64,000 nucleotides of DNA. It comes from Escherichia coli. Its GTDB lineage: Bacteria > Pseudomonadota > Gammaproteobacteria > Enterobacterales > Enterobacteriaceae. The translations under genes were made by a program, and so were the position numbers. A model generated the notes under the pieces. That model was not told where the DNA came from. It saw only the letters and a list, made by a program, of their open reading frames with translations, and ran no database searches. The stretch lies in the NCBI RefSeq assembly GCF_001677475.2, contig NZ_CP015229.1; one strand, given 5' to 3'. This document shows positions 1-64,000 of the stretch, one piece after another (positions within the stretch are counted from its first letter, which is position 1; each line of letters opens with the position of its first letter).

Positions 1-200
1 TGTTTTTTGATCTCACCCGGTAAAGTCGCCTATCTTTTCAGCAACAAAACTTGATTAACATCAATTTTGGTATGACCAATGCACCATTCATGTTATTCTC
101 AATAGCGAAGAACATTTTCATTGCTGTAACCTGTTGTTAATTAAGAGCTATGTTAATAATCATTAATTAACAATTGGTTAATAAATTTAAGGGGGTCACG

Positions 201-1505
201 TTGACTACGCCATTGAAAAAAATTGTGATTGTCGGCGGCGGTGCTGGTGGGCTGGAAATGGCAACACAGCTGGGGCATAAGCTGGGACGCAAGAAAAAAG
301 CCAAAATTACGCTGGTCGATCGTAACCACAGCCACCTGTGGAAACCGCTGCTGCACGAAGTGGCGACTGGCTCGCTTGATGAAGGCGTCGATGCGTTGAG
401 CTATCTGGCACATGCGCGCAATCATGGTTTCCAGTTCCAGCTGGGTTCCGTCATTGATATTGATCGTGAAGCGAAAACAATCACTATTGCAGAACTGCGC
501 GACGAGAAAGGTGAACTGCTGGTTCCGGAACGTAAAATCGCCTATGACACCCTGGTAATGGCGCTGGGTAGCACCTCTAACGATTTCAATACGCCAGGTG
601 TCAAAGAGAACTGCATTTTCCTCGATAACCCGCACCAGGCGCGTCGCTTCCACCAGGAGATGCTGAATCTGTTCCTGAAATACTCCGCCAACCTGGGCGC
701 GAATGGCAAAGTGAACATTGCGATTGTCGGCGGCGGCGCGACGGGTGTAGAACTCTCCGCTGAATTGCACAACGCGGTCAAGCAACTGCATAGCTATGGT
801 TACAAAGGCCTGACCAACGAAGCCCTGAACGTAACGCTGGTAGAAGCGGGAGAACGTATTTTGCCTGCATTACCGCCACGTATCTCTGCTGCGGCCCACA
901 ACGAGCTAACGAAACTTGGCGTTCGCGTGCTGACGCAAACCATGGTCACCAGTGCTGATGAAGGCGGCCTGCACACTAAAGATGGCGAATATATTGAGGC
1001 TGATCTGATGGTATGGGCAGCCGGGATCAAAGCGCCAGACTTCCTGAAAGATATCGGTGGTCTTGAAACCAACCGTATCAACCAGCTGGTGGTGGAACCG
1101 ACGCTGCAAACCACCCGTGATCCAGACATTTACGCTATTGGCGACTGCGCGTCATGCCCGCGTCCGGAAGGGGGCTTTGTTCCGCCGCGAGCTCAGGCTG
1201 CACACCAGATGGCGACCTGCGCAATGAACAACATTCTGGCGCAGATGAACGGTAAGCCGCTGAAAAATTATCAGTATAAAGATCATGGTTCACTGGTATC
1301 GCTGTCGAACTTCTCCACCGTCGGTAGCCTGATGGGTAACCTGACGCGCGGCTCAATGATGATTGAAGGACGAATTGCGCGCTTTGTATATATCTCGCTA
1401 TACCGAATGCATCAGATTGCGCTGCATGGTTACTTTAAAACCGGATTAATGATGCTGGTGGGGAGTATTAACCGCGTTATCCGTCCACGTTTGAAGTTGC
1501 ATTAA
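201..1505 (+). CDS. ndh: NADH:quinone oxidoreductase II (type II NADH dehydrogenase)
   Basis: ORF 174..1505; N-terminal [12 protein letters not shown]ossmann motif; matches recalled E. coli Ndh. TTG start at 201 (MTTPLKK) is inferred. Confidence 0.9.
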
Positions 1506-1509
1506 TCGG

Positions 1510-1620
1510 CTTGTACTGGCGGATGCGGCGCAAACGCCTTATCCGCCCTGGACAAATGGTATGAGCGGTAGGCCTGATAAGACGCGTTAAGCGTCGCATC
1601 AGGCATTCCTTCAGACTCCT
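1510..1620. repeat. REP (repetitive extragenic palindromic) elements downstream of ndh
   Basis: Seen in sequence: GCCTGATAAGACGCG / GCATCAGGC and GGATGCGGCG motifs typical of E. coli REP units. Boundaries approximate. Confidence 0.5.
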
Positions 1621-1728
1621 CCGAATCCTTAAGTATTTCCAGCCATTCCCGCGCTTTTCATCTTCTGTCTGATAGCTGCTTTTCTCCTTCGCTTGCATGA
1701 TTGGCATAACTGCAAAGAAGGAGGTGTT

Positions 1729-2271
1729 CCCGTGAATAAATCAATGTTGGCGGGTATCGGGATTGGTGTCGCAGCTGCGCTGGGCGTAGCGGCAGTGGCC
1801 AGTCTGAACGTGTTTGAACGGGGCCCGCAATACGCTCAGGTTGTTTCTGCAACCCCAATCAAGGAAACGGTTAAAACACCGCGTCAGGAGTGTCGCAACG
1901 TCACAGTGACCCATCGTCGACCGGTGCAGGATGAAAATCGCATTACCGGGTCGGTGCTCGGCGCTGTTGCTGGCGGCGTGATAGGGCATCAGTTTGGTGG
2001 TGGTCGTGGTAAAGATGTCGCCACTGTTGTGGGGGCGCTGGGGGGGGGATATGCCGGTAACCAGATCCAGGGCTCTCTCCAGGAAAGCGATACTTACACG
2101 ACTACGCAACAGCGTTGTAAAACGGTGTATGACAAGTCAGAAAAAATGCTCGGTTATGATGTGACCTATAAGATTGGCGATCAGCAGGGCAAAATCCGCA
2201 TGGACCGCGATCCGGGTACGCAAATCCCACTAGATAGCAACGGGCAACTGATTTTGAATAACAAAGTATAA
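1729..2271 (+). CDS. ycfJ: Glycine-rich surface/periplasmic protein YcfJ
   Basis: ORF 1693..2271; sequence MNKSMLAGIGIGVAAALG with glycine-zipper region. GTG start at 1729 is inferred. Confidence 0.75.
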   Translation, partial: PVNKSMLAGIGIGVAAALGVAAVASLNVFERGPQYAQVVSATPIKETVKTPRQECRNVTVTHRRPVQDENRITGSVLGAVAGGVIGHQFGGGRGKDVATVVGALGGGYAGNQIQGSLQESDTYTTTQQRCKTVYDKSEKMLGYDVTYKIGDQQGKIRMDRDPGTQIPLDSNGQLILNNKV

Positions 2272-2292
2272 CAAGGCTGTACTCTGCAATTT

Positions 2293-2327
2293 AGCCCCTC
2301 ATTCGCTCAGGCTGAGGGGCTTTTTTT
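2293..2327. terminator. Bidirectional rho-independent terminator between ycfJ and comR
   Basis: Seen in sequence: hairpin AGCCCCTCA...TGAGGGGCT followed by T-run. Confidence 0.5.
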
Positions 2328-2332
2328 GCGAC

Positions 2333-2965
2333 TTATTTCACCAGTTCGGGCCATAAACGCAAAGTCGTTCCGGCAATCTGCATCAGTTTTTCCAGCGATG
2401 CACCTTCGCGTGCGCTGATCGACATCCCCTGAATAATACAATTAAGGAATTCTGCCAGATGTGTCACGTCACAGTGGGTCGGGATTTCCCCGCGCGCTTG
2501 TCGTTGACATAAAAACTGCTGCAAAGTGCGCTCTTGCATCGCATGGCGTGATTTCAACGTATTGGCGATATCTCCTGAATCCGGGGAGAGGGTGGTGCAG
2601 TTGTTGATCATGAAGCAGCCTGCCGGGGTGTCTTTGCTGGTAAAGCAGTTGGCGATGGCAGCAAAATAGTCAGCCAGCGCAGACTCCACGCTTTTCTCTT
2701 CACAAAACAGCTGTGCTTCATGCTTAGCGGCAAAACGATCGATATAGCGGTCGAGTACGGCGCGGAATAACCCCTCTTTGTTGGTAAATTCCGCGTATAG
2801 CGTGGGCGCTTTGGCTCCGGTCGCTTCGACGAGGTCCGCAAGAGAAGTCGCTTCATAACCATGCTGCCAGAACAATTTCATGGCCTTATCAAGCGCGGCA
2901 TCCCTGTCGAACACTTTTGGGCGGCCACGGCTTTTTTTTACACATTGTGTTGAGTCAGTTGCCAT
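2333..2965 (-). CDS. comR: TetR-family transcriptional repressor ComR (YcfQ)
   Basis: ORF 2333..3043; N-terminal TetR HTH (GRPKVFDRDAALDKAMKLFWQHGYEATSLADL). Start at MATDSTQ is inferred. Confidence 0.8.
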   Translation of the reverse strand: MATDSTQCVKKSRGRPKVFDRDAALDKAMKLFWQHGYEATSLADLVEATGAKAPTLYAEFTNKEGLFRAVLDRYIDRFAAKHEAQLFCEEKSVESALADYFAAIANCFTSKDTPAGCFMINNCTTLSPDSGDIANTLKSRHAMQERTLQQFLCQRQARGEIPTHCDVTHLAEFLNCIIQGMSISAREGASLEKLMQIAGTTLRLWPELVK

Positions 2966-3205
2966 GATGCCGTTGTACCTGGTGACTGTGAATGGAAGGT
3001 TATTATAAAAATAATCACCTCCGTTCACCAGTCCAGAAACCATAAAAATAATTGCTTTCTATTTAACTGAAATTTAAAGGTTTTTAAATTAATTAATGAT
3101 TGTTATAAAAAATATCTTGTATGTGATCCAGATCACATCTATCATTTAGTTATCGATCGTTAAGTAATTGCTTACGACGCCATTCATCTGCATAAGGCCA
3201 CTATT

Positions 3206-3463
3206 ATGAAAAACGTAAAAACCCTCATCGCTGCGGCGATTTTAAGCTCCATGTCATTTGCCAGCTTTGCGGCTGTCGAAGTTCAGTCAACGCCAGAAGG
3301 CCAACAAAAAGTCGGTACTATCAGTGCTAACGCGGGGACAAATCTGGGATCGCTGGAAGAGTAGCTGGCGCAAAAAGCGGATGAGATGGGCGCAAAATCT
3401 TTCCGTATTACTTCTGTAACCGGTCCGAATACCCTCCATGGAACAGCAGTAATTTATAAATAA
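3206..3463 (+). pseudogene. bhsA: bhsA (ycfR) stress/biofilm protein, interrupted by in-frame amber stop at codon 53
   Basis: Translation from ATG 3206 gives MKNVKTLIAAAILSSMSFASFAAVEVQSTPEGQQKVGTISANAGTNLGSLEE then TAG at 3362..3364. Downstream frame continues LAQKADEMGAKSFRITSVTGPNTLHGTAVIYK to TAA at 3461..3463, matching recalled 85-aa BhsA. Confidence 0.7.
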
Positions 3464-3544
3464 GCATTAACCCTCATTAATGCCTGCTACTGCTGATTTT
3501 TTCCCCGCGACATGCCGTGTCGCGGGGATTTTTTTATCCGGGCT

Positions 3545-4510
3545 TTACAGAGTTTGTGGGCTCACTTGATGACGGCGGACATCCACCGGCATCCCGGAAC
3601 GGACATCCATGACATGTTGCATCACTTCAGCGTCAGTTTGTGCTGCATCTTTAAATGATTGCATTGCGCTATTCAGCGTAATTGGCAGCAGCTGCGGATC
3701 GTCATCAATCTTCTCTGACAGCGGCTGATGTACTTCAACCAGACGCGCACCGTTTGGTTCGGCAGAGACTTTAATCGGGGTGTTGATGATATTTACTTTG
3801 GTACCTGGGGTGACCTGGCTAAAGAGTGTTTTGATATCGTCATCCCGCAGACGAATACAGCCAGAACTTACCCGCATGCCAATGCCGAAATCGGCGTTCG
3901 TACCGTGAAGCAAATAAACGCCGCCATAGGCCGCCAGGCGAATCGCATGATGGCCCATTGGGTTATCCGGTCCAGCCGGAACTACCGCAGGCAACTCAAT
4001 TCCCTGTGCCTTATACCGCGCGCGGATGTTTGCCGTTGGCGTCCAGGTTGGGTTTGCACGTTTGTCTGAAACGGTGGTCACCATTGTCGGTGTCAGCGTG
4101 TCACCACCCAACTGACCAATGCCGATGGGATACACGGTTACCGAATTTTTACCCGGCGGGTAGTAATAGAGACGCAGCTCCGCAATGTTGATCACAATGC
4201 CTTCGCGCGGCGCGTCTGGAAGTAGGGTTTGCAACGGGATCGTTAACACGCTACCCGCGCGCGGTACGTAAGGATCAACGCCGGGGTTAGCCTGTAACAG
4301 AGCGAGAAAGCCGACGTTATATTTTTTGGCGATGGCTTCCAGAGAACCACCGTCATTTTCCACCACATGAAATTTGTTTTCACCAACCAGACGACTGCCC
4401 GCTGGTGGCAGCGGCCAGGTGTTGGCTTTTGCCGGTAGCGCCAGCGCCACGGCAGCGGCGAACGTAAAAAACGTTAGCCAGCGAGAAAAACGCGTTTTGA
4501 TCATCACCAA
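3545..4510 (-). CDS. ldtC: L,D-transpeptidase LdtC (YcfS)
   Basis: ORF 321 aa with signal peptide and YkuD-type L,D-transpeptidase motifs (HGT...SSGCIRL). Confidence 0.8.
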   Translation of the reverse strand: MVMIKTRFSRWLTFFTFAAAVALALPAKANTWPLPPAGSRLVGENKFHVVENDGGSLEAIAKKYNVGFLALLQANPGVDPYVPRAGSVLTIPLQTLLPDAPREGIVINIAELRLYYYPPGKNSVTVYPIGIGQLGGDTLTPTMVTTVSDKRANPTWTPTANIRARYKAQGIELPAVVPAGPDNPMGHHAIRLAAYGGVYLLHGTNADFGIGMRVSSGCIRLRDDDIKTLFSQVTPGTKVNIINTPIKVSAEPNGARLVEVHQPLSEKIDDDPQLLPITLNSAMQSFKDAAQTDAEVMQHVMDVRSGMPVDVRRHQVSPQTL

Positions 4511-4650
4511 AAATCCATAATAAATATAAGGTTATTGTAATAAACAGATAAGCCTGAATTATGGATGGTGACAGTGTCGGATAGTGCAGGGAAGTGCAAA
4601 GAATTTGTAAATGTTGCAGATGGGGGCGCAGAAACGCCCCCGATTTACCA

Positions 4651-7600
4651 TTAAGCGATCGCGTTCTCTTCCAGTTCACGCATAAACTGGCGTACCCATT
4701 CGATACGCGTTTTCCGCTCACTCAAATCCTGAATAAATTTCAGACGCGTCGGACCATCAAGGCGGTAATGCTGCGGCTGTTTTTGCAGCAAACCAATCAA
4801 CCAGGCCGGATTAACGTGATTCTTCTCGGCAAATTCGATCACGCCGCCTTTCTCATTACCTTCCAGCTTCTTGATCCCCAGTTTCTGCGCTTGCTGGCGC
4901 AGACGGGCAATATCCAGCAGGGTACGCGCCGGATCCGGCAGCAAGCCGAAGCGATCGATAAGCTCGACTTTGATCTCTTCCAGTTCGTTTTCCGTTTTGG
5001 CGCTGGCAATACGTTTATAGAACGACAAACGCGTATTCACGTCAGGAATGAAATCATCTGGCAATAGCGACGGCATCCGCAGCTCGACTTCTGTTTGCTG
5101 GCTGGTGAGATCTTCCAGCGACGGCTCGCGTCCGGCTTTCAGCGCATCGACGGCGTTTTCCAGCAACTCCATATACAGCGAGAAACCGATGGTTTCCATT
5201 GAGCCGCTTTGTTCTTCGCCAAGCAGTTCACCCGCGCCGCGGATCTCCAGATCGTGCGTTGCCAGCGCAAAACCTGCACCGAGATCTTCCAGCGAGGCAA
5301 TCGCTTCAAGACGTTTTTGTGCATCGGTAGTCATCGCTTTTGGATGCGGCGTCAGCAGCCATGCATATGCCTGATGATGTGAACGTCCGACGCGACCGCG
5401 CAACTGGTGCAGCTGCGCCAGACCGAAGTGATCCGCGCGTTCAATGATAATGGTGTTGGCTGTCGGGATGTCGATCCCGGTTTCGATTATGGTGGTACAA
5501 ACCAGCACGTTGAAACGTTGATGATGGAAATCATTCATCACCCGTTCCAGTTCGCGCTCACGCATCTGCCCGTGACCGATGGCAATCCGTGCTTCAGGCA
5601 CCAGTTCTGCCAGCCGTTCGGCAGCTTTCTGGATGTTTTCCACATCATTGTAGAGATAATAAACCTGCCCCCCGCGCAAAATTTCACGCAGGATCGCCTC
5701 CCGGACCACCAGACTGTCATACTCACGGACGAAGGTTTTAACTGCCAGACGACGGGCGGGCGGCGTGGCGATAATCGACAGGTCACGCATTCCGCTCATA
5801 GCCATATTCAGCGTACGAGGGATCGGCGTTGCGGTAAGCGTCAGAATATCCACGTTCGCGCGCATCGCTTTAATGCGCTCTTTATGACGCACCCCGAAGC
5901 GGTGTTCTTCATCGACAATCAGCAGACCTAAATCTTTAAACTTGACGTCATTTTGCAGCAGTTTGTGCGTACCGATCAGAATATCGATTTTCCCTTCCGC
6001 CACTTCCGCAAGGATTTGCGTCTGCTCTTTGGCGCTGCGGAAACGGGAGATCATTTCGATACGTACCGGCCAGTTGGCGAAACGGTCGCGGAAGTTGTCG
6101 TAATGCTGCTGCGCGAGAAGGGTGGTAGGCACCAGCACCGCCACCTGCTTGTGGTTATCTACCGCCAGGAAAGCGGCGCGCATCGCCACTTCTGTTTTAC
6201 CAAAGCCAACATCGCCGCACACCAGACGATCCATTGCCAGCGGCTGGCTCATGTCGCTAAGCACCGCATTAATGGCCTGCGCCTGATCCGGCGTGGTTTC
6301 AAACGGGAAGCTGTCGCAGAACAACTGATACTGCTCACGATCGTGTTTAAACGCGAAGCCCTCTTTGGCGGCGCGTTGCGCGTAGATATCCAGCAATTCT
6401 GCCGCCACATCACGCACTTTTTCCGCCGCTTTCTGCCGCGCGCGTGACCACGCATCGCCGCCAAGTTTATGCAGCGGGGCATTTTCTTCCGCGCCACCTG
6501 CGTAACGGCTAATCAGATGCAGTGACGACACCGGAACATACAGTTTGGCGTCGTTGGCATAGGTGAGCATCAAGTACTCGCCAGTAATGCCGCCAGCTTC
6601 CAGCGTGGTCATTCCGGCATAGCGCCCGACGCCGTGCTCCAGATGGACCACCGGCTGACCAATATGCAGCTCCGCGAGGTTGCGGATCAGTGTATCGGGG
6701 TTGATGGTGCGGCGAGAGTCCTGACGACGGCGGGCAACGCGTTCACCGAGCAGATCGCTTTCGCAAATCAGCGCCAGGTTACGCACCGTATCGACAAAAC
6801 CATGTTCGGCAGCGCCAATCATCAGATAACGCCCACGGTCGCTGGCTTCATCAAGACGCATAATGCGTTGCGGAGCAATTTTAATTCGTGCGAGCAGTTC
6901 ACCCAGCGCTTCACGGCGACCTTCACTTTCTACCGAGAATACCACCGGACCGTCGAAAGTCTCGAGGAACTTACGCAGCGTATCCAGCGGCGCTTTTTGT
7001 TGTGCCTGAACGGCCAGGTCTGGCAGTTTCTGGAAACCTAAATTGGAATTCGCGGCTTTTGTCGGTAAATGTTCAGTTTTTAGTTGCACTCGGGGCCAGT
7101 TTTTCAGCTCTGAGAAGAGCTCGTCCACCCGCAGCCAGAGCGATTGTGGTGGCAACAGTGGGCGCATCGGATCGACGCCGCGATTCTCAAAACGCGCCAG
7201 CGTGTCAGCCTGGAAACGTTCGGCACTGTTTTCCAGATCGCCAGTATTCACCAGCAAGGTATTGGCAGGGAAATAACTGAACAGCGGCGGCAGTGGTTCG
7301 CTGAAGAACAATGGCTGCCAGTACTCGATCCCGGCAGGTAATGTGCCTTTACTCACTTGCTGGTAAATATGTTCCGGATCGCGCTTCACTTCGAAGGTAT
7401 CGCGCCACTGGCTGCGGAACAGTTCAATTGCCGCTTTATCGGTCGGAAATTCGTGTGCGGGCAGCAGATTGATCGCTTCTACTTCCTCCAGCGTGCGCTG
7501 GCTGTCGACGTCAAACACCCGCAGGCTGTCGATTTCATCATCAAAGAAATCAAGACGATAAGGCAGCTCACTCCCCATCGGGAAGAGATCCAGCAACGCG

Positions 7601-8097
7601 CCGCGCGTGGCGTATTCGCCGTGCTCCATCACCTGGTCAACATGGCGATAACCGGCGCTGTCCAGTTGGGTTCGTAATGCATCTCGTGACAGGCGCTGAC
7701 CTTTTTTCATCACCAGCGCATGGCCGTGGAGAAAACTGTGCGGGCAAACGCGCTGCATAAGCGTATTCACCGGAACAATCAGTACGCCACGCTGCATCGT
7801 CGGTAGCTGGTAAAGGGTGGAAAGGCGCGAGGAGATAATGTCCTGATGAGGCGAAAAACTGTCGTAAGGGAGGGTTTCCCAGTCCGCCAGATTCATCACC
7901 ATCTGATCGGTGAACTGGCTGATTTCATCATGCAAACGCAGAGCATTTTGCATATCTGGTGCAATGAGTACCACCGGACCGGCGTGACGTTCGGCAATTT
8001 CCGCCACCAGCGTCGCGCAGGCAGCGCCAGTTAACTCGCCCAGCAGACGCTGCTCACCCGCTTTGACGGGCAGCGTATAACGATATTGTTCAGGCAT
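4651..8097 (-). CDS. mfd: Transcription-repair coupling factor Mfd
   Basis: ORF 4651..8160; superfamily-2 helicase motifs (GDVGFGKTE, DEEH), UvrB-homology N-terminus. Start at MPEQYRYTLPV inferred from recalled Mfd. Confidence 0.9.
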   Translation of the reverse strand: MPEQYRYTLPVKAGEQRLLGELTGAACATLVAEIAERHAGPVVLIAPDMQNALRLHDEISQFTDQMVMNLADWETLPYDSFSPHQDIISSRLSTLYQLPTMQRGVLIVPVNTLMQRVCPHSFLHGHALVMKKGQRLSRDALRTQLDSAGYRHVDQVMEHGEYATRGALLDLFPMGSELPYRLDFFDDEIDSLRVFDVDSQRTLEEVEAINLLPAHEFPTDKAAIELFRSQWRDTFEVKRDPEHIYQQVSKGTLPAGIEYWQPLFFSEPLPPLFSYFPANTLLVNTGDLENSAERFQADTLARFENRGVDPMRPLLPPQSLWLRVDELFSELKNWPRVQLKTEHLPTKAANSNLGFQKLPDLAVQAQQKAPLDTLRKFLETFDGPVVFSVESEGRREALGELLARIKIAPQRIMRLDEASDRGRYLMIGAAEHGFVDTVRNLALICESDLLGERVARRRQDSRRTINPDTLIRNLAELHIGQPVVHLEHGVGRYAGMTTLEAGGITGEYLMLTYANDAKLYVPVSSLHLISRYAGGAEENAPLHKLGGDAWSRARQKAAEKVRDVAAELLDIYAQRAAKEGFAFKHDREQYQLFCDSFPFETTPDQAQAINAVLSDMSQPLAMDRLVCGDVGFGKTEVAMRAAFLAVDNHKQVAVLVPTTLLAQQHYDNFRDRFANWPVRIEMISRFRSAKEQTQILAEVAEGKIDILIGTHKLLQNDVKFKDLGLLIVDEEHRFGVRHKERIKAMRANVDILTLTATPIPRTLNMAMSGMRDLSIIATPPARRLAVKTFVREYDSLVVREAILREILRGGQVYYLYNDVENIQKAAERLAELVPEARIAIGHGQMRERELERVMNDFHHQRFNVLVCTTIIETGIDIPTANTIIIERADHFGLAQLHQLRGRVGRSHHQAYAWLLTPHPKAMTTDAQKRLEAIASLEDLGAGFALATHDLEIRGAGELLGEEQSGSMETIGFSLYMELLENAVDALKAGREPSLEDLTSQQTEVELRMPSLLPDDFIPDVNTRLSFYKRIASAKTENELEEIKVELIDRFGLLPDPARTLLDIARLRQQAQKLGIKKLEGNEKGGVIEFAEKNHVNPAWLIGLLQKQPQHYRLDGPTRLKFIQDLSERKTRIEWVRQFMRELEENAIA

Positions 8098-8224
8098 AAC
8101 GGTTGTCAGATTCTCGTTAGGATATGCCTCAACATATGGGGGCATATCTCTGATAAGCAATGCTGTTCATTATCCGTAATCGACATGGTTTAGCAAATTG
8201 AATCGCCCCGGCTGGGGCGATGGC

Positions 8225-9298
8225 TTAGCGGGAGTAACTGACGGCAGCGGGCAGTGAAGGCGGGGAGAACAACAGATCGCTGAATGCACGCTGTGAAAGT
8301 TTTCTTACCAGCAAGCCCGCAACAGTACAGATGAACAAACTGACAAAGGGATAAACCAGCAGGAGTGTCAGTTCGACTTGCGGCGACCAGCGTGCTGCGT
8401 TCATTTGCGCAAGCAGAGTTAAGCTGAATATTTCAACCAGAATGCGATGGGAGGTGTAGATAGCAATGGTGTTGGAGCCAATCACATTCAGCAGGCTGGT
8501 GGAGCGCATACCGAATCGTTGCTCGTATTGATAAAACAGCTTCATGATCACCACAATCGATACCAGCGACAACAGCAGCGAGATAGTAAACAACCAGGCA
8601 CCGACCGCCAGAACGGTCAGCAAAGAAGCCATCAGTAGATGGCGGCGCAACGGCACCTCTTTAACACAGGTCATTAATGTTGCGCCAAACCATGCACCAA
8701 GGCTGTAATAAGGCAAATTGCGGATCACACTGTTCATTCCCCACCACGGCGTGGGAACGAAATTAACCGCCACACTCATCAGTACAAACAAGGCGAATAG
8801 TGGCAGCGCCAGACGGCTAAAAATTTTACATACCACGAAATAGACAATTAACGCATACAGATACCACAAGCTGGTGCTGGCGGTGATCATCCCGTGCAGG
8901 AACTCACCGGTGGAATCGGCATAAGCGGCATTGGAGGCATTGCTTAAATCGCGCTCAGGTGCCAGCCACTGGTTCAGCACACTTAACGCCAGCCACTGCA
9001 CCACGCCCCAAAGCGCCAGCACCCAGAAGATGTTCCAGACCCGTTTATCAAGACAATTTCCCCACGGTACGCTGTCGATATAGCGGCGAATCAAATAGCC
9101 GGATATAAAGAAAAAAACCGGCATACGAAAGGGTGCAAGGTAAAGGTTGAAATAGATCCAGCATTTGCTCAGGACTTCCGATAACGGATGCTGAAAAGTG
9201 GTCATATGCGGATAAAAGGTAATGACCGAGTGATAAATCACCACCAGGCAAATACATAACCCTTTGATCTGGTTAATCCATAGCTCTTTTTGTTTCAT
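8225..9298 (-). CDS. ycfT: Inner-membrane acyltransferase-family protein YcfT
   Basis: 357-aa polytopic membrane ORF at the expected position between mfd and lolC. Confidence 0.75.
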   Translation of the reverse strand: MKQKELWINQIKGLCICLVVIYHSVITFYPHMTTFQHPLSEVLSKCWIYFNLYLAPFRMPVFFFISGYLIRRYIDSVPWGNCLDKRVWNIFWVLALWGVVQWLALSVLNQWLAPERDLSNASNAAYADSTGEFLHGMITASTSLWYLYALIVYFVVCKIFSRLALPLFALFVLMSVAVNFVPTPWWGMNSVIRNLPYYSLGAWFGATLMTCVKEVPLRRHLLMASLLTVLAVGAWLFTISLLLSLVSIVVIMKLFYQYEQRFGMRSTSLLNVIGSNTIAIYTSHRILVEIFSLTLLAQMNAARWSPQVELTLLLVYPFVSLFICTVAGLLVRKLSQRAFSDLLFSPPSLPAAVSYSR

Positions 9299-9448
9299 CA
9301 GGACAACACGCTCTTTTTTAATTTACATGCGGTTGATCCTGCGGGTTATGACCCTATGTGTAATGGGTATCTGTCTGTATTGGATGATTTTTCAGATTAA
9401 GATCAGGCGGCAAGATTGATGATAAAACATGGCACTTTAGCCGATTGA

Positions 9449-12697
<3,249 letters not shown>

Positions 12698-12725
12698 AGG
12701 CAGTACATTAAAACAAGGAGCGGCA

Positions 12726-13637
12726 ATGTATTACGGGTTTGATATTGGTGGAACAAAAATTGCGCTTGGCGTATTTGATAGCAGTCGGCAGTTGCAGTGG
12801 GAAAAGCGGGTGCCGACACCGCGTGACAGCTATGATGCTTTTTTAGATGCAGTATGCGAGCTGGTAGCCGAAGCCGATCAGCGTTTTGGTTGTAAAGGTT
12901 ATGTCGGCATCGGTATTCCGGGAATGCCGGAAACAGAAGATGGCACGCTGTATGCCGCCAATGTCCCCGCTGCCAGCGGTAAACCGCTGCGTGCCGACCT
13001 GAGCGCACGTCTTGAGCGCGATGTACGCCTTGATAACGATGCCAACTGTTTTGCCCTTTCAGAAGCCTGGGATGATGAATTTACCCAATATCCGCTGGTG
13101 ATGGGGTTAATTCTCGGCACCGGCGTTGGCGGTGGACTGGTGTTTAACGGTAAAGCGGTGACGGGTAAAAGCTATATTACCGGCGAGTTTGGTCATATGC
13201 GTCTGCCGGTCGATGCGTTAACCATGATGGGGCTTGATTTCCCATTACGCCGCTGCGGCTGTGGTCAGCATGGCTGCATTGAAAATTATCTGTCTGGTCG
13301 CGGTTTTGCGTGGCTGTATCAACACTATTATCATCAACCGTTGCAGGCTCCCGAAATTATTGCGCTTTATGATCAAGGCGATGAGCAGGCAAGGGCGCAC
13401 GTTGAGCGTTATCTGGATTTATTAGCGGTTTGTCTGGGAAATATCCTGACCATTGTTGACCCTGATTTGCTGGTCATTGGCGGTGGCTTATCGAATTTCC
13501 CGGCAATCACAACGCAACTGGCGGACAGGCTGCCTCGTCATCTCTTACCTGTAGCTCGTGTTCCGCGCATTGAACGCGCGCGCCACGGTGATGCGGGAGG
13601 AATGCGTGGTGCGGCTTTCCTACATCTAACCGATTAA
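12726..13637 (+). CDS. nagK: N-acetyl-D-glucosamine kinase NagK
   Basis: ORF 12666..13637; ROK-family motifs ([23 protein letters not shown] zinc site). Start at MYYGFD inferred. Confidence 0.85.
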
Positions 13638-13652
13638 ACAACAGAGGTTGCT

Positions 13653-14474
13653 ATGCTGTCGCGTCGGGGTCATCGGTTAAGTCGTTTTCGTAAAAATAAA
13701 CGCCGCCTGCGCGAGCGTTTGCGTCAGCGTATTTTTTTCAGAGATAAAGTGGTGCCGGAAGCAATGGAAAAACCAAGAGTACTCGTACTGACAGGGGCAG
13801 GGATTTCTGCGGAATCAGGTATTCGTACCTTTCGCGCCGCAGATGGCCTGTGGGAAGAACATCGGGTTGAAGATGTGGCAACGCCGGAAGGTTTCGATCG
13901 CGATCCTGAACTGGTGCAAGCGTTTTATAACGCCCGTCGTCGACAGCTGCAGCAGCCAGAAATTCAGCCTAACGCCGCGCATCTTGCGCTGGCTAAACTG
14001 CAAGACGCCCTCGGCGACCGCTTTTTGCTGGTGACGCAGAATATCGATAACCTGCATGAACGCGCAGGCAATACCAATGTGATTCATATGCATGGAGAAT
14101 TGCTGAAAGTACGTTGTGCGCAAAGCGGGCAGGTTCTCGACTGGACTGGTGATGTTACGCCAGAAGATAAATGTCATTGCTGCCAGTTTCCGGCTCCGCT
14201 GCGCCCGCACGTGGTGTGGTTTGGCGAAATGCCGCTTGACATGGATGAAATTTATATGGCACTGGCGATGGCGGATATTTTCATTGCCATTGGCACATCC
14301 GGGCATGTTTATCCGGCTGCCGGTTTTGTTCATGAAGCAAAATTGCATGGCGCGCACACCGTGGAACTCAATCTTGAGCCGAGCCAGGTTGGTAACGAAT
14401 TTGCCGAGAAATATTACGGCCCGGCAAGCCAGGTGGTGCCAGAGTTTGTTGAAAAGTTGCTGAAGGGATTATAA
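13653..14474 (+). CDS. cobB: NAD-dependent protein deacylase (sirtuin) CobB
   Basis: Sir2 motifs ([25 protein letters not shown], CxxC...CHCC). C-terminus ends ...EKLLKGL; the recalled KAGSIA tail sits in the +1 frame. Confidence 0.85.
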
Positions 14475-14484
14475 AGCAGGAAGC

Positions 14485-14605
14485 ATTGCCTGATGCGCTA
14501 CGCTTATCAGGCCTACAAGGGGACGCAATTAATTGAATTTGCGGGTTTTGTGGGCCGGATAAGGCGTTCGCGCCGCATCCGGCATAATACACGCGCATTT
14601 TACTG
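14485..14605. repeat. REP elements downstream of cobB
   Basis: Seen in sequence: GCCTGATGCGCTACGCTTATCAGGCCTAC and GCCGGATAAGGCGTTCGCGCCGCATCCGGCA, typical REP palindromes. Confidence 0.5.
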
Positions 14606-14611
14606 CCTCTT

Positions 14612-15400
14612 TTACCGTTTACTCGTCAATAACAACGCGGCAATAAACGTACAGACACCAATCAGCCCTGCCCAGAGTGGCGATATTCTGGTAATTGCAA
14701 AGCTATTATCGATATACAGGCATAAAGCCTGATAGCCCATATTGGCAACAGTCATCGCCACTGCAAATTTTAATGCATAAATAAAACGAGTCGTGTAGTA
14801 AAAGACCGAGGAAAATAAGATAAACGTCGCAGCCCAGGCGATAAAACCTAATGTGTTGGTACTGCCGGGGGGATCATTTTCATGCTGTTGTCCTGGATGC
14901 GGATAATACGTCAGTGGCGGCGTCGGTTGTTTTAATATCTGTACTTGTAGAACAGCCAATGCATTATTGATTCCCTGATACCATAGGCCAGCATGTAAAT
15001 AAGCCAGCGTGTGATTTTCTATCAGAAGGCCGAGATGTTTATCGTCCAGACCGCTTTCAACCTGGCCATTGGTGATCATAATTAACCGTGGTTCGCGGGT
15101 AGTAAATAGTAACAGAACACTTCCTTTTACATCACTCAATGAAGATGACGCATGCGCCAGCATCGCTTTACCATTTTGTCTGAGACTGGCTTCATTATTA
15201 ATGTCGGGTAAAACCACAATAAACGGTGCAACTCCGGTTTGTTGGCGAAAAAGCTCGGCTTTATGCGCGATCTCTTCAGCATCTGGTACAGTACCGGTAA
15301 CATCCGTAAAAAGTGTCTTCATTATTGGAATTAATGGTTTGCTGGCTGCTGTCAGAGGCAGGAGTATCAGTAAACTGAGCAGTATTATGATTTTTTTCAT
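14612..15400 (-). CDS. ycfZ: Inner-membrane protein YcfZ
   Basis: 262-aa ORF with signal/TM segments, in expected synteny. Confidence 0.7.
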
Positions 15401-15858
15401 GGGCGGGACTTCCGTTTCCTGCGAGATTTTTTGGTGGAGGGGAGAGTGATTATCAGACCGACACTACCGAAAATAATGCCTGCTATGCCAACAAAGCCCC
15501 ATTTAAAAAAATTAACCCAGGGATTGTTTATTTCGGCTTGTTCTGGATGCCCTGGCGGATAATAGACATTGACTCTGCCACCTTCGCTATCTTCATAAAA
15601 ATCACTACCGATACTCGAATTGAAAATTAGCGTGTAATCTGGCGTAGGGCGAAAGGCAACCACTGGATACCAGGAGCCATTATCACCGACGTCGTTTGAG
15701 TGATTGTTGTACCAAACGACATCAACAATGATTCCTTCTGTATGAACCGCGCTTTTGGTAAAAGTAAAATGGTAACAAAAGATAATTGCAGAAATAACGA
15801 GCAATATCAGACCGATACCGAGAAAAGCGTGGGATAACACTTTACTGTCCTGACTCAT
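15397..15858 (-). CDS. ymfA: Inner-membrane protein YmfA
   Basis: ORF 15397..15900; start at [10 protein letters not shown] inferred (153 aa). Confidence 0.7.
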
Positions 15859-15915
15859 TAGCCACATCCTTGCTAAATAAAAAACGGGCGGTAATACCAC
15901 CGCCCGTTTGCTGAA

Positions 15916-16962
15916 TTAACGTCCTGCTTTCAGCTTCTGATAATACTCTTCATAAATGCTGCTGGCTGCGCCAACGTCATTCTGCCATTCACCATTTTTA
16001 ATGGTTTCAGCATCCGGGTAGAGCGTTTTATCGTTCGCCACTTCCGGGCTTAACAGCTTACGCGCCGCAAGGTTTGGCGTTGGATAACCGATAGTTTCGG
16101 CAACCTGTTTTGCCACATCCGGGCGCAGCAGGAAGTTGATCAGTTTCAGCGCGCCTTCTTTGTTTTTGGCATTCGCCGGAATTGCCAGGCTGTCCATCCA
16201 GAAAATGCCGCCTTCTTTCGGCCACACGACGTCAATTGGTGTACCCGCCTGGCGTGCAACGAAAGCAGAACCGTTCCAGATCATGCCGAGGTTAACTTCG
16301 CCTTCCATGTACGGGTTAGCCGGGTTATCGGAGTTAAACGCTGCGACGTTTGGCATCAGTTTTTTCAGCTCGTTATATGCAGCTTCAATCTCTTTCGGAT
16401 CGGTGGTGTTACCGGAATAGCCCAGCTTACGCAGCGCCATCTGGAACACTTCACGGGCATCGTCGGTCAGCAGCAGGCTGCCTTTGTACTCAGGCTTCCA
16501 CAGATCGGCCCAGCTGGTAACGGATTTCGGATCCACCGCATCACCGTTAACGCCAATCGCCGTCGCACCCCAGATATACGGAATGGAGTAGTCGTTATTC
16601 GGGTCAAAAGGCTTGTTGAGCATGTCTGGATCGAGATTGCTGAAGTTCGTTAACTTCGACTTGTCGATCTTCTGGATCATCCCTTCTTTACGCATTTTAT
16701 CGACGTAATAGGTTGAAGGAACCACCAGGTCATAGGCACCGTCTTTGTACGTTTTCAGCTTGGCATACATGGTTTCGTTCGACTCGTAAGTCGAATAGAT
16801 AACCTTAATACCGGTTTCTTTGGTGAACTGTTCAAGCAGTCCTGGCGGCACGTACTCGGTCCAGTTGTAGAAATACAGCGTGTTGTTGTCATCGGCGTGA
16901 GCGGCGCTCATGCCCAGTGCCAGAGCACCCGCCGCGAGCAGGTGGCGTGACCATTTTTTCAT
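15916..16962 (-). CDS. potD: Spermidine/putrescine ABC transporter periplasmic binding protein PotD
   Basis: 348-aa ORF with signal peptide; solute-binding protein in the pot operon. Confidence 0.9.
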   Translation of the reverse strand: MKKWSRHLLAAGALALGMSAAHADDNNTLYFYNWTEYVPPGLLEQFTKETGIKVIYSTYESNETMYAKLKTYKDGAYDLVVPSTYYVDKMRKEGMIQKIDKSKLTNFSNLDPDMLNKPFDPNNDYSIPYIWGATAIGVNGDAVDPKSVTSWADLWKPEYKGSLLLTDDAREVFQMALRKLGYSGNTTDPKEIEAAYNELKKLMPNVAAFNSDNPANPYMEGEVNLGMIWNGSAFVARQAGTPIDVVWPKEGGIFWMDSLAIPANAKNKEGALKLINFLLRPDVAKQVAETIGYPTPNLAARKLLSPEVANDKTLYPDAETIKNGEWQNDVGAASSIYEEYYQKLKAGR

Positions 16963-17753
16963 TTAACGTCCCCTGTGTTACCTTTCGTTTTATCACGAGC
17001 AATAAGCTGGCTGGCAATAACCATCACCAGCGACAGCACCAGTAATATGGTTGCCAGCGCGTTAACTTCCGGCGATACGCCGACTTTGACCATCGAATAA
17101 ATTTTTAACGGCAGAATTTCATAACTTGGTCCGGTGACGAACGAAGAAACTACCACATCGTCCATCGACAGGGTAAAGCTTAACACCCAGCCCGCCGCTA
17201 CCGCTGGCATTGCCAGTGGCAGAATGATTTTTCGCAGAATGGTAAATTCGCTGGCACCGAGATCTTTCGCCGCTTCCAGCATTCGCACGTCAAAACCTTT
17301 CAGGCGCGAATACACTGTCACCACCACAAATGGCAGGCAGAAGGTGATATGCGAGAACAGCAGCGACCAGAAGCCAAGCTGAATACCCAGCAGCATAAAC
17401 AGCACCAGCAGCGAAATCGCCATCACGATATCTGGTGACATCATCACTACAAACAGCATTCCGCTAACGAACGGCTTACCACGAAAGCGATAACGGTACA
17501 GTGCAACTGCCGTCAGTGAACCGATAAGCGTAGCAAACGTCGCCGAAAACACCGCCATTGTTAGTGAATGCTGCGCTGCCTGTAACAGGCTGTCGTTGTT
17601 CATCAGCAGGCTATACCATTTGGTGGTAAAACCCTGCCAGTTGATGCCAAAGCGCGAGCTGTTAAAGGAGTTCACAATCAAAATAATGATTGGGATATAC
17701 AGGTACGCGTAGATAGCGGTCATAAAACCGCCGCGAAGCAGTCGACCGATCAT
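16959..17753 (-). CDS. potC: Spermidine/putrescine ABC transporter permease PotC
   Basis: 264-aa polytopic permease; start ATG overlaps the potB stop (ATGA). Confidence 0.9.
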   Translation of the reverse strand: MIGRLLRGGFMTAIYAYLYIPIIILIVNSFNSSRFGINWQGFTTKWYSLLMNNDSLLQAAQHSLTMAVFSATFATLIGSLTAVALYRYRFRGKPFVSGMLFVVMMSPDIVMAISLLVLFMLLGIQLGFWSLLFSHITFCLPFVVVTVYSRLKGFDVRMLEAAKDLGASEFTILRKIILPLAMPAVAAGWVLSFTLSMDDVVVSSFVTGPSYEILPLKIYSMVKVGVSPEVNALATILLVLSLVMVIASQLIARDKTKGNTGDVK

Positions 17754-17800
17754 TCGAGTTCCACCTTCTTATTCATAAGGCGGGACACTTTCAGGATTTT
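17750..17800 (-). other. potB: 3'-terminal remnant of potB abutting the prophage left end (attL region)
   Basis: Minus-strand frame ending ...KVSRLMNKKVELE with stop overlapping potC start. No full-length potB upstream; the integrase gene follows within ~170 bp. Boundary is inferred. Confidence 0.5.
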
Positions 17801-17919
17801 GAATTTATTCAATTTTTTCCTTTCTCCAAAATCTCTCCAAAACGTTTCCCCAAAACTAGGCCACGCATTTTACAACACTTTTTTCCTGAGATGGTGACGG
17901 ATATTCCATATGGTGTTTG

Positions 17920-19038
17920 TCAAATAACCAACTTAACCCATTCCTGACCTCGAGTATCGTTATAGCGATCGGTGGTTGCCTGGACTTTATGTCCTAGTAA
18001 TGTTTTTGTATCGATACCCTGTGCACGGTACAGCCGTTCTGATAGAGAGCGTTGTTCATGAAATGTTGGCGGAGTTTTTCCTGCTGGTGGAATTATCCCA
18101 GCCAGATCCCGTGCTTTGGCAAAGTAGTCGCTCAGGTTGTCTTTACTCATCGACTTCGGTTGTTTCTGGTGCCGACTATGGATTAGATATGGACTTAATA
18201 TTCTGTCTCGGCACCCATCAATAACTTCTTTTAACGTTATCCCAATGGCATCACAGCGTAGTGTAAGCGGTAACGCCAGACGCATTCCGGTTTTTCCTTG
18301 GGTGATATGCAAGTGTTCGTTCCACACATCTGAAAAACGCATGTGGCAAATGTCATCACGGCGCTGACCAGTAACAATCGCAAGAAGCATTGCGTTACGG
18401 ATAAAGTGTTTTTCAGGCGTTGCGTTGTAAATTTTTTGCCAGTCTTCCAGGGTGAGTCTGGCTCTGGTTACTTTAGGGATTGGTTTACGGGTAGCCTCCG
18501 GAGGATTCCATCCAGGAGGAACTTCCCCTGCATGCTGTGCTTCTTTATAAATATCAAGCCATAATCCGCGATTTACTCTCGCTGTGCTGACCATGTCTTT
18601 ATCCAGCCACTCATCCAGTATTAATGCAAAGTCTCTTACTTCCAGTTCTTTCAATGGGTGGTTTCCCAGACGGGAAACCAGGAATGCAGCCATTCGCGCT
18701 TTTTCTTTGTGGGTTGTAGCTGCAATATCTCCATTTTTCAGGCGCGCGTCCTGTATTTTCAGATATCGATCAACCCATGCCTTTAATCTGATACCCCGAC
18801 GTTTTGTTGCTGATGGACTTTCATCAATTTTGCGCATGAAATATTCAGCTTCTGCTGCAGCTATTCGCTGATTGGCTGTGGAAGCGATTTTTTCTGCCTT
18901 ACCTTTGTCTGTTCCGAGTCCGTGAAATTTTCCAGTCACAGGATTTTTATACTGGTAGTAAACTCTGCCAGTTCTGCGATCAAACTTTTCGTAAAGACCG
19001 GCTACGTCAGTGCTGTTTTTTCGTGGCCTCGGTGACAT
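17920..19038 (-). CDS. int: Phage integrase (tyrosine recombinase)
   Basis: 372-aa ORF with C-terminal tyrosine-recombinase catalytic region (R...HxxR...Y), next to the disrupted host gene. Confidence 0.85.
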   Translation of the reverse strand: MSPRPRKNSTDVAGLYEKFDRRTGRVYYQYKNPVTGKFHGLGTDKGKAEKIASTANQRIAAAEAEYFMRKIDESPSATKRRGIRLKAWVDRYLKIQDARLKNGDIAATTHKEKARMAAFLVSRLGNHPLKELEVRDFALILDEWLDKDMVSTARVNRGLWLDIYKEAQHAGEVPPGWNPPEATRKPIPKVTRARLTLEDWQKIYNATPEKHFIRNAMLLAIVTGQRRDDICHMRFSDVWNEHLHITQGKTGMRLALPLTLRCDAIGITLKEVIDGCRDRILSPYLIHSRHQKQPKSMSKDNLSDYFAKARDLAGIIPPAGKTPPTFHEQRSLSERLYRAQGIDTKTLLGHKVQATTDRYNDTRGQEWVKLVI

Positions 19039-19276
19039 GAGTTAAAATCTCCTTCAGTGCATCATCATCGCCAGTATGAATTTCCGGCGCAATTCCCGTT
19101 TCACCAGGCCCAACAAATACTGCTCGGCGATCTATCAGCCAACGCCCACGAATTTTTTGTGGTCTTGGAACGATGTATCCTAGTTTTCCGTATTTCACCA
19201 GGGTAGTGTTTGTTATTGGGAGACTGAACCGTTTTGGTTTCCACTCGTCGAGCGTTATCAGGTACTGTTCGCTCAT
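19007..19276 (-). CDS. xis: Excisionase (Xis-like)
   Basis: Small basic ORF directly upstream of and overlapping int (LITLDEWKPKRFSLP...). Start choice inferred. Confidence 0.55.
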   Translation of the reverse strand: MSEQYLITLDEWKPKRFSLPITNTTLVKYGKLGYIVPRPQKIRGRWLIDRRAVFVGPGETGIAPEIHTGDDDALKEILTHVTEATKKQH

Positions 19277-19337
19277 GGCTATCACTCCGGAACGCGCCAG
19301 TTGCAGAATATCAACGACAACTGGCGACGGTTGAACA

Positions 19338-21809
19338 TTAAAAATCAGCCTGATTCGGGATCAGTTTTTGCCAGATAGCTGAAACGTATTTTGCCTGGTG
19401 ACGAGCGTCATCAAGTGCATTATGGCGCTCACCTTCGAATGGGATAGCAGTTCTGGCATCGAAGTCTATGGTTTTCCCCAGCTCAACGATTGTGCGTACA
19501 TCGCGATCGTTGTAGTAACGCCACGGGCAGGGGATCCCCTGCCGTTCGTATGAACGGCGCAAAATCGTGTTGTCGAAGTTGGCTCCATTTCCCCAGACCT
19601 GAACAAAAAACTCACCGGAGTTTTCGGCGATAAATTCCCGCAATTGCAGTAGTGCATCATCTAACGGGATTTCATCGGTCATAATGGCAGACTGCGCTTC
19701 ACGTGATTGCTTCAGCCACCATTTAATGACGTCACGATCAATGACTCCGCCAGCAGTATCCAGATCGATGGTCTTGCTAAATTCCGGTCCCATATCACCG
19801 GTTTGCGGATCGAAAAATATTGCACCTATTGAGATAATCGGGGCATCAGGATTTTTTCCCATGGTTTCAAGGTCGATCATCAGATGAATCCCCGCTCTGC
19901 TGGTGGATGTGAGATTATGATGACTGTTCATCTTAATTAAGGGATCTGTCGCCTCGCCAGTTTTATTATCGCTGGCGTGATGCTGATTGCCGCCAGGGTT
20001 CTCCTTGTGTGGATGTTCAGCGCCTTCCATTTCCTCCGGATCATTTTCCTGAACTTCAGGCTGATTCTCTTCATCGAATATTTCCTGGTATGTTGCGTCA
20101 CCCATCACCGCGCCACAATCAGGGCAGTTGCCGCCACCGCTCTGACCGCAGGCTGTGCAGACTTTTTCCGGTTCCTGTTGCGCTACTGGCTCAGGTTGTT
20201 TCGTTTCTGGCTCGTTTTGTTGCGTATTTGGGCTGTTTTGTTCCGCTTTCTGGTCGTTCTGTTCCGTTTCTTGCTGGTTCTGGTTCACAGAATCGCGGGT
20301 TTCAATCCCCTTCACCCATTTCGGATCATTCGGATCGCTAATCCCTGCAACAAATTCACCACGTGATACTGCAAGCAGTTCATCGGCGTCATGCTGGCTG
20401 ATATTGGCTGCCTGCATAATTTTGTTTACTTCGTCAGCGGTAACTTTTACCGGCCCTGGTTGTGCGGTCGTGTCAGATGCACCAGTATTTTGTTGTGAAC
20501 CTGAGTATGTACCGTTTTTGCGGGCGAAATATTCTTCTTTCGTGATTTCAGTAGCCCCGGCAGCCAGTGCCTTATCCAGACCAGAAAGTTTGTTTGCGCG
20601 ACCGTATTTTTCGCCATCCTTGTCGGTGAAGAGGAAGTAGAATGGCCCCTCACGCTCTACAGATGGTTCGACTTCCACTTTGCATTCGGTTTTTTCGTTG
20701 TCCGGAATTGCCGTTTCCACTGCATCAGTTTCTGGTACTGGCGACGAGAGAGTATCAGTTGCGCTCTGATTTCTTCCTTCATCTTCAAACACGCCCTTTG
20801 TAGTCAGGTATTCAGTAATGTATTTGTTCAGTGCCACAGGGTCTTTGTGAATGTCGATCGGACGTTCACGAACAAGGCCAAAAATAGTCTGGCGGTCGTA
20901 GCGAAGGGCATCAGGCTGTTTGCGCATTGATGCCGAGATACGCTTCCAGTCTTCGCGGTCGTTGTCGATAACTTCATTTTTTGCCCAGCGATGGATGCTG
21001 CCATCAATGTTTCCGACATCCACATCACCAGGCCAGAGAGCGTAGGCCAGTTCGTCATCCAGTGTTTTCCATGTCTGCTTGTATTCGCGATGAGTGGCAG
21101 CAATGACCGGGCTGATTTTTCCTGTTGAATTTTCAGTGTGCTGTTGATTGGCTCTGGCGCGGGCGAGATCAACAACAGACGTGTATTTTCCGGTTTCCTT
21201 GCGTTCACCTTCGCGACGTTTTTTCCAGATGCGCATCTCTGCCTGAATTTCGGGCCATTTGGCACCAGGCTTACATTTATGCTTAACCCACCCGATGGCA
21301 TGCAGCTTAAGCTCCGGATACATGGCGTTAACTTCTGGCATTTTCATCAACGCTTCAACGATATGTCCGTCGAATGTTGCCATGTCTTCCTGCAACAATT
21401 CCTGCGCGCTAATCACCATATCAACGGTGATGTTTTCACATGTACCGAACTTAACCAGGACCGCGTTCTGTACTTCAAGGGACAGCTTGTCAAAATTGAC
21501 GTTAATAGGATCGGATTCTGGTTCGACCGGAATAAAGGAAGCGGATTCCTCATCCCAGCGGTTTTCCTGCATATATTCGGTATCCCAGGAGTCGATAGCA
21601 GGGCGGGGCATGCCGGGTTTATCTTCGCAGACAAGAAATTTATAAGCGCAGTCCTGAGCAGCAGGATATTGCTCCAGGAATTGCCAGGTAAATTTGGCAC
21701 GGGCGCGGCGTTCATCACCGGCTTCAATGGCAGTGGCTACAGCAACTGCGCCCTCTTCTTTTATTGCCTGTTCGTCCGGAATGGCGGCGCAAATAAAGAC
21801 TTTACTCAT
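19338..21809 (-). CDS. Large phage exonuclease: acidic/Q-rich linker, zinc ribbon, C-terminal DnaQ-like (DEDDh) 3'-5' exonuclease domain
   Basis: 823-aa ORF. C-terminus has LMIDLETMG...GANFDNTIL...HNALDDARH motifs; CTACGQSGGGNCPDCG zinc ribbon mid-protein. Functional name inferred. Confidence 0.6.
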   Translation of the reverse strand: MSKVFICAAIPDEQAIKEEGAVAVATAIEAGDERRARAKFTWQFLEQYPAAQDCAYKFLVCEDKPGMPRPAIDSWDTEYMQENRWDEESASFIPVEPESDPINVNFDKLSLEVQNAVLVKFGTCENITVDMVISAQELLQEDMATFDGHIVEALMKMPEVNAMYPELKLHAIGWVKHKCKPGAKWPEIQAEMRIWKKRREGERKETGKYTSVVDLARARANQQHTENSTGKISPVIAATHREYKQTWKTLDDELAYALWPGDVDVGNIDGSIHRWAKNEVIDNDREDWKRISASMRKQPDALRYDRQTIFGLVRERPIDIHKDPVALNKYITEYLTTKGVFEDEGRNQSATDTLSSPVPETDAVETAIPDNEKTECKVEVEPSVEREGPFYFLFTDKDGEKYGRANKLSGLDKALAAGATEITKEEYFARKNGTYSGSQQNTGASDTTAQPGPVKVTADEVNKIMQAANISQHDADELLAVSRGEFVAGISDPNDPKWVKGIETRDSVNQNQQETEQNDQKAEQNSPNTQQNEPETKQPEPVAQQEPEKVCTACGQSGGGNCPDCGAVMGDATYQEIFDEENQPEVQENDPEEMEGAEHPHKENPGGNQHHASDNKTGEATDPLIKMNSHHNLTSTSRAGIHLMIDLETMGKNPDAPIISIGAIFFDPQTGDMGPEFSKTIDLDTAGGVIDRDVIKWWLKQSREAQSAIMTDEIPLDDALLQLREFIAENSGEFFVQVWGNGANFDNTILRRSYERQGIPCPWRYYNDRDVRTIVELGKTIDFDARTAIPFEGERHNALDDARHQAKYVSAIWQKLIPNQADF

Positions 21810-21902
21810 TTTGTTTTAACCTCATTACAGATTTAAGGGTGAACAAATCCCTGCCATTGCTGGCATATAAAAATGAAACCGGATATTAATTACGGTGCTG
21901 TT

Positions 21903-22094
21903 TTAAAGTCCTGCCGGTATTTCGTTATTATTAGTGTGAGTAGTTTTATCTACCGGATAACAGTTACCGGGAATTTTTTGTTCTGCTGCTGCAGCCATGC
22001 ATTCTTTCATTGAACCGTATAAGCCAGTCACCAGCTCAAGAGATTCGCCGGAAACAAGATAAACTGTCAGAACGAGTGCAAATGTTGTATTCAT
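21903..22094 (-). CDS. Hypothetical small protein (63 aa) with N-terminal hydrophobic segment
   Basis: ORF only; 4-bp overlap with upstream dicB-like gene suggests translational coupling. Confidence 0.35.
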   Translation of the reverse strand: MNTTFALVLTVYLVSGESLELVTGLYGSMKECMAAAAEQKIPGNCYPVDKTTHTNNNEIPAGL

Positions 22095-22279
22095 TGTTTA
22101 TATCCTTTTTGCAGCAGGTCCAGACGAGCCAGCATTGAAGGAATGCATACTTCATTTAACAGGTCCTGCTCGAGTTTTCTCTGCTTAATGGCGTCTTCAA
22201 TAAATGTTTTGTCTCCAGTGATAACGCCAATTTCGAAACGAAGTTCAGACGTGCTGGCATTACATGATAACTTTTCCAT
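22091..22279 (-). CDS. dicB: DicB-like cell-division inhibitor
   Basis: Internal start of ORF 22091..22384 gives a 62-aa protein (MEKLSCNASTSELRFEIGVITGDKTFIEDAIKQRKLEQDLLNEVCIPSMLARLDLLQKGYKQ) closely resembling recalled Qin DicB. Confidence 0.75.
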   Translation of the reverse strand: MEKLSCNASTSELRFEIGVITGDKTFIEDAIKQRKLEQDLLNEVCIPSMLARLDLLQKGYKQ

Positions 22280-22450
22280 TATCGCGTCCTCAACAATGAA
22301 TTTTGTGATGCGGTGCCTGGTGCCTCCAGGTGACGTTAACCAGTTAACAATTAACGCAGGATACAGAGAATCCACCCATAACACTGTTTTTGGTTTTTAC
22401 TGTTCCGCGTGCGCTGAGCCGCATTCACCGCATCACAAAATTCACTTTTA

Positions 22451-22508
22451 AAAAAGGGCGGCAGAGCAGTCACGGAGTAAAACTGATACCGCCAAATGTC
22501 ACCAGAAT
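22451..22508 (-). ncRNA. dicF: DicF-like small regulatory RNA
   Basis: Minus-strand sequence ATTCTGGTGACATTTGGCGGTATCAGTTTTACTCCGTGACTGCTCTGCCGCCC + T-run matches recalled E. coli DicF except 2-3 nt; lies ~170 nt upstream of dicB as in Qin. Confidence 0.7.
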
Positions 22509-22856
22509 ATTGATAACAGAGGGCGTTGTAGCGGGGTTGTCACTTAAGCGTATGGTCAACCTGACAACCCGGTGTCCTCAACGGGGAAAGGCGTCCCTCC
22601 CACCCCCGCCATACTTACCGCCGCGCCATTTCGCGGGTCGCCACAACCGGAAGCGCACGGTCGAATTAAATTTAACGACACCGTGCAGTGAGACGAACTT
22701 CGCCGTGCGCTTTCGTGTTGTGTGCCTGCTTTTAACCACGTCAGGCGAGGTGGTTTCCGTCATTCCCCAACGACAGGAAATCTGTATAATCTGGGTATCC
22801 CCAACGATCCAAGGAAATCATATGACAGAGCAAAGAGCACAAGCAGGTGATGGTGT

Positions 22857-23303
22857 ATGGACCGGGATGATATTCTTGACAGAATTTTTTATGGCTATTT
22901 TCTTGAGCAACTGTTTTCTGTAGCGACTGGTCGTCTCGATAAACTTCTCTCAGTAGTGAGTATTATCCTCGGTTCATCTGTCATTGGCGGATTCATTCCG
23001 GAAATTTCTGGCGTTTTTATTGTTGTGATCGCAACCGTCCAAACGATTTATGGATTCGGACAAAAGTCAGGTAATACCATGAGAAAATCCGCAGAATATT
23101 TGCAGCTTTTTGATGATGCAGAAAAATATTCTGATTCGGAATTGAAAATTCAGTTAAAAACTCTGGAAAAAACAGATGATCATATTTGGTCATCACTTAA
23201 AGATATTGCGATCTTAAAAACACAGATCAAAATAGGCGTCTCCATCGAACAACAAGAGAAGTTGCCCACAAAATCCAAATTGATGCGATTTCTTTGTGGT
23301 TAG
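22857..23303 (+). CDS. Hypothetical membrane protein, transcribed opposite to the early-left operon
   Basis: 148-aa ORF with one strongly hydrophobic segment; AT-rich relative to flanks; TATAAT at ~22784 and RBS-like AGGTGA upstream. Function unknown. Confidence 0.45.
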   Translation: MDRDDILDRIFYGYFLEQLFSVATGRLDKLLSVVSIILGSSVIGGFIPEISGVFIVVIATVQTIYGFGQKSGNTMRKSAEYLQLFDDAEKYSDSELKIQLKTLEKTDDHIWSSLKDIAILKTQIKIGVSIEQQEKLPTKSKLMRFLCG

Positions 23304-23392
23304 GAATATCCAGATTGTTAAAGAGCATGCCGGAGGTTTATCCGTGTCCGGCGCACGCACTTCATCTGCGGAGAACTACTTGAGCTCATTGG

Positions 23393-23608
23393 TCAGTAGT
23401 TTTCAATCACTCGCGAAACGTTTAATGCCGCGCTTTTTGCCAGAGTGGTAATATCCTGCTCCGCTGACACCAGTTCTTTAGAGAGGCGCTCTTTGTAGTC
23501 AGCGGCCTGCTTCAGGTCATTAATGGCGCGTATCTTTCCGCACATCCATTCGTAAATTTCATCCTCGGTATAGTCTGGTGCGATGATGACGGGTTCTCGT
23601 TTCTGCAT
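23393..23608 (-). CDS. Hypothetical protein (71 aa), early-left operon
   Basis: ORF only. Confidence 0.35.
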   Translation of the reverse strand: MQKREPVIIAPDYTEDEIYEWMCGKIRAINDLKQAADYKERLSKELVSAEQDITTLAKSAALNVSRVIENY

Positions 23609-23637
23609 ACTGATTCCTCGCGGTGCCGCTTCGCTTA

Positions 23638-23766
23638 TCAGCCGTTAGATTTTGCCGAACTGGAAAGCGCCTGTTTAAACTCACTGAAGCTGAGAGCTTC
23701 TTCGCCTTCGGCAAGGTCTTCGAAGTATTCTTCGTAAGCCTTTTCCATGATTGCGTCGAAATCCAT
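23638..23766 (-). CDS. Hypothetical small acidic protein (42 aa)
   Basis: Hand translation: MDFDAIMEKAYEEYFEDLAEGEEALSFSEFKQALSSSAKSNG; tightly packed with neighbours. Confidence 0.3.
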   Translation of the reverse strand: MDFDAIMEKAYEEYFEDLAEGEEALSFSEFKQALSSSAKSNG

Positions 23767-23767
23767 A

Positions 23768-23923
23768 TCACTCACCTGAATTTCTTTCCAGCCAGCGACG
23801 AGCGCCAGTTTCGGTTTTAAACGTTTTACTTTTGGTATACGTCATCGCGGTGAATGTGCCGTCCTGGTTGGGAAACACGCCGTACACCAGAGATTCGTTG
23901 TTGCCAAGATCGATAGTATCCAT
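23768..23923 (-). CDS. Hypothetical small protein (51 aa)
   Basis: Internal start of ORF 23768..24010 (MDTIDLGNNESLVYGV...) preceded by GAGG Shine-Dalgarno; first gene of the leftward operon. Confidence 0.35.
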   Translation of the reverse strand: MDTIDLGNNESLVYGVFPNQDGTFTAMTYTKSKTFKTETGARRWLERNSGE

Positions 23924-24039
23924 GTTGACCTCATTTCCCCTTAACGCTGGGGTAGCGGAACTAAAAACCTGCTGCGCTGTTATACAAAGTGTTCCCGCCG
24001 TCATGTTCATACGCCTCGGGCTGGCTACTTAATCCCTGA

Positions 24040-24200
24040 CCACTACCGGGTAACTCTAGGTATTGCCCTGTATTGTGTGGGACGGGATGGGTTGGTATGG
24101 GAAAACTATAGGAAATGCCTAATTGCTTGTCAATAGGCTATGCCTAATGATTTGGGTGCGACCTAATAGGTGATGGTTTGTGGGAGAGGTAGTAGGAGTT
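24040..24200. promoter_or_regulatory. Putative OL/PL-type operator-promoter region
   Basis: Seen in sequence: repeated TGCCTAAT / TAGGCTATGCCTAA motifs between the repressor 3' end and the leftward operon. Confidence 0.4.
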
Positions 24201-24241
24201 AACTAACGGGAACTAGGAATTTCCCGTCGGACCATATAAGT

Positions 24242-24718
24242 TTAAGTTCCTGTCTTGGTGATGTTCTGGCTTTTCCGTTTTGATTCTTGATTTTTCAGAT
24301 AGTTAGCTACCTTCATTTCCATTGCGGCAATGTAGGCGCGAACGTCATGATCAACCCAACTAGGCTCCGTAGCATTTCCAGATAAGAGGAAAGCCACAAT
24401 TGCTCTTTTTTCATCAGAGGCGGCTTGATAAAGGCTGTTTATGTCTAAAAGTTCACTTTTTGTATCTGAAGTGGATGGGGTTGGTATGGGGTATTCGTTA
24501 AGCCCCCAATGCTCTGGACCAACCACATCAGAAAAGAAACGCCATAGTTCTGGAAGTTTGTCTTTACTTATCGAACCTTTCTTAATCCAGTCATGGATTG
24601 ATGGTGGTTGGACTTTGAAATGACGTGCGATTTCCGCCTTTGATTTGACGGCTCCTGATGCAATTTTTTTGTTAATGGCCTGCTCTATCGCTCGGCCTAA
24701 GTCTTTACCACTAAGCAT
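24242..24718 (-). CDS. Phage repressor, XRE-type HTH, no S24 peptidase domain (RacR-like size)
   Basis: 158-aa ORF; N-terminal HTH (SKAEIARHFKVQPPSIHDWIKKGSISKDKLPEL); divergent from cro-like gene; C-terminus lacks Ser/Lys peptidase motifs. Confidence 0.7.
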   Translation of the reverse strand: MLSGKDLGRAIEQAINKKIASGAVKSKAEIARHFKVQPPSIHDWIKKGSISKDKLPELWRFFSDVVGPEHWGLNEYPIPTPSTSDTKSELLDINSLYQAASDEKRAIVAFLLSGNATEPSWVDHDVRAYIAAMEMKVANYLKNQESKRKSQNITKTGT

Positions 24719-24842
24719 TGCTTAATAGTCTCCTATGCGCATCGCGTTAGGCAATACCTACTCTCGAAGCGTTAGGCATAGCCTATTGACAATCACATTA
24801 GGCTAAGCCTAATATTATTGTGTGTTTTTTGGAGTTCATTCG
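24719..24842. promoter_or_regulatory. Putative OR/PR-PRM operator region
   Basis: Seen in sequence: perfect palindrome TTAGGCTAAGCCTAA plus related half-sites GCGTTAGGCA and GTTAGGCATAGCCTATTGACA in the divergent intergenic region. Confidence 0.5.
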
Positions 24843-25166
24843 ATGAAAAAAGATAACTATTCATTCAAACGAGCTTGTGCTGTTGTCGGTGGGCAATCAG
24901 CAATGGCTAGGCTTTTAGGTGTATCTCCTCCAAGCGTAAATCAATGGATCAAAGGTGTACGTCAGTTGCCTGCTGAGAGATGTCCTGCGATTGAACGAGC
25001 AACAAAAGGTGGTGTCCTGTGTGAAGAACTTCGTCCTGATGTTGATTGGACATACTTACGACGCTCGTCATGTTATTCGCAGAATATGTCGATGAAGCAA
25101 CCAAATGACGAAAACGATCATACCCGAAGCATCAAGAGGCAAATGATTCATGAAAATCAAACATGA
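24843..25166 (+). CDS. Cro/YdaS-like HTH protein
   Basis: ORF 24822..25166; start at MKKDNYSF inferred; HTH (QSAMARLLGVSPPSVNQWIKG); divergent from repressor. Confidence 0.6.
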   Translation: MKKDNYSFKRACAVVGGQSAMARLLGVSPPSVNQWIKGVRQLPAERCPAIERATKGGVLCEELRPDVDWTYLRRSSCYSQNMSMKQPNDENDHTRSIKRQMIHENQT

Positions 25167-25575
25167 GCATATCCGCATGGCGATGAATGCCTGGGCATAC
25201 CCTGATGGTGAGAAAGTTCCTGCAGCTGAAATAGCCCGGACTTATTTCGAACTGGGAATGACGTTCCCGGAACTGTACGACGACAGCCATCCGGAAGCCC
25301 TGGCCCGTAATACCCAGAAAATTTTCCGTTGGCTGGATAAAGACACCCCTGATGCTGTTGAAAAAATGCAGGCTCTGTTACCGGCGATCGAAAAGGCGAT
25401 GCCGCCTTTGCTGGTGGCCCGTATGCGCAGCCACAGTTCTGAGTATTACCGTGAGATTGTCGAACGGAGGGATCGGTTGGTGAAAGATGTCGACGATTTT
25501 GTTGCGTCAGCGGTTGTTTTGTATGACCAGATGAATCGCGGCGGCCCGGCAGGAAATGCCGTGGTGATGCACTAA
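25150..25575 (+). CDS. YdaT-like / CII-position protein
   Basis: 141-aa ORF directly after cro-like gene; size and position match the Rac racR-ydaS-ydaT arrangement. Assignment by position and size only. Confidence 0.4.
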   Translation: MKIKHEHIRMAMNAWAYPDGEKVPAAEIARTYFELGMTFPELYDDSHPEALARNTQKIFRWLDKDTPDAVEKMQALLPAIEKAMPPLLVARMRSHSSEYYREIVERRDRLVKDVDDFVASAVVLYDQMNRGGPAGNAVVMH

Positions 25576-25582
25576 CAGCACG

Positions 25583-26566
25583 GTGTTCGGGGGTTTTATG
25601 AGCAGCAAGCTTCATGGTCTTGTCTGGGAAGGATGCGCCTTCACCGGCATGATCTTATCCCGGGTGGCAGTGATGGCCCGTCTTGCAGACTACAGCAATG
25701 ACGAGGGCGTGTCATGGCCTGCTATTGAAACTATCCGGCGTCAGATCGGTGCAAGAAGTGAATCCACAGTGAAATCGGCTATTGCAGAACTGGCGAAAGA
25801 GGGCTGGCTGACGAAGGAAGAGCGTAAGGTCGGTGGGCGTAATGTAAGCAATATCTATCGGCTTAATGTGGAAAAACTCGAAGCAGCAGCTGCGGCGGCG
25901 CGTGAGTCATATAAACCGAAAAGAAAAATTAGCCCGGCAAAAAATGACCCGTTAACAGTTGACCCGTCAAATATTGACCCCTCAACGGTTGACCCGTCAA
26001 ATTTTGATGGATCAACTGTTGATAAAAAACTGCCGATTAGGGGGACGATGATTGACCCCGATCAGTCAGTATTAAAACCTGATCCGTCAGATGAAAGATC
26101 TTCTTGTCCTGACGTTTCACTGCCGGACAAAAAACAATCATCACCAGTTGAGCGATTTCTGGAGAAACACCCGGATGCGCATACCTGGAATGTGCAGAAG
26201 CGACAGTGGGGTACCCGTGAGGATGTCGCCTGTGCGCAGTGGATTTGGGGACGGGTTGTTGCGTTGTATGAACAGGCCGCCAGTGATGATGGTGAGGTAT
26301 CACGCCCCAGAGAACCTAACTGGACGACCTGGGCGAATGATGTGCGCATGATGCGTATGCTGGATGGACGTAGTCACCGGCAGATTTGTGAAATGTTTGG
26401 GCGTGTCCAGCGGGATTCGTTCTGGGTAAAAAACATCATGAGTCCGGCAAAACTCCGGGAAAAATGGGATGAGCTGGTTATTCGTCTGGGGCGTTCGCCT
26501 GTACAGCGTTGCGTGAATCACATTTCTGAACCGGATACCGAAATTCCGCCGGGGTTCAGGGGGTAA
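25583..26566 (+). CDS. Replication initiator (lambda O-like) with internal origin iterons
   Basis: 327-aa ORF; N-terminal winged-helix-like region; central repeated peptide DPLTVDPSNIDPSTVDPSNFD encoded by DNA iterons. Confidence 0.6.
   Translation: MFGGFMSSKLHGLVWEGCAFTGMILSRVAVMARLADYSNDEGVSWPAIETIRRQIGARSESTVKSAIAELAKEGWLTKEERKVGGRNVSNIYRLNVEKLEAAAAAARESYKPKRKISPAKNDPLTVDPSNIDPSTVDPSNFDGSTVDKKLPIRGTMIDPDQSVLKPDPSDERSSCPDVSLPDKKQSSPVERFLEKHPDAHTWNVQKRQWGTREDVACAQWIWGRVVALYEQAASDDGEVSRPREPNWTTWANDVRMMRMLDGRSHRQICEMFGRVQRDSFWVKNIMSPAKLREKWDELVIRLGRSPVQRCVNHISEPDTEIPPGFRG
25944..26018. repeat. Replication-origin iterons (about 5 direct repeats of TTGACCCGTCAA-like units, ~15 bp period)
   Basis: Seen in sequence: ATGACCCGTTAA, TTGACCCGTCAA, TTGACCCCTCAA, TTGACCCGTCAA, TTGATGGATCAA inside the O-like gene. 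Confidence 0.55.
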
Positions 26567-26608
26567 GTGCTGATTTGAGGTCATGAAGTTATTTTCTCAG
26601 GAGAGTTT

Positions 26609-27010
26609 ATGGGGGCTATTTATACCGAAGAACAGCGGGAAAGGTTACAGCGTCACATCGTTGACCTTGTACGTAAAAACGGGCGTATGACAATGCCACA
26701 ACTGGCATCGGCAACATATGCTTCACATGATTCCATTCGCCGGTACCTGAAGATGCTGGTGAGCCAGGGCGAAGTGTATGTTGTCAGCGGAAAAGGGGTA
26801 TTCCTTTCAGAGAGAGTTTACCGTGAATGGCTGGCAAGTTCGGCAAAAAAATCAAGGGTTATCCGCAAACCAGCACAAAAACAGGGTAAGGCCGGAGTAC
26901 AACCCTACGACCGGCACCAGAACGTAATTTGCCGGGAATGTCGTAACAGCGAATCAATGCAGCGGGTACTGGCTTTTTACAGGGGTGGATTTCAGGAGCT
27001 CGTATCGTGA
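26609..27010 (+). CDS. Hypothetical replication-region protein (133 aa)
   Basis: ORF only; occupies the position of a P/helicase-loader gene but is too small and lacks ATPase motifs. Confidence 0.35.
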   Translation: MGAIYTEEQRERLQRHIVDLVRKNGRMTMPQLASATYASHDSIRRYLKMLVSQGEVYVVSGKGVFLSERVYREWLASSAKKSRVIRKPAQKQGKAGVQPYDRHQNVICRECRNSESMQRVLAFYRGGFQELVS

Positions 27011-27315
27011 AAAAGTGGGTGCGTGCCGAGATACTGATTCTACGGCAGTGTGCGGGAACAATGACGGTGGAATGCATCGGGATGCTTATTGGTCGTAGTG
27101 AGGCTGCGGTCAGAACGAAAGCGCGGGAACTGGGTATTAGTATGATGTTACGGGGTGATTATCACCAGTCAGCAAAATATCCGCAGAGTGATATTGAGCT
27201 GGCGCGACAGCTGCATCAACGTGGCGTGTCCAGGAGAGAAATCGCCAGAAAATTTGGAATGCCGCTGCGCACAGTGAATAACTACGTTTATTTCGACAGG
27301 AGGGTGTCTGCGTGA
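27007..27315 (+). CDS. Hypothetical HTH protein (102 aa)
   Basis: Possible HTH (GVSRREIARKFGMPLRTVNNY). Confidence 0.35.
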   Translation: MKKWVRAEILILRQCAGTMTVECIGMLIGRSEAAVRTKARELGISMMLRGDYHQSAKYPQSDIELARQLHQRGVSRREIARKFGMPLRTVNNYVYFDRRVSA

Positions 27316-27557
27316 AAATCCTGTATCAGGATTACGGCCCGGTGGGACAGGTGGTTATCAGCAGTACTGTAATGGAGTTCCGGAAGCATAACCGTGTGGT
27401 GGATGCAGTGCTGTTAGCCTGTCCGGGGATATCGGCGAGCCGTGCAGGTGTGTTTTTTATGAAGACGAAGTTATATGGCAGTACAGCGTGGATAAAGAAG
27501 GCGTACCGGGTAGCGTTGCAGGAGGTAAACAGTGAGCGAATCGGCAACCATTCTTGA
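27312..27557 (+). CDS. Hypothetical protein (81 aa)
   Basis: ORF only, overlapping neighbours. Confidence 0.3.
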   Translation: MKILYQDYGPVGQVVISSTVMEFRKHNRVVDAVLLACPGISASRAGVFFMKTKLYGSTAWIKKAYRVALQEVNSERIGNHS

Positions 27558-28020
27558 TATGTCCTGTGGCAGTCGTATGTTCTGGTTCGATAAGAATGAC
27601 GACCGGGCGATATTTAGCGATATCAGAAAAGAAGAGCACACATTATGTGATGGACGACGCCTGATAATTAGCCCTGACCTGATAGCAGATTTTCGTGCAT
27701 TACCATTTGCAGACGCATCGTTTCCGGTTGTTGTATTCGACCCTCCGCATCTTGAGCGTGTTGGTGATAACGCCTGGATGGGAAAGAAATATGGACGGCT
27801 GAATAAAGATACCTGGCGTGATGATTTGCGGCAGGGATTTAAAGAAGCCTTTCGTGTGTTGTGGCCACACGGTGTTCTGATTTTTAAATGGAATGAAACG
27901 CAAATACCTGTCCGCCAGATATTGGCACTAACCGACGCGAAACCAATCATCAGCCAGCGCACCGGTAAGAACGATAAAACACATTGGATTATTTTTGTGA
28001 AGGAAGCGACCAGTGGGTAA
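27532..28020 (+). CDS. Phage N6-adenine DNA methyltransferase (small Dam-like)
   Basis: 162-aa ORF with DPPH motif (VVFDPPHLERVG), characteristic of N6-adenine/N4-cytosine methyltransferases; nin-region position typical of lambdoid phages. Confidence 0.55.
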   Translation: MSESATILDMSCGSRMFWFDKNDDRAIFSDIRKEEHTLCDGRRLIISPDLIADFRALPFADASFPVVVFDPPHLERVGDNAWMGKKYGRLNKDTWRDDLRQGFKEAFRVLWPHGVLIFKWNETQIPVRQILALTDAKPIISQRTGKNDKTHWIIFVKEATSG

Positions 28021-28267
28021 ATCAAAATGCCAGGTTTATGGCAACAAGATAGAACCGTGTACGGCACTGGCAAACTCCCTTGAGCATGATGCTGAATACA
28101 CGACGCGAAAAGGTCTGCTGATATACGAAATCTGGAATGAGAGTTTAACTCGCGGCCCTGATTTGGTGATGTTGCGATCCGGTGAATTTTCTAAATCACC
28201 AGTTCGGGTTTCATTTTTCCCGTTCTGCGGTGAAAGTCTGAAAACGTGGGAGAACAGAAATGAATGA
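28013..28267 (+). CDS. Hypothetical nin-region protein (84 aa)
   Basis: ORF only. Confidence 0.3.
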   Translation: MGKSKCQVYGNKIEPCTALANSLEHDAEYTTRKGLLIYEIWNESLTRGPDLVMLRSGEFSKSPVRVSFFPFCGESLKTWENRNE

Positions 28268-28571
28268 AATTAGAGAAATACCAGTAGAACGTGATGAATA
28301 TGGCTGCTGGACACATCCAGAATATGAAAAATTCTGTGACGGTCGGGAATATATTTCAACGGAAGAGTTTAACGCCTGGATGAAGGAAAATAATCTTCAG
28401 TGGACTATTTGCAGCATGGATGAAGATTATTTAAATCCGGTTGCAGATGACCCCGATATTTCCGCCTGGGAACCGGAACGACCAGAGGGCGAAGGCTGGT
28501 TTATTAGCTCCATTCATGATACTGAAGATGGTCCGGTTTGTGTCTGGTTGCGAAACAAGGTGATGGCATAG
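28260..28571 (+). CDS. Hypothetical nin-region protein (103 aa)
   Basis: ORF only. Confidence 0.3.
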   Translation: MNEIREIPVERDEYGCWTHPEYEKFCDGREYISTEEFNAWMKENNLQWTICSMDEDYLNPVADDPDISAWEPERPEGEGWFISSIHDTEDGPVCVWLRNKVMA

Positions 28572-28874
28572 ATGAGAATAGAAAAAGCGAAAGCACAGCT
28601 CAGGATAATGCTTGCTGGTCCGGCTGCGAGTTATATGACACATTCACCAGCCATAAAGAAGGTTCTTGATGAACTGGAAGCCAAAGACAAGCGCATTGCA
28701 GAACTGGAGGCGAGGGAAATCCAGTTACCTGCTGGCTTCGACCTTCGATATGGACACCCGATAAATGCTGATGAGCGACATGTGATGATACCTAAAGAAA
28801 ATGGCAACTGGATTTATCGGACTGACTTAGAGCACGTACTACGTGTTGCAGGGATTCGAATTAAAGGAGACTAA
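28572..28874 (+). CDS. Hypothetical nin-region protein (100 aa)
   Basis: ORF only. Confidence 0.3.
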   Translation: MRIEKAKAQLRIMLAGPAASYMTHSPAIKKVLDELEAKDKRIAELEAREIQLPAGFDLRYGHPINADERHVMIPKENGNWIYRTDLEHVLRVAGIRIKGD

Positions 28875-29232
28875 CGTGGAAATAAAACCAGAAGATGAGT
28901 TAAGTAATATTGTTTTATTTCCGGTAAAAGAGGATGACCCACGTAATCAGGTTAATTTTCTTTATGAGCCATCGGAAAGACCATATTGTCATCACGCCTC
29001 TGTCCGGGTTGACGAAAAAGAGCGTCAGGTCCGCTGTAAAATCTGCGGTGCAGTTGTGGAGCTATTTGACTGGATGCTCTCTGTGGCGAAAAGAGAAACC
29101 AGACTGGCAGATGATGTAAGGATCTTGCGCCAGGAGGAACGGGAAAGGCGGAGAAATATAGAAAAGCTAATTCAGATTGAGCGTAACGTGAAAGCGCGGA
29201 TACGCAGGGTGACAAAATCCAGAACTGAATAA
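28843..29232 (+). CDS. Hypothetical nin-region protein with CxxC zinc-ribbon motif
   Basis: ORF; CKICGAVVE motif; basic C-terminus. True start possibly GTG near 28877. Confidence 0.3.
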   Translation: MLQGFELKETNVEIKPEDELSNIVLFPVKEDDPRNQVNFLYEPSERPYCHHASVRVDEKERQVRCKICGAVVELFDWMLSVAKRETRLADDVRILRQEERERRRNIEKLIQIERNVKARIRRVTKSRTE

Positions 29233-29280
29233 TTAAATTTAGCTCTGTTAAAAATTTAATCCTTAACCGGAGGTATATCA

Positions 29281-29493
29281 ATGTCAAACGCACAGAAAGT
29301 TATTAACGCTGAAAAATATAACGAGTGGGTGAAAAAGTTCTCAGAGCAGATTTTTAAAATTACTGGCGACGAGAATGCGGCAAAAAATGAATTAGAGCCG
29401 TGGACACCTGAAGGTGTCGACCCAAATTATTGCTGGTGGGATGTTGATCCAGTTGATGCTGCAAATGAAGCTATGAGTTATCACAACGATTAA
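29281..29493 (+). CDS. Hypothetical protein (70 aa)
   Basis: ORF only. Confidence 0.3.
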   Translation: MSNAQKVINAEKYNEWVKKFSEQIFKITGDENAAKNELEPWTPEGVDPNYCWWDVDPVDAANEAMSYHND

Positions 29494-29528
29494 TGTCAGG
29501 AGGCCGCCCGAAAGGGCGGTAATGAAAA

Positions 29529-30362
29529 GTGACTGAATTAACCAAAGAGCAATTAATCGAAGAAGCCAAATTAAAAATAGCGATTGCGAAATGCTACCCC
29601 AGTTCAGGGATGGCACGGGTAGAGGGCGAGTTATTCAAAATTGCACTGGCATCGCTGGAAGCAGAACCAATAGGTGCTTTCCACATTGTAGAACAGCAAG
29701 TTGACGGAACAAGTTACTATATCAAGGATGGGGAATGGCCTATTGATACTGGGATTATTGAAGTCTACGCCGCCTCACCGATGACGGTAGTGCTGAACGA
29801 TGTATCTGGACCTCTTGCTCTTGCTTACAAAGAGCTTACACCTGCGATTATGCGCAACCATATCGCTGTATTCGAACGATACGGAATAACCCCAAACGAT
29901 AGCATTACTACAATTCATGCGCTTCGAATTGCGCTGGATGGCATAGAGCGGAGCGACGCCATGCTTCATGGACGTCAGCCATGCCATCAAATTACCGCCT
30001 CAATGGCAAAAGCTATTGCGCTTAAACTTGGTGCCGAACTGAATAACGAAGAAGCAGAGATTTTCGCGGATGGGTATAACACCGCCATGCTTCATGCCGA
30101 AAACTTTCGGGAAAATAAGAATTCGTCAACCAATAATTTTCGGATAACCTCGGAAACGTCAACCAACTCTCCGGCAATCCCTGATGAGGTGTTGTCCGCA
30201 ATCCTGAAGGTCGCCAGGCTTCGTGCAGATTTCGATGCTTCTGAAGGTGACAGGCGAGGTATCGGTGGTTGTCTGGATGAGGCCGAGCAAGAACTTATCG
30301 TTACCATTAACAAATACGCCAGTCAGATCGCAGTAGAAGCGATACAGGGGGCGCACCAATGA
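29529..30362 (+). CDS. Hypothetical nin-region protein (277 aa)
   Basis: ORF only. Confidence 0.35.
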   Translation: MTELTKEQLIEEAKLKIAIAKCYPSSGMARVEGELFKIALASLEAEPIGAFHIVEQQVDGTSYYIKDGEWPIDTGIIEVYAASPMTVVLNDVSGPLALAYKELTPAIMRNHIAVFERYGITPNDSITTIHALRIALDGIERSDAMLHGRQPCHQITASMAKAIALKLGAELNNEEAEIFADGYNTAMLHAENFRENKNSSTNNFRITSETSTNSPAIPDEVLSAILKVARLRADFDASEGDRRGIGGCLDEAEQELIVTINKYASQIAVEAIQGAHQ

Positions 30363-30470
30363 GCCGGCCCGATGCATTTGCAGGCGTTGCTATAGCTATT
30401 GCTTTTCCAGTATATGTTATTTGTCGGTGGGGGTAAAAACGTTCGCCGGAATTCACACCAAGGGAGGGAA

Positions 30471-30575
30471 TATGTCGGATGATATTTCACTGGTAATGGA
30501 AGGCGCTCTGGCTGTTATTGCTGTTGTGGGTGTTTACTGCCTGGTTGTGTTTTTGATGGATCGCCTGGGGAACTG
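30471..30575 (+). CDS. Putative small hydrophobic peptide (34 aa)
   Basis: Hand translation: MSDDISLVMEGALAVIAVVGVYCLVVFLMDRLGN, single TM-like peptide; not in ORF track (<60 aa). Confidence 0.3.
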
Positions 30576-30763
30576 AATTCATTCCGTATGGGAATTCCCA
30601 TATCGGGCAAAAACGGTTTGCTGTAAAGCGAGAGTTAAGTAGAATTGCTGCGGGTGCTTGAGGCTATCTGCCTCGGGCATGCCGCCGTAAGGCAGACAGA
30701 GAAAAGCCCCAGTTAACATTACGCGTCCTGCAAGACGCTTAACATTAATCTGAGGCCATATCT

Positions 30764-30976
30764 ATGACTTGCACACGTAGGTTAGCCTCTTACGTGCCGA
30801 AAGGCAAGGAGAAGCAGGCTATGAAGCAGCAAAAGGCGATGTTAATCGCCCTGATCGTCATCTGTTTAACCGTTATAGTGACGGCACTGGTAACGAGGAA
30901 AGACCTCTGCGAGGTACGAATCCGAACCGGCCAGACGGAGGTCGCTGTCTTCACAGCTTACGAACCTGAGGAGTAA
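30764..30976 (+). CDS. mok: Mok-like in-frame N-terminal extension reading frame of the hok toxin gene
   Basis: 70-aa ORF MTCTRRLASYVPKGKEKQAMKQQK... containing the hok frame, as recalled for chromosomal mokC/hokC. Confidence 0.5.
   Translation: MTCTRRLASYVPKGKEKQAMKQQKAMLIALIVICLTVIVTALVTRKDLCEVRIRTGQTEVAVFTAYEPEE
30821..30976 (+). CDS. hok: Hok/Gef-family type I toxin
   Basis: MKQQKAMLIALIVICLTVIVTALVTRKDLCEVRIRTGQTEVAVFTAYEPEE, near-identical in pattern to recalled Gef/HokC. Confidence 0.8.
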   Translation: MKQQKAMLIALIVICLTVIVTALVTRKDLCEVRIRTGQTEVAVFTAYEPEE

Positions 30977-31044
30977 GAGACCTGGCGGGGGAGAAATCCC
31001 TCGCCACCTCTGATGTGTCAGGCTTCCTCAACGCACCCGCACTT

Positions 31045-31073
31045 AACCCGCTTCGGCGGGTTTTGTTTTTTCT
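31045..31073 (+). terminator. Rho-independent terminator downstream of hok
   Basis: Seen in sequence: hairpin CCCGCTTCGGCGGG followed by T-run. Confidence 0.45.
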
Positions 31074-31140
31074 GTGCATTCTGGTTTACAATTCGCACGC
31101 CAGCCTGAACAACTGGCACCTGCTGCGCCAGCAGAGACAA

Positions 31141-31422
31141 CCGATGGCGCACGATACCAAATTACACAATTCTGATGATTCTGCCGTTTTTGCCAGCAGG
31201 CACGGGCTGCGTTCTCACGCATTCAAATATGACTGGTATCAGCACGATCCCTGCACTGAAGAACAGGCCGAATGGCTGATTCATAACTACCGCAGACGTG
31301 GGTATGAGTTTAAGAAAGCCCTCAGTCTCGATTATCGTCACTGGATAATCTACGTCAGACTCCCTTATTCCGAACGCCCGCCGCGTCCATCCCGCACATT
31401 CCAGCAACGGATCTGGAGGTAA
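31141..31422 (+). CDS. Hypothetical protein (about 92 aa from internal Met of ORF 31015..31422)
   Basis: ORF only; start uncertain. Confidence 0.3.
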   Translation, partial: PMAHDTKLHNSDDSAVFASRHGLRSHAFKYDWYQHDPCTEEQAEWLIHNYRRRGYEFKKALSLDYRHWIIYVRLPYSERPPRPSRTFQQRIWR

Positions 31423-31423
31423 C

Positions 31424-32473
31424 GTGCGGGTATTACTTCGACCTGTTCCGGTGCCGGAACTCGGGCTGGTGGTCCTTAAGCCGGGCCGTGAATCCATGCA
31501 GGTATTTCATAACCCTCGAGTGCTGGTGGAGCCGGAACCGAAAAGCATGCGCGGTCTGCCGTCCGGAGTTGTTCCTGCCGTTCGCCAGCCGCTGGCGGAA
31601 GATAAATCATTGCTGCCATTTTTCAGCGACGAACGGGTGATTCGTGCTGCCGGCGGCGCTGGTGCACTGTCTGACTGGCTCCTGCGTCATGTTAAATCCT
31701 GCCAGTGGCCTCATGGTGACTACCATCACAGTGAAACCGTCATACATCGTTACGGTACCGACGCGATGGTGTTGTGCTGGCACTGCGACAACCAGCTGCG
31801 TGACCAGACCTCAGAATCACTTGAGCAACTTGCTCAACAAAACCTGACAGCATGGATGATTGACGTCATCCGTCACGCAATAAGCGGTGCGCAGGAGCGG
31901 GAATTATCGCTGGCTGAATTATCCTGGTGGGCTGTCTGCAATCAGGTGGCGGACGCACTACCGGAGGTAGTATTACGTCGTTCTCTGGGGTTACGTGCGG
32001 AAAAAATTCGCTCGGTGTACCGCGAAAGCGACATCATACCGGGAGAGCAGACAGCCACCAGCATACTGAAGCAGCGCACAAAAAATATTGTGCTATCGCC
32101 TCACGTCCACCAGCAACAGAACTCACCGCAGGAAAAGGCGGTTGTCAGCATTGCTGTTGATCCGGAGTCTCCGGAATCTTTCATGAAGCGACCTAAACGT
32201 CGCCGTTGGGTAAATGAGAAATACACTCGCTGGGTAAAGACACAGCCGTGTGCGTGTTGTGGTCAACCAGCCGACGATCCCCATCACCTGATTGGTCATG
32301 GTCAGGGCGGAATGGGAACAAAATCCCACGATATTTTCACGCTACCGCTGTATCGGGAGCATCACAACGAGCTTCATGCGGATCCGCTGGCGTTCGAAGA
32401 AAAGCATGGTTCCCAGATTGATTTAATTTTTCGTTTTCTTGATCGCGCCTTTGCAACCGGCGTGCTCGGGTAA
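31424..32473 (+). CDS. DUF968-like phage protein with C-terminal Cys/His cluster
   Basis: 349-aa ORF; C-terminal CACCGQPADDPHHLIGHGQGGMGTKSHD...REHHNELH resembles the DUF968 family found upstream of rusA/Q. Family assignment from memory. Confidence 0.45.
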   Translation: MRVLLRPVPVPELGLVVLKPGRESMQVFHNPRVLVEPEPKSMRGLPSGVVPAVRQPLAEDKSLLPFFSDERVIRAAGGAGALSDWLLRHVKSCQWPHGDYHHSETVIHRYGTDAMVLCWHCDNQLRDQTSESLEQLAQQNLTAWMIDVIRHAISGAQERELSLAELSWWAVCNQVADALPEVVLRRSLGLRAEKIRSVYRESDIIPGEQTATSILKQRTKNIVLSPHVHQQQNSPQEKAVVSIAVDPESPESFMKRPKRRRWVNEKYTRWVKTQPCACCGQPADDPHHLIGHGQGGMGTKSHDIFTLPLYREHHNELHADPLAFEEKHGSQIDLIFRFLDRAFATGVLG

Positions 32474-32485
32474 AAGAGGTTACTG

Positions 32486-32845
32486 ATGCGTATAGAATTT
32501 GTTTTGCCTTACCCGCCGACGGTGAACACCTACTGGCGACGCCGTGGCAGCACGTATTTTATATCGGAAGCCGGTAAGCGTTATCGCCGTGATGTGGCAC
32601 TTATTGTTCGCCAGCAGCGGCTGAAATTAAATCTGTCCGGAAGGCTGGCGATAAAGGTTATCACAGAGCCGCCGGATAAGCGCCGTCGTGATCTGGACAA
32701 TATCCTGAAAGCACCGCTGGATGCGCTGACGCATGCGGGGCTTCTCATAGACGACGAGCAGTTTGATGAAATCAATATTGTGCGCGGTCTGCCTGTTCCT
32801 GGTGGGCGGCTGGGGATAAAAATCACAGAGCTGGAGTGCGCATGA
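32486..32845 (+). CDS. rusA: Holliday-junction resolvase RusA
   Basis: 119-aa ORF aligning by eye with E. coli RusA (PYPPTVNTYWRRRG, RRRDLDN, GRL...ITE). Confidence 0.8.
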   Translation: MRIEFVLPYPPTVNTYWRRRGSTYFISEAGKRYRRDVALIVRQQRLKLNLSGRLAIKVITEPPDKRRRDLDNILKAPLDALTHAGLLIDDEQFDEINIVRGLPVPGGRLGIKITELECA

Positions 32846-41367: not shown

Positions 41368-43487
41368 ATCAGGTGAACGAGAGCCATAGCCGCGCATCCG
41401 ATATCTGGCGCGAAGTGGCCTCGCTGTTTCGCCCACCTGGCCGGTTACCAGTAGCGGAAGCCATCAGGCGTTATATGCGGGTACCACGGGGAGCCAACAC
41501 TTCCGGTCCGTGGGAGTCATCACTGACGCCCTATATGATTGACCCCATTAATACATTATCAGCCCGTGAATATGACGCGGTGGTGTTTGTAGGACCGGCG
41601 CGGACCGGGAAAACCGAAGGGCTGATTGATGGCTGGATTGTGTACGGCATCATCTGTGATCCGGCGGATATGCTGGTGGTGCAGATGACCGAGACCAAGG
41701 CGCGGGAACACTCCAGAACGCGTCTTTCCAGAACGTTTCGTCACAGCCCGGAGGTCAGTAAGCGTCTCAGTCCTTCCCGTAATGACAACAACGTCCACGA
41801 TAAAATGTTTCTTGACGGCTCCTTCCTGAAGATTGGCTGGCCGTCGATCACCGTATTTTCCTCCTCGGATTACCGTCGTGTGGCGCTGACGGATTATGAC
41901 CGTTTCCCTGAAAACGTGGACGGGGAAGGGGATGCCTTCACCCTGGCATCAAAGCGTACCACCACCTTTATGTCTTCCGGGATGACCCTGGTCGAGAGTT
42001 CACCCGGGCGGGATATCACTGACACCAAATGGCGATGTGGCGGCACACATGAGGCACCCCCAACAACGGGGATCCTGTCCCTGTATAACCGGGGAGACCG
42101 CCGTCGGTGGTACTGGCCGTGTCCGCACTGTGGGGAATATTTTCAGCCGGTGATGGATAACATGACCGGTTACCGGAATAACCCTGATTTTGTGGCTGCC
42201 GGGCAGGCGGCCCGCCTGATGTGTCCGCACTGCTGCGGCCTGATTGCTCCGGAACAGAAACGTGAACTGAATAACCAGGGGATCTGGCTTCGTGAAGGTG
42301 AACGGGCGGCGGCGGACGGCAGTATCACCGGAACGCCACGAAATTCCCGGATTGCGTCATTCTGGATGGAGGGGCCGGCTGCGGCGTTTCAGACCTGGGA
42401 ACAACTGATTTTTAAACTGCTGGCGGCAGAAGAAGAGTATGAGCGAACCGGCAGTGAAGAGACCCTGAAAGCGGTGGTGAACACCGATATCGGACGACCC
42501 TATCTGCCCCGTTCAGCCACGGAACAGCGTAAAAGTGAACTGCTTGAACAGCGTGCCGAGCCGTTTCCCCGGCGATCTGTGCCGGATGGTGTGCGTTTTA
42601 TTGAGGCAACGGTTGACGTACAGGGCGGTAAAAATCGCCGTTTTGTTGTGCAGATCACCGGATACGGAGAGCAGGGGGAACGCTGGATTGTTGATCGCTA
42701 CAACATCCGGCATTCACTGCGCTGCAGTCCCAACGGTGAAAGTCTGCCGGTTGATCCGGCGGCATATCCGGAGGACTGGGATTTGTTGCTGACGGATGTG
42801 CTCCATAAAACATGGCCGCTGGCTTCTGATCCGGATGTGCGCATGCGTCTGATGGCCATGGCGGTGGATACGGGAGGGGAAGCCGGGGTGACAGATAACG
42901 CCTATCGTTTCTGGCGTCGTTGCCGGAGTGACGGACTGGGCAACAGGGTGTTTCTGTTCAAGGGGGATGGTCTTCGCCGTGACAGGCTGATTAACCGTAC
43001 CTTCCCGGATAATACCGGCAGAAGTGCCCGCCGTGCCAGAGCCAGTGGCGATGTCGCGCTGTGGCTGGTTCAGACGGATGCGTTTAAGGACCGTGTAAAT
43101 AATGCCCTGTGGCGTGACACACCGGGGCCGAACTATATCCACTTTCCCGACTGGCTGGGGCGGTGGTTTTACGATGAGCTGACCTATGAAGAGCGCGGCA
43201 GTGACGGAAAATGGCGAAAACCGGGCAGGGGCGCTAACGAGGCGTTTGACCTGCTGGTTTATGCGGATGCGCTTGCCGTTCTGCATGGTTACGAAAAGAT
43301 CCGCTGGCCCTCCGCACCGGACTGGGCACAGCGGGAAACGTGGCTCGTCTTCCCGCAGGAGCGTTCTGGTGAAACGGCATCCCCGGAACTGACGGCCGGG
43401 GCAGTAAAACGCCGTCGCCGGAAGAAAAAACTGCGGACGGAGCGTGCGGAAGATAATCCATGGATAACATCAGGAGGCTGGTTGTGA
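41364..43487 (+). CDS. Terminase large subunit (GpA-like)
   Basis: 707-aa ORF with Walker A (VFVGPARTGKTEG). Confidence 0.85.
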   Translation: MNQVNESHSRASDIWREVASLFRPPGRLPVAEAIRRYMRVPRGANTSGPWESSLTPYMIDPINTLSAREYDAVVFVGPARTGKTEGLIDGWIVYGIICDPADMLVVQMTETKAREHSRTRLSRTFRHSPEVSKRLSPSRNDNNVHDKMFLDGSFLKIGWPSITVFSSSDYRRVALTDYDRFPENVDGEGDAFTLASKRTTTFMSSGMTLVESSPGRDITDTKWRCGGTHEAPPTTGILSLYNRGDRRRWYWPCPHCGEYFQPVMDNMTGYRNNPDFVAAGQAARLMCPHCCGLIAPEQKRELNNQGIWLREGERAAADGSITGTPRNSRIASFWMEGPAAAFQTWEQLIFKLLAAEEEYERTGSEETLKAVVNTDIGRPYLPRSATEQRKSELLEQRAEPFPRRSVPDGVRFIEATVDVQGGKNRRFVVQITGYGEQGERWIVDRYNIRHSLRCSPNGESLPVDPAAYPEDWDLLLTDVLHKTWPLASDPDVRMRLMAMAVDTGGEAGVTDNAYRFWRRCRSDGLGNRVFLFKGDGLRRDRLINRTFPDNTGRSARRARASGDVALWLVQTDAFKDRVNNALWRDTPGPNYIHFPDWLGRWFYDELTYEERGSDGKWRKPGRGANEAFDLLVYADALAVLHGYEKIRWPSAPDWAQRETWLVFPQERSGETASPELTAGAVKRRRRKKKLRTERAEDNPWITSGGWL

Positions 43488-43696
43488 GCACAGAAGAAGC
43501 CAGAGAGATGATACAGCGGTACCGTGAAGCGGAAATGGCCGTACTGGAGGGGAAGTCTGTCACCTTCAACGGACAGCAACTGACGCTGGAAAGCCTTTCT
43601 CAGATCCGCGCCGGACGTCAGGAGTGGGAACGCAGGCTTGCCGCGATGGTGAGCCGCAGGCGGGGAAAACCGGGATTTAAACTGGCGAGGTTTTAA
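43460..43696 (+). CDS. Head-tail joining protein (gpW-like)
   Basis: 78-aa ORF between terminase and portal. Assigned by position and size. Confidence 0.5.
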   Translation: MDNIRRLVVSTEEAREMIQRYREAEMAVLEGKSVTFNGQQLTLESLSQIRAGRQEWERRLAAMVSRRRGKPGFKLARF

Positions 43697-45198
43697 TGGC
43701 AATTATTGATGATGTGATAGGCGTGTTCTCTCCAGGCTGGAAAGCGGCCAGACTGCGTTCAAGGGCGTTAATCATGGCCTATGAGGCGGTGAAACCGACC
43801 CGGACACATAAAGCCCGGCGTGAAAATCGATCTGCTGATCAACTCAGTAAATATGGCGCGGTTTCCCTGCGGGAGCAGGCCCGTTTTCTGGATATCAATC
43901 ATGACCTGGTGATTGGTGTGTTTGACAAGCTTGAAGAGCGGGTGATTGGTGCCAGAGGAATTACTGTGGAGCCTCAGCCATTACGAAAAAACGGGGAAAT
44001 GGCGGCAGAGCTGGCTGCGGATATCCGCCGGTTGTGGGCTGAATGGTCCGTGAGTCCGGATGTGACAGGGCAGTATACCCGTCCCGTGCTTGAGCGTTTA
44101 CTGCTGCGGACCTGGCTGCGGGATGGTGAAGTGTTTGCGCAGATGGTCAGCGGTGCGGGAAACGGTCTGGAACGGACGGCGGGAGTGCCATTCTGGCTTG
44201 AAGCGATGGAGCCGGATTTTGTTCCCATGCGCAGTGATGAATCCGCCGGGCTGAATCAGGGGGTTTTTCTTGATGAGTGGGGCAGGCCGAAAAAATATCT
44301 GGTTTATAAAAATTATCCGGTCAGCGGCCGGCAGAGTGATACGAAAGAAATCGCCGCCGGAAAAATGATCCACCTGAAGTTCACTCGTCGTCTGCATCAG
44401 ACGCGAGGCTCATCCATGTTATCGGGGGTGCTGATGCGGATCAGTGCCCTTAAGGAGTATGAGGATGCGGAACTGACAGCGGCGCGTATTGCTGCGGCGC
44501 TGGGACTGTATATCCGTAAAGGTGACGGACAGGACTATGAAGATCCGGGGATCAAAGAAACCGAGCGGGAAGTCCATATCACCCCGGGGATTATTTATGA
44601 CGATTTGCGCAAGGGCGAGGATATCGGCATGGTCAAATCCGATCGTCCCAATCCCAACCTTGAAACTTTCCGCAACGGCCAGTTGCGTGCAGTGGCAGCT
44701 GGCAGTCGTCTGAGTTTTTCCAGTGCGGCGCGTAACTATAACGGCACCTACAGCGCCCAGCGGCAGGAGCTGGTCGAGTCCACGGATGGTTACCTGATCC
44801 TGCAGGACTGTTTTATTGGCGCGGTAACCCGCCCGGTGTACCGGACATGGCTGAATATGGTGGTTGCGGCAGGTCTGCTGAAAATTCCGGCGGATGTGGA
44901 GATGAAGACGCTATATAACGCGACGTATTCCGGTCCGGTGATGCCGTGGATCGACCCGGTTAAGGAGGCTGAAGCCTGGCGGATACAGATCCGGGGGGGT
45001 GCCGCGACGGAATCCGACTGGATCCGCGCAGGCGGGCGCAACCCGGATGAGGTCAAACGTCGCCGTAAGGCTGAAACTGAGGAAAACCGCAGGCTGGGGC
45101 TGGTCTTTGATACTGACCCCGCTAACGACAAAGGAGGCAACAGTGCCGGAACTGAACAACAGCGTCAGCAGGCCACCGACAGCCAGCATGAAGAATAA
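43696..45198 (+). CDS. Portal protein (lambda B-like)
   Basis: 500-aa ORF in portal position with lambda-family portal-like sequence. Confidence 0.8.
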   Translation: MAIIDDVIGVFSPGWKAARLRSRALIMAYEAVKPTRTHKARRENRSADQLSKYGAVSLREQARFLDINHDLVIGVFDKLEERVIGARGITVEPQPLRKNGEMAAELAADIRRLWAEWSVSPDVTGQYTRPVLERLLLRTWLRDGEVFAQMVSGAGNGLERTAGVPFWLEAMEPDFVPMRSDESAGLNQGVFLDEWGRPKKYLVYKNYPVSGRQSDTKEIAAGKMIHLKFTRRLHQTRGSSMLSGVLMRISALKEYEDAELTAARIAAALGLYIRKGDGQDYEDPGIKETEREVHITPGIIYDDLRKGEDIGMVKSDRPNPNLETFRNGQLRAVAAGSRLSFSSAARNYNGTYSAQRQELVESTDGYLILQDCFIGAVTRPVYRTWLNMVVAAGLLKIPADVEMKTLYNATYSGPVMPWIDPVKEAEAWRIQIRGGAATESDWIRAGGRNPDEVKRRRKAETEENRRLGLVFDTDPANDKGGNSAGTEQQRQQATDSQHEE

Positions 45199-47167
45199 AT
45201 CCTGGTTCAGGATGCAGGCGGGTGGTCAGGGTGAGGCGGATATTTATATTTATGATGAGATTGGTTTCTGGGGCGTCACCGCGAAGCAGTTTGTCAGCGA
45301 TATGAATGCCCTGGGTGATATCACCCACATTAATCTCCACATCAACTCACCGGGTGGCGATGTCTTTGAAGGCATCGCCATTTTTAATGCCCTGAAAAAT
45401 CACGGTGCGGCCATTACCGTGTATGTGGATGGCGTTGCCGCCTCGATGGCATCCCTGATTGCGATGGCCGGTGACACGGTCATTATGCCGGAAAATGCCT
45501 TCATGATGATCCATAAACCCTGGGGGATCAGCGGTGGTGATGCGGAGAAAATGCGCACTTATGCCGAACGTCTGGACAAACTTGAGTCGGTTATGGTGCC
45601 GGTATATGCGCAGAAAACCGGAAAAACCACCGATGAAATTTCCGCCATGCTGGCGGATGAGACCTGGATGTCCGGTGCCGAGTGTCTGGCACACGGATTT
45701 GCTGACCAGGTGACGCCAGCCGTTAAGGCAATGGCATGTATTCAGTCAAAACGTACAGAGGAATTTAAAAAGATGCCGGAATCCATCCGAAATATGATCA
45801 CGCAGCCACACAACAGTGCCCCGCGTGATACCACAGTGACAATCCCTGCACCGGCGGTAACAGAACCATCACCGGTACCGGCAGTGTCTGATGAGGCGAC
45901 CATTCGCGCCCGCGTTATGGCTGAGCAGAAAGCCCGCATGTCAGGCATTAACGATCTGTTTGCCATGTTTGGCGGGCGCTATCAGGCGCTTCAGGCGCAG
46001 TGTGTGGCCGATCCTGACTGTTCGCTGGAAATGGCCCGCGAGCGCCTTCTGAATGAAATGGGCAAGGAGTCCTCGCCGACCAACAAAAACACACCGGCCC
46101 ATATTTATGCCGGAAACGGCAATTTTGTGGGAGACGGGATCCGCCAGGCGATGCTGGCCCGTGCCGGATTTGAAAATGTCGAGAAGGATAATGTCTATAA
46201 CGGGATGACCCTGCGTGAATGGGCTCGCATGTCACTGACCGAGCGTGGTATTGGGGTGGCCAGTTATAACCCCATGCAGATGGTCGGGCTGGCGCTGACG
46301 CACAGCACCTCTGATTTTGGCAATATTCTGCTGGATGTGTCGAACAAGGGGCTGATCCAGGGCTGGGAGGAATCAGAAGAAACCTTCCAGAAGTGGACCC
46401 GTAAGGGACGCCTGTCAGACTTCAAAACAGCGTATCGCGTGGGGATGGGCGGTTTTGGTTCTCTGCGTCAGGTTCGTGAAGGGGCGGAGTATAAATACAT
46501 CACCACCTCAGATCGCAAGGAGACCATTGCTCTGGCCACTTACGGGGAGATTTTCTCCATCACCCGCCAGGCCATTATCAATGATGACCTGAATATGCTG
46601 GTTGACGTGCCGATGAAGATGGGGCGTGCGGCGAAGGCAACGATTGGTGACCTGGTCTACAAGGTGTTGACGGATAACCCGAAACTGTCAGACGGTAAGG
46701 CGCTGTTCCATGCCGATCACAAAAATATTGCCACCGGCGGGATCTCCGTTTCCGGACTGGATGCGGCCCGTCAGATGATGCGCCTGCAGAAAGAAGGCGA
46801 TCGCGCCCTGAATATCCGTCCGTCCTTTATGCTGGTACCGGTGGCACTGGAGACGGTGGCGAACCAGACCATCAAATCGGCCAGTGTGAAAGGGGCGGAT
46901 GCAAACGCCGGTGTCATTAACCCTATCCAGAACTTTGCTGAGGTGATTGCGGAAGCGCGTCTTGATGCGGCAGATCCGAAAACCTGGTATCTGGCGGCGG
47001 CACAGGGCACCGACACCATTGAAGTGGCCTGGCTGGATGGTGTGGACACGCCATACATTGATCAGCAGGAAGGTTTCACCACTGACGGTATTGCCACAAA
47101 AATCCGTATTGATGCCGGTGTGGCACCACTTGACTGGCGCGGACTGGTGCGTTCGTCGGTGGCCTGA
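45188..47167 (+). CDS. Fused prohead protease (ClpP/S49-like) and major capsid protein
   Basis: ORF 44999..47167; start at MKNKSW inferred. N-terminal ClpP-like motifs (INSPGGDVFEGIAIFNAL, ASMASLIAMAGD); C-terminal ~400 aa capsid-like. Confidence 0.75.
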   Translation: MKNKSWFRMQAGGQGEADIYIYDEIGFWGVTAKQFVSDMNALGDITHINLHINSPGGDVFEGIAIFNALKNHGAAITVYVDGVAASMASLIAMAGDTVIMPENAFMMIHKPWGISGGDAEKMRTYAERLDKLESVMVPVYAQKTGKTTDEISAMLADETWMSGAECLAHGFADQVTPAVKAMACIQSKRTEEFKKMPESIRNMITQPHNSAPRDTTVTIPAPAVTEPSPVPAVSDEATIRARVMAEQKARMSGINDLFAMFGGRYQALQAQCVADPDCSLEMARERLLNEMGKESSPTNKNTPAHIYAGNGNFVGDGIRQAMLARAGFENVEKDNVYNGMTLREWARMSLTERGIGVASYNPMQMVGLALTHSTSDFGNILLDVSNKGLIQGWEESEETFQKWTRKGRLSDFKTAYRVGMGGFGSLRQVREGAEYKYITTSDRKETIALATYGEIFSITRQAIINDDLNMLVDVPMKMGRAAKATIGDLVYKVLTDNPKLSDGKALFHADHKNIATGGISVSGLDAARQMMRLQKEGDRALNIRPSFMLVPVALETVANQTIKSASVKGADANAGVINPIQNFAEVIAEARLDAADPKTWYLAAAQGTDTIEVAWLDGVDTPYIDQQEGFTTDGIATKIRIDAGVAPLDWRGLVRSSVA

Positions 47168-47253
47168 TAACCGCGTTATCACAATCACTGCCCGAAAGGG
47201 CTTTTTTTATGCCTGAAAACAGCCCCCCGGGGGCTGTCCGGAGAGACAGCATT

Positions 47254-47580
47254 ATGGCTAAAAATTTTGTACAGGACGGCACCACCATTGAGCTGGTGAA
47301 TGCCGGGGATCAGACCATTCTGAGCGGTGCCGCTGTGGTGGTTGGCAGCATGGTGGCAGTGACCATTACCGATATTCCTGCCGGGGAGACCGGTGACGGG
47401 TTCGCCGAAGGCGTGTTCCTGCTGCCCAAACAGTCTGCCGACGATATTCAGGCCGGTGTGGCGGTTTATCTGAAGGACGGGACTGTGCAGCCTGCCGCAG
47501 ACGGTGCAGTGGCGGCGGGAATGGCATGGGAGCATGCGCCGTCAGGCACCACCACGGTGGCGGTTAAAATCAATGCCTGA
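47254..47580 (+). CDS. DUF2190-like head protein
   Basis: ORF 47209..47580; start at MAKNF inferred; Gly/Ala/Val-rich small protein after the capsid gene. Confidence 0.4.
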   Translation: MAKNFVQDGTTIELVNAGDQTILSGAAVVVGSMVAVTITDIPAGETGDGFAEGVFLLPKQSADDIQAGVAVYLKDGTVQPAADGAVAAGMAWEHAPSGTTTVAVKINA

Positions 47581-47854
47581 TCTGTTTGCGCGAATGTGCA
47601 GCCGGATGGACCTGGCGACCGTACGCATGATGGGGAAAACGGCGGAGATTAACGGCGTAGTGTATGACGTGATACCGGAGTATGAGTCTGCGGATATGGG
47701 GGCGCTTTCCGGCAGTCAGTTGTCACTGGTGGTGTTTTCAGCGCAGTACCGGCCGGCCCGCGATGATGTGGTTGTGTTTGACGGTCGCTCACTGGTGGTG
47801 ACCCGTTATGACACGTACAACGGTAATCCCCGGATTTTTGTCGAACAGGAATAA
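47573..47854 (+). CDS. Head-tail connector protein (FII-like)
   Basis: ORF 47504..47854; start at MPDLFARM inferred; position upstream of Z. Confidence 0.5.
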   Translation: MPDLFARMCSRMDLATVRMMGKTAEINGVVYDVIPEYESADMGALSGSQLSLVVFSAQYRPARDDVVVFDGRSLVVTRYDTYNGNPRIFVEQE

Positions 47855-47856
47855 GT

Positions 47857-48480
47857 ATGGCGATAAAAGGTCTGGCGCAGGCCATGAAAAATCTGGATGC
47901 GATTAACCGCCGTGCCGTTCCCCGGGCTGCCGCCACGACGCTTAATCGTGTGGCGGAGTCCATCATCGCGAAAACGGCCTCTTCGGTTGCCCGGGAGCTG
48001 GCGGTCCCACGCCGTCTCATCCGTGAGCGTATCCGCCTGCAACGGGCCAGCGCAGACAGGGTTTATGCGAAGGTCATCATCAACACCGGTAATCTGCCCG
48101 TCATAAAACTGGGGACGGCCAGCGTGCGGCTTTCCCGCAGAAAGCGGCGAAAGAAAGGTGAGCGTTCGGTCACGAAAGGCGGTGGCAGTGTGCTGATTGT
48201 CGGGAAACGGCGGATCCCGAATGCTTTTATTACCCGGCTGGAAAATGGCCGGTGGCATGTGATGCAGCGTATGCCGTGGGCATCATCGTCCACCGGCGCG
48301 GACAGCAAAGGGAGGCCGAAACGCCACCGTCTGCCGATCGAAGTGGTGAAAATACCGACGGCCAGACCGCTGGCGGAAACCTTTGAGCGCGAACGTGACC
48401 GGATGTACCGGGAGAAATTACCGGAACAGATGATGAAAGCCATGACGCATCAGTTACGCCTGGTGCTGAAAAGAAAATGA
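47857..48480 (+). CDS. Z: Minor tail protein Z
   Basis: 207-aa ORF strongly resembling recalled lambda Z (MAIKGL..., DLPVIKLG, KGGGSVL, NGRWHVMQR). Confidence 0.85.
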   Translation: MAIKGLAQAMKNLDAINRRAVPRAAATTLNRVAESIIAKTASSVARELAVPRRLIRERIRLQRASADRVYAKVIINTGNLPVIKLGTASVRLSRRKRRKKGERSVTKGGGSVLIVGKRRIPNAFITRLENGRWHVMQRMPWASSSTGADSKGRPKRHRLPIEVVKIPTARPLAETFERERDRMYREKLPEQMMKAMTHQLRLVLKRK

Positions 48481-48492
48481 CAGGGAGGGTGT

Positions 48493-48891
48493 ATGAAACA
48501 CCGTGAAATACGGGCGGCAGTTCTGTCTGCCCTGAAAGAAAATATTTCTGAGCGGGTGAGCTGGTTTGACGGCCGCCCGGTTTTTATTGATGAACAGGAA
48601 CTACCTGCTGTTGCTGTTTACCTGACTGATGCGTCTGCTGCTGACGAGTTCGTTGATGAGGGGACCTGGGAGGCGACACTGCATATTGAAGTTTTTCTCA
48701 GGGCAAAAGAACCGGACTCGGCACTGGATATGTGGATGGAAGAGAAAATCCTTCCTGCGCTGGAGGCGGTTCCCGGCCTCAGTGCGTTACTGCTGAAGAT
48801 GAATCTTCAGGGGTATGACTACCGCCGGGATGATGAGTTTATGATGTGGGGATCGGCAGATCTCCTGTGGAAAATTACCTACGAGATGTGA
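48493..48891 (+). CDS. U: Tail terminator protein U
   Basis: 132-aa ORF resembling lambda U ([28 protein letters not shown]...ITYEM). Confidence 0.85.
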
Positions 48892-48898
48892 GGACGAT

Positions 48899-49648
48899 AT
48901 GGCAATACCAAATCCTCTTGAGCCGGTGAAAGGTTCCGGCACCACACTATGGGTGTACACCGGCACTGGTGATGCTTATGCCAACCCGTTGTCAGACGAT
49001 GAGTGGACGCGCCTGGCAAAAATAAAGGATCTGACCCCCGGCGAGATGACGGCAGAATCCTACGATGATAACTATCTGGATGATGAGGATGCTGACTGGG
49101 TATCCACCGGGCAGGGGCAGAAATCTGCCGGTGACACCAGTTTTACGCTGGCCTGGAAGCCGGGCGAGAAAGGGCAGCGCGATTTGATCGCCTGGTTTGA
49201 CAGCAGTGAGACCCGGGCCTACAAAATCCGTTTCCCGAACGGCACGGTGGATGTGTTCCGTGGCTGGGTGAGCGCCATTGGTAAAGCGGTGACCGCCAGA
49301 GAGGTGATCACCCGTACCGTTAAGATCACCAATATCGGCCGTCCGTCGCTGGCGGAAGATCAGGGGGACATCACACCGGTCACCGGTATTACCGTGACGC
49401 CACCAACGGGCAATGTGGCAAAAGGTCAGAATATCACCCTGACCGTGGCTGTTCAGCCGGAAGGGGCGACGGATAAAACCTTCCGCGCCACGTCGGCGAA
49501 TCAGAATTTTGCGACCATTACTGTGAAAGGGAACACGATCACGGTGAAAGGTATTGCGGCAGGTAAAGCGCAGATCCCTGTTGTCACCGGCAATGGTGAG
49601 TTTGCGGCGGTGGCGGAGATCACCGTCACGGATGGCGCTTCAGGCTGA
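48899..49648 (+). CDS. V: Major tail protein V with C-terminal Ig-like domain
   Basis: 249-aa ORF resembling lambda V; C-terminal Big_2-like repeat. Confidence 0.85.
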
Positions 49649-49663
49649 GAGGGGAGATAAAGC

Positions 49664-50095
49664 ATGTTTCTGAAAACAGAACAATTTGAATATAACGGTG
49701 TGTCTGTCACGCTTTCTGAGCTGTCTGCGCTGCAGCGTATTGAGCATCTTGCCCTCCTGAAACGGCGGGCAGAAGAGGCTGAAGTCAGCGGCAACCTGCA
49801 GGTGAGCGTGGAAGACCTTGTCAGAACCGGGGCGTTTCTGGTGGCGATGTCCCTGTGGCATAACCATCCACAGAAAACGCAGTCACCGTCAATGAATGAG
49901 GCCGTGATGAAGATAGAGCAGGAAGTGCTCACCACCTGGCCTGCCGATGCCGTTGCCCGGGCGGAAGAAGTGGTGTTGTGCCTGTCCGGGATGAGTGAGC
50001 CTGTTCATGTGGATACGGATATCACCGAAGTGGCGAAAAATAATGCGCTTACTGATGATGATTTTTCTGCGGGAAAGTCTTCGACGGCGAGCTGA
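49664..50095 (+). CDS. G: Tail assembly chaperone G
   Basis: 143-aa ORF resembling lambda G (MFLKTE.FE.NGV.VTLSELSALQRIEHLAL). Confidence 0.85.
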   Translation: MFLKTEQFEYNGVSVTLSELSALQRIEHLALLKRRAEEAEVSGNLQVSVEDLVRTGAFLVAMSLWHNHPQKTQSPSMNEAVMKIEQEVLTTWPADAVARAEEVVLCLSGMSEPVHVDTDITEVAKNNALTDDDFSAGKSSTAS

Positions 50096-50526
50096 ATTTT
50101 GCCCTCAGACTGGCGCGTGAGATGGGGAGGCCTGACTGGCGCACCATGCTTGCCGGGATGACATCCACCGAATATGCCGACTGGCACCGTTTTTACCGCA
50201 CGCATTATTTTCACGATACCCAGCTGGATATGCATTTTTCCGGGCTGACGTACACCGTACTCAGCCTGTTTTTTTGCGATCCGGATATGCATCCGGCGGA
50301 TTTCAGTCTGCTTGCACCCCGACGTGATGATGAGCAGACGGAGATGCCGGATGAGGACGATATGCTGATGCGGAAAGCGGCAGGACTTTCTGGTGGTGTC
50401 CGCTTTGGGGCTGACGGGAAGGAAATCGTTACGGTCAGTGATGACATGCGGAGCAGTACAGAGGATGAAGCCATGCTGATGATGGTGTCTGAGGGAATTC
50501 CAGGAGGTGTACGCTATGGCGGGTAA
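49664..50526 (+). CDS. T: Tail assembly chaperone G-T fusion via -1 programmed frameshift
   Basis: ORF 50122..50526 is in the -1 frame relative to G; slippery heptamer G GGA AAG at 50071-50077 sits in the lambda-type zero-frame register. Confidence 0.6.
50071..50077 (+). promoter_or_regulatory. -1 programmed ribosomal frameshift slippery site (GGGAAAG) for G-T
   Basis: Seen in sequence; canonical lambda G-T slippery heptamer near the 3' end of G. Confidence 0.6.
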
Positions 50527-52615
50527 TTTTGCCGATCTGACAGCTGTTCTTACACTGGATTCAACCCGTTTTTCTGAAGAGGCTGCACGGGTAAAGAAAG
50601 AACTGGGTGAAACCAGTGACCTTGCGGATTTGATGGCCGGGCGTGTCAGCCAGTCTTTTAAGAAACAGGCCACTGCCGTTGAACAGGGGCTGAGCCGTCA
50701 GGCGCTGGCTGCACAAAAAGCCGGGATTTCCGTCGGGCAGTATAAAGCGGCCATGCGTACCCTGCCTGCACAGTTTACGGATATCGCCACGCAGCTTGCC
50801 GGTGGTCAGAATCCCTGGCTGATCCTGCTGCAACAGGGCGGTCAGGTGAAGGACGCCTTCGGCGGGATGATCCCCATGTTCAGGGGGCTTGCCGGTGCGA
50901 TCACCCTGCCGATGGTCGGGGTCACCTCGCTGGCGGTGGCGACAGGTGCGCTGGCGTATGCCTGGTACCAGGGGGATTCCACGCTTTCAGCGTTTAATAA
51001 AACCCTGGTTCTTTCCGGTAATCAGTCCGGACTGACTGCCGATCGCATGCTGACGCTCTCCAGAGCCGGACAGGCAGCAGGGCTGACGTTTAACCAGGCG
51101 AGTGAGTCACTGGCAGCCCTGGTGAATGCCGGTGTGCGTGGTGGTGAACAGTTTGATGCCATCAACCAGAGTGTGGCGCGTTTTGCTTCTGCATCCGGTG
51201 TGGAAGTGGACAAGGTTGCAGAGGCTTTTGGAAAGCTGACCACCGACCCGACGTCGGGACTGATGGCTATGGCGCGCCAGTTCCGTAACGTGACGGCAGA
51301 GCAGATTGCGTATGTTGCGCAGCTGCAGCGTTCGGGGGATGAGGCAGGGGCCTTACAGGCGGCGAACGATATCGCCACAAAAGGCTTTGATGAGCAGACC
51401 CGTCGCCTGAAAGAAAACATGGGGACGCTGGAAACCTGGGCGGATAAAACCGGGAAGGCATTCAAATTGATGTGGGATGCCATCCTGGATATCGGTCGTC
51501 CTGAATCCTCAGCGGATATGCTCGCCAGTGCGCAGAAGGCATTTGATGAGGCGGATAAAAAATGGCAGTGGTACCAGAGCCGGAGTCAGCGTCGGGGAAA
51601 GACCTCCTCTTTCCGTGCCAACCTTCAGGGTGCATGGGATGACCGTGAAAATGCCCGTCTGGGGCTGGCGGCAGCCACGCTGCAGTCGGATATGGAAAAA
51701 GCCGGTGAACTGGCGGCAAGGGACCGGGCTGAGCGTGAGGCGTCACAGCTGAAGTATACCGGAGAGGCGCAGAAGGCGTATGAGCGCCTGCTGACGCCAC
51801 TGGAGAAATATACTGACCGGCAGGAAGAGCTGAATAAGGCCCTGAAAGACGGGAAAATCCTGCAGGCGGATTACAACACGCTGATGGCGGCGGCGAAAAA
51901 GGATTATGAATCGACGCTGAAAAAACCGAAGTCGTCAGGTGTCAAAGTGTCAGCCGGGGAGCGTCAGGAAGACCGGGCGCATGCAGCCATGCTGGCGCTT
52001 GAAACTGAGCTCAGGACGCTGGAGAAGCATGCCGGTGCGAATGAGAAAATCAGCCAGCAGCGCCGGGATTTGTGGAAGGCGGAGAGTCAGTTCGCGGTAC
52101 TGGAGGAGGCGGCGCAACGTCGCCGGCTGTCTGCACAGGAGAAATCCCTGCTGGCGCATAAAGACGAGACGCTGGAGTACAAACGCCAGCTGGCTGACCT
52201 GGGCGACAAGGTTGAACATCAGAAACGGCTGAATGAGCTGGCACAGCAGGCGGCGCGGTTTGAACAGCAGCAGAGCGCGAAGCAGGCCGCCATCAGCGCA
52301 AAAGCCCGCGGCCTCACCGACCGTCAGGCGCAGCGGGAGTCGGAAGAGCAGCGCCTTCGTGACGTGTACGGTGATAATCCGGATGCGCTGGCGAAGGCCA
52401 CATCTGCACTGAAGAACACCTGGTCTGCGGAGGAGCAGCTTCGTGGAAGCTGGATGGCCGGGCTGAAATCCGGCTGGGGTGAGTGGGCGGAAAGTGCCAT
52501 GGACAGTTTTTCGCAGGTTAAAAGCGCGGCCACGCAGACCGTTGACGGTATTGCACAGAATATGGCGGCGATGCTGACCGGCAGTGAACAGAACTGGCGC
52601 AGCTTCACCCTATGA
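50516..52615 (+). pseudogene. H: Tape-measure protein H, N-terminal ~700 codons (interrupted by IS21-family element)
   Basis: ORF 50507..52615 ends FTL* exactly at the IS left terminus; the H frame resumes after the IS. Confidence 0.8.
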
Positions 52616-52703
52616 GACGACAATAACTCAGTCCGCCTGGCGCCGATTATTCTGGCCGGTTTTGTAACCTGAGTGTCATTTACATGATCCAACAGGAAAT
52701 GGC

Positions 52704-62778: not shown

Positions 62779-64000
62779 ATGGCAGTAAAGATTTCAGGTG
62801 TCCTGAAGGACGGAGCGGGTGAGCCTGTCGTAAACTGTGCGATTGAATTGCGTGCCAGAAGAACCAGTCCGACAGTTGTGGTTAATATTGTGGCAACCTG
62901 TCTTACGGGAAGTGATGGCGGGTATACTATTAATGCTGAGCCGGGATTTTATGATGTATTTTTGTCCCGCTCAGGGCATCCTCCTGTAAAGGCGGGGGAA
63001 ATTTATGTTGCACCGACAGATGAGCCGGATACGCTGAATGCTTTTCTGGATGCACCAAAGGAGGGTGATTTACGCCCTGAGGTAATGAAGCGTTTTGAGG
63101 AAATGATAAATACCGTTTTTCGCTTGTCTGAGCAGGTGGTCAGTGACAGGGAGAGAGCAGAAACAGCTGCTGATGATGCAATCAATGCAGCAACATCTGC
63201 GGCGGTTAGTAAGGATGAGGCAGAAGAGCTAAAAAATCAGACACAGCAGAGCGCCGAAGCTGCAGCCGGAAACGCACAGCAGACGGCACAGGATGTGACG
63301 ACAACCGCAACGGCCCGTGATGATGCGGAACGTTTTGCGGGTGAGGCAGAAAACAGCGCACAGTCATCAGGCACAGCGCGGGACGAATCAGTCGATGCCG
63401 CCGAACGCGCCCGCCTTTATCATAATGCCGCATCATCAGCAGCGACCAGTTCAGAACTGTCGGCAAATGCGGCGCTGGGGCACAAAAACAGTGCCGCCGA
63501 ATACGCCCGACAGGCTAAAGCCAGCCAGGATGCAGGTGCAGACAATGCGCAGGAAGCGAAACAGTACAGGGATGAGGCGCAGCAGATAGTTGATGACCTG
63601 AATGCAACAAATGCCTCCACGACAGAAAAAGGTCTGGTGCAACTCTGTAGTGATACGGACAACGACAGCGAGGAACTGGCTGCCACGCCAAAGGCTGTCA
63701 AAACCGTCATGGACGAGACGAAAACAAAAGCGCCACTGGACAGCCCGGCCTTCACCGGCACCCCAACCACCCCAACCCCACCGGATGATGCCGCCGGTCT
63801 GGAAGCAGCGAACGCAGCGTTTGTGCGCAAACTGCTTGCTGCGCTGGTTGGCTCATCACCGGAAGTTCTGGACACCCTGAACGAGCTGGCAGCGGCGCTG
63901 GGTAATGACCCGAACTTTGCGGCCTCAATGATGAATGCGCTGGCAGGCAAACAACCGCTTAATGACGTCTTAACGGCAATCAGCGCACTGACGCAACGGG
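62779..64000 (+). CDS. stf: Side tail fiber protein Stf (5' partial; continues beyond window)
   Basis: N-terminus MAVKISGVLKDGAGEPVVNCAIELRARR... and later KGLVQLCSDTDNDSEELAATPKAVKTVMDETKTKAPLDSPAFTGTPT resemble recalled lambda Stf. Confidence 0.75.
   Translation, partial: MAVKISGVLKDGAGEPVVNCAIELRARRTSPTVVVNIVATCLTGSDGGYTINAEPGFYDVFLSRSGHPPVKAGEIYVAPTDEPDTLNAFLDAPKEGDLRPEVMKRFEEMINTVFRLSEQVVSDRERAETAADDAINAATSAAVSKDEAEELKNQTQQSAEAAAGNAQQTAQDVTTTATARDDAERFAGEAENSAQSSGTARDESVDAAERARLYHNAASSAATSSELSANAALGHKNSAAEYARQAKASQDAGADNAQEAKQYRDEAQQIVDDLNATNASTTEKGLVQLCSDTDNDSEELAATPKAVKTVMDETKTKAPLDSPAFTGTPTTPTPPDDAAGLEAANAAFVRKLLAALVGSSPEVLDTLNELAAALGNDPNFAASMMNALAGKQPLNDVLTAISALTQR

Follow-up and report, generated by a model that had tools for sequence, protein, structure and literature searches.

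The closest described counterparts of the cobB gene studied here are those of Salmonella enterica and of Escherichia coli K-12. According to the work of Tucker and Escalante-Semerena (2010), insofar as it is recounted in PMC10965786 and PMC8603916, S. enterica CobB is a protein of 273 residues with a basic N-terminal extension and an internal methionine at position 38. Salmonella produces a long form, CobBL (273 aa), and a short form, CobBS (236 aa, residues 38-273), both of which are functional deacetylases, and two CobB isoforms have also been reported for E. coli (PMC10965786; PMC8603916). The CobB encoded in the window, by which we mean the whole 64,000-nucleotide stretch of E. coli DNA analysed here (NCBI RefSeq assembly GCF_001677475.2, contig NZ_CP015229.1), has the same length, the same type of extension and the same internal methionine. 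Two Salmonella loci that we retrieved likewise end in ...LLKGL* and encode proteins 89% identical to that of the window; they differ from it in being orthologues from another genus, and their downstream non-coding sequence is unrelated, without the TTATAAAGC...REP arrangement. The CobB of K-12 (279 aa, WP_000952737.1; structures 1S5P and 6RXJ) is encoded, like that of the window, between nagK and ycfZ and is identical to it at 270 of the first 273 residues, but the K-12 gene lacks the T of the TAA stop codon, carries an additional KAGSIA at the C-terminus and terminates at a TGA lying within a REP element. Further counterparts are the E. coli alleles listed in RefSeq as WP_000952736.1 and WP_000952746.1, which share the stop codon, the length and the flanking REP with the window and are set apart from it by three or four amino acid differences and a DNA identity of 93.5-94.5%. 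The enterobacterial REP/BIME sequences themselves are imperfect palindromes of ~29-34 nt with the pattern GCC(G/T)GATGCG...CTTATC(A/C)GGCCTAC, extragenic and present in many copies per genome. The pair downstream of cobB in the window conforms to this description; its first copy has a short loop and is otherwise unexceptional.

In the window, cobB (long isoform, an NAD+-dependent protein deacylase of the sirtuin type) occupies positions 13653-14474 on the plus strand, as given by the open reading frame listing and by a match to an NCBIfam model. The match is to the equivalog NF001755, with a score of 595.5 bits (cut-off 318), and places residues 1-272 on model positions 1-272 of 278, and the record for an identical protein carries Pfam PF02146 (SIR2). 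With site numbering after PMC10965786, the catalytic H147 is present, as are the zinc-binding cysteines C155 and C174, the HMHG motif, an NAD+-binding motif starting at residue 48 and TQNID at 128. The reading frame encodes 273 amino acids and a stop, with the C-terminus ...EKLLKGL*. The internal ATG at 13764-13766 (+), in the context ...PEAMEKPRV, encodes Met38 and would be the start of a short isoform spanning residues 38-273; by analogy with Salmonella, this start is probably used for a short CobB in this organism as well.

The earlier note had described this gene as ending ...EKLLKGL*, with KAGSIA, taken there as the expected ending, readable in the +1 frame directly afterwards, and had attributed this to one extra T near 14467, a 1-bp insertion that would cut off the last six residues. 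The description is accurate on both counts. The frame of 273 codons closes with a TAA at 14472-14474 (+), placed by alignment of the window with K-12, S88 and an O158:H23 strain, and K-A-G-S-I-A-stop can be read by translation in the +1 frame at 14473-14493 (+), the stretch that aligns with K-12 codons 274-279 plus stop. Alignment to K-12 cobB, run with the K-12 derivative DH1, established that the reference does not carry the same sequence. DH1 cobB is annotated as 840 nt encoding 279 aa and ending in KGLKAGSIA, and the sole local length difference between it and the window is one T in the DNA alignment, in which TTATAAAGCAGG of the window is aligned to TTA-AAAGCGGG of K-12. The stop site thus reads TTATAAAG in the window and TTAAAAG in K-12. 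The TAA begins with the base that is absent from the K-12 lineage, T at position 14472, so the window does have one T more than K-12, but 5 nt away from the place that had been proposed. The K-12 tail codons and stop match window positions 14473-14493 at 20 of 21 bases, a near-identity that marks the K-12-like +1 frame as homologous and not a chance resemblance.

A difference from K-12 is not the same thing as a mutation in the query, because a reference strain can itself be derived. We therefore turn to the 3' end of cobB in other species. One genome per bacterial species (GTDB representatives) was scanned for CobB relatives, and 3' ends were taken from the best 80 loci, a set that does not contain the E. 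coli type strain, E. fergusonii or S. enterica subsp. enterica. In all 80 of these loci, which are from Enterobacteriaceae and cover Citrobacter, S. enterica subsp. arizonae and diarizonae, Enterobacter, Kosakonia, Cedecea, Buttiauxella and other genera, translation stops at KGL or no more than three codons from it. The protein is exactly 273 aa long in 69 of these best 80 loci from species representatives, and it ends in GL in 76. TTATAAA occupies the homologous position in each of the six Escherichia representatives, E. albertii and E. whittamii among them, and the K-12 arrangement was found in none of the best 80 species-representative loci. By parsimony, the absence of the K-12 arrangement from these outgroups implies that the T is ancestral and that K-12 has undergone a 1-bp deletion. 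KAGSIA as the expected ending of CobB is thus an artefact of taking K-12 as the norm. The window protein is indeed six residues shorter than that of K-12, but the direction of change proposed in the earlier note was wrong, since with the T ancestral nothing has been inserted and nothing truncated.

A survey of the two forms within E. coli covered 5,426 complete genomes and used megablast with 28-mer seeds. The queries, 54-55 nt in length, extended no further than 27 nt to the left or right of the site; a 28-mer seed could therefore not be placed without spanning the indel. The query representing the form with the T as found in the window matched in 3,279 of the 5,426 genomes, among them O157:H7, O104:H4, O103:H2 and ST131 strains; identity was 100% in 1,832 of these, 95-99% in 332 and 90-95% in 1,115. 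(In five of the 3,279 cases the matching record is labelled as a plasmid; these records may be chromosomal pieces under a wrong label.) A second query for a T-form haplotype, GGC...GCG, matched in 702 of the 5,426 genomes, 130 of them through exact matches that were unable to seed with the window query. With both queries combined, carriers of the T form number a minimum of 3,409 (63%) and a maximum of 3,718 among the 5,426 genomes, S88 being one of them, and the deletion form of K-12 is found in at least 1,708 (31%), including K-12, BL21-type strains, DH10B and MC1061. Some 309 of the 5,426 genomes fall into neither class because nearby SNPs block the 28-mer seeds. Allele frequencies were also estimated from how long the match to a 181-nt query was, an approach that was dropped because these lengths are confounded by another indel, in the REP region downstream; in strain F9792, for instance, the match to that query reaches 180 nt although the T form is present.

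These counts bear directly on the alternative that a recent 1-bp insertion, or an error of sequencing or assembly, shortens CobB by six residues in this genome. Such an event would account for the one T in excess of K-12 and for a K-12 tail that is readable in the next frame. It would leave unexplained why no fewer than 63% of complete E. coli genomes, and all the Escherichia outgroups retrieved, have the same T, and why other genera of the Enterobacteriaceae also stop at KGL or within three codons of it. The stop site contains no error-prone homopolymer run, and a contig of the NCBI assembly GCA_019141265.1 is 100% identical to window positions 10653-17474 (6.8 kb) and encodes exactly the window CobB protein. 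Since this contig matches exactly and the 55 nt spanning the site are shared at 100% identity by 1,832 complete E. coli genomes, sequencing error is rejected, and we consider a recent insertion or error to be extremely improbable.

The preferred reading, that the 3' end of cobB in the window is ordinary and ancestral, with a full-length 273-aa CobB closed by its native TAA and an apparent frameshift that exists only relative to K-12, we regard as close to certain, and the analyses yielded no evidence contradicting an ancestral stop. From parsimony and from the diversity of haplotypes we infer its polarity, with the T ancestral and K-12 derived. Of the 1,708 deletion-form genomes, 1,697 are identical across 54 nt, while the flanking sequence of the T form falls into several diverged haplotypes. 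A neighbor-joining tree built from the first 819 nt of cobB groups the three fetched deletion-form genes in a tight clade inside E. coli. A near-invariant haplotype and a nested clade fit a single, fairly recent deletion. On this reading, the T of the TAA was deleted in the lineage of K-12, BL21 and DH10B, turning TTATAAAG into TTAAAAG, and translation there runs through six codons (KAGSIA) of former 3'-untranslated sequence before halting at the TGA of the REP.

The annotation and the protein comparisons agree with a complete C-terminus in the window. S88, a strain of phylogroup B2, and the O158:H23 strain both have TTATAAAG, and RefSeq annotates their cobB as intact (822 nt, 273 aa). The RefSeq 822-nt genes for WP_000952736.1 and WP_000952746.1 are described as intact Sir2 family NAD+-dependent deacetylases and carry no pseudogene flag. 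CobB of 273 aa stands in RefSeq under several accessions, and the window gene, whose product ends where its orthologues end, is not a pseudogene, its frame being undisturbed when measured against the ancestral and majority form of the gene. Alignment to the PDB chains 1S5P and 6RXJ reaches L273, beyond which the deposited chains have one and six further residues, respectively. Residues 274-279 of K-12 CobB are unlikely to be functionally important, because they are specific to one lineage, while most E. coli and the other Enterobacteriaceae lack them; this is relevant to the design of constructs and to the interpretation of structures. On the available evidence, namely sequence conservation and the published 273-aa protein of Salmonella, the window CobB is probably a functional deacetylase.

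Apart from the tail, three residues separate the window protein from that of K-12: A156, D196 and A205, which in K-12 are S, G and S, respectively. Codon 196 (14238-14240) encodes Asp in the window; of the 273-aa orthologues from other species, 67 in number, 65 have Gly at this position and two have Glu, and it is Gly in all E. coli CobB sequences compared. The exact window protein with D196 is present in many public assemblies (49 index blocks) and is therefore an established allele.

Downstream of the stop codon, the window sequence at 14473-14493 is untranslated and non-coding. In genomes of the T form this stretch is variable, with AAAA in S88, AAGA in ETEC4067 and ATCAGGAGTA in the locus L004; these changes would alter the peptide read in the K-12 frame, which is the pattern expected of non-coding sequence. 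The first REP element, GCCTGATGCGCTACGCTTATCAGGCCTAC, is an imperfect palindrome at 14488-14516 (+), recognised from its repeat matches and the predicted fold, and is separated from the TAA by 13 nt. The K-12 frame crosses these 13 nt together with GCC (Ala279) and stops at a TGA formed by REP bases 4-6, so that the last K-12 codon and the stop are the first six bases of the REP. The 181-nt query, which extends over this REP, has a per-genome median of 15 matching places in E. coli, and its positions 108-139 (window 14487-14518) are matched at 100% at an unrelated genomic site. A second REP, inverted, lies at 14550-14583 (-) and has one mismatch to the REP consensus pattern. Inverted repeats (I1-I3) were detected across the two elements, and the predicted fold of 14475-14600, in which the two REPs pair, has an energy of -50.7 kcal/mol (z = -3.96 relative to shuffled sequences). 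The two REPs form a BIME-like pair between cobB and the convergent ycfZ, which encodes a TPM domain protein at 14612-15400 (-) according to the open reading frame listing and the RefSeq annotation of homologous E. coli loci. Against Rfam, the stretch 13400-14800 yielded sub-threshold matches only, all over the REP pair, with naRNA4, a REP-derived family, over the second REP; a scan of 14400-14700 for terminators and promoters found nothing relevant. A 76-aa antisense open reading frame at 14368-14598 (-) extends across the 3' end of cobB and both REPs; it almost certainly arises from the palindromes rather than being a gene. A further REP-like palindrome pair is located at 1518-1608, where 1568-1604 (-) matches the consensus pattern perfectly.

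The position of the two stop codons relative to the first REP raises a second alternative, in which the significance of the single base is regulatory. Relocation of the stop into the REP in K-12 would alter REP-dependent ribosome stalling or the stability of the mRNA 3' end and would make CobB dosage dependent on lineage, an effect of the tail itself being optional to this account. The stable fold predicted for the REP pair is in keeping with this idea, as is the contrast between a stop 13 nt ahead of the REP in the window and one inside it in K-12. Furthermore, a REP located closer than 16 nt to a stop codon reportedly reduces translation of the gene that precedes it (Liang, Rudd and Deutscher 2015, as far as this work is represented in PMC12306157). 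However, both alleles fall within the reported 15-nt range, so that the rule, in the form in which that source relays it, predicts no difference between them, and the tail sequence varies freely among genomes of the T form. We accordingly judge a regulatory consequence of this kind to be quite improbable. If a stop within the REP did change stalling or stability, about one third of E. coli strains, laboratory workhorses included, would set their CobB levels differently, protein acetylation would differ as well, and CobB work based on K-12 would describe a derived state. That the KAGSIA tail of K-12 is a young coding extension drawn from 3'-untranslated and REP sequence belongs to the preferred reading; the further step, in which CobB levels are shifted relative to the ancestral form, we consider improbable. 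The reading that we retain is the one in which the window has kept the native stop of cobB.

Lastly, several features of the surrounding window were noted. The segment nagK-cobB-ycfZ-ymfA-potD (11000-17000) is unusually diverged, with a best identity of 96.8% among the 5,426 genomes as against 98.4% for positions 1-11000, and the DNA identity of window cobB to K-12 cobB is 95.2%. In the cobB tree the window groups with E. coli strain E69, which is the representative of a separate GTDB species, outside the main E. coli cluster. The divergence of 11000-17000 points either to a rare Escherichia lineage or to an imported segment. In E. coli AR_0369 (NZ_CP027140.1), potD follows directly after cobB and ycfZ-ymfA are absent, unlike in the window and in the other strains. 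The region at ~30000-42000 is prophage-like, with genes for a terminase, antitermination protein Q, a lysozyme and DUF968 and DUF1133 proteins, and E. coli genomes cover it in a patchy, mosaic fashion, with a best match of 72% coverage at 98.8% identity.

Follow-up and report, generated by a model that had tools for sequence, protein, structure and literature searches.

RecE (exonuclease VIII) of the Rac prophage is a 5′–3′ nuclease whose catalytic domain lies at about residues 564–866 and whose N-terminal part, some 600 residues long, is unexplained. It is encoded together with RecT. DexA of phage T4 is a 3′–5′ DNA exonuclease (PMC12153337), and its free-standing relatives include the "DnaQ-like" nucleases of lambdoid Rec modules (PMC12315714). 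DnaQ-like nucleases located near int were already noted in print for lambdoid phages in 2025. Among lambdoid phages, the LLS class has no Rec module, abundant Chi sites, and a growth that is aided by RecBCD (PMC12315714). The same work remarks that 3′–5′ exonucleases, which destroy the invasive 3′ end, are as a rule inhibitory to recombination. The family of the gene described here is itself known, as phrog_2082, as the Pfam families YdfE_N, YdfE_C, and Rv2179c-like, and as the pseudogene ydfE of K-12. The literature on ydfE, CP-933P, mEp460, or Rv2179c in phages yielded no functional study.

The gene is part of a prophage in a stretch of 64,000 nucleotides of an Escherichia coli genome (contig NZ_CP015229.1, hereafter the window). 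It is an intact ATG-initiated open reading frame on the minus strand (19338..21809; 823 codons and a stop), and the phrog_2082 "exonuclease" profile covers all of its product (residues 1–823 of 823). The protein is 94% identical to its counterpart in mEp460, a sequenced phage that is deposited as a complete genome and carries the whole gene, and 92% identical over its full length to a further homologue (P0050). The neighbouring genes described next are also on the minus strand. [quoted passage not shown] Directly upstream are a YdfD-like gene (21903..22094; phrog_1092, DUF1482/YdfD in relatives), dicB (22091..22279; phrog_1251 over residues 36–97 of a 97-residue open reading frame, with DicB at this place in relatives), the small RNA DicF (22456..22507; Rfam RF00039, 77 bits against a gathering threshold of 48, E = 3e-16), and a RacR-type repressor gene (24242..24718; annotated as racR in a relative). 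A putative leftward promoter at 24133–24105 has 11 of 12 matches and is a consensus match only. The presence of DicF shows that the gene lies at the distal end of an early-left operon of the dicBF type. Its slot in the genome, the last before xis and int, is that of recE-recT in Rac. We propose, with about even confidence, that it encodes a tethered 3′–5′ DNA exonuclease, an alternative allele of recE-recT that works alongside host recombination.

The protein is a mosaic of three parts: an N-terminus of the YdfE type, a middle that resembles RecE (RecE 278–591), and a DEDDh domain whose nearest relative is T4 DexA. A first-pass annotation of the gene had described a Q/E-rich linker, a CxxC ribbon, and a C-terminal DEDDh domain, and all of these are found in the 823 residues. 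The YdfE-type N-terminal module (residues 1–206; 21192..21809, minus strand as for all the following) is predicted to be alpha/beta plus helical. YdfE_N (PF27430) and YdfE_C (PF27432) are on record for the 92%-identical protein, and a faint YdfE_C match is also present in a relative with an Exonuc_VIII-type N-terminus (P0135). The Exonuc_VIII N-terminal domain itself (PF06630) is absent from the window protein at E ≤ 1. Next comes an all-helical module common to RecE (residues 245–343; 20781..21077; pLDDT ~88, dN/dS 0.08–0.34), and then a small beta-hairpin/helix module (residues 386–436; 20502..20654; pLDDT 82–90, dN/dS 0.07–0.21). The latter has no counterpart in K-12 RecE, where the BLASTP alignment has a gap, and its motif GPFYF...GRANK...EI(T/S)xEEY recurs in a consensus built from 15 diverse homologues. 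A two-helix element (residues 456–499; 20313..20444; pLDDT 72–77) contains the RecE-conserved stretch SRGEFVxGISDPNDPKWVKGI, near-identical at RecE 465–485.

The rest of the RecE-like region is dominated by linkers. A Q/E/N-rich low-complexity linker that is predicted to be disordered (residues 500–544; 20178..20312; pLDDT <50) leads to a putative zinc ribbon (residues 549–567; 20109..20165), CTACGQSGGGNCPDCG, with cysteines C551, C554, C562, and C565. This ribbon is common to RecE (CNACGQTGGDNCPDCG at 518–533), and CxxC...CPDCG is conserved in both proteins; its model is of moderate confidence (pLDDT 57–78) and its match to Pfam DZR is weak (E = 0.13). The acidic linker that follows (residues 568–640; 19890..20108), also predicted to be disordered, contributes to a stretch with 13 D/E and no K/R (residues 561–600). 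The homology with RecE stops inside this linker, at residue 625, and its internal "KMN" is the start point of the free-standing homologues of the nuclease domain. In the BLASTP alignment, residues 262–625 match RecE 278–591 (E = 3e-61) with 39% identity overall and ~80% from residue 476 on. At the nucleotide level, codons ~475–625 are 77% identical to codons ~455–591 of Rac recE, and the similarity ends there. Phage 813R8, in which the N-terminus is RecE-type (92% to Rac), is 94% identical to the window from about codon 453 until past xis. Hence, residues 262–625, including the zinc ribbon, are homologous to the noncatalytic part of RecE, and the protein is a RecE-type scaffold with a swapped nuclease. 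The fold predicted for the scaffold gives no clue to its function.

The C-terminal 183 residues (641–823; 19341..19889) form a DEDDh domain of the Rv2179c-like/DexA-like type with a predicted 3′–5′ exonuclease activity. Domain search and structure prediction agree on this: Pfam PF16473 (Rv2179c-like) matches residues 642–813 over profile positions 2–177 of 177 (E = 4.5e-66, 222.4 bits against a cutoff of 27), and the model has an RNase H–like DEDD fold with pLDDT >90 over residues 639–823. The catalytic residues D646, E648, D746, H796, and D801 are invariant in nine sequences (this protein, T4 DexA, and seven phage homologues), and align to D7, E9, the Exo II Asp, H186, and D191 of DexA. With a model built from an alignment without DexA, the top Foldseek matches are T4 DexA structures (8KEN/8KEL, E ~3e-11), followed by RNase T, DnaQ domains, Orn, and 3′hExo. 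In a phmmer search of the PDB, DexA is the sole match (E = 8e-6). The PDB search with a profile that includes DexA is partly circular for this protein, and we rely on phmmer and Foldseek instead. The domain is 56–62% identical to free-standing versions in enterobacterial phages and ~22% identical to DexA. The free-standing genes occur in varied contexts. In phage g341c, the homologue with 56% identity (gp29) is placed between ssb and abc2, beside erf (erf-ssb-exo-abc2), in RcRios the order is cas4-type exonuclease-x-exo-DNA polymerase, and in 118970_sal3 it is exo-xis-int, while the contexts in PhiR40_1, VP585, Enc34, and PAE1 are uninformative. A fixed annealase partner is thus not a general rule across these seven phages, and the domain may have several roles, as the DNA polymerase neighbour in RcRios suggests.

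Since the domain is a homologue of DexA, the gene might encode a prophage defence or superinfection-exclusion nuclease directed against the modified DNA of incoming phages. This would resemble the "HREX" strategy of EcD, an E. coli homologue of DexA for which cleavage of 5hmC DNA and protection against T4 have been reported (PMC12153337). The extreme prevalence of the gene in E. coli would suit such a function, as would its operon neighbour DicB, which, to go by the title of a preprint, protects against phage infection. We nevertheless regard this as unlikely. In the alignment, Y766 and T780 take the places of W152 and D169, through which DexA reportedly reads 5hmC, so that a 5hmC reader of the HREX type is unsupported; this is a weak negative at the second site, as T780 falls in a poorly aligned loop. 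Moreover, as a distal early-left gene below a repressor-controlled region it has no obvious expression in the lysogen, the sequenced phage mEp460 retains it, and the RecE-like scaffold of ~640 residues would be left unexplained. PADLOC gives a generic Cas-associated DEDDh match alone (E = 3e-5), and on this ground a known defence protein is rejected.

A role as a 3′–5′ exoribonuclease acting on phage or host RNA is improbable to a similar degree. It is what the names imply, as the Pfam title is "Rv2179c-like 3′-5′ exoribonuclease," after the founder Rv2179c, and many copies are named "3′-5′ exoribonuclease" by NCBI. The structural neighbours behind DexA include RNase T, oligoribonuclease, and 3′hExo, and the small RNA DicF belongs to the same operon. 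Yet, DEDDh enzymes frequently accept DNA as well as RNA, and the family name is therefore indecisive on the substrate. Among the PDB matches at E ≤ 0.01 there are no Rv2179c chains, even when the family profile is used, whereas DexA, the nearest protein in sequence as well as in structure, acts on DNA. In addition, the scaffold to which the domain is attached is that of a DNA-recombination nuclease, and a free-standing gene is found among erf, ssb, and abc2. By analogy with DexA, the substrate of the proposed tethered exonuclease is probably DNA rather than RNA.

The first-pass annotation saw no RecT/Bet-like gene next to the window gene, and this extends to the element as far as it was searched. 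A tblastn search of the whole window with K-12 RecT, λ Bet, Exo, Gam, RalR, RcbA, and RacC gives a best E of 0.02, with neither RecT nor Bet found at any place in it, and the neighbour after the stop codon is xis. The PHROG scan of 20 nonstructural open reading frames (those of the early-left and replication/nin regions) shows no annealase, erf-type included, and no SSB family. Likewise, annealase, SSB, and anti-RecBCD genes are all unlisted in an annotated relative and in the complete genome of mEp460. A standard RecE accompanied by its partner can be ruled out. The NCBIfam equivalog of exonuclease VIII (NF007259) scores 275 bits against a cutoff of 1269, and matches over profile positions 260–603 of 877 only. 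Pfam finds no PD-(D/E)XK domain (DUF3799) in the protein, whereas DUF3799 is on record for true RecE, and neither BLASTP nor tblastn gives anything significant past RecE residue 591.

The relatives show how these modules combine. Where an Exonuc_VIII-type N-terminus is followed by PD-(D/E)XK, RecT comes next. Where a YdfE-type N-terminus is followed by PD-(D/E)XK, as in P0139, a RecT-like gene also comes next (phrog_561, E = 3.5e-101). When the nuclease is DEDDh, only xis and int follow, both with the Exonuc_VIII-type N-terminus and with the YdfE-type one (the window, mEp460, and five further places). Hence, among the few relatives and few independent loci compared, the RecT-like gene tracks PD-(D/E)XK and is absent after DEDDh, irrespective of the N-terminus. 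Alternatively, the protein could still belong to an annealing recombinase of the RecET kind, its annealing step being carried out by the long N-terminus or by a gene that is unlinked or escapes recognition. The slot and the scaffold are indeed common to RecE, the first 640 residues are without an assigned function, and in linear-linear recombination full-length RecE reportedly does better than its isolated nuclease domain (review PMC11611040). We consider this reading very unlikely.

The gene is among the commonest prophage genes of E. coli, as at least 80% of its length is found, with ~90–97% identity, in 3,532 of 5,426 complete genomes (about two thirds). It is the intact version of ydfE, a pseudogene in the Qin prophage of K-12 that IS2 has truncated to a remnant. 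In DH1, of the K-12 lineage, only nucleotides 1–767 are left (92% nucleotide identity), and IS2 follows. Against three homologues, dN/dS is 0.20–0.32 for the whole gene, values that exclude a chance open reading frame, and 0.07–0.34 in the ordered modules. The gene is thus under purifying selection, and the ordered modules are the most constrained. A decaying, functionless remnant, left by a recombination event that deleted the RecE nuclease and recT, is hardly tenable and already largely refuted: although many prophages are defective and the K-12 copy is truncated, such a remnant would not be expected to show this constraint, to keep 823 codons with all five catalytic residues in the window copy and the compared homologues alike, to persist in thousands of genomes and in phage mEp460, or to recur as the RecE-scaffold/DEDDh architecture with another N-terminus in distant relatives of 45–50% identity.

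The setting of the proposed exonuclease is a prophage rich in Chi sites. In 46 kb there are 12 Chi in the RecBCD-active orientation and two in the opposite one, and a second-order Markov model predicts about 2.6 and 0.9, respectively. The corresponding counts are 7 and 2 in mEp460, and 8 and 4 in 813R8. Ten of the 12 sites form a cluster of the same orientation (25410..41679, plus strand) in what would be the right arm of the virion map, ahead of cos and up to just past the terminase genes (40891–43487). None is found within 41.7–64 kb, that is, in the 22 kb of structural genes past the cluster, and the prophage may extend beyond the end of the window. One Chi, GCTGGTGG, is inside the gene (19899..19906, plus strand), 561 nt from the stop codon, at codons S635-T636-S637 in the linker that joins the RecE-like part to the DEDDh domain; its position is kept in mEp460 and 813R8. 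The enrichment is a trait of the whole element and does not imply that the gene participates. The element fits two classes of lambdoid phages, "no Rec module" (class A) and "nuclease only" (Tritos) (PMC12315714), and its Chi count exceeds the mark of at least four sites in the active, top-strand orientation, with few in the other, that is used for the LLS type. Its missing recombinase would be readily explained by its belonging to a Chi-rich lambdoid class that uses the host RecBCD.

The following scheme would account for these observations. Three ordered modules, the two-helix element, and the zinc ribbon are strung on linkers predicted to be disordered, and the chain ends in the DexA-like DEDDh domain with its complete catalytic set. 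The gene occupies the slot before xis-int, where it would act as an alternative allele of recE-recT. The PD-(D/E)XK 5′–3′ nuclease domain and its cognate RecT would be one exchangeable unit, which would have been replaced here by a single DEDDh domain fused in frame at the domain boundary. With this replacement the phage would encode no single-strand-annealing pathway, and its recombination-dependent growth would most likely rely on the host RecBCD and RecA, as in the published LLS class. The enzyme would digest DNA 3′ ends, and the RecE-type scaffold would keep it where RecE works. A plausible task is the trimming of 3′ tails or flaps, making phage DNA ends blunt enough for the loading of RecBCD. 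The idea that single-strand exonucleases of E. coli blunt DNA ends for RecBCD comes from older genetics. Because 3′–5′ exonucleases usually inhibit recombination, a role in helping RecBCD is not the obvious expectation. The DNA substrate, the tethering by the scaffold, and the link to RecBCD are what we infer from the architecture and setting of the gene.

One may speculate further that the RecE/YdfE scaffold is a general platform that delivers nucleases to one DNA structure or host factor, with the DEDDh version helping RecBCD-Chi recombination. We hold this broader idea to be a long shot. If true, the DEDDh version would be the functional opposite of Gam, trimming 3′ tails so that RecBCD can load, and this would explain the presence of 3′–5′ nucleases in phages that court RecBCD instead of blocking it. 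As a discovery the gene has little weight, since its family is catalogued in PHROG, Pfam, and NCBI names. Its value is as an experimental handle, for it is a very abundant gene with a functional role that is inferred only. Its modular relatives provide a natural swap experiment with two scaffolds and two nucleases, with or without RecT. Such a comparison could show the job of the unexplained N-terminal part of RecE and how Chi-rich phages lacking a recombinase handle DNA ends. Phage mEp460, which carries the gene, would be a suitable system.

In conclusion, the window protein resembles RecE of Rac in its slot before xis-int, its noncatalytic region, its ribbon, its acidic tail, and its similar length. 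It differs from RecE in having neither DUF3799 nor the Exonuc_VIII N-terminal domain nor a RecT partner, and in the attached nuclease, which is of the opposite polarity class (the DEDDh fold predicts 3′–5′, RecE being 5′–3′). With T4 DexA (8KEL/8KEN) and the free-standing phage enzymes it shares the fold of the C-terminal 183 residues and the DEDDh residues, but those free-standing proteins have 180–230 residues, whereas the window version forms the C-terminal end of a RecE/YdfE scaffold of ~640 residues. The reported 5hmC-reading residues of DexA are not conserved, one of the two sites being poorly aligned. The YdfE of K-12 Qin is alike over its first 767 nt (92% nucleotide identity), in its neighbours dicF, dicB, and ydfD, and in its operon position, but it is cut by IS2 after ~255 codons and the rest is missing, whereas the window copy is complete. 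The element as a whole resembles the LLS-type phages (PMC12315714) in its abundant oriented Chi, in that no annealase, SSB, or anti-RecBCD gene was found, and in its Gifsy-2-like fused protease-capsid gene, and it differs from them in retaining a large nuclease gene beside xis.

The exonuclease gene occupies 19338..21809 on the minus strand, exactly where the first-pass annotation had placed an 823-aa ORF, and has 823 codons and an ATG start. Its stop is followed 52 nt downstream by xis (19007-19285) and then by int (17920-19038). The host genes potC, potD, ymfA, ycfZ, and cobB adjoin this end, so the window is a piece of E. coli chromosome in which a lambdoid prophage has integrated beside potC. 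The Q/E-rich linker, zinc ribbon, and C-terminal DEDDh domain described earlier are all found: residues 500-544 are rich in Q, E, and N, the ribbon (CTACGQSGGGNCPDCG) has cysteines at 551, 554, 562, and 565, a strongly acidic stretch follows it (residues 561-600 contain 13 D/E but no K/R), and Pfam assigns a Rv2179c-like 3′-5′ exonuclease domain to residues 642-813 (E = 4.5e-66, 222 bits, cutoff 27). The full catalytic set (D646, E648, D746, H796, and D801) is conserved without exception when the protein is aligned with T4 DexA and seven further phage enzymes, and PHROG 2082 ("exonuclease") spans the protein end to end. Structure prediction, proposed as a check, agrees: two AlphaFold models depict a beads-on-a-string protein with ordered modules at 1-206, 245-343, and 386-436, a two-helix element (456-499), a ribbon at about 545-567 modelled with moderate confidence, and the DEDDh domain (639-823) with very high confidence, separated by disordered linkers. 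Purifying selection acts on the gene throughout (dN/dS 0.20-0.32 overall, 0.07-0.34 in ordered modules, up to 0.84 in linkers).

The middle region, with ribbon and acidic tail, is common to this protein and the RecE of Rac, but the RecE catalytic domain is absent. The NCBIfam ExoVIII (RecE) equivalog covers only residues 237-626 (profile positions 260-603 of 877) and scores 275 bits where the cutoff is 1269, so that the domain search suggested earlier did not return a standard RecE. By BLASTP, residues 262-625 align to K-12 RecE 278-591 (E = 3e-61) with 39% identity overall and about 80% from residue 476 on, ribbon and acidic tail included, and nothing aligns to the RecE catalytic domain. At the DNA level, recE similarity is 77% over codons 475-625, approximately, and then ends. 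Starting near codon 453 and continuing past xis, the sequence is 94% identical to phage 813R8, the N-terminus of which is RecE-type and 92% identical to Rac. Free-standing phage homologs of the C-terminal domain start with MN.LMIDLETMG, aligning to residue 641, and an internal KMN stands just before that residue; the sequences thus fit a formerly separate gene joined in frame. A Chi site (19899-19906, +) lies within the gene, 561 nt from the stop, at codons S635-T636-S637, in the short linker that joins the RecE-homologous part to the DEDDh domain. It is at the same place in three of three carriers, the others being the mEp460 and 813R8 copies (L030, 27009; L031, 30821, −). That a recombination hotspot falls right on the swap junction may be chance, or the site may have aided module exchange.

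The only solved relative found by single-protein sequence search is T4 DexA (8KEL; E = 8e-6), a 3′-5′ DNA exonuclease that prefers ssDNA (PMC12153337). Its family-profile score is inflated, since DexA sat in that profile. DexA also ranks first in a structure search (E about 3e-11, TM 0.65-0.72 on the target) with a query model built without DexA in the alignment, followed by RNase T, DnaQ domains, 3′hExo, and oligoribonucleases. The best reading is a tethered 3′-5′ DNA exonuclease acting on phage DNA ends beside host RecBCD and RecA. It may trim 3′ tails and in this way turn the ends into RecBCD substrates. E. coli depends on its single-strand exonucleases to make ends blunt for RecBCD. Against this idea stands the general rule that such 3′-5′ nucleases inhibit recombination (PMC12315714). 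A defence role like that of EcD/HREX is possible, but the residues reported to read 5hmC are not kept (Y766/T780 in place of DexA W152/D169, T780 lying in a poorly aligned loop), the gene is distal in a repressor-controlled lytic operon, and the PADLOC match is to a generic DEDDh only. The family name suggests an RNase, a less likely role; no Rv2179c chain was found at E ≤ 0.01 in the PDB search, even with the family profile.

Free-standing homologs occur in varied contexts; in the P22-like g341c, a 56%-identical copy lies between ssb and abc2, with erf adjoining. Vibrio phage VP585 ORF33 (L020, 3306-4268) is a distant DEDDh homolog with a C-terminal extension and its own N-terminal CxxC...CxxC ribbon (CNKCGG...CNQCG), hence the pairing of ribbon and DEDDh arose more than once.

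The reported lack of an adjacent RecT/Bet-like gene extends to the whole window, where tblastn gave no match to RecT, Bet, lambda Exo, Gam, RalR, RcbA, or RacC. PHROG scans found no annealase or SSB among 20 early-left and replication/nin ORFs, and none is listed in the closest annotated prophage or the whole mEp460 genome. An annealase hidden in the exonuclease itself finds no support, as fold searches returned nothing in its favor. Both the earlier observation and its cautious interpretation hold. Within the prophage part, Chi occurs 12 times on the + strand and twice on the −, against about 2.6 and 0.9 expected under a second-order Markov model; 10 of the 12 lie at 25.4-41.7 kb, immediately ahead of the terminase genes and at them, and the 22 kb of structural genes past 41.7 kb has none. 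Counts in the equivalent versus the other orientation are 7 versus 2 in mEp460 and 8 versus 4 in 813R8; the stretches of Rac and lambda early-left DNA examined contain none. Strand bias of Chi is usual for the E. coli chromosome; the host flank (1-17919) has 7 on + and 1 on −, with the same polarity as the prophage. A fused ClpP-like prohead protease-major capsid protein (722 aa, 44999-47167, +; Pfam CLP_protease and Phage_capsid_4) is a head gene of the Gifsy-2/mEp213/LLS type, and PMC12315714 describes such a Gifsy-2-type fusion for LLS. In lambdoid phages without a Rec module, Chi is abundant and tends to cluster toward the right end, and RecBCD aids the growth of LLS, the type phage (PMC12315714). 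Given the Chi excess and this head gene, the missing recombinase is expected for the phage class.

Apart from the exonuclease, the element's recombination-related genes would be limited to those for a DUF968/HNH-like protein (349 aa, 31424-32473, +), within which two of the window's three opposite-strand Chi fall (32055, 32107), and a 119-aa ORF (32486-32845, +) in the position taken by a RusA resolvase in the closest annotated prophage. Between dicF and ydfA/B/C-like genes, a 148-aa ORF (22857-23303, +) opposes the early-left operon; it matches phrog_6315, has a long hydrophobic stretch resembling two membrane helices and no Pfam or meaningful PADLOC match, and may be a moron. Flanked by the Q antiterminator and lysis genes, a 237-aa protein (34082-34795, +) has a C-terminal AraC-type HTH (Pfam HTH_18, E = 5.6e-10) and may be a cargo regulator.

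Of the 5,426 complete E. coli genomes, 3,532 carry at least 80% of the gene at about 90-97% identity, and one 90%-identity protein cluster alone has 23,183 members. This prevalence, with purifying selection, argues against a pseudogene. The protein of the sequenced phage mEp460 is 94% identical, and in current Pfam a 92%-identical member has the domains YdfE_N, YdfE_C, and Rv2179c-like. In K-12-lineage strains only nt 1-767 survive, with IS2 next to them, after dicB and ydfD in the Qin prophage; the window gene is thus the intact counterpart of the K-12 pseudogene ydfE. The order DicF sRNA (22456-22507, −; Rfam RF00039, 77 bits), dicB, ydfD-like gene, exonuclease, xis, int is that of Qin. With DicF upstream of dicB as in K-12, the early-left operon is a complete dicBF-type one ending in an intact ydfE-type gene. 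The gene is abundant and catalogued, hence ordinary; we found no paper on ydfE function and no experimental characterization.

An exhaustive search across 1.84 billion representative proteins shows a combinatorial family. Among ten long relatives scanned with Pfam, five join Exonuc_VIII-N to DEDDh, one (P0139) joins YdfE-N to PD-(D/E)XK, and others have YdfE-N without a recognizable nuclease. RecE of Rac is followed by RecT, and P0139 by a RecT-like gene with overlapping stop and start (phrog_561, E = 3.5e-101). DEDDh versions are directly followed by xis/int in all cases examined (the window, mEp460, five places with the relative P0050, 813R8, and P0135, which has an Exonuc_VIII-type N-terminus). 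P0129 (702 aa, at loci L025-L027) has a YdfE-type N-terminal half, another C-terminus (phrog_26058), and no recognizable nuclease; its genes directly precede xis-int. Proteins of this type may be the nuclease-less "RecE-2" of PMC12315714, which are without an assigned role there, like the DnaQ-like 3′-5′ nucleases that sit within certain Rec modules or, sporadically, close to int. Nuclease swap on a common RecE-type scaffold, co-loss of RecT, and a Chi-rich background fit together coherently and lend themselves to experiment; the exonuclease and its setting are not a new kind of system.

Follow-up and report, generated by a model that had tools for sequence, protein, structure and literature searches.

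A SLATT-like membrane protein gene in the sieB slot of an Escherichia coli prophage and its possible part in a two-gene exclusion module

The stretch of DNA analysed here (the window, 64,000 nucleotides of Escherichia coli) carries a Rac/Qin-like lambdoid prophage, and amid its leftward early genes we find a rightward gene encoding a 148-aa protein. A sequence-only reading of the window had described this arrangement, and it is borne out, with all flanking genes lying on the − strand. The genes and sites around it are the following.

17920-19038, − strand: integrase gene
beside the integrase gene in the list of − strand genes, − strand: DUF4224 excisionase-like gene
19338-21809, − strand: exonuclease gene, 823 aa
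21903-22094, − strand: DUF1482 gene
22091-22279, − strand: dicB
22456-22507, − strand: DicF sRNA gene (Rfam RF00039, 77 bits against a gathering score of 48, E 4e-16)
22845-22849, + strand: Shine-Dalgarno-like AGGTG, read from the sequence, 7 nt 5' of the ATG of the SLATT-like gene
22857-23303, + strand: stand-alone gene for the SLATT-like protein, 148 aa (ORF and translation)
from 23306 (element 23306-23352): conserved right border of the cargo slot, ATATCCAGATTGTTAAAGAGC, found behind other cargo genes too
23329-23352: hairpin GCCGGA-N12-TCCGGC after ATATCCAGATTGTTAAAGAGC, also present in phage Tritos, which is without the module
23393-23608, − strand: ydfC-like gene
between the ydfC-like and racR-like genes, − strand: ydfB and ydfA genes
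24105-24133, − strand: early-left promoter-like site TTGACA-17-TATAGT (11/12 in a consensus scan)
24242-24718, − strand: racR-like repressor gene

Beyond the racR-like repressor gene, ydaS/ydaT-like and replication genes run rightward. From its position, the promoter-like site at 24105-24133 would drive ydfA-ydfB-ydfC, cross the cassette in antisense and continue into dicF and dicB. The ORF at 22857-23303 thus lies antisense inside the leftward ydfABC-dicF-dicB transcription unit, with the DicF gene downstream on the transcript that crosses the SLATT-like cassette. When compared with phage Tritos, in which dicF and ydfC have nothing between them, the window has approximately 600 extra bases (about 22720-23326), and this extra segment holds the promoter and the SLATT-like gene.

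The ORF is a real gene and not a chance reading frame, because PGAP calls a hypothetical protein at this place in near-identical genomes, an exhaustive profile search gathers a family of 136 clusters at 50% identity, almost all of them stand-alone proteins of 145-190 aa, the dN/dS of the effector gene is low (0.09-0.17 in comparisons with intact-cassette alleles) and the AlphaFold2 model of the protein is confident. Other searches reached less far, with a word-indexed search returning close relatives only, tblastn against isolated phages two records, and a locus search with a narrow alignment near-identical E. coli cassettes only. PHROGs assigns the protein to phrog_6315, a family of unknown function. 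The cassette is carried by 90 of 5,426 complete E. coli genomes, on the chromosome in every case. Across relatives with long contigs, we observe that the gene sits in lambdoid prophages on the strand opposite to its neighbours, in one of two positions: flanked by the S24 repressor and the early-left genes in L006, L007-9, L059-61 and PSTNGR2lys, and by the Q antiterminator and the lysis cassette in L005, L056/57 and EKP1.

Next, we compared the gene order with that of the K-12 Rac prophage, which reads kilR, kilS sRNA, sieB (+), ydaF (DUF1391), ydaG, racR, ydaS, ydaT. The window is colinear with it and the SLATT-like gene holds the place of sieB, in a slot that has the kil/dicB-sRNA block on one flank and the DUF1391/N side of the early-left operon on the other. 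Additionally, approximately 100 bp upstream of the gene has homologous counterparts ahead of the sieB genes of lambda, P22 and Rac, where the same elements follow one another in the same order. Because of this homology and the colinearity with Rac, sequence comparison identifies the locus as the sieB locus. The likeness to lambda sieB that had been suggested earlier as an analogy is therefore stronger than was thought for the locus and the promoter, whereas it does not extend to the protein family. The upstream elements are listed below.

22724-28/22742-46 (GCCTG/CAGGC) and 22734-39/22750-55 (AACCAC/GTGGTT): conserved interleaved inverted repeats
22754-61/22772-80: hairpin with the conserved loop ATTCCCCAAC, within the 22724-22780 repeat region
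22763-22805, + strand: twin-motif sieB-type promoter element TTCCCCAAC-N25-ATCCCCAAC, which aligns with lambda, P22 and Rac
22785-22790, + strand: −10 region TATAAT, overlapping TAATCT at 22787-22792, the latter aligned with the P22 sieB −10 TAAACT

The first motif of the twin element overlaps the −35 and the second, ATCCCCAAC (22797-22805), lies at the mRNA 5' end; the pair matches once in the window and not at all in 100 shuffles, and the upstream twin motifs read CCCCAAC in the window and CCCC(A/T)AC across sieB regions. In the P22 record the sieB promoter is annotated over the first motif and the −10, and the sieB RNA starts at the A directly 5' of CCCCTAC, from which we infer an RNA start near 22797-22798 in the window. 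The gene's own TATAAT, as the sequence-only reading had it, is indeed found, and the homologous promoter and RNA start annotated for P22 sieB lend it support; a simple consensus scan did not list this promoter because its −35 is weak. The window gene is thus a rightward early-left gene behind a sieB-type promoter.

Upon examining the helices formed by the upstream repeats, we found compensatory differences between Rac, lambda/P22, L006 and L055, with the stem GCCCGG/CCGGGC in Rac and the stems TTCTCG/CGAGAA in lambda and P22. Since these conserved helices lie upstream of the probable mRNA start, they could be present as RNA only in the leftward, antisense transcript, as is the case for P22 sas. 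Strand comparison of the helices finds both G:T and A:C pairs, the single-sequence folding z-scores are −0.53 for the window (not better than shuffles) and −1.92 for P22, and no Rfam family matches the conserved element. P22 itself carries this element, and the resemblance to P22 sas/esc is that of a structured sequence just upstream of the cargo mRNA start that would be transcribed only leftward. In P22, sieB, esc and sas have been described, and the sas RNA switches sieB translation (PMC12197685, PMC12888859).

The twin-motif element is found in at least 120 viral contigs, and the first genes behind it belong to at least six unrelated cargos.

SieB, in lambda, P22 and Rac: the only cargo with a known role
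phrog_5286, NCBIfam 'ECs1072 family': 144-151 aa
phrog_1244: 150-175 aa, coiled-coil, with CxxC pairs
phrog_10348: 78 aa
a further protein family: 97-98 aa
the SLATT-like module: several divergent versions

As one promoter heads at least six unrelated cargo genes, the sieB-type promoter slot is, on this comparative evidence, a cargo hotspot. It resembles the P2/P4 cargo hotspots for anti-phage genes (PMC9122126) in having conserved flanks with interchangeable unrelated cargo in related temperate elements. It differs from them in that its left flank is a specific promoter and leader common to sieB and in that, apart from SieB, no cargo is a recognised defence gene; PADLOC gave no match at significance on the cargos. 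In the searchable literature we found no earlier description of the slot as a hotspot, nor of SLATT in connection with a prophage or with sieB.

Despite the common slot, the window protein is not SieB. The earlier reading had seen no clear sequence match to SieB, and the comparison with the lambda and P22 proteins, now run, likewise reveals no homology: the SieB model PF14163 has no match in the window protein (E ≤ 10) or in 78 relatives (E ≤ 0.1), a BLASTP comparison with lambda SieB aligns 13 residues at E 0.21, and when the family is set against a SieB alignment in hhalign the probability is 0.08%. These three results rule out that the SLATT-like protein is a SieB. In addition to lambda, P22 and Rac, the SieB alignment contained five further sequences, and PF14163 is found in all of these but one; as a control Rac SieB matches phrog_6399 at 5e-70. 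The two families (SieB being PF14163, phrog_6399) are alike in slot, strand and homologous promoter region, and each is a small inner-membrane protein with two hydrophobic helices. They differ in domain layout, and sieB has an internal Esc product, whereas the SLATT-like module has a separate upstream gene for a proline-rich peptide. SieB acts after phage entry and needs self-protection (PMC12197685, PMC12888859).

The strongly hydrophobic stretch noticed earlier is present at residues 29-68, 40 residues long, but it is interrupted by Pro48-Glu49 and, according to this break and the AlphaFold2 model, forms two transmembrane helices and not one. The protein thus has an N-terminal helix ahead of a transmembrane hairpin (helices at approximately 29-47 and 50-68), and its C-terminal domain is helical. 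With 78 homologues, AlphaFold2 gives a pLDDT of 94.8 and a pTM of 0.85, with helices at 3-44 and 48-65, superseding a run with 7 close sequences that had reached a pLDDT of 54. Topology prediction, which the earlier reading had proposed, thus returns a membrane hairpin of two helices whose N- and C-termini share one side, probably the cytoplasm according to the positive-inside rule, because R26 and K29 precede the hairpin and K70, R76 and K77 follow it.

When the model was searched with Foldseek against AFDB50, 101 matches were obtained at E ≤ 1e-3, the best of them full-length, with TM 0.88-0.97, to stand-alone enterobacterial proteins, and many targets were SLATT-named, with full-length superposition on such entries at TM 0.9+, these targets being predicted models and not solved structures. 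Matches among viral proteins in BFVD were weak and likewise SLATT-named, Foldseek against the PDB returned nothing below E 0.9, and a sequence search of the PDB gave chance matches only. At the sequence level, 11 of the 30 members scanned match NCBIfam SLATT_4/SLATT_1 in register, usually as the best match, with sub-threshold scores of 12-24 bits against cut-offs of 41-55, and the window protein itself has no NCBIfam SLATT match. Pfam searches with the protein (E ≤ 10), 7 close homologues and 78 relatives gave no meaningful match, SLATT_fungal being hit by 1 of the 78 family members at E 0.095, and PADLOC produced weak matches to an RT-associated SLATT model and a CBASS 2TM effector, with nothing at significance for the family. 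Overall, the predicted structures agree in what characterises the SLATT fold, namely a transmembrane hairpin in a helical bundle matched over the full length, and by this modelled fold the protein is SLATT-like; formal membership by a curated model does not follow, as scores stay below the thresholds of every SLATT model (PF18181/18183/18184/18186/18160; NCBIfam NF03363x).

Known SLATT effectors act with an enzyme partner (SMODS, TIR or RT). The window family is like the SLATT effectors (SLATT_1 to SLATT_6) in fold over the full length, with a hairpin followed by a helical cytoplasmic domain. It differs in being a prophage accessory gene at fixed positions and in having a tiny proline-rich peptide gene instead of an enzyme; near family members we found no SMODS, SLOG, TIR or RT partner, the neighbours being ordinary lambdoid genes. 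Pore formation is the predicted activity of SLATT effectors, and DRT10 needs its SLATT component for both defence and toxicity (bioRxiv 10.64898/2026.04.29.721553).

We then examined the region immediately 5' of the effector gene. In approximately 17 lineages a gene for a proline-rich peptide of 26-52 aa precedes the SLATT-like gene and is its only constant neighbour. The gap between the two genes is 3-20 nt across lineages and 5-8 nt from stop to ATG in E. coli, and a comparable peptide ORF lies upstream in all lineages that were examined, down to 24-30% effector identity. The peptide is hydrophilic and carries an H-x-P motif, after which comes either R-P-x-P-x-P or a run of prolines; in E. 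coli it has forms of 48 aa (MTEQRAQAGGGNSTHKTVWDHIPEKNIRPKPSPTPSEERGNSNNQTSR) or 52 aa, which differ over their shared 29 codons by 4 synonymous and 1 nonsynonymous codon changes, and examples of such peptides are MSDENTDYFEKHMPVKQRPPVPPKED, MSYDYEERHMPPFKRPEPPPKPDDSD and MNAPKPDAHKPINERPVPPPKPQRKS. In phages EKP1 and PSTNGR2lys the peptide ORF is annotated as a CDS. We also considered the ORF as an EF-P-dependent stalling leader and ranked this low, since in E. coli the prolines alternate instead of being consecutive, and anywhere between 3 and 13 codons separate the proline run from the stop.

The window differs from most E. coli cassettes in this region, as these are 118 bp longer upstream. 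Two features mark the difference.

22822-22926, + strand: remnant ORF of the peptide gene (aligned with intact cassettes L010-L015 and L003, of which L010/L011 represent strains 09-00049 and 1303)
22839-22849, + strand: deletion junction, the single surviving copy of the 11-nt repeat ACAAGCAGGTG, of which intact cassettes have two copies 118 nt apart

As read from this alignment, a 118-bp deletion between the 11-bp repeats destroyed the peptide gene in the window, and when this deletion is simulated on L010 the product agrees with the window at all but 1 of 59 positions. The short upstream ORF reported previously is thus present, but as a remainder of the conserved 48-aa gene and not as an independent gene: the first 9 codons of that gene (MTEQRAQAG) survive, joined out of frame to sequence that runs across the SLATT-like start to a stop 67 nt inside.

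Furthermore, we examined the effector gene within the lineage that carries this deletion, which comprises 11 fetched loci with six effector alleles, from several genomes and with some loci being duplicates of one contig. All private changes relative to the lineage base allele are nonsynonymous (6/6), for which we estimate a probability of about 16% under neutrality: L11F and A74T in the window allele, V61D (placing a charge into TM2), E104G and Q133H in the L132 group, and G148C in L001. Two of the six alleles are truncated, one by a frameshift (L054) and the other by the nonsense change Q69*, in L020/L021, which share L11F and A74T with the window and are the nearest relatives of its allele. 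Three loci have the deletion with an effector gene that is otherwise unchanged. In alleles with an intact peptide gene, no disruption was seen except for an IS3 insertion in O145 strains, and dN/dS among intact cassettes is 0.09-0.17. These small numbers point to relaxed or inactivating selection on the effector in the deletion lineage once the partner is gone, and such decay after partner loss argues that the peptide and effector genes work together. The window copy itself is, from its allele and those of its relatives, probably weakened or becoming a pseudogene.

Taken as a whole, we propose that the protein is the SLATT-like effector of a two-gene prophage exclusion or abortive-infection module in the sieB slot, a proposal to which we give about an even chance. 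By analogy, the likely function would be exclusion or abortive infection expressed in the lysogen and exerted by membrane permeabilisation, a role suggested by position, promoter and fold. The effector would be one half of the module, with the proline-rich peptide, presumed cytoplasmic, as its partner. In the lysogen, where the surrounding ydfABC-dicF-dicB operon is repressed, the sieB-type promoter would direct rightward transcription and the effector would reside in the inner membrane with both ends cytoplasmic, by analogy with SieB and the SLATT defence effectors. Upon superinfection it would permeabilise or depolarise the membrane and the incoming phage would be aborted, a step proposed because SLATT proteins are predicted to form pores and because DRT10 toxicity and defence need SLATT. 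The peptide would act as the effector's partner, most simply as a labile inhibitor, restraining or tuning it. Upon induction, leftward transcription through the cassette, together with the conserved upstream structure, may silence the effector, as P22 sas does for sieB. More generally, the sieB promoter and leader might constitute an antisense-silenced cargo slot, in which one cargo is a two-gene system with a proline-rich peptide gating a SLATT pore and the other cargos are further exclusion genes; we hold this wider reading tentatively and regard it as doubtful.

Several known injection blockers are small inner-membrane proteins, and a small protein with two transmembrane helices behind a lysogen-type prophage promoter might instead stop the DNA injection of a superinfecting phage and leave the cell unharmed, in the manner of P22 SieA, T4 Imm or HK97 gp15. 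We consider such an entry block quite unlikely, as the fold resembles that of SLATT proteins, which are predicted, and used, as cell-killing effectors, the slot and its antisense-facing upstream structure are shared with sieB, whose product works once the phage has entered and calls for self-protection, and a blocker of entry would not need a tightly linked partner peptide. A part in the lytic cycle, as a holin, antiholin or lysis-timing factor, is highly improbable. The protein is small and membrane-bound, and in some phages its gene stands between Q and the holin/endolysin genes; in these Q-adjacent positions, however, it lies on the strand opposite to the late operon, with canonical holin, endolysin and Rz genes already alongside, and its position is mostly early-left, behind a promoter type that is active in P22 lysogens. 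On strand and context we reject this role.

The pairing of the two genes could also serve only the prophage itself, as an addiction module in which a toxin-antitoxin-like pair stabilises the prophage, or is merely selfish, and excludes no other phage. A small gene followed closely by the gene of a putative membrane toxin is the usual antitoxin-toxin order, so that gene order and tight spacing fit a type II system, and the effector degenerates after the loss of the small gene. Yet the deletion allele persists in three loci with an unchanged effector, with which an antitoxin-like role of the peptide is hard to square, as tolerance of these loci would require the overlapping remnant ORF to reduce translation of the effector; moreover, the promoter and slot are common to sieB and to unrelated single-gene cargos, which cannot be toxin-antitoxin pairs, and we judge addiction improbable. 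Alternatively, the deletion allele of the window may be a working single-gene version, with the remnant ORF now acting as a translational regulator. An intact ORF with its own Shine-Dalgarno and a preserved promoter would suit this, as would the occurrence of the allele in 11 fetched loci from several genomes (some duplicates of one contig). It appears unlikely, given that every private change is nonsynonymous, including a charge in TM2, that two alleles end prematurely, one of them being the window allele's nearest relative, and that all other lineages examined have the partner gene.

SieB has been familiar for decades, and the arrangement of a peptide plus a SLATT-like protein within the sieB-promoter cargo slot is, in the searchable literature, undescribed. 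If the wider reading is right, the module would hold the first SLATT effector under the control of a peptide and not of a nucleotide- or DNA-synthesising enzyme, and phrog_5286/ECs1072, phrog_1244, phrog_10348 and the 97-aa family would be further exclusion genes. If unrelated membrane proteins swap into the slot, the slot offers a way to find prophage exclusion genes, with five or more uncharacterised families. The peptide and SLATT pair would be a minimal two-component system for how a SLATT effector stays shut and how it opens, a question that the work on DRT10 leaves explicitly open (bioRxiv 10.64898/2026.04.29.721553). Regarding annotation, a SLATT-like label suits phrog_6315, its small partner gene is one that is routinely overlooked, and the window allele is best treated as a probable decaying copy.

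We found that the sieB-type promoter element with twin CCCC(A/T)AC motifs precedes at least six unrelated cargo genes across the compared loci (the viral contigs L062-L180, together with L004, L181 and L182), namely SieB, phrog_5286/ECs1072, phrog_1244, phrog_10348, a 97-aa family, and the module formed by the proline-rich peptide and the SLATT-like membrane protein. SieB is the only characterised cargo among these types. In the prophage contig L005, a second twin-motif element (9216-9509) heads a 79-aa CxxC zinc-ribbon protein with a weak match to the ECs_2282 family, and the same contig also has the peptide and SLATT module, located between Q and the lysis genes.

Upstream of the cargo, we observe interleaved inverted repeats arranged in a pseudoknot-like order in the window and in the two loci L181 and L182. 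The features discussed here are as follows.

22724-22780 in the window, 2653-2712 in L182 and 5555-5635 in L181: interleaved inverted repeats and hairpin
22456-22507 in the window, minus strand: DicF sRNA gene, present at full length and scoring 77 bits with the Rfam model
19338-21809 in the window, minus strand: early-left exonuclease, 823 aa

The loop of the upstream hairpin, A(T/C)(T/A)CCCC(A/T)AC, is conserved while its stem varies among lineages. The cargo mRNA carries the hairpin-loop sequence again at its 5' end, suggesting that an antisense RNA would make a loop-to-leader contact with this mRNA.

The SLATT cassette is inserted between dicF and ydfC and lies within the transcript that is normally processed to DicF. 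Between dicF and dicB, there is a match to STnc100 (22302-22442, minus strand; 28.7 bits, E 0.0035), below the Rfam gathering score of 47. The right-hand neighbour of the cassette differs between prophages, with both ydfC and ydfB present in the window, whereas in some of those compared (L012-L015) the cassette directly adjoins ydfA (DUF1391), without ydfB and ydfC.

Cassette variants were also observed among E. coli strains. In strain 2013C-3492 (L015), a 9-bp tandem duplication, AATCTGTAT, upstream of the small proline-rich peptide gene gives the cassette promoter a second copy of its -10 region. In O145 strains such as RM9872 (L016, 1884-3097), an IS3-family element interrupts the SLATT-like gene, of which only the first 43 codons remain, a pattern common to at least 12 complete O145 genomes (12 listed). 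In the protein alignment, a C-terminal W-(L/F)-A-G-D-L-P motif is conserved in most members of the SLATT-like family; in the E. coli clade to which the window belongs, RFLCG takes its place.

Finally, the middle of the early-left exonuclease is a long low-complexity region, acidic and Q/E/P-rich. The protein also contains a CxxC-rich patch, and PGAP names it a 3'-5' exonuclease, not RecE.

Follow-up and report, generated by a model that had tools for sequence, protein, structure and literature searches.

A conserved pseudoknotted four-way junction in the leader of the prophage small RNA DicF

The locus studied here lies in the window, that is, the whole stretch of 64,000 nt from Escherichia coli (contig NZ_CP015229.1, assembly GCF_001677475.2) that was analysed. 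As a guide to the operon we used the RefSeq annotation of an E. coli chromosome whose copy of the locus is 99.8% identical. Its order on the minus strand is an HTH repressor, ydfA, ydfB, a 71-aa hypothetical protein and an opposite-strand 148-aa hypothetical protein and, past the stretch of interest, dicB, a DUF1482 protein (YdfD family) and a 3′–5′ exonuclease. The 71-aa protein (23393-23608) is a member of the ydfC family (phrog_1744), and the layout ydfABC-dicF-dicB-ydfD is the same as in K-12. We identify the locus as the dicB operon of a lambdoid prophage of the Qin/DicA type. A dicBp-like promoter sits between the repressor gene and ydfA, as dicBp does in K-12, and is probably the origin of the leader-carrying transcript. 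The small RNA DicF was recognised by an Rfam RF00039 match at 22456-22507 on the minus strand (77 bits; gathering score 48), and alignment to the K-12 dicF annotation places its 5′ nucleotide at 22508. An earlier note, made from the sequence alone, had singled out 22510-22820 as a GC-rich, hairpin-dense and non-coding stretch that lies upstream of DicF on the same transcript. In agreement, DicF is found directly 3′ of this stretch, and the GC content is 0.543-0.550 in 300-nt windows over 22400-22849 compared with 0.36-0.50 on both sides. In the RefSeq copy of the locus the stretch itself carries no annotation. The features discussed below are collected in Table 1.

Table 1. Features of the dicF leader and its surroundings, listed in the direction of the dicB operon transcript.
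Feature	Position	Strand	Description and basis
dicBp-like early-left promoter	24105..24133	minus	TTGACA-17-TATAGT; promoter scan, 11/12 matches
148-aa hypothetical protein	22857..23303	plus	Hydrophobic N-terminal half; between ydfC-like gene and leader; ATG at 22857
Upstream region of inserted gene	22756..22856	plus	Candidate extended -10 TGTATAAT 22783-22790; Shine-Dalgarno AGGTG 22845-22849
Conserved linker GGCACACAAC... and hairpin AACCAC-N-GUGGUU	22723..22755	minus	Inverted repeat; upstream edge of leader module
Hairpin U	22642..22722	minus	Probable RNase III substrate; inverted repeats and precursor folds
Element E	22525..22647	minus	Four-way junction with junction-loop pseudoknot, ~125 nt; covariance model and pair counts
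E, helix P1	22639-22647 with 22525-22533	minus	
E, helix P2	22632-22636 with 22621-22625	minus	Loop AAAUGG
E, pseudoknot	22609-22614 with 22550-22555	minus	GUAUGG with CCAUAC
E, helix P3	22604-22608 with 22582-22586	minus	Variable loop; 9-nt insert in the window
E, junction J3/4	22571-22581	minus	
E, helix P4	22562-22570 with 22534-22542	minus	19-nt conserved loop
Small hairpin UGUUAUCA-AUAUUC-UGGUGACA	22497..22518	minus	Loop holds the DicF 5′ end, CAAU↓AUUCUGG
DicF small RNA	22456..22508	minus	Seed region and intrinsic terminator; 3′ part of long species
Module D	22295..22446	minus	21-bp helix, 22426-22446 with 22295-22315, around a ~110-nt branched domain

In K-12, ydfC and dicF are separated by a 340-nt gap, and the window aligns to this gap. 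From GUCGUUAAAUUU to DicF, the ~190 nt that precede the DicF terminator hardly vary among the window, K-12 Qin, mEp460 and 640R1 (alignment A1), and the covariance model R1 scores 163 bits in the window compared with 171.5 bits in K-12. Comparison with the Qin ydfABC-dicF interval, which the earlier note had proposed as a check, thus returned homology to a non-coding interval and not to small genes. By alignment, the window leader is an orthologous copy of the K-12 ydfC-dicF leader with its 190-nt DicF, the closest known object: the operon position is the same, the whole conserved part aligns, and the two agree in sequence at the inferred cut positions of RNase III and RNase E. The two copies differ in three respects. 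The window has a 9-nt insert in the P3 loop, giving a predicted long species of ~198 nt (~22653 to 22456), it has A for U at the first DicF nucleotide, and an inserted opposite-strand gene separates ydfC from the leader. The K-12 DicF papers that we consulted deal with the RNA species and with the nucleases that make them, and do not describe how the 5′ domain folds.

BLAST against phage records split the stretch in two parts. Positions 22517-22647 recur in lambdoid phages (Ayreon, cdtI, Stx2c phages, 2H10 and Salmonella F1055), and also in an Actinobacillus phage record and in P1/P7. Positions 22716-22807 recur in SfIV, Kati and Klebsiella phages; in SfIV this match lies just upstream of SfIV_36, an ORF of similar length to the 148-aa ORF. 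The 148-aa protein belongs to phrog_6315 (function unknown; E 6.8e-24) and has an identical sequence in RefSeq, where it is a hypothetical protein; it has no Pfam match and only faint PADLOC hits (RTasSLATT, E 0.013). The TGTATAAT site before its gene was not listed by a consensus promoter scan and has no -35 hexamer, and is a candidate only. Because of the phage matches at 22716-22807, together with the TGTATAAT and Shine-Dalgarno sequences before the ATG, we assigned the upper ~65 nt of the stretch (22756-22820) to the opposite-strand inserted gene. On the minus strand, 22756..22856 is antisense spacer within the dicB operon transcript. At the edge of the leader module, CCACCU(C/A)GCCUGA(C/U)GUGGUUAAAAG...GGCACACAAC recurs in Serratia symbiotica (L137) and, in phage 640R1, upstream of ydfC.

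Folding of the minus-strand RNA predicted hairpins, with a single-sequence folding energy only modestly better than that of shuffles (z -2.0 to -2.3). That the hairpins go beyond chance is argued from comparison across sequences and not from energy. Both inverted repeats described in the earlier note exist, with coordinates that were off by about 12-15 nt: the perfect 9-bp stems (GGGTTGTCA/TGACAACCC), placed at 22522-22558, are at 22534-22542 and 22562-22570, and the arms of the second repeat (GCACGGTCG.../...CGACACCGTGC, 75% complementary) are at 22655-22670 and 22671-22686. As for the hairpin-dense character of the region, hairpins are indeed present, but the core is one compact multi-helix fold and not a string of independent hairpins. 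Longer repeats nest around the second one, pairing 22648-22660 with 22703-22715 (92%) and 22642-22652 with 22712-22722, and make up hairpin U. Its inner helix joins CGAAAGCGCACGG (22703-22715) to CCGUGCGCUUCCG (22648-22660) and its outer helix joins CACAAC to GUUGUG, giving 10+6 bp with an internal loop; U as a whole encloses a small AU-rich hairpin (22655-22686). The outer 6 bp of U compete with P1 of element E. U is conserved in lambdoid types, with compensatory type differences (AAGCGCAC/GUGCGCUU versus GAG(G/A)GCAU/GUGCUCUC) noted by eye. A simple scan for an upstream partner of U had a high background (shuffled mean 8.1/10) and was not counted as evidence.

The helices and the junction-loop pairing of E were first suggested by eye from an alignment of phage copies. 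A viral-contig scan for CAGGTTGACCATRCGC yielded 65 distinct variants and a two-block pattern scan of species-representative genomes added copies; R1 was built, and 82 matches were then realigned (A4; 73 distinct). The R1 match at 22514-22665 (163 bits) is the sole copy in the window. In A4, in which most sequences are close relatives and which was fitted to nested helices, 93.9% of cells form a standard pair, compared with 31-50% when the 3′ partners were slid by 1-3 columns, and changes on both sides occur in 14 of the 34 pairs. None of 500 shuffles matched any of the five observed measures, and an untouched MAFFT alignment still gave 92.8% paired cells and nine compensatory pairs. P3 covaries at four of its five pairs and tolerates changes in loop length, including the 9-nt insert of the window. 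P4 covaries at six of nine pairs; in Izhakiella, three consecutive pairs are altered on both strands (GGGUAACCA/UGGUUACCC replacing GGGUUGUCA/UGACAACCC). At the inner pairs of P1, C:G, U:A and U:G alternate.

The pseudoknot was left out of R1 and is therefore an independent check on the fold: 99.8% of its cells pair. It reads GCAUGG/CCAUGC in phage P1 and has a G.U pair in two sequences, its compensatory events coming from one lineage. RNAalifold, which is unable to draw both, picks the GUAUGG/CCAUAC pairing over P4, and the single-sequence minimum free energy (MFE) structure gives P1-P4. The data, with the change in P7 among them, are compatible with an extension of the pseudoknot (GGU with GCY) and also with closure of P3 by a GGU/ACC helix. 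We assigned the strand from DicF, the terminators and the direction of the operon; wobble counts, only weakly informative, mildly favour the minus strand (96.6% versus 93.5%; 115 G.U versus 43 A.C cells after dropping one non-pair column). The fold that comparison across variants shows for E is a four-way junction with a junction-loop pseudoknot. Its long unpaired runs are invariant in 65-73 variants, among them the 20-nt single-stranded runs GGCGCGGCGGUAAGUAUGGC and CAGGUUGACCAUACGC, while the sequence of J3/4 is not conserved. Across phage types E is better conserved than the sRNA that follows it (alignment A2). An Rfam 15 scan, another check that had been proposed, found no family between 22508 and 22830 at E-values up to 10 (riboswitches, ribozymes, tRNA-like elements, C4/isrK and STnc100 included), and ARAGORN found no tRNA or tmRNA at E. 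In full-text literature searches and in Rfam we found no description of a four-way-junction and pseudoknot fold for this 5′ domain.

Next to DicF, E is nearly always present. It lies upstream of 124 of the 125 DicF copies in viral contigs, the exception being a truncation that keeps P4 only, and this co-occurrence shows a near-obligate link between E and DicF-type sRNAs at the level of sequence. Among complete E. coli genomes, 4312 of 5426 carry E, with up to 8 copies each and 8945 places overall, and it is unannotated in every RefSeq record among those listed. E is found also in P1-like plasmids. The species-representative scan recovered copies in Escherichia, Citrobacter, Serratia symbiotica, Trabulsiella and Izhakiella; apart from misbinned MAG contigs, all of these organisms are Enterobacterales. 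In P1/P7 and in Ayreon-type, Salmonella, Serratia and Izhakiella elements, E precedes different terminator-bearing sRNAs. Ayreon-type copies have ~13 nt between E and the terminator and thus nearly no seed for a processed sRNA, and in the variant L019 E is largely kept (132 bits, with mismatches in the pseudoknot and J3/4), the terminator has decayed and an ORF follows. The 'dicF-like region' annotated in the P1 record (AF234173, 68472-68573) and its P7 equivalent have P2, the pseudoknot strands, P3 and P4, a partial E that scores 86-90 bits with R1 and is followed by a terminator hairpin. This copy lies ~30-40 nt downstream of the annotated Pban -10, between the C1-controlled Pban and tRNA genes and in the same transcriptional sense, and it is without hairpin U and without a clear P1. 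In contrast to the window, its 3′ sRNA part is unrelated in sequence to DicF and leads into tRNAs rather than dicB. In the same literature searches and in Rfam we found no earlier description of the coupling of E to interchangeable sRNA modules across phage groups.

DicF is among the oldest known bacterial small RNAs and acts on cell division, metabolism and EHEC virulence. Its 190-nt form has so far been regarded as a processing intermediate. In K-12, a 190-nt and a 53-nt DicF both accumulate in stationary phase, the 190-nt species is lost in a Δrnc strain and accumulates in an rne-ts strain, and the 53-nt species requires RNase E (bioRxiv 10.1101/2023.04.14.536235); the 5′ end of DicF is RNase E-dependent (PMC5069750). 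Primer extension showed that the 190-nt 5′ end is an RNase III cut, no internal promoter was found, and the species result confirms Faubladier et al. 1990, as cited in that preprint (bioRxiv 10.1101/2023.04.14.536235). A 72-nt DicF species has also been reported (PMC5069750, PMC9438474). The nuclease dependence of the 190-nt and 53-nt species was thus shown by others, and in K-12 only, and at the level of the locus our finding is already explained by this K-12 work.

Subtracting 53 from 190 puts the 5′ end of the long species 137 nt upstream of K-12 DicF, at position ~2246 of L004 and inside CCGUGCG↓CUUCC. This position, placed from RNA length and position number and good only to a few nucleotides, precedes P1 of E by 5-6 nt and belongs to the 3′ strand of the U helix. 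This placement makes E the 5′ domain of the long DicF species already known. On the predicted folds, U is probably the RNase III substrate. The RNase E site (UCAAU↓AUUCUGG) differs by one base from K-12 and lies in the loop of a small hairpin that was predicted in every fold that includes its sequence; by likeness to K-12, RNase E would cleave at 22508 in this prophage. On the other side of DicF, the helix of module D ends at the ribosome-binding site of dicB, just ahead of that gene's start codon (22279). Its fold has a z of -5.79, with none of 200 shuffles as good, and gives a weak Rfam STnc100 match (27 bits, below the gathering score). The D helix is probably the RNase III site that yields the 72-nt DicF. 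Our literature searches and Rfam gave no earlier description that maps both RNase III cuts to conserved flanking helices.

Folding the precursor and its product separately gave two different structures. In the MFE structure of the uncleaved precursor, for both the window and K-12, GUUGUG pairs with the upstream CAYAAC, U is complete and P1 is absent. The MFE structure of the RNase III-cleaved RNA has a 6-nt 5′ tail, P1-P4, a 6-nt linker, the RNase E-site hairpin and the DicF terminator. The earlier suggestion of an RNA processing or regulatory leader is supported by the alignment to the K-12 Qin interval, by the RNase III and RNase E processing of that interval in K-12, and by the conservation in the window of the sequences at both inferred cut positions. 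We consider it likely that the stretch is the untranslated processing leader of DicF in the early-left (dicB) operon, working as follows. A polycistronic transcript from the dicBp-like promoter would run through ydfA, ydfB and the ydfC-like gene, pass antisense through the inserted gene and enter the leader. RNase III would cut U and release an RNA of ~198 nt, the counterpart of the K-12 190-nt DicF, whose 5′ two-thirds would be E, a four-way junction locked by the pseudoknot. The cut may free GUUGUG and so allow P1 of E to close, and the closed E may serve as an RNase-resistant scaffold that brings the new 5′-monophosphate end beside the RNase E site, thereby setting the DicF 5′ end. The ~53-nt DicF would then be released by an RNase E cut in the loop of the small hairpin, 16 nt past E; before this cut, the leader strand of this hairpin may mask DicF nucleotides 5-12. 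Refolding, juxtaposition of the ends and masking of the seed are all inferred from predicted structures.

Three features of E fit poorly with a scaffold-only role. The invariant unpaired runs, for which a plain RNase guide or spacer would have no need, point to a specific partner. In Ayreon-type copies the terminator follows E with hardly any seed in between. The E of P1/P7 is promoter-proximal and without a U hairpin, so that licensing by RNase III cannot be general.

The 137-nt 5′ part of the 190-nt DicF can now be read as a covariation-supported pseudoknotted four-way junction, carried by roughly four in five complete E. coli genomes and common to P1/P7 and to phages with other 3′ modules. 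E offers a mutable structure for asking how prophage sRNAs mature, whether RNase III cleavage licenses RNase E and whether the long form functions. An Rfam-type model for E is warranted and would end its mis-annotation as hypothetical proteins such as phrog_8854.

The earlier note had found no convincing ORF here, which is right in substance and not to the letter: a 177-aa frame on the plus strand (22390-22923) and a 61-aa arginine-rich frame on the minus strand (22578-22763) are open. A small protein might be read from the 61-aa ORF, which matches phrog_8854 (E 1.3e-22) and over whose homologues several phage records annotate a 'hypothetical protein', or the stretch might be decayed ydfA/B/C-type sequence, as the note had also suggested. 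Yet the open frame across 90 variants ranges from 10-19 up to 91 aa, a stop occurs ≤15 codons upstream of the anchor in 28 of them, and the C-termini vary because the P3 loop carries indels of 1 nt or of other non-triplet lengths. In K-12 a TAG lies just upstream, and Ayreon- and Salmonella-type copies read UGG-UAA inside P1. Neither the frame nor its start is conserved among homologues, and variation tracks base-pairing, not codons. Neither the 61-aa ORF nor the 177-aa plus frame has a Pfam match, and no RefSeq annotation is found there among the E. coli records listed. Against a remnant, ydfA, ydfB and the ydfC-family gene are intact further upstream and no Pfam match was found, and the alignment shows homology to a non-coding interval instead of frameshifted coding sequence of known small genes. 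We give a coding origin of either kind almost no weight; the best explanation of phrog_8854 is that its members are spurious calls made where a conserved RNA lies.

Two further readings accept E as an RNA and differ from the processing leader in what E does. E may itself be the functional domain, with the long DicF as product and not intermediate, which we think unlikely; its invariant loops would bind a protein, ligand or RNA, and the sRNA with its terminator would be an exchangeable 3′ module, an equally doubtful proposal. Besides the higher conservation of E relative to the following sRNA and the invariance of its unpaired runs, such a domain would account for the accumulation of the 190-nt species, which is stable in stationary phase (bioRxiv 10.1101/2023.04.14.536235), for E and a terminator standing directly downstream of Pban in P1/P7, for the near-seedless Ayreon-type copies and for L019, where E outlasts the terminator. 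However, no partner is known, no neighbouring protein gene is conserved (the P1, Qin-type and Ayreon-type contexts differ) and no Rfam riboswitch or protein-binding family was found at E at E-values up to 10. In addition, RNase E turns the long form into the short one, which is sufficient for the known phenotypes (PMC5069750; bioRxiv 10.1101/2023.04.14.536235). We hold with little confidence, then, that E represents an undescribed class of structured RNA with its own partner (protein, RNA polymerase or ligand), a portable 5′ chassis for interchangeable seed-plus-terminator sRNA modules in temperate phages of Enterobacterales, with a functional long DicF. A role in transcription, by which E would promote read-through of the sRNA terminator or escape from Rho as a put-like RNA or a boxA/Nus site, is in our view very unlikely. 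E does always lie just upstream of an intrinsic terminator in operons that need downstream expression (of dicB and the exonuclease at this locus, of tRNAs and ban in P1), the ORF list and RefSeq annotation show no evident N-like gene in the early-left operon, and the untranslated stretch at this locus exceeds 1 kb. Like E, HK022 put is a structured RNA that precedes terminators in the early operons of a lambdoid phage, but it acts as nascent RNA in processive antitermination, has one copy in each early operon, consists of two adjacent stem-loops of ~70 nt that bind the β′ zinc-binding domain and has no pseudoknot, whereas E has four helices and a pseudoknot. R1 finds nothing in HK022, whose putL and putR share only a short GCGCGGCGG-like run; E is single-copy in the window, with no second copy in the rightward operon, and Ayreon seemingly has a separate put-like sequence beside its PL promoter (by eye). 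A put-like antiterminator was rejected on architecture, the lack of an R1 match in HK022 and the single copy. In some variants the 5′ flank RUGCKCUYY-GUUGUGG resembles rrn boxA/boxC (AUGCUCUUUCCGUUGUGG in L033/L138), but the flank in the window is UGCGCUUCC, with two mismatches in the boxA core (GCGCUUC versus GCUCUUU) and paired as the 3′ strand of U; with a perfect core in few variants only and no N-like ORF, a boxA/nut site was also rejected. Finally, termination at DicF does occur in K-12 (PMC5069750, PMC9438474).

Several other known RNAs were compared with E and set aside. A tRNA-like element or RNase P substrate would share the cloverleaf-like topology, but its helices differ in length from those of E, and no tRNA match came from ARAGORN or Rfam. 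A ribozyme or riboswitch was dismissed, as Rfam had no match at E at E-values up to 10 and no hammerhead or twister core was seen by eye. The Pas sRNA, described in a preprint, is unrelated. The processing leader of DicF also resembles RNase III/RNase E cassettes. In no other such cassette known to us is the RNase III stem separated from the sRNA by a conserved four-way junction with a pseudoknot. In operon sRNAs, rRNA and phage early transcripts, long closing helices flank the released RNA, as U and D do here, and an AU-rich RNase E site sets the sRNA 5′ end, as here (review PMC9438474). Paralogy with STnc100 was rejected: the window holds a full STnc100 (35877-36052), which is in the late region, ends in a terminator and folds differently. 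At P1-like loci, weak hits of R1 do overlap with STnc100 matches that are below threshold.

The region between DicF and dicB is itself predicted to be structured. A near-perfect 21-bp helix lies immediately 3′ of the DicF terminator and encloses a branched domain of ∼110 nt (fold z-score −5.79), and the structure ends at the dicB ribosome-binding site. RNase III probably cuts this helix to yield the 72-nt form of DicF, and the structure may control dicB translation. The Rfam match to STnc100 here is weak (27 bits, sub-threshold).

Upstream of DicF, a predicted Arg-rich ORF overlaps hairpin U, the probable RNase III substrate, as well as the pseudoknotted four-way junction, element E, in its 5′ half. 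Its reading frame is not conserved, and therefore the phrog_8854 family probably consists of spurious gene calls made over a conserved RNA. Also inside the dicB operon, on the opposite strand, is an ORF of 148 aa whose N-terminal half is hydrophobic and which has faint PADLOC matches to RTasSLATT and Csx1 (E ∼0.01). It resembles an accessory gene that was inserted together with a candidate extended −10 promoter, and transcription from the dicBp-like promoter must cross it antisense.

Features in the window and in the phage and prophage records compared
Feature	Record	Position	Strand	Remarks
Helix and branched domain downstream of DicF	Window	22295–22446	−	Predicted fold
Arg-rich ORF, phrog_8854	Window	22578–22763	−	PHROG match, ‘unknown function’
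148-aa ORF, phrog_6315	Window	22857–23303	+	Function unknown
sok antitoxin RNA	Window	30652–30826	+	Rfam, 110.6 bits
Two tRNA genes	Window	34822–34894, 34999–35072	+	Rfam
STnc100	Window	35877–36052	+	Rfam, full, 93.7 bits; late-gene region, terminator at end
STnc100-like elements, P1-like phages	L113	7400–7552	−	Sub-threshold, 33–42 bits (all three)
	L142	4260–4412	+	
	L009	2790–2909	+	
T-arm-like insert	L011 (Salmonella phage F1055); also L121	∼2380–2480 (L011)		Upstream of E copies
E copy	L019 (IMGVR_UViG_2913107626_000001)	6366–6513	−	132 bits

The leaders of related phages appear to carry additional modules around E. In L011 and L121, a sequence resembling a tRNA T-arm (CUGGUUCGAUUCCAG, GCGGGUUCAAUUCCUGC) lies within an insert of the hairpin-U equivalent, 5′ of E, and suggests that a tRNA-derived or tRNA-like module is present in the same leader. 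In L011, L121, L033/L138, L137, L134 and L005, a further structured domain lies just 3′ of the sRNA terminator, bracketed by another long inverted repeat (ACACAACAGAAAAGAGCAUC ... GGUGCUCUUUUCUGUUGUGU). The leader thus resembles a series of cassettes, with a CACAAC/GUUGUG-type helix closing each one. L005 (phage Ayreon), also an E carrier, possibly has a put-type antiterminator: just 3′ of its annotated PL promoter (∼2830–2890, minus strand), ACGGCGUAUGGCACAUGCGUCGUUAGCGG is similar, as judged by eye, to stem I of HK022 putL.

At 2467–2800 in L010, a record named Actinobacillus phage vB_Apl-pPE4, E lacks the 5′ strand of P1, and the sRNA-plus-terminator module 3′ of it is tandemly duplicated. 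The content of this record is odd for a phage of Actinobacillus: it is 83% identical to prophage sequence from E. coli and has DicA and YdaT genes. In the L019 copy, the pseudoknot and J3/4 are mutated; the terminator 3′ of it is decayed and precedes an ORF that has a good Shine–Dalgarno sequence. This copy is either a decaying E or an E serving as a 5′ UTR.

The STnc100-like elements of the P1-like phages all lie in the ban operon, and they share the flank AUGCUCUUUCCGUUGCGGUG...CACCGCAAC with the surroundings of E.

What the first reader, a model, noticed from the sequence alone, without database searches (positions are those of the whole stretch)
24040..25575. Rac-like immunity module with a non-cleavable repressor and palindromic operators
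The repressor (158 aa) has an XRE HTH but no S24 peptidase domain, so it is probably not RecA-cleavable. It is divergent from a Cro/YdaS-like gene and a 141-aa YdaT-position gene, the size pattern of Rac racR-ydaS-ydaT, where YdaS/YdaT are toxic when derepressed. Both flanking regions carry TTAGGC-based palindromes (perfect TTAGGCTAAGCCTAA at ~24800). How the prophage is induced is unclear, since the late-region antirepressor looks broken.
Basis: partly seen in the sequence, partly recalled or inferred. Interest (0 to 1): 0.5.

Follow-up and report, generated by a model that had tools for sequence, protein, structure and literature searches.

The report
RacR-type prophage immunity switch, already known

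Summary
Observation and interpretation both hold, but the object is already described.

- **Repressor.** The 158-aa protein (24242-24718, minus strand) is 92% identical to K-12 RacR and passes NCBI's RacR equivalog model. It has no S24 peptidase domain, no Ala-Gly site, and an all-helical predicted fold.
- **Right arm.** The divergent gene is YdaS (85% identical to K-12). The 141-aa gene is a YdaT of the CP-933P type: about 96% identical to PDB 8bt1, only 31% to Rac YdaT.
- **Operators.** The TTAGGC-N3-GCCTAA palindromes form two clusters flanking racR. Each overlaps a near-consensus promoter (leftward PL, rightward PR). Seven of the eight TTAGGC/GCCTAA hexamers in the 64-kb window lie here. 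The right cluster and PR match elements mapped experimentally in K-12 (PMC9638921).
- **Late antirepressor-like gene.** The gene at 39248-39816 is broken by a frameshift and a stop codon. A sister prophage with an identical immunity region lacks it entirely, so it is unlikely to be the inducer.
- **Induction.** I found no LexA box in the window. An IS21 element interrupts the tape-measure gene, so the prophage is defective.
- **Modest new point.** Some relatives carry the same DNA-binding domain and operators fused to an S24 domain.

The parts
24105..24133 (-). PL: leftward early promoter, TTGACA-17-TATAGT (11 of 12 consensus positions)
   Evidence: Promoter scan. It is conserved in K-12 Rac. 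The function is inferred. K-12 genes on this side (ydaG, ydaF, kilR and others) rise 40-70-fold when RacR is lowered (PMC11014345).
24108..24122 (.). OL1 operator ATAGGAAATGCCTAA, overlapping the -10 and spacer of PL
   Evidence: The half-sites are conserved in K-12. RacR binding here is inferred, not shown.
24133..24147 (.). OL2 operator ATAGGCTATGCCTAA, abutting the -35 of PL. It lies 25 bp from OL1 and is the mirror copy of O2.
   Evidence: (inverted repeat I1).
24152..24173 (.). Possible weak third left site (TTGGGTGCGACCTAA / ACCTAATAGGT); the block is conserved in K-12
   Evidence: 9 of 12. Uncertain.
24242..24718 (-). racR: 158-aa repressor, the CI analogue. Helical N-terminal HTH domain, disordered linker, three-helix C-terminal domain. 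No S24 domain.
24711..24725 (.). Operator overlapping the racR start codon (CTAAGCATTGCTTAA). This is O3 of Wisniewska et al. 2022 and also the off-target site of C.Csp231I.
   Evidence: It is identical in K-12.
24747..24761 (.). Operator TTAGGCAATACCTAC
24772..24786 (.). Operator TTAGGCATAGCCTAT, abutting the -35 of PR
   Evidence: The spacer differs from K-12 but the half-sites are kept.
24798..24812 (.). Operator TTAGGCTAAGCCTAA with perfect arms, between the -35 and -10 of PR. This is the highest-affinity O1 in K-12.
   Evidence: DNase I footprint in K-12 (PMC9638921).
24786..24815 (+). PR (PydaST): TTGACA-18-TAATAT
   Evidence: The same hexamers were mapped by primer extension and mutagenesis in K-12.
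24843..25166 (+). ydaS: Cro analogue, 107 aa
   Evidence: 85% identical to K-12 YdaS.
24933..24965 (-). Counterpart of the reverse promoter PracR4 (PRE analogue). The -10 TACGCT is kept. The -35 is CTGACG instead of TTGACG.
   Evidence: One search compared with PMC11879457.
25143..25160 (.). YdaT-box ATGATTCATGAAAATCAA, spanning the ydaT start codon
   Evidence: It is identical to the box mutated in K-12 (PMC11879457) and one base from the CP-933P OM site (PMC9986795).
25150..25575 (+). ydaT: CII analogue of the CP-933P type. The mosaic junction with Rac-type DNA is near 25175-25180.
39248..39816 (+). Pseudogene of a P22_AR_N antirepressor-like protein in the lysis cassette (frameshift near 39383, stop near 39515)

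Best explanation
This is the lambda-style immunity region of a defective Rac-like lambdoid prophage inserted between potC and potB.

**How it works**
- RacR (the CI analogue) binds 15-bp operators of the form (T/A)TAGGC-N3-GCCTA(T/A), presumably as dimers with cooperativity through its helical C-terminal domain.
- The operators form two clusters. The right cluster (four sites, 24711-24812) covers the strong rightward promoter PR and the racR promoter region. RacR therefore shuts off ydaS-ydaT and replication, and autoregulates itself.
- The left cluster (two good sites, 24108-24147) is a mirror-image copy. It covers a near-consensus leftward promoter PL that drives the early-left operon, which includes dicB, the exonuclease, xis and int.
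- YdaS is the Cro analogue.
- YdaT is the CII analogue. It binds the YdaT-box at its own start codon and boosts a reverse promoter inside ydaS that feeds racR.
- RacR has no autoprotease domain, so RecA cannot cleave it. Derepression needs a fall in RacR level, titration, excess YdaS, or an as yet unknown antirepressor.

**Present role.** The prophage cannot make tails because IS21 sits in its tape-measure gene. The switch now mainly keeps harmful early genes silent and gives immunity to homoimmune phages.

**Shown versus inferred.** Shown here: homology, motif positions and enrichment, promoter matches, absence of S24, and the pseudogene. Shown in K-12 by others: RacR footprints on the right cluster, PR, the YdaT-box, and the reverse promoter. 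Inferred: RacR binding at the left cluster, cooperativity or looping, and the induction route.
For: - **Identity of the genes:**
- **PGAP annotation** of the 100% identical stretch as racR / HTH / YdaT family.
- **Operator enrichment and clustering:**
- **Promoters:** exactly two promoter-like sites in 23900-25300, and each is overlapped by operators.
- **Conservation pattern:** half-sites are conserved while spacers vary against K-12.
- **Same two-cluster layout elsewhere:** Klebsiella phage KpF5, whose repressor is 57% identical, and locus L008.
- **Published K-12 work:** footprints, PydaS hexamers and operator consensus (PMC9638921). RacR depletion raises the left-operon genes 40-70-fold and causes excision (PMC11014345). 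YdaT-box and PracR4 (PMC11879457).
- **No S24 domain:**
- **Defectiveness:**
Against: - No experiment exists on this exact sequence.
- The K-12 racR promoter -10 boxes are not conserved here: PracR2 AGTAAG is TTCGAG and PracR3 GAGAAT is GAGACT. The PracR4 -35 is weakened. The racR promoter map therefore cannot be transferred unchanged.
- Binding at the left cluster has not been shown in any paper I read.
- In K-12, YdaS did not repress racR, so the Cro analogy is incomplete.
Confidence: 0.85

Rival explanations
1. Gifsy-style induction. RacR is inactivated by a small antirepressor that binds it. The antirepressor would be encoded elsewhere in this prophage or in another prophage of the same cell, possibly under LexA control.
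For: - Lemire et al. 2011 place RacR and DicA in the family of short, non-cleavable repressors that are candidates for antirepression (PMC3121763).
- RacR has a separate small helical C-terminal domain that could serve as a docking surface.
- In relatives, the same DNA-binding domain and operators are coupled to an S24 domain instead. This shows that the C-terminal domain is the exchangeable signal-input module.
Against: - No credible LexA box exists anywhere in the window. The best CTG-N10-CAG match reaches 12 of 20 consensus positions and lies at 55033, at the boundary between the IS21 insert and the tail-gene region.
- No dinI homologue or intact antirepressor is annotated in the sister prophage.
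- The only antirepressor-like gene is a pseudogene in the late operon.
- No RacR antirepressor is reported in the papers I read.
Confidence: 0.25
2. The broken P22_AR_N gene was the cognate antirepressor of this prophage, and its decay has locked the prophage in.
For: The gene is truly inactivated. Intact copies carry a P22_AR_N domain.
Against: - It lies between the endolysin and Rz genes in the late operon, which is expressed only after derepression.
- The sister prophage in strain 08-00022 has a 100% identical immunity region and no such gene: about 60 bp stand in place of 1057 bp.
- Intact copies occur up to 9 times per genome. That copy number argues against a dedicated one-to-one pairing with RacR immunity.
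Confidence: 0.05
3. RacR-YdaS-YdaT is an atypical toxin-antitoxin or toxin-repressor module rather than a phage switch. This is the reading behind the Pfam names YdaS_toxin and YdaT_toxin and the 2017 papers.
For: In K-12, racR is essential unless ydaS-ydaT are removed, and ectopic YdaS or YdaT is toxic (PMC5700373, PMC5700377).
Against: - The genetic context is a complete lambdoid early region, with PL and PR, a replication gene, a Q-like gene, lysis genes and structural genes.
- YdaT binds DNA as a CII equivalent (PMC9986795, PMC11879457).
- The CP-933P-type YdaT present here showed no toxicity (PMC8630535).
- Jobling's critique (PMC5917428).
Confidence: 0.05
4. RacR is a divergent LexA-like, RecA-cleavable repressor.
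For: Some relatives with the same N-terminal domain are S24 fusions.
Against: - The 158-aa protein has no S24 hit.
- It has no AG, CG or GDSM motifs.
- Its C-terminal domain is about 65 residues and all-helical, whereas S24 domains are beta-rich.
- It does not align with the S24 part of the fused relatives.
Confidence: 0.02

Closest known systems
racR-ydaS-ydaT immunity region of cryptic prophage Rac, E. coli K-12 (b1356-b1358)
   Same: - RacR is 92% and YdaS 85% identical.
- The intergenic length is the same (124 versus 123 bp).
- The PR hexamers are the same.
- The operator half-sites and their spacing are the same.
- The start-codon operator is the same, and the YdaT-box is identical.
- The left-hand operator and promoter cluster is also present in K-12.
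   Different: - YdaT is only 31% identical. The Rac-type DNA ends about 25 bp into ydaT.
- The -10 boxes of PracR2 and PracR3 and the -35 of PracR4 differ.
- The left operon carries dicB rather than kilR.
- The integration site is potC/potB rather than ttcA.
- This prophage still has its late genes.
CP-933P / Sp12 immunity region of E. coli O157:H7 (paaR2-ydaS-ydaT)
   Same: - YdaT is about 96% identical to the crystallised CP-933P protein, PDB 8bt1.
- The YdaT operator is at the ydaS/ydaT junction.
- The repressor lacks a peptidase motif.
   Different: The repressor here is RacR, not PaaR2. No paaA2-parE2 toxin-antitoxin pair follows the repressor.
Phage lambda cI-cro-cII immunity region with OL/PL and OR/PR
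   Same: - A repressor gene is flanked by two operator clusters that overlap divergent early promoters.
- Sites are spaced about 25 bp apart.
- Cro and CII analogues lie on the right.
- A CII-dependent reverse promoter is present.
   Different: - There is no S24 autoprotease domain, so no RecA-stimulated cleavage.
- The proteins are unrelated in sequence.
- One operator overlaps the repressor start codon.
- The two clusters are about 0.66 kb apart, compared with 2.3 kb in lambda (the lambda figure is from my own knowledge).
Gifsy-1/-2/-3 repressors of Salmonella (GfoR, GtgR, GfhR) with LexA-controlled antirepressors
   Same: A short lambdoid repressor without a cleavage domain. RacR is explicitly listed as a member of that group (PMC3121763).
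   Different: No LexA box, dinI homologue or small antirepressor gene was found in the window.

Membership tests
RacR repressor (NCBIfam NF049929, equivalog) | Whole-protein score above the curated cut-off | tested here: met
   246.8 bits against a cut-off of 200, covering 1-149 of 150 profile positions. The protein is 92% identical to K-12 RacR.
RacR repressor (NCBIfam NF049929, equivalog) | Encoded divergently from ydaS-ydaT with a roughly 120-bp regulatory intergenic region | tested here: met
   The intergenic region is 124 bp here and 123 bp in K-12.
RacR repressor (NCBIfam NF049929, equivalog) | Operators (T/A)TAGGC-n3-GCCTA(T/A) overlapping PydaS and the racR start | tested here: met
   compared with the consensus published in PMC9638921.
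RacR repressor (NCBIfam NF049929, equivalog) | Protein binds these sites and represses ydaS-ydaT | not testable with these tools
   Shown only for the K-12 protein (PMC9638921, PMC5700373).
LexA / lambda CI type self-cleaving repressors (Peptidase S24) | C-terminal S24 peptidase domain with a Ser-Lys dyad | tested here: not met
   No PF00717 hit. No GDSM motif. The C-terminal domain is all-helical and about 65 residues. S24-bearing relatives align only over residues 1 to about 75.
LexA / lambda CI type self-cleaving repressors (Peptidase S24) | Ala-Gly or Cys-Gly cleavage site in the linker | tested here: not met
   There is no AG or CG dipeptide in the 158 residues.
Lambdoid immunity region (OL/PL - repressor - OR/PR - cro - cII) | Two operator clusters flanking the repressor gene, each overlapping an outward-facing early promoter | tested here: met
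   The same layout is found in KpF5 and L008.
Lambdoid immunity region (OL/PL - repressor - OR/PR - cro - cII) | CII-type activator with a binding site near a reverse promoter for repressor establishment | tested here: met
   The YdaT-box at 25143-25160 is identical to the functional K-12 box. A promoter counterpart lies at 24933-24965 with one -35 change. Activity was not tested.
YdaT family (Pfam PF06254; structure 8bt1) | Sequence match to the crystallised CP-933P YdaT over its full length | tested here: met
   E = 3.3e-89, residues 2-141, 6 differences.
Gifsy-type antirepressor-controlled switch | Repressor lacking a cleavage domain | tested here: met
Gifsy-type antirepressor-controlled switch | LexA-controlled small antirepressor gene outside the immunity region | tested here: inconclusive
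   No LexA box in the 64 kb. [quoted passage not shown]
Type II toxin-antitoxin system (as the Pfam names YdaS_toxin / YdaT_toxin suggest) | Toxin neutralised by direct binding of a cognate antitoxin, with operon autoregulation by the complex | not testable with these tools
   The literature argues against it (PMC5917428, PMC8630535, PMC11879457). The genomic context here is a phage early region.

The most novel reading that the evidence does not exclude
RacR-type immunity comes in two interchangeable induction versions. The same DNA-binding domain and the same TTAGGC-N3-GCCTAA operators are joined either to an S24 self-cleaving domain or to a short three-helix domain. The short domain of the RacR form would then be the receiver for a still unidentified, non-SOS signal. 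Candidates are a trans-acting antirepressor from a co-resident prophage, or a host stress regulator such as OxyR, which binds the K-12 intergenic region. Comparing the two forms could identify that signal.
Probability: 0.15. Interest if true: 0.45.

Novelty: already known. Interest (0 to 1): 0.15.

Why it matters
It matters little as a discovery.

- The same 1.6-kb stretch occurs at 80% coverage or more in 529 of 5,426 complete E. coli genomes.
- RefSeq already names the gene racR.
- The operators, promoters, YdaT-box and regulatory logic have been dissected in K-12 Rac and CP-933P.

The one open question it touches is what natural signal inactivates RacR-type repressors, since they cannot be cleaved by RecA. 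This window gives no direct handle on that. The prophage is defective, it has no LexA box, and its only antirepressor-like gene is a decayed accessory cassette.

The S24-fused relatives with identical operators are a small, useful pointer for anyone studying that question.

Tried and rejected
- **LexA boxes.** I searched with the exact CTGT-N8-ACAG pattern, a consensus score of at least 13 of 20, and all CTG-N10-CAG matches. Nothing credible turned up. The exact CTGT-N8-ACAG matches lie in the structural and tail-gene region, with two found against 0.67 expected by chance.
- **Source genome.** I tried to place the window in a complete E. coli genome. The best record covers only 79% of 22000-42000, so I annotated the window-specific segments myself.
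- **Fold search.** Searching the RacR model against the PDB gave only weak XRE/Cro/CI-type matches (E >= 0.14). This supports an HTH domain and says nothing about the C-terminal domain.
- **Solved structures.** A sequence search against solved structures found nothing for RacR.
- **Evidence of inducibility.** I looked for an inducible phage with RacR immunity. Record vB_EcoS-683R6 occurs in only one relevant paper, a genome-sequence analysis of phages located in clinical E. coli isolates; I did not read that paper. So I found no induction evidence. Jobling 2016 on Rac-like LT-II prophages is not held in the library.
- **Terminator call.** The scan flagged 24797-24813 as terminator-like. I rejected this because the site lies between the -35 and -10 of PR and corresponds to the footprinted O1 operator.
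Full report
**What is at the coordinates**

The region contains three ORFs:
- a 158-aa ORF on the minus strand (24242-24718);
- a divergent ORF whose ATG is at 24843 (107 aa, ending at 25166);
- a 141-aa ORF (25150-25575) that overlaps the previous one by 17 nt.

A replication-initiator O-like gene follows at 25583-26566 (phrog_391).

A megablast of 24000-25600 against 5,426 complete E. coli genomes found a 100% identical copy in strain 08-00022. It also found 529 genomes covering at least 80% of the query. RefSeq annotates the three genes there as racR, an HTH protein, and a 'toxin YdaT family protein'.

That copy sits in a lambdoid prophage between potC and potB, with integrase, excisionase, exonuclease, dicB, a Q-like gene, lysis genes, head genes and tail genes. 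The window itself is not from that strain. Blocks of 96-100% identity are interrupted by four window-specific segments, and no complete genome covers more than 79% of 22000-42000.

**Identity of the proteins**

- **Repressor.** The 158-aa protein is 92% identical over its full length to K-12 RacR. It scores 246.8 bits on NCBIfam's RacR equivalog model, above the cut-off of 200.
- **Cro analogue.** The divergent protein is 85% identical to K-12 YdaS.
- **CII analogue.** The 141-aa protein is only 31% identical to Rac YdaT. It differs at just 6 of 140 aligned residues from the crystallised YdaT of cryptic prophage CP-933P, PDB 8bt1.
- **Mosaic junction.** DNA similarity to Rac runs from 23936 to 25173 at 86% and ends about 25 bp into ydaT.

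The module is therefore a mosaic: Rac-type repressor, operators and Cro analogue, joined to a CP-933P-type CII analogue. The CP-933P YdaT was reported to have no toxic effect (PMC8630535), unlike Rac YdaT.

**Non-cleavable repressor**

- Pfam gives no S24 peptidase hit, only sub-threshold HTH-type matches at residues 22-61.
- The sequence has no Ala-Gly or Cys-Gly dipeptide and no GDSM motif.
- An AlphaFold model built on 42 homologues (mean pLDDT 82) is entirely helical. It has helices at 4-61, a disordered linker around 72-92, and three helices at 93-152.
- Fold matches are weak (E >= 0.14). The higher-probability ones are XRE/Cro/CI-type HTH domains, including the lambda cI N-terminal domain, and none is an S24 peptidase.

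A database search gave an informative contrast. Three relatives of 226-235 aa (P0101, P0102, P0114) share the N-terminal ~75 residues at 70-86% identity. They continue into a Pfam S24 domain with Ala-Gly, GDSM and Lys-Arg motifs, and RacR does not align with that part.

The idea itself is not new. Lemire et al. 2011 already listed RacR and DicA among short repressors unlikely to self-cleave (PMC3121763).

**Operators and promoters**

Enrichment and clustering:
- The motif TAGGC-N3-GCCTA with at most one mismatch occurs five times in the 64-kb window against 0.97 expected. None of 100 shuffles reached five.
- All five lie in two clusters, at 24109-24146 and 24748-24811.
- Seven of the eight TTAGGC/GCCTAA hexamers in the window fall within 24040-24830.

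The right cluster has four sites:
- TTAGGCTAAGCCTAA at 24798-24812;
- TTAGGCATAGCCTAT at 24772-24786;
- TTAGGCAATACCTAC at 24747-24761;
- CTAAGCATTGCTTAA at 24711-24725, across the racR start codon.

The left cluster has two sites, ATAGGCTATGCCTAA (24133-24147) and ATAGGAAATGCCTAA (24108-24122), plus a possible weak third site.

Neighbouring sites are 25-26 bp apart. A 29-nt inverted repeat (90% complementary) shows that the cores of the two clusters are mirror copies.

The promoter scan of 23900-25300 returned exactly two sites:
- TTGACA-18-TAATAT, pointing right, at 24786-24815;
- TTGACA-17-TATAGT, pointing left, at 24133-24105.

In each case one operator abuts the -35 box and another covers the spacer and -10 box.

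Against K-12 Rac, the half-sites are conserved while the 3-nt spacers and the DNA between sites vary. The same two-cluster layout, with the identical TTAGGCTAAGCCTAA site, occurs in two other places:
- Klebsiella phage KpF5, whose repressor is 57% identical;
- beside the S24-fused relative P0102.

**What is already published**

- **Wisniewska et al. 2022 (PMC9638921).** They footprinted RacR on the K-12 intergenic region and derived the consensus (T/A)TAGGC-n3-GCCTA(T/A). They showed that one operator overlaps the racR start codon. They mapped PydaS to the same TTGACA and TAATAT hexamers.
- **The 2023 paper from that group (PMC11014345).** Lowering RacR raises ydaG, ydaF, kilR, ydaE, racC and others 40-70-fold and leads to Rac excision. 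This is the behaviour expected if the left promoter is RacR-controlled.
- **The 2025 paper (PMC11879457).** YdaT binds a YdaT-box, ATGATTCATGAAAATCAA, and activates a reverse promoter inside ydaS, the PRE analogue. The CP-933P YdaT cross-activates it.

The window carries that exact 18-mer at 25143-25160. I found no explicit description of the left operator cluster in the papers I read. It is the expected lambdoid OL and is present in K-12 as well, so I do not count it as a discovery.

Small differences from K-12:
- The -10 boxes of PracR2 and PracR3 read TTCGAG and GAGACT instead of AGTAAG and GAGAAT.
- The -35 of the reverse promoter reads CTGACG instead of TTGACG.

**Induction and the 'broken antirepressor'**

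Between the endolysin gene (38442-38975) and the Rz gene (ORF 39764-40435) lies a gene split into three ORF fragments. Its N-terminus reads MNMMTVPFHGNSLYVVNHNGEPYVPMKPVV. Aligned with intact 189-aa homologues from ETEC1747 (99.4% identical) and O157:H7, it has a 1-bp deletion near 39383 and a GAA->TAA change near 39515. The intact protein has a P22_AR_N domain.

It does not, however, explain induction:
- The gene lies in the late lysis operon.
- The sister prophage with the identical immunity region has about 60 bp where the window has 1057 bp.
- Intact copies occur up to nine times per genome.

No credible LexA box was found in the window by three searches. No dinI-linked locus of the Gifsy type is annotated.

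The prophage is in any case defective. An IS21-family element (IstA and IstB) occupies a 2.4-kb segment inside the tape-measure gene.

The most likely present role of the switch is to keep the early operons silent, including a dicB homologue at 22091-22279. It would also confer immunity. What natural signal inactivates RacR-type repressors remains open in the literature I read. Known triggers in K-12 are:
- repressor dilution on transfer (zygotic induction, cited in PMC5917428);
- interference by a foreign C protein;
- YdaS excess (PMC11014345).

OxyR also represses PydaST (PMC11879457).

**Verdict**

The object is an already known, experimentally characterised kind of phage switch in a common sequence variant. 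Interest is low. The only point that goes slightly beyond the literature I read is that the RacR DNA-binding domain and its operators also occur joined to an S24 domain. This marks the C-terminal domain as the exchangeable signal-input part.

Noticed in passing
window 52610-55021: An IS21-family insertion sequence (IstA 499 aa at 52704-54203, IstB 251 aa at 54200-54955) interrupts the tape-measure gene. The segment is absent from the sister prophage of strain 08-00022.
   Followed up: partly
window 39248-39816: A P22_AR_N antirepressor-like gene in the lysis cassette is a pseudogene (1-bp deletion plus a nonsense change). A hairpin followed by a T-run (about 39085-39115) lies upstream of it.
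   Followed up: yes
window 22091-22279 (-): A homologue of the cell-division inhibitor DicB (NF049927, 121.7 bits) lies in the leftward early operon. It is presumably silenced by RacR here rather than by DicA as in Qin.
   Followed up: partly
proteins P0101, P0102, P0114; locus L008 2935-3007 and 4473-4510: These relatives carry the RacR N-terminal domain (70-86% identical) fused to an S24 peptidase domain. The locus of P0102 has the same TAGGC-N3-GCCTA operator clusters on both sides of the gene.
   Followed up: partly
window 24727-24770 and 24960-24965: The racR promoter elements mapped in K-12 are not conserved: PracR2 -10 AGTAAG is TTCGAG, PracR3 -10 GAGAAT is GAGACT, and PracR4 -35 TTGACG is CTGACG. 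Yet this variant is present in hundreds of genomes.
   Followed up: no
window 25173-25180: A recombination junction between Rac-type and CP-933P-type DNA lies just after the shared YdaT-box and the conserved MKIKHEHI start of YdaT.
   Followed up: partly
window 1-17900 (host flank) and the whole window: The host genes from mfd to potC are only about 97% identical to E. coli 08-00022, and no complete E. coli genome contains the whole prophage. The source may be a divergent Escherichia lineage or a draft genome.
   Followed up: no
window 36097-36432 (-) and about 30764-30976 (+): By position, ORFs here correspond to prophage-borne homologues of the anti-adapter IraM and the HokD toxin. This rests on blocks 98-99% identical to the annotated sister prophage.
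   Followed up: no
L007 (Klebsiella phage KpF5) 3149-4303: In KpF5 a DUF450 gene is inserted between the RacR-like repressor and its left operator cluster, like a moron in the position of lambda rexAB.
   Followed up: no

Follow-up and report, generated by a model that had tools for sequence, protein, structure and literature searches.

A stand-alone minimal class I methyltransferase from the early region of a Rac-like prophage of Escherichia coli, member of a phage family separate from Dam

The product of a 162-codon ORF in a Rac-like lambdoid prophage of E. coli is best read as a stand-alone, stripped-down class I SAM-dependent amino-methyltransferase from a family that is carried by phages and separate from Dam. 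The prophage adjoins potC/potD in the stretch of 64,000 nucleotides studied here (hereafter the window). The initial annotation had described this ORF as a small orphan methyltransferase with a DPPH motif related to Dam, and while its coordinates were exact and both profile and fold searches confirmed a small methyltransferase with DPPH, the kinship with Dam did not survive our comparisons. The gene and its family are already known, being catalogued in RefSeq, UniProt, PHROG and PADLOC.

The ORF, 162 codons plus a stop, begins with a GTG codon that lies two codons downstream of an in-frame TAA and is preceded by a Shine-Dalgarno sequence (Table 1). Its start falls within the 3' end of ORF 27312-27557, with an overlap of 26 nt, and its last 8 nt are shared with the beginning of the next ORF, 28013-28267; these overlaps with both flanking ORFs indicate tight packing within one operon. 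In E. coli 08-00022 a 100% identical copy is annotated by RefSeq with the same start and stop, and there the product is named "class I SAM-dependent methyltransferase", and the UniProt entry A0A0C2ENM2 ("Methyltransferase") is exactly the same protein. The exact 162-aa sequence was found on 278 contigs, and the gene is present in about 16% of complete E. coli genomes. One search returned 4493 homologues (best E 1.9e-103), with 76-96% identity across Enterobacteriaceae among the matches listed, and an exhaustive search resolved into 1934 clusters at 50% identity, so this is clearly a real gene. An ORF of 200 aa on the opposite strand, 27471-28073 (-), spans the entire gene, but every line of homology support falls on the + strand, so that this is almost certainly a shadow ORF.

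Table 1. Positions of the methyltransferase gene, its motifs and the surrounding prophage features in the window, and of the two-methyltransferase cassettes in other phages
Feature	Position	Strand	Remarks
Integrase	17920-19038	-	
RacR-like prophage repressor	24242..24718	-	divergent from early operon; RefSeq annotation of identical region
P_R-like sigma-70 promoter, TTGACA-18-TAATAT	24786..24815	+	10/12 matches; consensus match only
O-like replication initiator	25583..26566	+	upstream boundary of nin-equivalent region
Shine-Dalgarno AGGAGG	27520..27525	+	6 nt before methyltransferase GTG (direct reading)
Methyltransferase CDS	27532..28020	+	minimal class I SAM-dependent, 162 aa; PHROG 954; PADLOC MTase_II PDLC03288; WP_000004205.1
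Motif I, SAM-binding loop LDMSCGS, residues 8-14	27553..27573	+	D9 and G13 at least 90% conserved
D30-I31-R32, end of strand beta2	27619..27627	+	D30 and R32 invariant
Beta-hairpin, residues 34-46	27631..27669	+	sole length-variable core segment
D53-F54, putative motif III	27688..27693	+	at least 90% conserved
Motif IV DPPH, residues 70-73	27739..27750	+	invariant; right after strand beta4
RusA	32486-32845	+	just upstream of Q
Antiterminator Q	32836..33531	+	PF06323, E 1e-87; downstream boundary of nin-equivalent region
Two-methyltransferase cassette, phage ZF40	L009 2492-5118		
Two-methyltransferase cassette, phage RavenCo17	L005 1418-3468		
Two-methyltransferase cassette, phage Javan501	L003 2986-4222		

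Profile searches placed the protein as a full-length member of PHROG 954, 'DNA methyltransferase' (E 3.6e-86, residues 3-160), and of the PADLOC MTase_II model PDLC03288 (E 8.9e-71, residues 6-159 of a model with 169 positions), with a further match to the PADLOC orphan-methyltransferase model oMTase PDLC03730 (E 1.2e-46); the names that PHROG, PADLOC and RefSeq give to the family are computational annotations. RefSeq calls a 96%-identical copy a TRM11 family methyltransferase, and the labels given by depositors conflict, ranging over "DNA methyltransferase", "methylates cytosine residues in DNA", "DNA cytosine methyltransferase", "SAM-dependent methyltransferase" and "UbiE". The label 'methylates cytosine' on ORF50 of phage A118 is likewise an annotation, in a family whose labels disagree over the target base. 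A search of NCBIfam with the protein matched no family, and we found no curated Pfam or NCBIfam model dedicated to this one. Searching the PDB with the single protein gave no match and with the family profile only generic methyltransferases plus a weak match to Trm11, and no solved structure of a member emerged from either search. The searchable literature yielded no biochemical or methylome characterisation of any family member and no paper on a DPPH-type motif IV.

The family is widely distributed. With tblastn it was found in 253 phage records from many hosts, which include Streptococcus, Vibrio, Acinetobacter, Porphyromonas, Listeria (A118 ORF50), Gordonia and Corynebacterium as well as Lactobacillus, Enterococcus, Staphylococcus, Bacteroides and Mannheimia, and it spans temperate phages of Proteobacteria, Firmicutes, Actinobacteria and Bacteroidetes, pathogens among their hosts (E. 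coli/STEC, Salmonella, S. pyogenes, S. pneumoniae, Listeria, Acinetobacter). These phage homologues are mostly 45-65% identical to the E. coli protein, which is unusually high between phyla for a phage protein. The core of the family measures about 155 aa, and longer relatives of 248-304 aa (P0013, P0064 and P0098, 248 aa each; P0005, 279 aa; P0124, 304 aa) carry non-conserved N- or C-terminal extensions in which no domain is recognisable. Many enterobacterial copies share a C-terminal extension of about 90 aa, conserved among the 248-aa forms and without a Pfam match, which may have arisen by fusion with the downstream ORF or may be an added module. Fused domains were considered as a clue to function and set aside, as the relatives offered just one DUF6291 and one weak ASCH match. 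Truncated or split copies also occur, such as gp36 of Salmonella phage Oslo (378 nt) and cluster members of 119-148 aa.

The absence of a methyltransferase fold, which the initial annotation had named as the result that would overturn it, was not what we found. In addition to the PHROG and PADLOC matches, an AlphaFold2 model computed from a 96-sequence family alignment (pLDDT 95.2, pTM 0.89) contained the seven strands of class I SAM methyltransferases in a Rossmann-like beta-sheet. The motifs run in the canonical order I-II-III-IV within the 162 aa, making up a complete SAM-binding and catalytic set. Both class I hallmarks, the Gly-rich motif I loop after beta1 and an acidic motif II residue, are present, D30 standing at the end of strand 26-30, and from class I architecture we infer that D30 is the motif II residue binding the SAM ribose; D53-F54 would correspond to motif III and contact the SAM adenine. 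The tetrapeptide DPPH, preceded by VVVF (VVVFDPPH, residues 66-73), directly follows strand beta4 (residues 64-69 in the model), the canonical position of motif IV, where it conforms to the (D/N/S)-P-P-(Y/F/W/H) pattern of amino-methyltransferases. It is not a chance tetrapeptide, because D70, P71, P72 and H73 are all invariant in the 96-sequence alignment, F-DPPH occurs in 115 of 122 family representatives and the motif sits at the motif IV position. Invariant in the same alignment are also D30, R32, P48 and R108. Motifs of the type (D/N/S)PP followed by an aromatic residue or His are the signature of methyltransferases acting on exocyclic or planar amino groups, and most (D/N)PP-aromatic/His enzymes act on nucleobases. 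As far as can be read from a motif, DPPH would therefore indicate amino-group methylation, a signature that N6-adenine and N4-cytosine methylation in DNA and N2-guanine or N6-adenine methylation in RNA have in common.

The model predicts no helix before residue 82. Where helices aA to aC would normally lie there are loops and the beta-hairpin of residues 34-46, into whose tip, after residue 40, insertions of up to 12 aa are found in 52 of the 96 relatives; this hairpin may be the element that sets substrate specificity. Only 5 residues follow the last strand, beta7, and a C-terminal target recognition domain is absent. The family core is mildly basic (median pI 8.4) and has seven conserved Lys/Arg positions (R15, K21, R32, K86, R108, K119 and K157). 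A Foldseek search ranked generic small-molecule-type and RNA methyltransferases, not DNA methyltransferases, as the nearest structures, and the best-ranked DNA methyltransferase, M.TaqI, appeared at rank 21 (E 1.2e-4, TM ~0.5).

We next compared the protein with the established classes of DNA methyltransferases, beginning with Dam. A Pfam scan of the ORF with E values up to 10 gave no match to MethyltransfD12 (PF02086), PF05869 or N6_N4_Mtase (PF01555), and only sub-threshold matches to the generic Methyltransf_11 (20.2 bits against a cut-off of 21.2) and Methyltransf_25. Among the 96 relatives the two generic families matched 92 and 77 sequences, respectively, N6_N4_Mtase matched 25 weakly (best E 3.1e-4), and the Dam families PF02086 and PF05869 matched none. 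The positive controls behaved as expected of them, E. coli K-12 Dam reaching PF02086 at 5e-81 and orf13 of phage HP1 reaching PF05869 at 7.1e-75, and hhalign of the family profile gave a probability of 0.4% against each of these two Dams, with alignments confined to 8-11 residues around motif IV (11 for K-12 Dam). The description as Dam-like, with neither Dam family nor an above-threshold PF01555 match behind it, thus has to be dropped, and Dam family membership is rejected by Pfam for the ORF and its 96 relatives, by hhalign with positive controls and by the fold search.

The architecture leads to the same separation. Motifs I and IV are 55 residues apart, with strands beta2 to beta4 filling the gap, and this spacing in canonical order excludes both the alpha-class layout (motif I, target recognition domain, motif IV) and the beta-class layout (motif IV before motif I). 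Dam of E. coli and T4, an alpha-class enzyme, shares with the prophage protein SAM dependence, the class I fold and a DPP-aromatic/His motif IV, but in Dam a large target recognition domain separates motif I from a DPPY near residue 181 of 278, whereas the prophage protein lacks that domain, and it has neither the alpha-class profile nor the motif I-TRD-DPPY arrangement. The small phage Dam of PF05869, represented by HP1 orf13, is closer in size (173 against 162 aa) and is also an orphan from the early region of a temperate phage, showing that a DNA methyltransferase this small is feasible, yet the two have no detectable sequence relationship and the ORF does not match the PF05869 profile. The Dam proteins of T1 and VT2/933W are presumably of this small type too. 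Beta-class enzymes of PF01555 have the permuted order, while here motif I precedes motif IV, without an above-threshold PF01555 match. The gamma class, to which M.TaqI and the HsdM-type enzymes belong, resembles the protein in linear order, M.TaqI running from motif I through IV to VIII, but gamma-class enzymes have NPPY/F and recognise their target either through a large domain at the C-terminus or through a specificity subunit encoded separately, and the prophage protein ends after beta7.

Prophages are known to encode non-specific adenine DNA methyltransferases, as in the case of Hia5/Hin1523. A further prophage enzyme of this kind, M.EcoGII, is a beta-class protein of 349 aa in which DPPY comes first, a target recognition domain lies in the centre and FxGxG comes last; this orphan is not expressed in its lysogen and is thought to be switched on at induction, conferring broad protection against restriction (PMC5778455). 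The ORF is about half as long, its motifs run in the reverse order and it lacks a target recognition domain; it is as a prophage orphan, silent in the lysogen and induced, that M.EcoGII serves as a functional model for it. The m2G RNA methyltransferases Trm11, TrmN/Trm14 and RsmC have THUMP or other RNA-binding modules or act on assembled-ribosome substrates, whereas the ORF has no such module, the THUMP domain of Trm11, Trm14 and TrmN included, and its similarity to the m2G RNA methyltransferase domains is no better than to generic methyltransferases.

The genomic context is that of an early phage operon. The P_R-like promoter, which diverges from the RacR-like repressor gene, heads an early rightward operon that begins with YdaS/Cro-like and YdaT genes and includes the methyltransferase gene. 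Between the O-like gene and the methyltransferase lie a DUF977/Ren-like gene, a gene for an HTH protein and an 81-aa ORF; on the 3' side there follow six small ORFs with no assigned function, hok/sok, and then DUF968, RusA and the antiterminator Q. The placement in a nin region made by the initial annotation is topologically fair, the gene lying between the O-like gene and RusA/Q with everything on the + strand. Its claim that no restriction gene is adjacent also held: scanning the neighbouring ORFs over 25583-30362 with Pfam, PHROGs and PADLOC gave no restriction-endonuclease or defence family, in scans beyond whose reach a novel nuclease without a profile would lie. The methyltransferase is an orphan. 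Before the gene, the only candidates for an internal promoter were weak 9/12 consensus matches, at the frequency expected by chance. Since no convincing internal promoter precedes it, we infer that its transcription depends entirely on the early promoter under repressor control and that the lysogen does not express it. With the gene in this operon and without a strong promoter of its own, the proposal that it alters host methylation from the prophage is unlikely.

Other features of the prophage were recorded alongside. Immediately downstream, the small ORFs at 28013-28571 (+) share 82-89% nucleotide identity with the phage-plasmids P7, D6, SJ46 and JL22 (upf86.8/upf87.4 in P7) and also with Rac-SA53 and mEp460; they form a mosaic module that lambdoid prophages exchange with P1-like elements. 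Strain 08-00022 is not colinear with the window 3' of the methyltransferase (28800-31400 against L001 13300-15900): the positions of DUF968, RusA and Q are shifted by about 556 bp, and a 277-aa ORF at 29529-30362 occupies the place where 08-00022 has a DUF551 pseudogene. The hok/sok-type toxin-antitoxin locus, located between the methyltransferase block and DUF968 at 30652-30826 (+), matches Rfam sok RF01794 at 110.6 bits, corresponds to hokD in the RefSeq copy and is followed by a strong terminator-like hairpin at 31045-31062. Downstream of Q are two prophage tRNA genes, tRNA-Met(CAT) and tRNA-Arg(TCT), at 34822-35075 (+), and an STnc100 sRNA match is found at 35877-36052. On the - strand, the DicF antisense sRNA (22456-22507, Rfam RF00039, 77 bits) adjoins dicB of the Rac-like prophage, and an 823-aa 'exonuclease' in a RecE-like position (19338-21809) has a C-terminal domain of the Rv2179c-like 3'-5' exoribonuclease family (4.5e-66).

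Relatives elsewhere occupy comparable surroundings. In eight annotated phages the methyltransferase always lies in an early replication/recombination module, with no neighbour gene conserved among the eight. In three unrelated phages, ZF40, RavenCo17 and Javan501, the family gene overlaps an adjacent DNA methyltransferase gene of different chemistry, a C5 enzyme in ZF40 (gp21) and RavenCo17 (gp61) and an N6_N4 enzyme in Javan501, to which it may be translationally coupled. Another DNA methyltransferase is encoded within 4 kb in 13 of 80 IMG/VR loci, a C5 enzyme in 10, an N6_N4 enzyme in one and an HP1-type Dam in two. The ORFs immediately upstream in these 80 loci fall into 46 clusters (largest, 9) and those downstream into 42 (largest, 10). 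A conserved partner subunit, either Trm112-like or a restriction enzyme, was considered and rejected, the flanking ORFs being unconserved in the 80 loci and the eight annotated phages; there is no obligate partner gene.

On balance we lean towards the view that the protein is an early-expressed orphan DNA amino-methyltransferase, with adenine N6 a likelier target than cytosine N4, that would modify replicating phage DNA and stay silent in the lysogen. DNA itself is favoured as the substrate by a little, given how PHROG and PADLOC classify the family, its setting in replication modules, its clustering with other DNA methyltransferases and the existence of a phage DNA methyltransferase of 173 aa. 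Upon induction or infection, transcription from the P_R-like promoter would yield the enzyme together with the replication proteins, and it would transfer a methyl group from SAM to the exocyclic amino group of a base in the replicating phage DNA. This would most likely be N6 of adenine, N4 of cytosine being possible; adenine is preferred because Asp, and not Ser, occupies the first motif position, which is the usual, and weak, rule of thumb for telling the two apart. The amino group would donate a hydrogen bond to D70, and the flipped base would be stacked upon by H73. Specificity would be short or relaxed, because there is no separate target recognition domain, and it might be read by the variable hairpin together with the conserved loop that follows motif IV (residues 74-94). 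Progeny DNA would in this way leave the cell already protected against restriction in the next host, whereas in the lysogen the RacR-like repressor would keep the gene silent. For this silence M.EcoGII provides the precedent, and for a small phage DNA methyltransferase HP1 orf13 (PF05869) does.

Several observations weigh against DNA. The structural neighbours are generic or RNA methyltransferases, with M.TaqI no higher than rank 21; judging from the model, flipping a base out of duplex DNA would be hard to explain for 160 residues with neither a target recognition domain nor helices aA to aC; and the 45-65% identity across phyla fits a universally conserved target at least equally well. We give some credence, though limited, to the idea that the real target of this helix-stripped minimal amino-methyltransferase may not be a specific site in duplex DNA. 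One option would be context-independent methylation of A or C in replicating or single-stranded DNA, much as M.EcoGII does at twice the size, and the other a universally conserved RNA or nucleotide-derived molecule. Either kind of target would account for an invariant DPPH whose His stands where an aromatic residue is usual, for the lack of a partner gene and for the 45-65% identity between phyla. A serious rival, even if we consider it unlikely, is an amino-methyltransferase that acts on RNA (N2-guanine or N6-adenine of tRNA or rRNA), like the catalytic domains of Trm11, TrmN, RsmC and RsmD, the last of these being an m2G RNA methyltransferase alongside the others; in lytic growth such an enzyme would act on an RNA of host or phage that is universally conserved. 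The RNA methyltransferases among the structural neighbours, the missing target recognition domain and the conservation across phyla all suit it. Opposed to it are the lack of a THUMP or other RNA-binding domain, Pfam giving only the two sub-threshold generic matches, similarity scores that are equalled or exceeded by those to dozens of unrelated class I enzymes, the position of the gene in replication/recombination modules, often beside genuine DNA methyltransferases, and the inclusion of the family in the PADLOC restriction-modification models as Type II or orphan methyltransferases.

Less probable still is a protein or small-molecule methyltransferase with no role on nucleic acids, acting on Gln or Lys amides or amines as PrmC and KMT9 do or on a nucleotide-derived metabolite or signal. 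The invariant (D/N)PP-aromatic/His motif after beta4 is a hallmark of planar amino substrates that are mostly nucleobases, and the conserved basic positions and the confinement of the family to phage early regions, where it clusters with DNA methyltransferases, likewise speak against it. The truncated and split copies and the absence of helices aA to aC might instead suggest a catalytically dead or decaying remnant in a defective prophage, but we regard this as very unlikely: the catalytic and SAM-binding residues are intact and conserved or invariant in the family, the AlphaFold2 model is very confident, an intact ORF follows a strong ribosome-binding site, and functional temperate phages of many phyla keep this compact architecture. 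A Dam methylating GATC, of the alpha class of E. coli and T4 or of the small HP1/T1/VT2 type, is the least credible reading of all; the protein is indeed small, phage-encoded and an orphan, its DPPx motif recalls the DPPY of Dam and HP1 orf13 shows that phage Dam comes in a similar size, but membership in either family was refuted by Pfam and hhalign.

As annotated, then, the gene is routine, while its family is under-studied. A useful correction follows for annotation, namely that the gene should be neither labelled Dam nor presumed to act on GATC. With its unusual invariant DPPH, the family ranks with the smallest putative nucleic-acid methyltransferases. If it does methylate broadly, this would matter for the escape of phages and prophages from restriction and might possibly provide a compact methylation tool, and if its target proves to be RNA, it would represent a new kind of phage takeover function.

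Follow-up and report, generated by a model that had tools for sequence, protein, structure and literature searches.

Does the 34-codon open reading frame (ORF) that precedes hok in an Escherichia coli prophage encode a protein, and if so, of what kind? The DNA analysed here, called the window, is a stretch of 64,000 nucleotides. The original prediction, made from its letters, described an unannotated hydrophobic peptide, too small for ORF calling and of a size typical of type I toxins or small membrane regulators, which might be an overlooked small protein. We consider it likely that the ORF is a real, catalogued small membrane-protein gene of lambda-like E. coli prophages, whose product would be a non-toxic accessory.

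The reading frame and its surroundings

The window is a lambdoid (Rac/Qin-like) prophage. On the + strand, a YdaS/Cro-like gene, a YdaT-like gene, and genes for a replication-initiator-like HTH protein and DUF977 lie 5′ of the ORF, and DUF968, RusA, and antiterminator Q lie 3′ of it. From these flanking genes, the ORF belongs to the early-right 'nin' region, with the replication genes on one side and Q on the other. The features near the ORF, with their positions in the window and their strand, are as follows.

30359..30436, + strand: family-1 ORF, 25 codons (MSRPDAFAGVAIAIAFPVYVICRWG), hydrophobic; its ATG overlaps the stop of an upstream 277-aa ORF (ATGA)
30431..30441, no strand: left copy of a direct repeat, GGGTAAAAACG (11 nt), flanking a 174-bp segment with the ORF and the palindrome
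30460..30468, + strand: Shine-Dalgarno (SD) sequence AAGGGAGGG, core GGAGG at 30463-30467, 4-nt spacer to the ATG; read directly
30472..30576, + strand: 34-codon ORF with its stop, for a hydrophobic, predicted single-helix peptide identical to WP_001278459.1; sequence read directly
30584..30606, no strand: palindrome CCGTATGGGAATTCCCATATCGG, perfect core at 30587-30602, between the ORF stop and the hok promoter
30605..30615, no strand: right copy of the direct repeat, GGGCAAAAACG (11 nt)
30618..30645, + strand: putative hok promoter, −35-like TTGCTG and −10 TAGAAT (30640-30645), placed relative to the Rfam hok mRNA 5′ end
30652..30826, + strand: hok mRNA leader and sok target; Rfam RF01794, 110.6 bits, E=2.2e-25
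30764..30976, + strand: mok (70 aa) with hok nested in it (51 aa, ATG 30821); PF01848 (HOK_GEF), E=2.9e-23
31045..31072, + strand: intrinsic terminator, 3′ end of the hok mRNA

The + strand product, MSDDISLVMEGALAVIAVVGVYCLVVFLMDRLGN, is read from ATG at 30472-30474 through 33 more codons to TGA at 30574-30576. The peptide was quoted correctly in the original prediction; the coordinates given with it, 30471-30575, were one base too low at both ends. In a mechanical ORF list, the same frame is open upstream as far as TTG 30421 (51 aa). We took ATG 30472 rather than this TTG as the start because the spacing of AAGGGAGGG points to the ATG, and the start assigned by PGAP agrees.

Very short ORFs are common, and 69 of at least 20 aa were found within 3.5 kb around the 34-codon ORF, so that it might be a chance open frame in a spacer carried along with hok, with gene callers and ribosome footprints both misleading. 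Against this, the combination of its features was unique: among the ATG and GTG starts on both strands of the 64-kb window, only that of the 34-codon ORF had GGAGG at −4 to −14, an ORF of 20-60 aa, and a 19-residue Kyte-Doolittle window of at least 2.5. Mononucleotide shuffles had a mean of 0.01 such ORFs. By the uniqueness of this combination and by the shuffles, the ORF is more than a chance occurrence, and the conservation described below bears on the same question.

The position upstream of hok was confirmed, with the HOK_GEF match and the Rfam leader both lying downstream. The gene pair is annotated as hokD or mokC in matching genomes. A promoter equivalent to that of hok in the window, TTGGCG-17-TAGAAT, was detected by a promoter scan in phage Tritos. 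The ORF lies outside the canonical hok mRNA, since it is 5′ of the −35 and −10 hexamers and the mRNA 5′ end (30652) is 76 nt past its stop (30576). At the other end of the transcript, a weak Rfam match to the Salmonella sRNA IsrK (30985-31066, + strand; 26.7 bits against a gathering score of 50) coincides with the hok mRNA 3′ end and its terminator, and is therefore probably the terminator hairpin.

No convincing + strand promoter was found upstream of the 34-codon ORF by the promoter scan. The ORF is preceded instead by the small family-1 ORF, which itself overlaps the stop of the upstream gene. Family-1 is a second family of small peptides ('...VY[SV]ICRWG', for example MTWPEAFTTVGIAMAVALVVYSICRWG). 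Its 27-aa relatives were intact in 49 of 54 copies, with 30 synonymous and 32 non-synonymous variants (P=1e-4). A family-1 ORF was just 5′ of the 34-codon ORF in 24 of 24 counted loci, and in 933W-type phages it is directly 5′ of the hok promoter. The copy in the window has an L-to-P change that is absent from all other fetched loci. PGAP annotates no family-1 ORF in L001 or L002, two of the fetched loci. In database searches, the peptide had a match below threshold to KdpF (E=0.024). A grouping of family-1 with DUF551 proteins proved on inspection to be a clustering artefact, with no shared sequence. Within the family-1 ORF, a minus-strand promoter-like sequence, TTTACC-17-TATACT (30437..30409, 9/12), was not above the shuffle expectation; a transcript from it would run antisense to family-1 and away from the 34-codon ORF.

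The two copies of the direct repeat bracket the ORF and the palindrome. Phage 933W lacks the 174-bp segment; ...TAAAAACGGTTTGC and the hok promoter come straight after its family-1 ORF, and a single repeat copy, ...TAAAAACGG..., joins that ORF to the promoter. The 34-codon ORF therefore looks like an inserted cassette. The palindrome, or a near-identical one, was also found 5′ of hok in contigs without the ORF. It could be an element in its own right, for example an operator, a hairpin, or a recombination junction.

Annotation, distribution, and published translation

The ORF had been described as unannotated and below ORF-calling thresholds, and neither description held. PGAP calls a 34-aa CDS in every listed carrier genome, under the name hypothetical protein (WP_001278459.1 and WP_001278460.1; ECs_5710 in strain Sakai). 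Among the matches listed, 60 of 60 had a 'hypothetical protein' under the ORF. The exact 34-aa sequence was on at least 1000 contigs in a protein collection look-up, always with this name.

These database entries and XECs145, the Sakai gene described below, are the same 34-aa gene at 97-100% identity. The WP_001278459.1 CDS of strain 90-3040 matches the 34 residues of the window at 100% identity. Its cluster lies in lambdoid prophages between a DUF551-type gene and hokD/mokC, immediately 5′ of the latter, which is also the place of the window copy. WP_001278460.1, the O157:H7 copy, differs by one residue, D30E, and ECs_5710 (YP_009502606.1) of the O157:H7 Sakai prophage Sp6 by another, V8A. 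Apart from these two sites (V8 and D30 in the window, A8 in Sp6, E30 in WP_001278460.1), there is no difference of substance.

The genomes carrying the ORF were counted by megablast of 30340-30660 and by blastn with only the ORF as query, both against 5,426 complete E. coli genomes. The ORF DNA was present in 673 of them, at 1,467 places; a single genome had as many as 5 copies, and the carriers were chiefly STEC serotypes.

Ribosome profiling, proposed in the original prediction as a check, has already been published for a near-identical copy. The Sakai Sp6 copy is listed by Hücker et al. 2017 as the translated small gene XECs145 (PMC5597208, supplementary tables). In uninduced Sakai grown in LB, XECs145 had an RNA RPKM of 79.1, a footprint RPKM of 346.1, a ribosome coverage value (RCV) of 4.35, and a coverage of 0.99; the RIBOseq reads are not assignable to one locus because Sakai carries several near-identical copies. 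The corresponding RNA RPKM, footprint RPKM, and RCV, under the same multicopy mapping, were 121.3, 150.1, and 1.14 in BHI, and 73.3, 1.1, and 0.01 under cold/osmotic stress (PMC5597208). The product was predicted there to be in the inner membrane with 1 TM segment. The frame scored was an N-terminally extended one of 162 nt, beginning 5′ of the SD-ATG start (PMC5597208). In the main texts of the literature, the accession numbers, locus tags, and peptide strings were not found, and the sole match was this supplementary table. The peptide was absent from the supplements of the EDL933 translatome (PMC4765031).

The 34-codon gene is thus already catalogued, and was reported as translated in 2017. 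Both RefSeq and a published ribosome-profiling catalogue list it, so that it has not been overlooked, and the finding as first stated carries little weight. What stood of that claim was that this is a real small-protein gene. Its conserved reading frame and SD sequence, its excess of synonymous changes, the published footprints, and the helix predicted by AlphaFold2 all speak for this.

Conservation and a 29-codon homologue

Among deposited phages, tblastn detected a frame of 50-57% identity at the corresponding position of Tritos, Evi, mEp460_ev081, and HannyBb. We refer to the 34-codon form as type A and to this second form as type B. Type B is a 29-codon ORF with a GTG start and the peptide (M)LVLKCALAIAAVMAIYCLAVVLMDRLSD; besides these four phages, it is in many Qin-like or lambdoid prophages. 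It has its own SD sequence, AGGAGG, 5 nt 5′ of the GTG, and its upstream DNA is otherwise unrelated to that of type A. Its stop is homologous to the type A stop; the hok −35 is about 10 nt beyond it, with no terminator between. Type B DNA was present in 1,895-2,509 of the 5,426 complete E. coli genomes, with no feature annotated by PGAP under the match.

The two types share 16 of 29 residues (55% at the amino acid level, 67% at the nucleotide level), including the motif YCL...LMDRL. Differences between them at codon positions 1, 2, and 3 numbered 11, 4, and 13, so that position 2 was best kept; it is the T that specifies V, I, L, F, or M. Like type A, type B is on the same strand as hok, directly 5′ of its promoter, and encodes a predicted single hydrophobic helix. 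Unlike type A, it starts with GTG, has K5 in place of the acidic MSDDIS N-terminus, and adjoins neither a family-1 ORF nor the palindrome. A candidate promoter, TTGAA[TG]-17-CATATT, was 37 nt 5′ of the type B start in 95 of 107 loci, with the hexamers kept and the spacer differing. It matches 8 of 12 consensus positions, and the promoter scan made no call there. No comparable site was found 5′ of the type A ORF by the promoter scan.

For the analysis of selection, loci were retrieved by DNA similarity or by a hok promoter/leader anchor, not by the peptide; the IMG/VR loci retrieved by a codon-degenerate pattern (L007-L126) were left out. All 23 copies of type A were intact, with 11 synonymous and 8 non-synonymous variant alleles (P=0.004; expected synonymous fraction 0.27), and the two shifted frames had 2/17 each. 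For type B, 14 of 14 copies were intact, with 14 synonymous and 15 non-synonymous variants (P=0.008), and the shifted-frame controls gave 6/22 and 7/21. The non-synonymous changes were conservative: V/A, I/V, D/E, and L/M. Conservation of the frame in related prophages, the other check proposed in the original prediction, was thus seen in intact copies, a synonymous excess, and a conserved SD sequence. Judged from these substitution patterns, the small ORF evolves under purifying selection in both its 34-aa and its 29-aa form. The selection is only moderate, with pN/pS at 0.17-0.33, and part of the conservation at the 3′ end could be owed to the adjoining hok promoter module.

These results bear on the chance open frame raised above. 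Its copies would not be expected to stay intact, to show the synonymous excess in this frame only, or to have a divergent homologue with an SD sequence of its own and the same stop position, and the ribosome coverage on the ORF also argues against it. The confinement of the family to Escherichia prophages is in its favor. We consider a chance frame highly improbable.

The gene is dispensable, since frameshifts were found in about 3 of 127 type B copies (all fetched loci) and recombinant loci keep the last codons only. In some IMG/VR hok loci, only the last codons of type B (…ATGGATCACCTTTCTGATTGA, encoding MDHLSD*) or of type A (…GGTGAACTGA) remained, fused to unrelated upstream DNA. Survival of the last codons alone places mosaic recombination junctions inside the ORF or at its end.

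The family is, as far as sequence searches tell, restricted to Escherichia prophages. A codon-degenerate DNA pattern searched in 100,044 species genomes matched E. albertii, as the one named species representative, and two MAG contigs; the pattern is strict, so that divergent relatives elsewhere could be missed. An all-against-representatives search of 1.84 billion cluster representatives gave seven close variants, of E. coli type only.

Nature and possible role of the product

The original prediction of a hydrophobic peptide with a single TM-like segment agrees with the computed properties of the product. The 34-aa peptide has a GRAVY of 1.40, and its best 19-residue Kyte-Doolittle window, at residues 11-29, scores 2.72. 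AlphaFold2, run with the family alignment, predicted one helix at residues 2-33 with a mean pLDDT of 90.9. The N-terminus is acidic (D3, D4, E10), and the peptide ends in a short conserved tail, LM(D/E)RLGN. Sequence searches of Pfam, PHROGs, NCBIfam, and the PDB with the 34-aa peptide gave nothing above noise; a match to SecE (E=0.083) was below threshold.

The size and hydrophobicity of the peptide, its single predicted helix, and the presence of another type I toxin gene, hok, next to it might suggest an unrecognised type I toxin, that is, a membrane-damaging peptide silenced by an antisense RNA; type I toxins were one of the two classes named in the original prediction. However, in simple scans the ORF had no Rfam match, nothing resembling a promoter was seen on the minus strand over it or beside it, and the predicted RNA fold of 30440-30655 was no better than that of shuffled sequences (z=0.02). 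Because the region has no unusual RNA structure, its strong SD sequence is not obviously sequestered. To our knowledge, a basic or polar C-terminal tail is typical of Ldr, Fst, and TisB-type toxins, and the 34-aa peptide has none. In addition, the published profiles point to efficient translation in healthy growing lysogens (RCV of 4.35 in LB, with high coverage also in BHI), and genomes carry up to 5 copies. We therefore regard a type I toxin as very unlikely. The related explanation of the ORF region as a structured RNA was rejected on the same fold and on the lack of an Rfam match over 30440-30600.

Comparison with Hok itself leads in the same direction. Like Hok/Gef (PF01848), the 34-aa peptide is predicted to be a small inner-membrane peptide with Cys in the hydrophobic segment, and it is encoded next to hok. 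Unlike Hok/Gef, it lacks a periplasmic domain, a mok-type overlapping frame, a sok-type antisense RNA, and the fbi/tac RNA architecture; the Rfam hok/sok model matched only 30652-30826 within the locus. No Pfam family, HOK_GEF included, matched the peptide at E<=1. A profile-profile comparison with Hok (hhalign) gave a probability of 0.6%, which has little weight because the Hok alignment was provisional; the Pfam test is the valid one.

A second alternative is that translation of the ORF modulates hok/sok expression in cis and that the peptide itself is irrelevant. Read-through transcripts or transcripts from an upstream promoter could act through promoter occlusion, Rho termination, or the folding of a 5′-extended hok mRNA. 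The ORF is immediately 5′ of the hok promoter on the same strand, and a longer read-through transcript covering it is possible. For type B, the short distance from its stop to the hok −35, the lack of a terminator between them, and the candidate promoter in 95 of 107 loci are also in favor of such an action. That promoter, however, agrees with the consensus at only 8 of 12 positions and went uncalled in the scan, and 76 nt separate the end of the type A ORF from the hok mRNA 5′ end. Moreover, the synonymous excess was in the correct frame only, codon position 2 was least variable, the substitutions were conservative, and YCL...LMDRL was kept between forms that are 67% identical in DNA. This constraint at the amino acid level suggests that the product matters and is hard to reconcile with a role in cis only, which we consider very unlikely.

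The explanation we prefer is that of a non-toxic accessory protein, which would be expressed in the lysogen and co-inherited with hok/sok. As modelled, the 34-residue product would form one continuous helix whose hydrophobic core, residues 11-29, would span the inner membrane. AcrZ, MgtS, MgrB, CydX, and KdpF are small membrane proteins of E. coli that modulate larger membrane proteins. Like them, the peptide is shorter than 50 aa, has a single predicted TM helix and a strong translation start of its own, and is expressed in normal growth. Unlike them, it is prophage-borne and multicopy and has no sequence relationship to them beyond matches below threshold. By analogy with such characterised bacterial small membrane proteins, it would most likely bind a larger membrane protein and so act within the membrane. 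The role of a small membrane regulator, which was also part of the original prediction, is thus possible, and the peptide may be called a putative regulator. Because it is inherited as one block with hok/sok, Hok-related membrane physiology would be the most economical target, although we offer such a role as a speculative extension of low probability.

The linkage to hok was strict. A Hok protein-motif regex was positive downstream of 98 of the 107 IMG/VR peptide-pattern loci with enough downstream DNA. Four of the nine misses were inspected, and all four kept the hok promoter and leader; two had an intact hok and two a disrupted one. In annotated genomes, the order of the small ORF and hokD persists while both flanks vary, with DUF551, the retron Ec67 reverse transcriptase (RT), or an ABC-three-component/DUF2326 system on the left, and HTH + ImmA/IrrE, DUF968, YgiW, Doc, or rem on the right. 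The converse does not hold, as 933W-type hokW and many other hok loci lack the ORF. This linkage, the tandem second family of small peptides, and the widespread unannotated type B are modestly new points.

One further reading is that the 34-aa and 29-aa peptides are one family that serves as a functional third component of prophage hok/sok modules, in the form of a membrane-embedded modulator of Hok, an immunity factor, or a product of an alternative 5′-extended hok transcript. It would explain why the family was never found away from the hok promoter, though we hold it to be doubtful. If it were true, it would matter that about one third or more of E. coli genomes have type B without annotation.

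What gives the locus its interest is that a conserved, well-translated, multicopy peptide, predicted to be in the membrane, adjoins hok/sok in prophages of Shiga-toxigenic E. coli. In Sp5, hok/sok has been shown to influence lysis timing and the release of phage (PMC8621323). Should the peptide modulate Hok or membrane integrity, a protein component would be added to a textbook RNA-controlled toxin system. Annotation updates could include type B and the family-1 'ICRWG' peptides, which are conserved but for the most part lack annotation.

Two observations concern individual type B loci. In three of them (L004, 1501-1590; L226, 4001-4131; L227, 3001-3127), type B lies between hokD and variable defence-type cargo, such as the retron Ec67 RT or the ABC-three-component/DUF2326 system; from this, the peptide-hok unit looks like the boundary of a cargo hotspot. 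In phage HannyBb (L003, 1408-1697), two minus-strand hypothetical CDSs were deposited over the type B locus. These are probably miscalls, because the substitution pattern supports the + strand frame.
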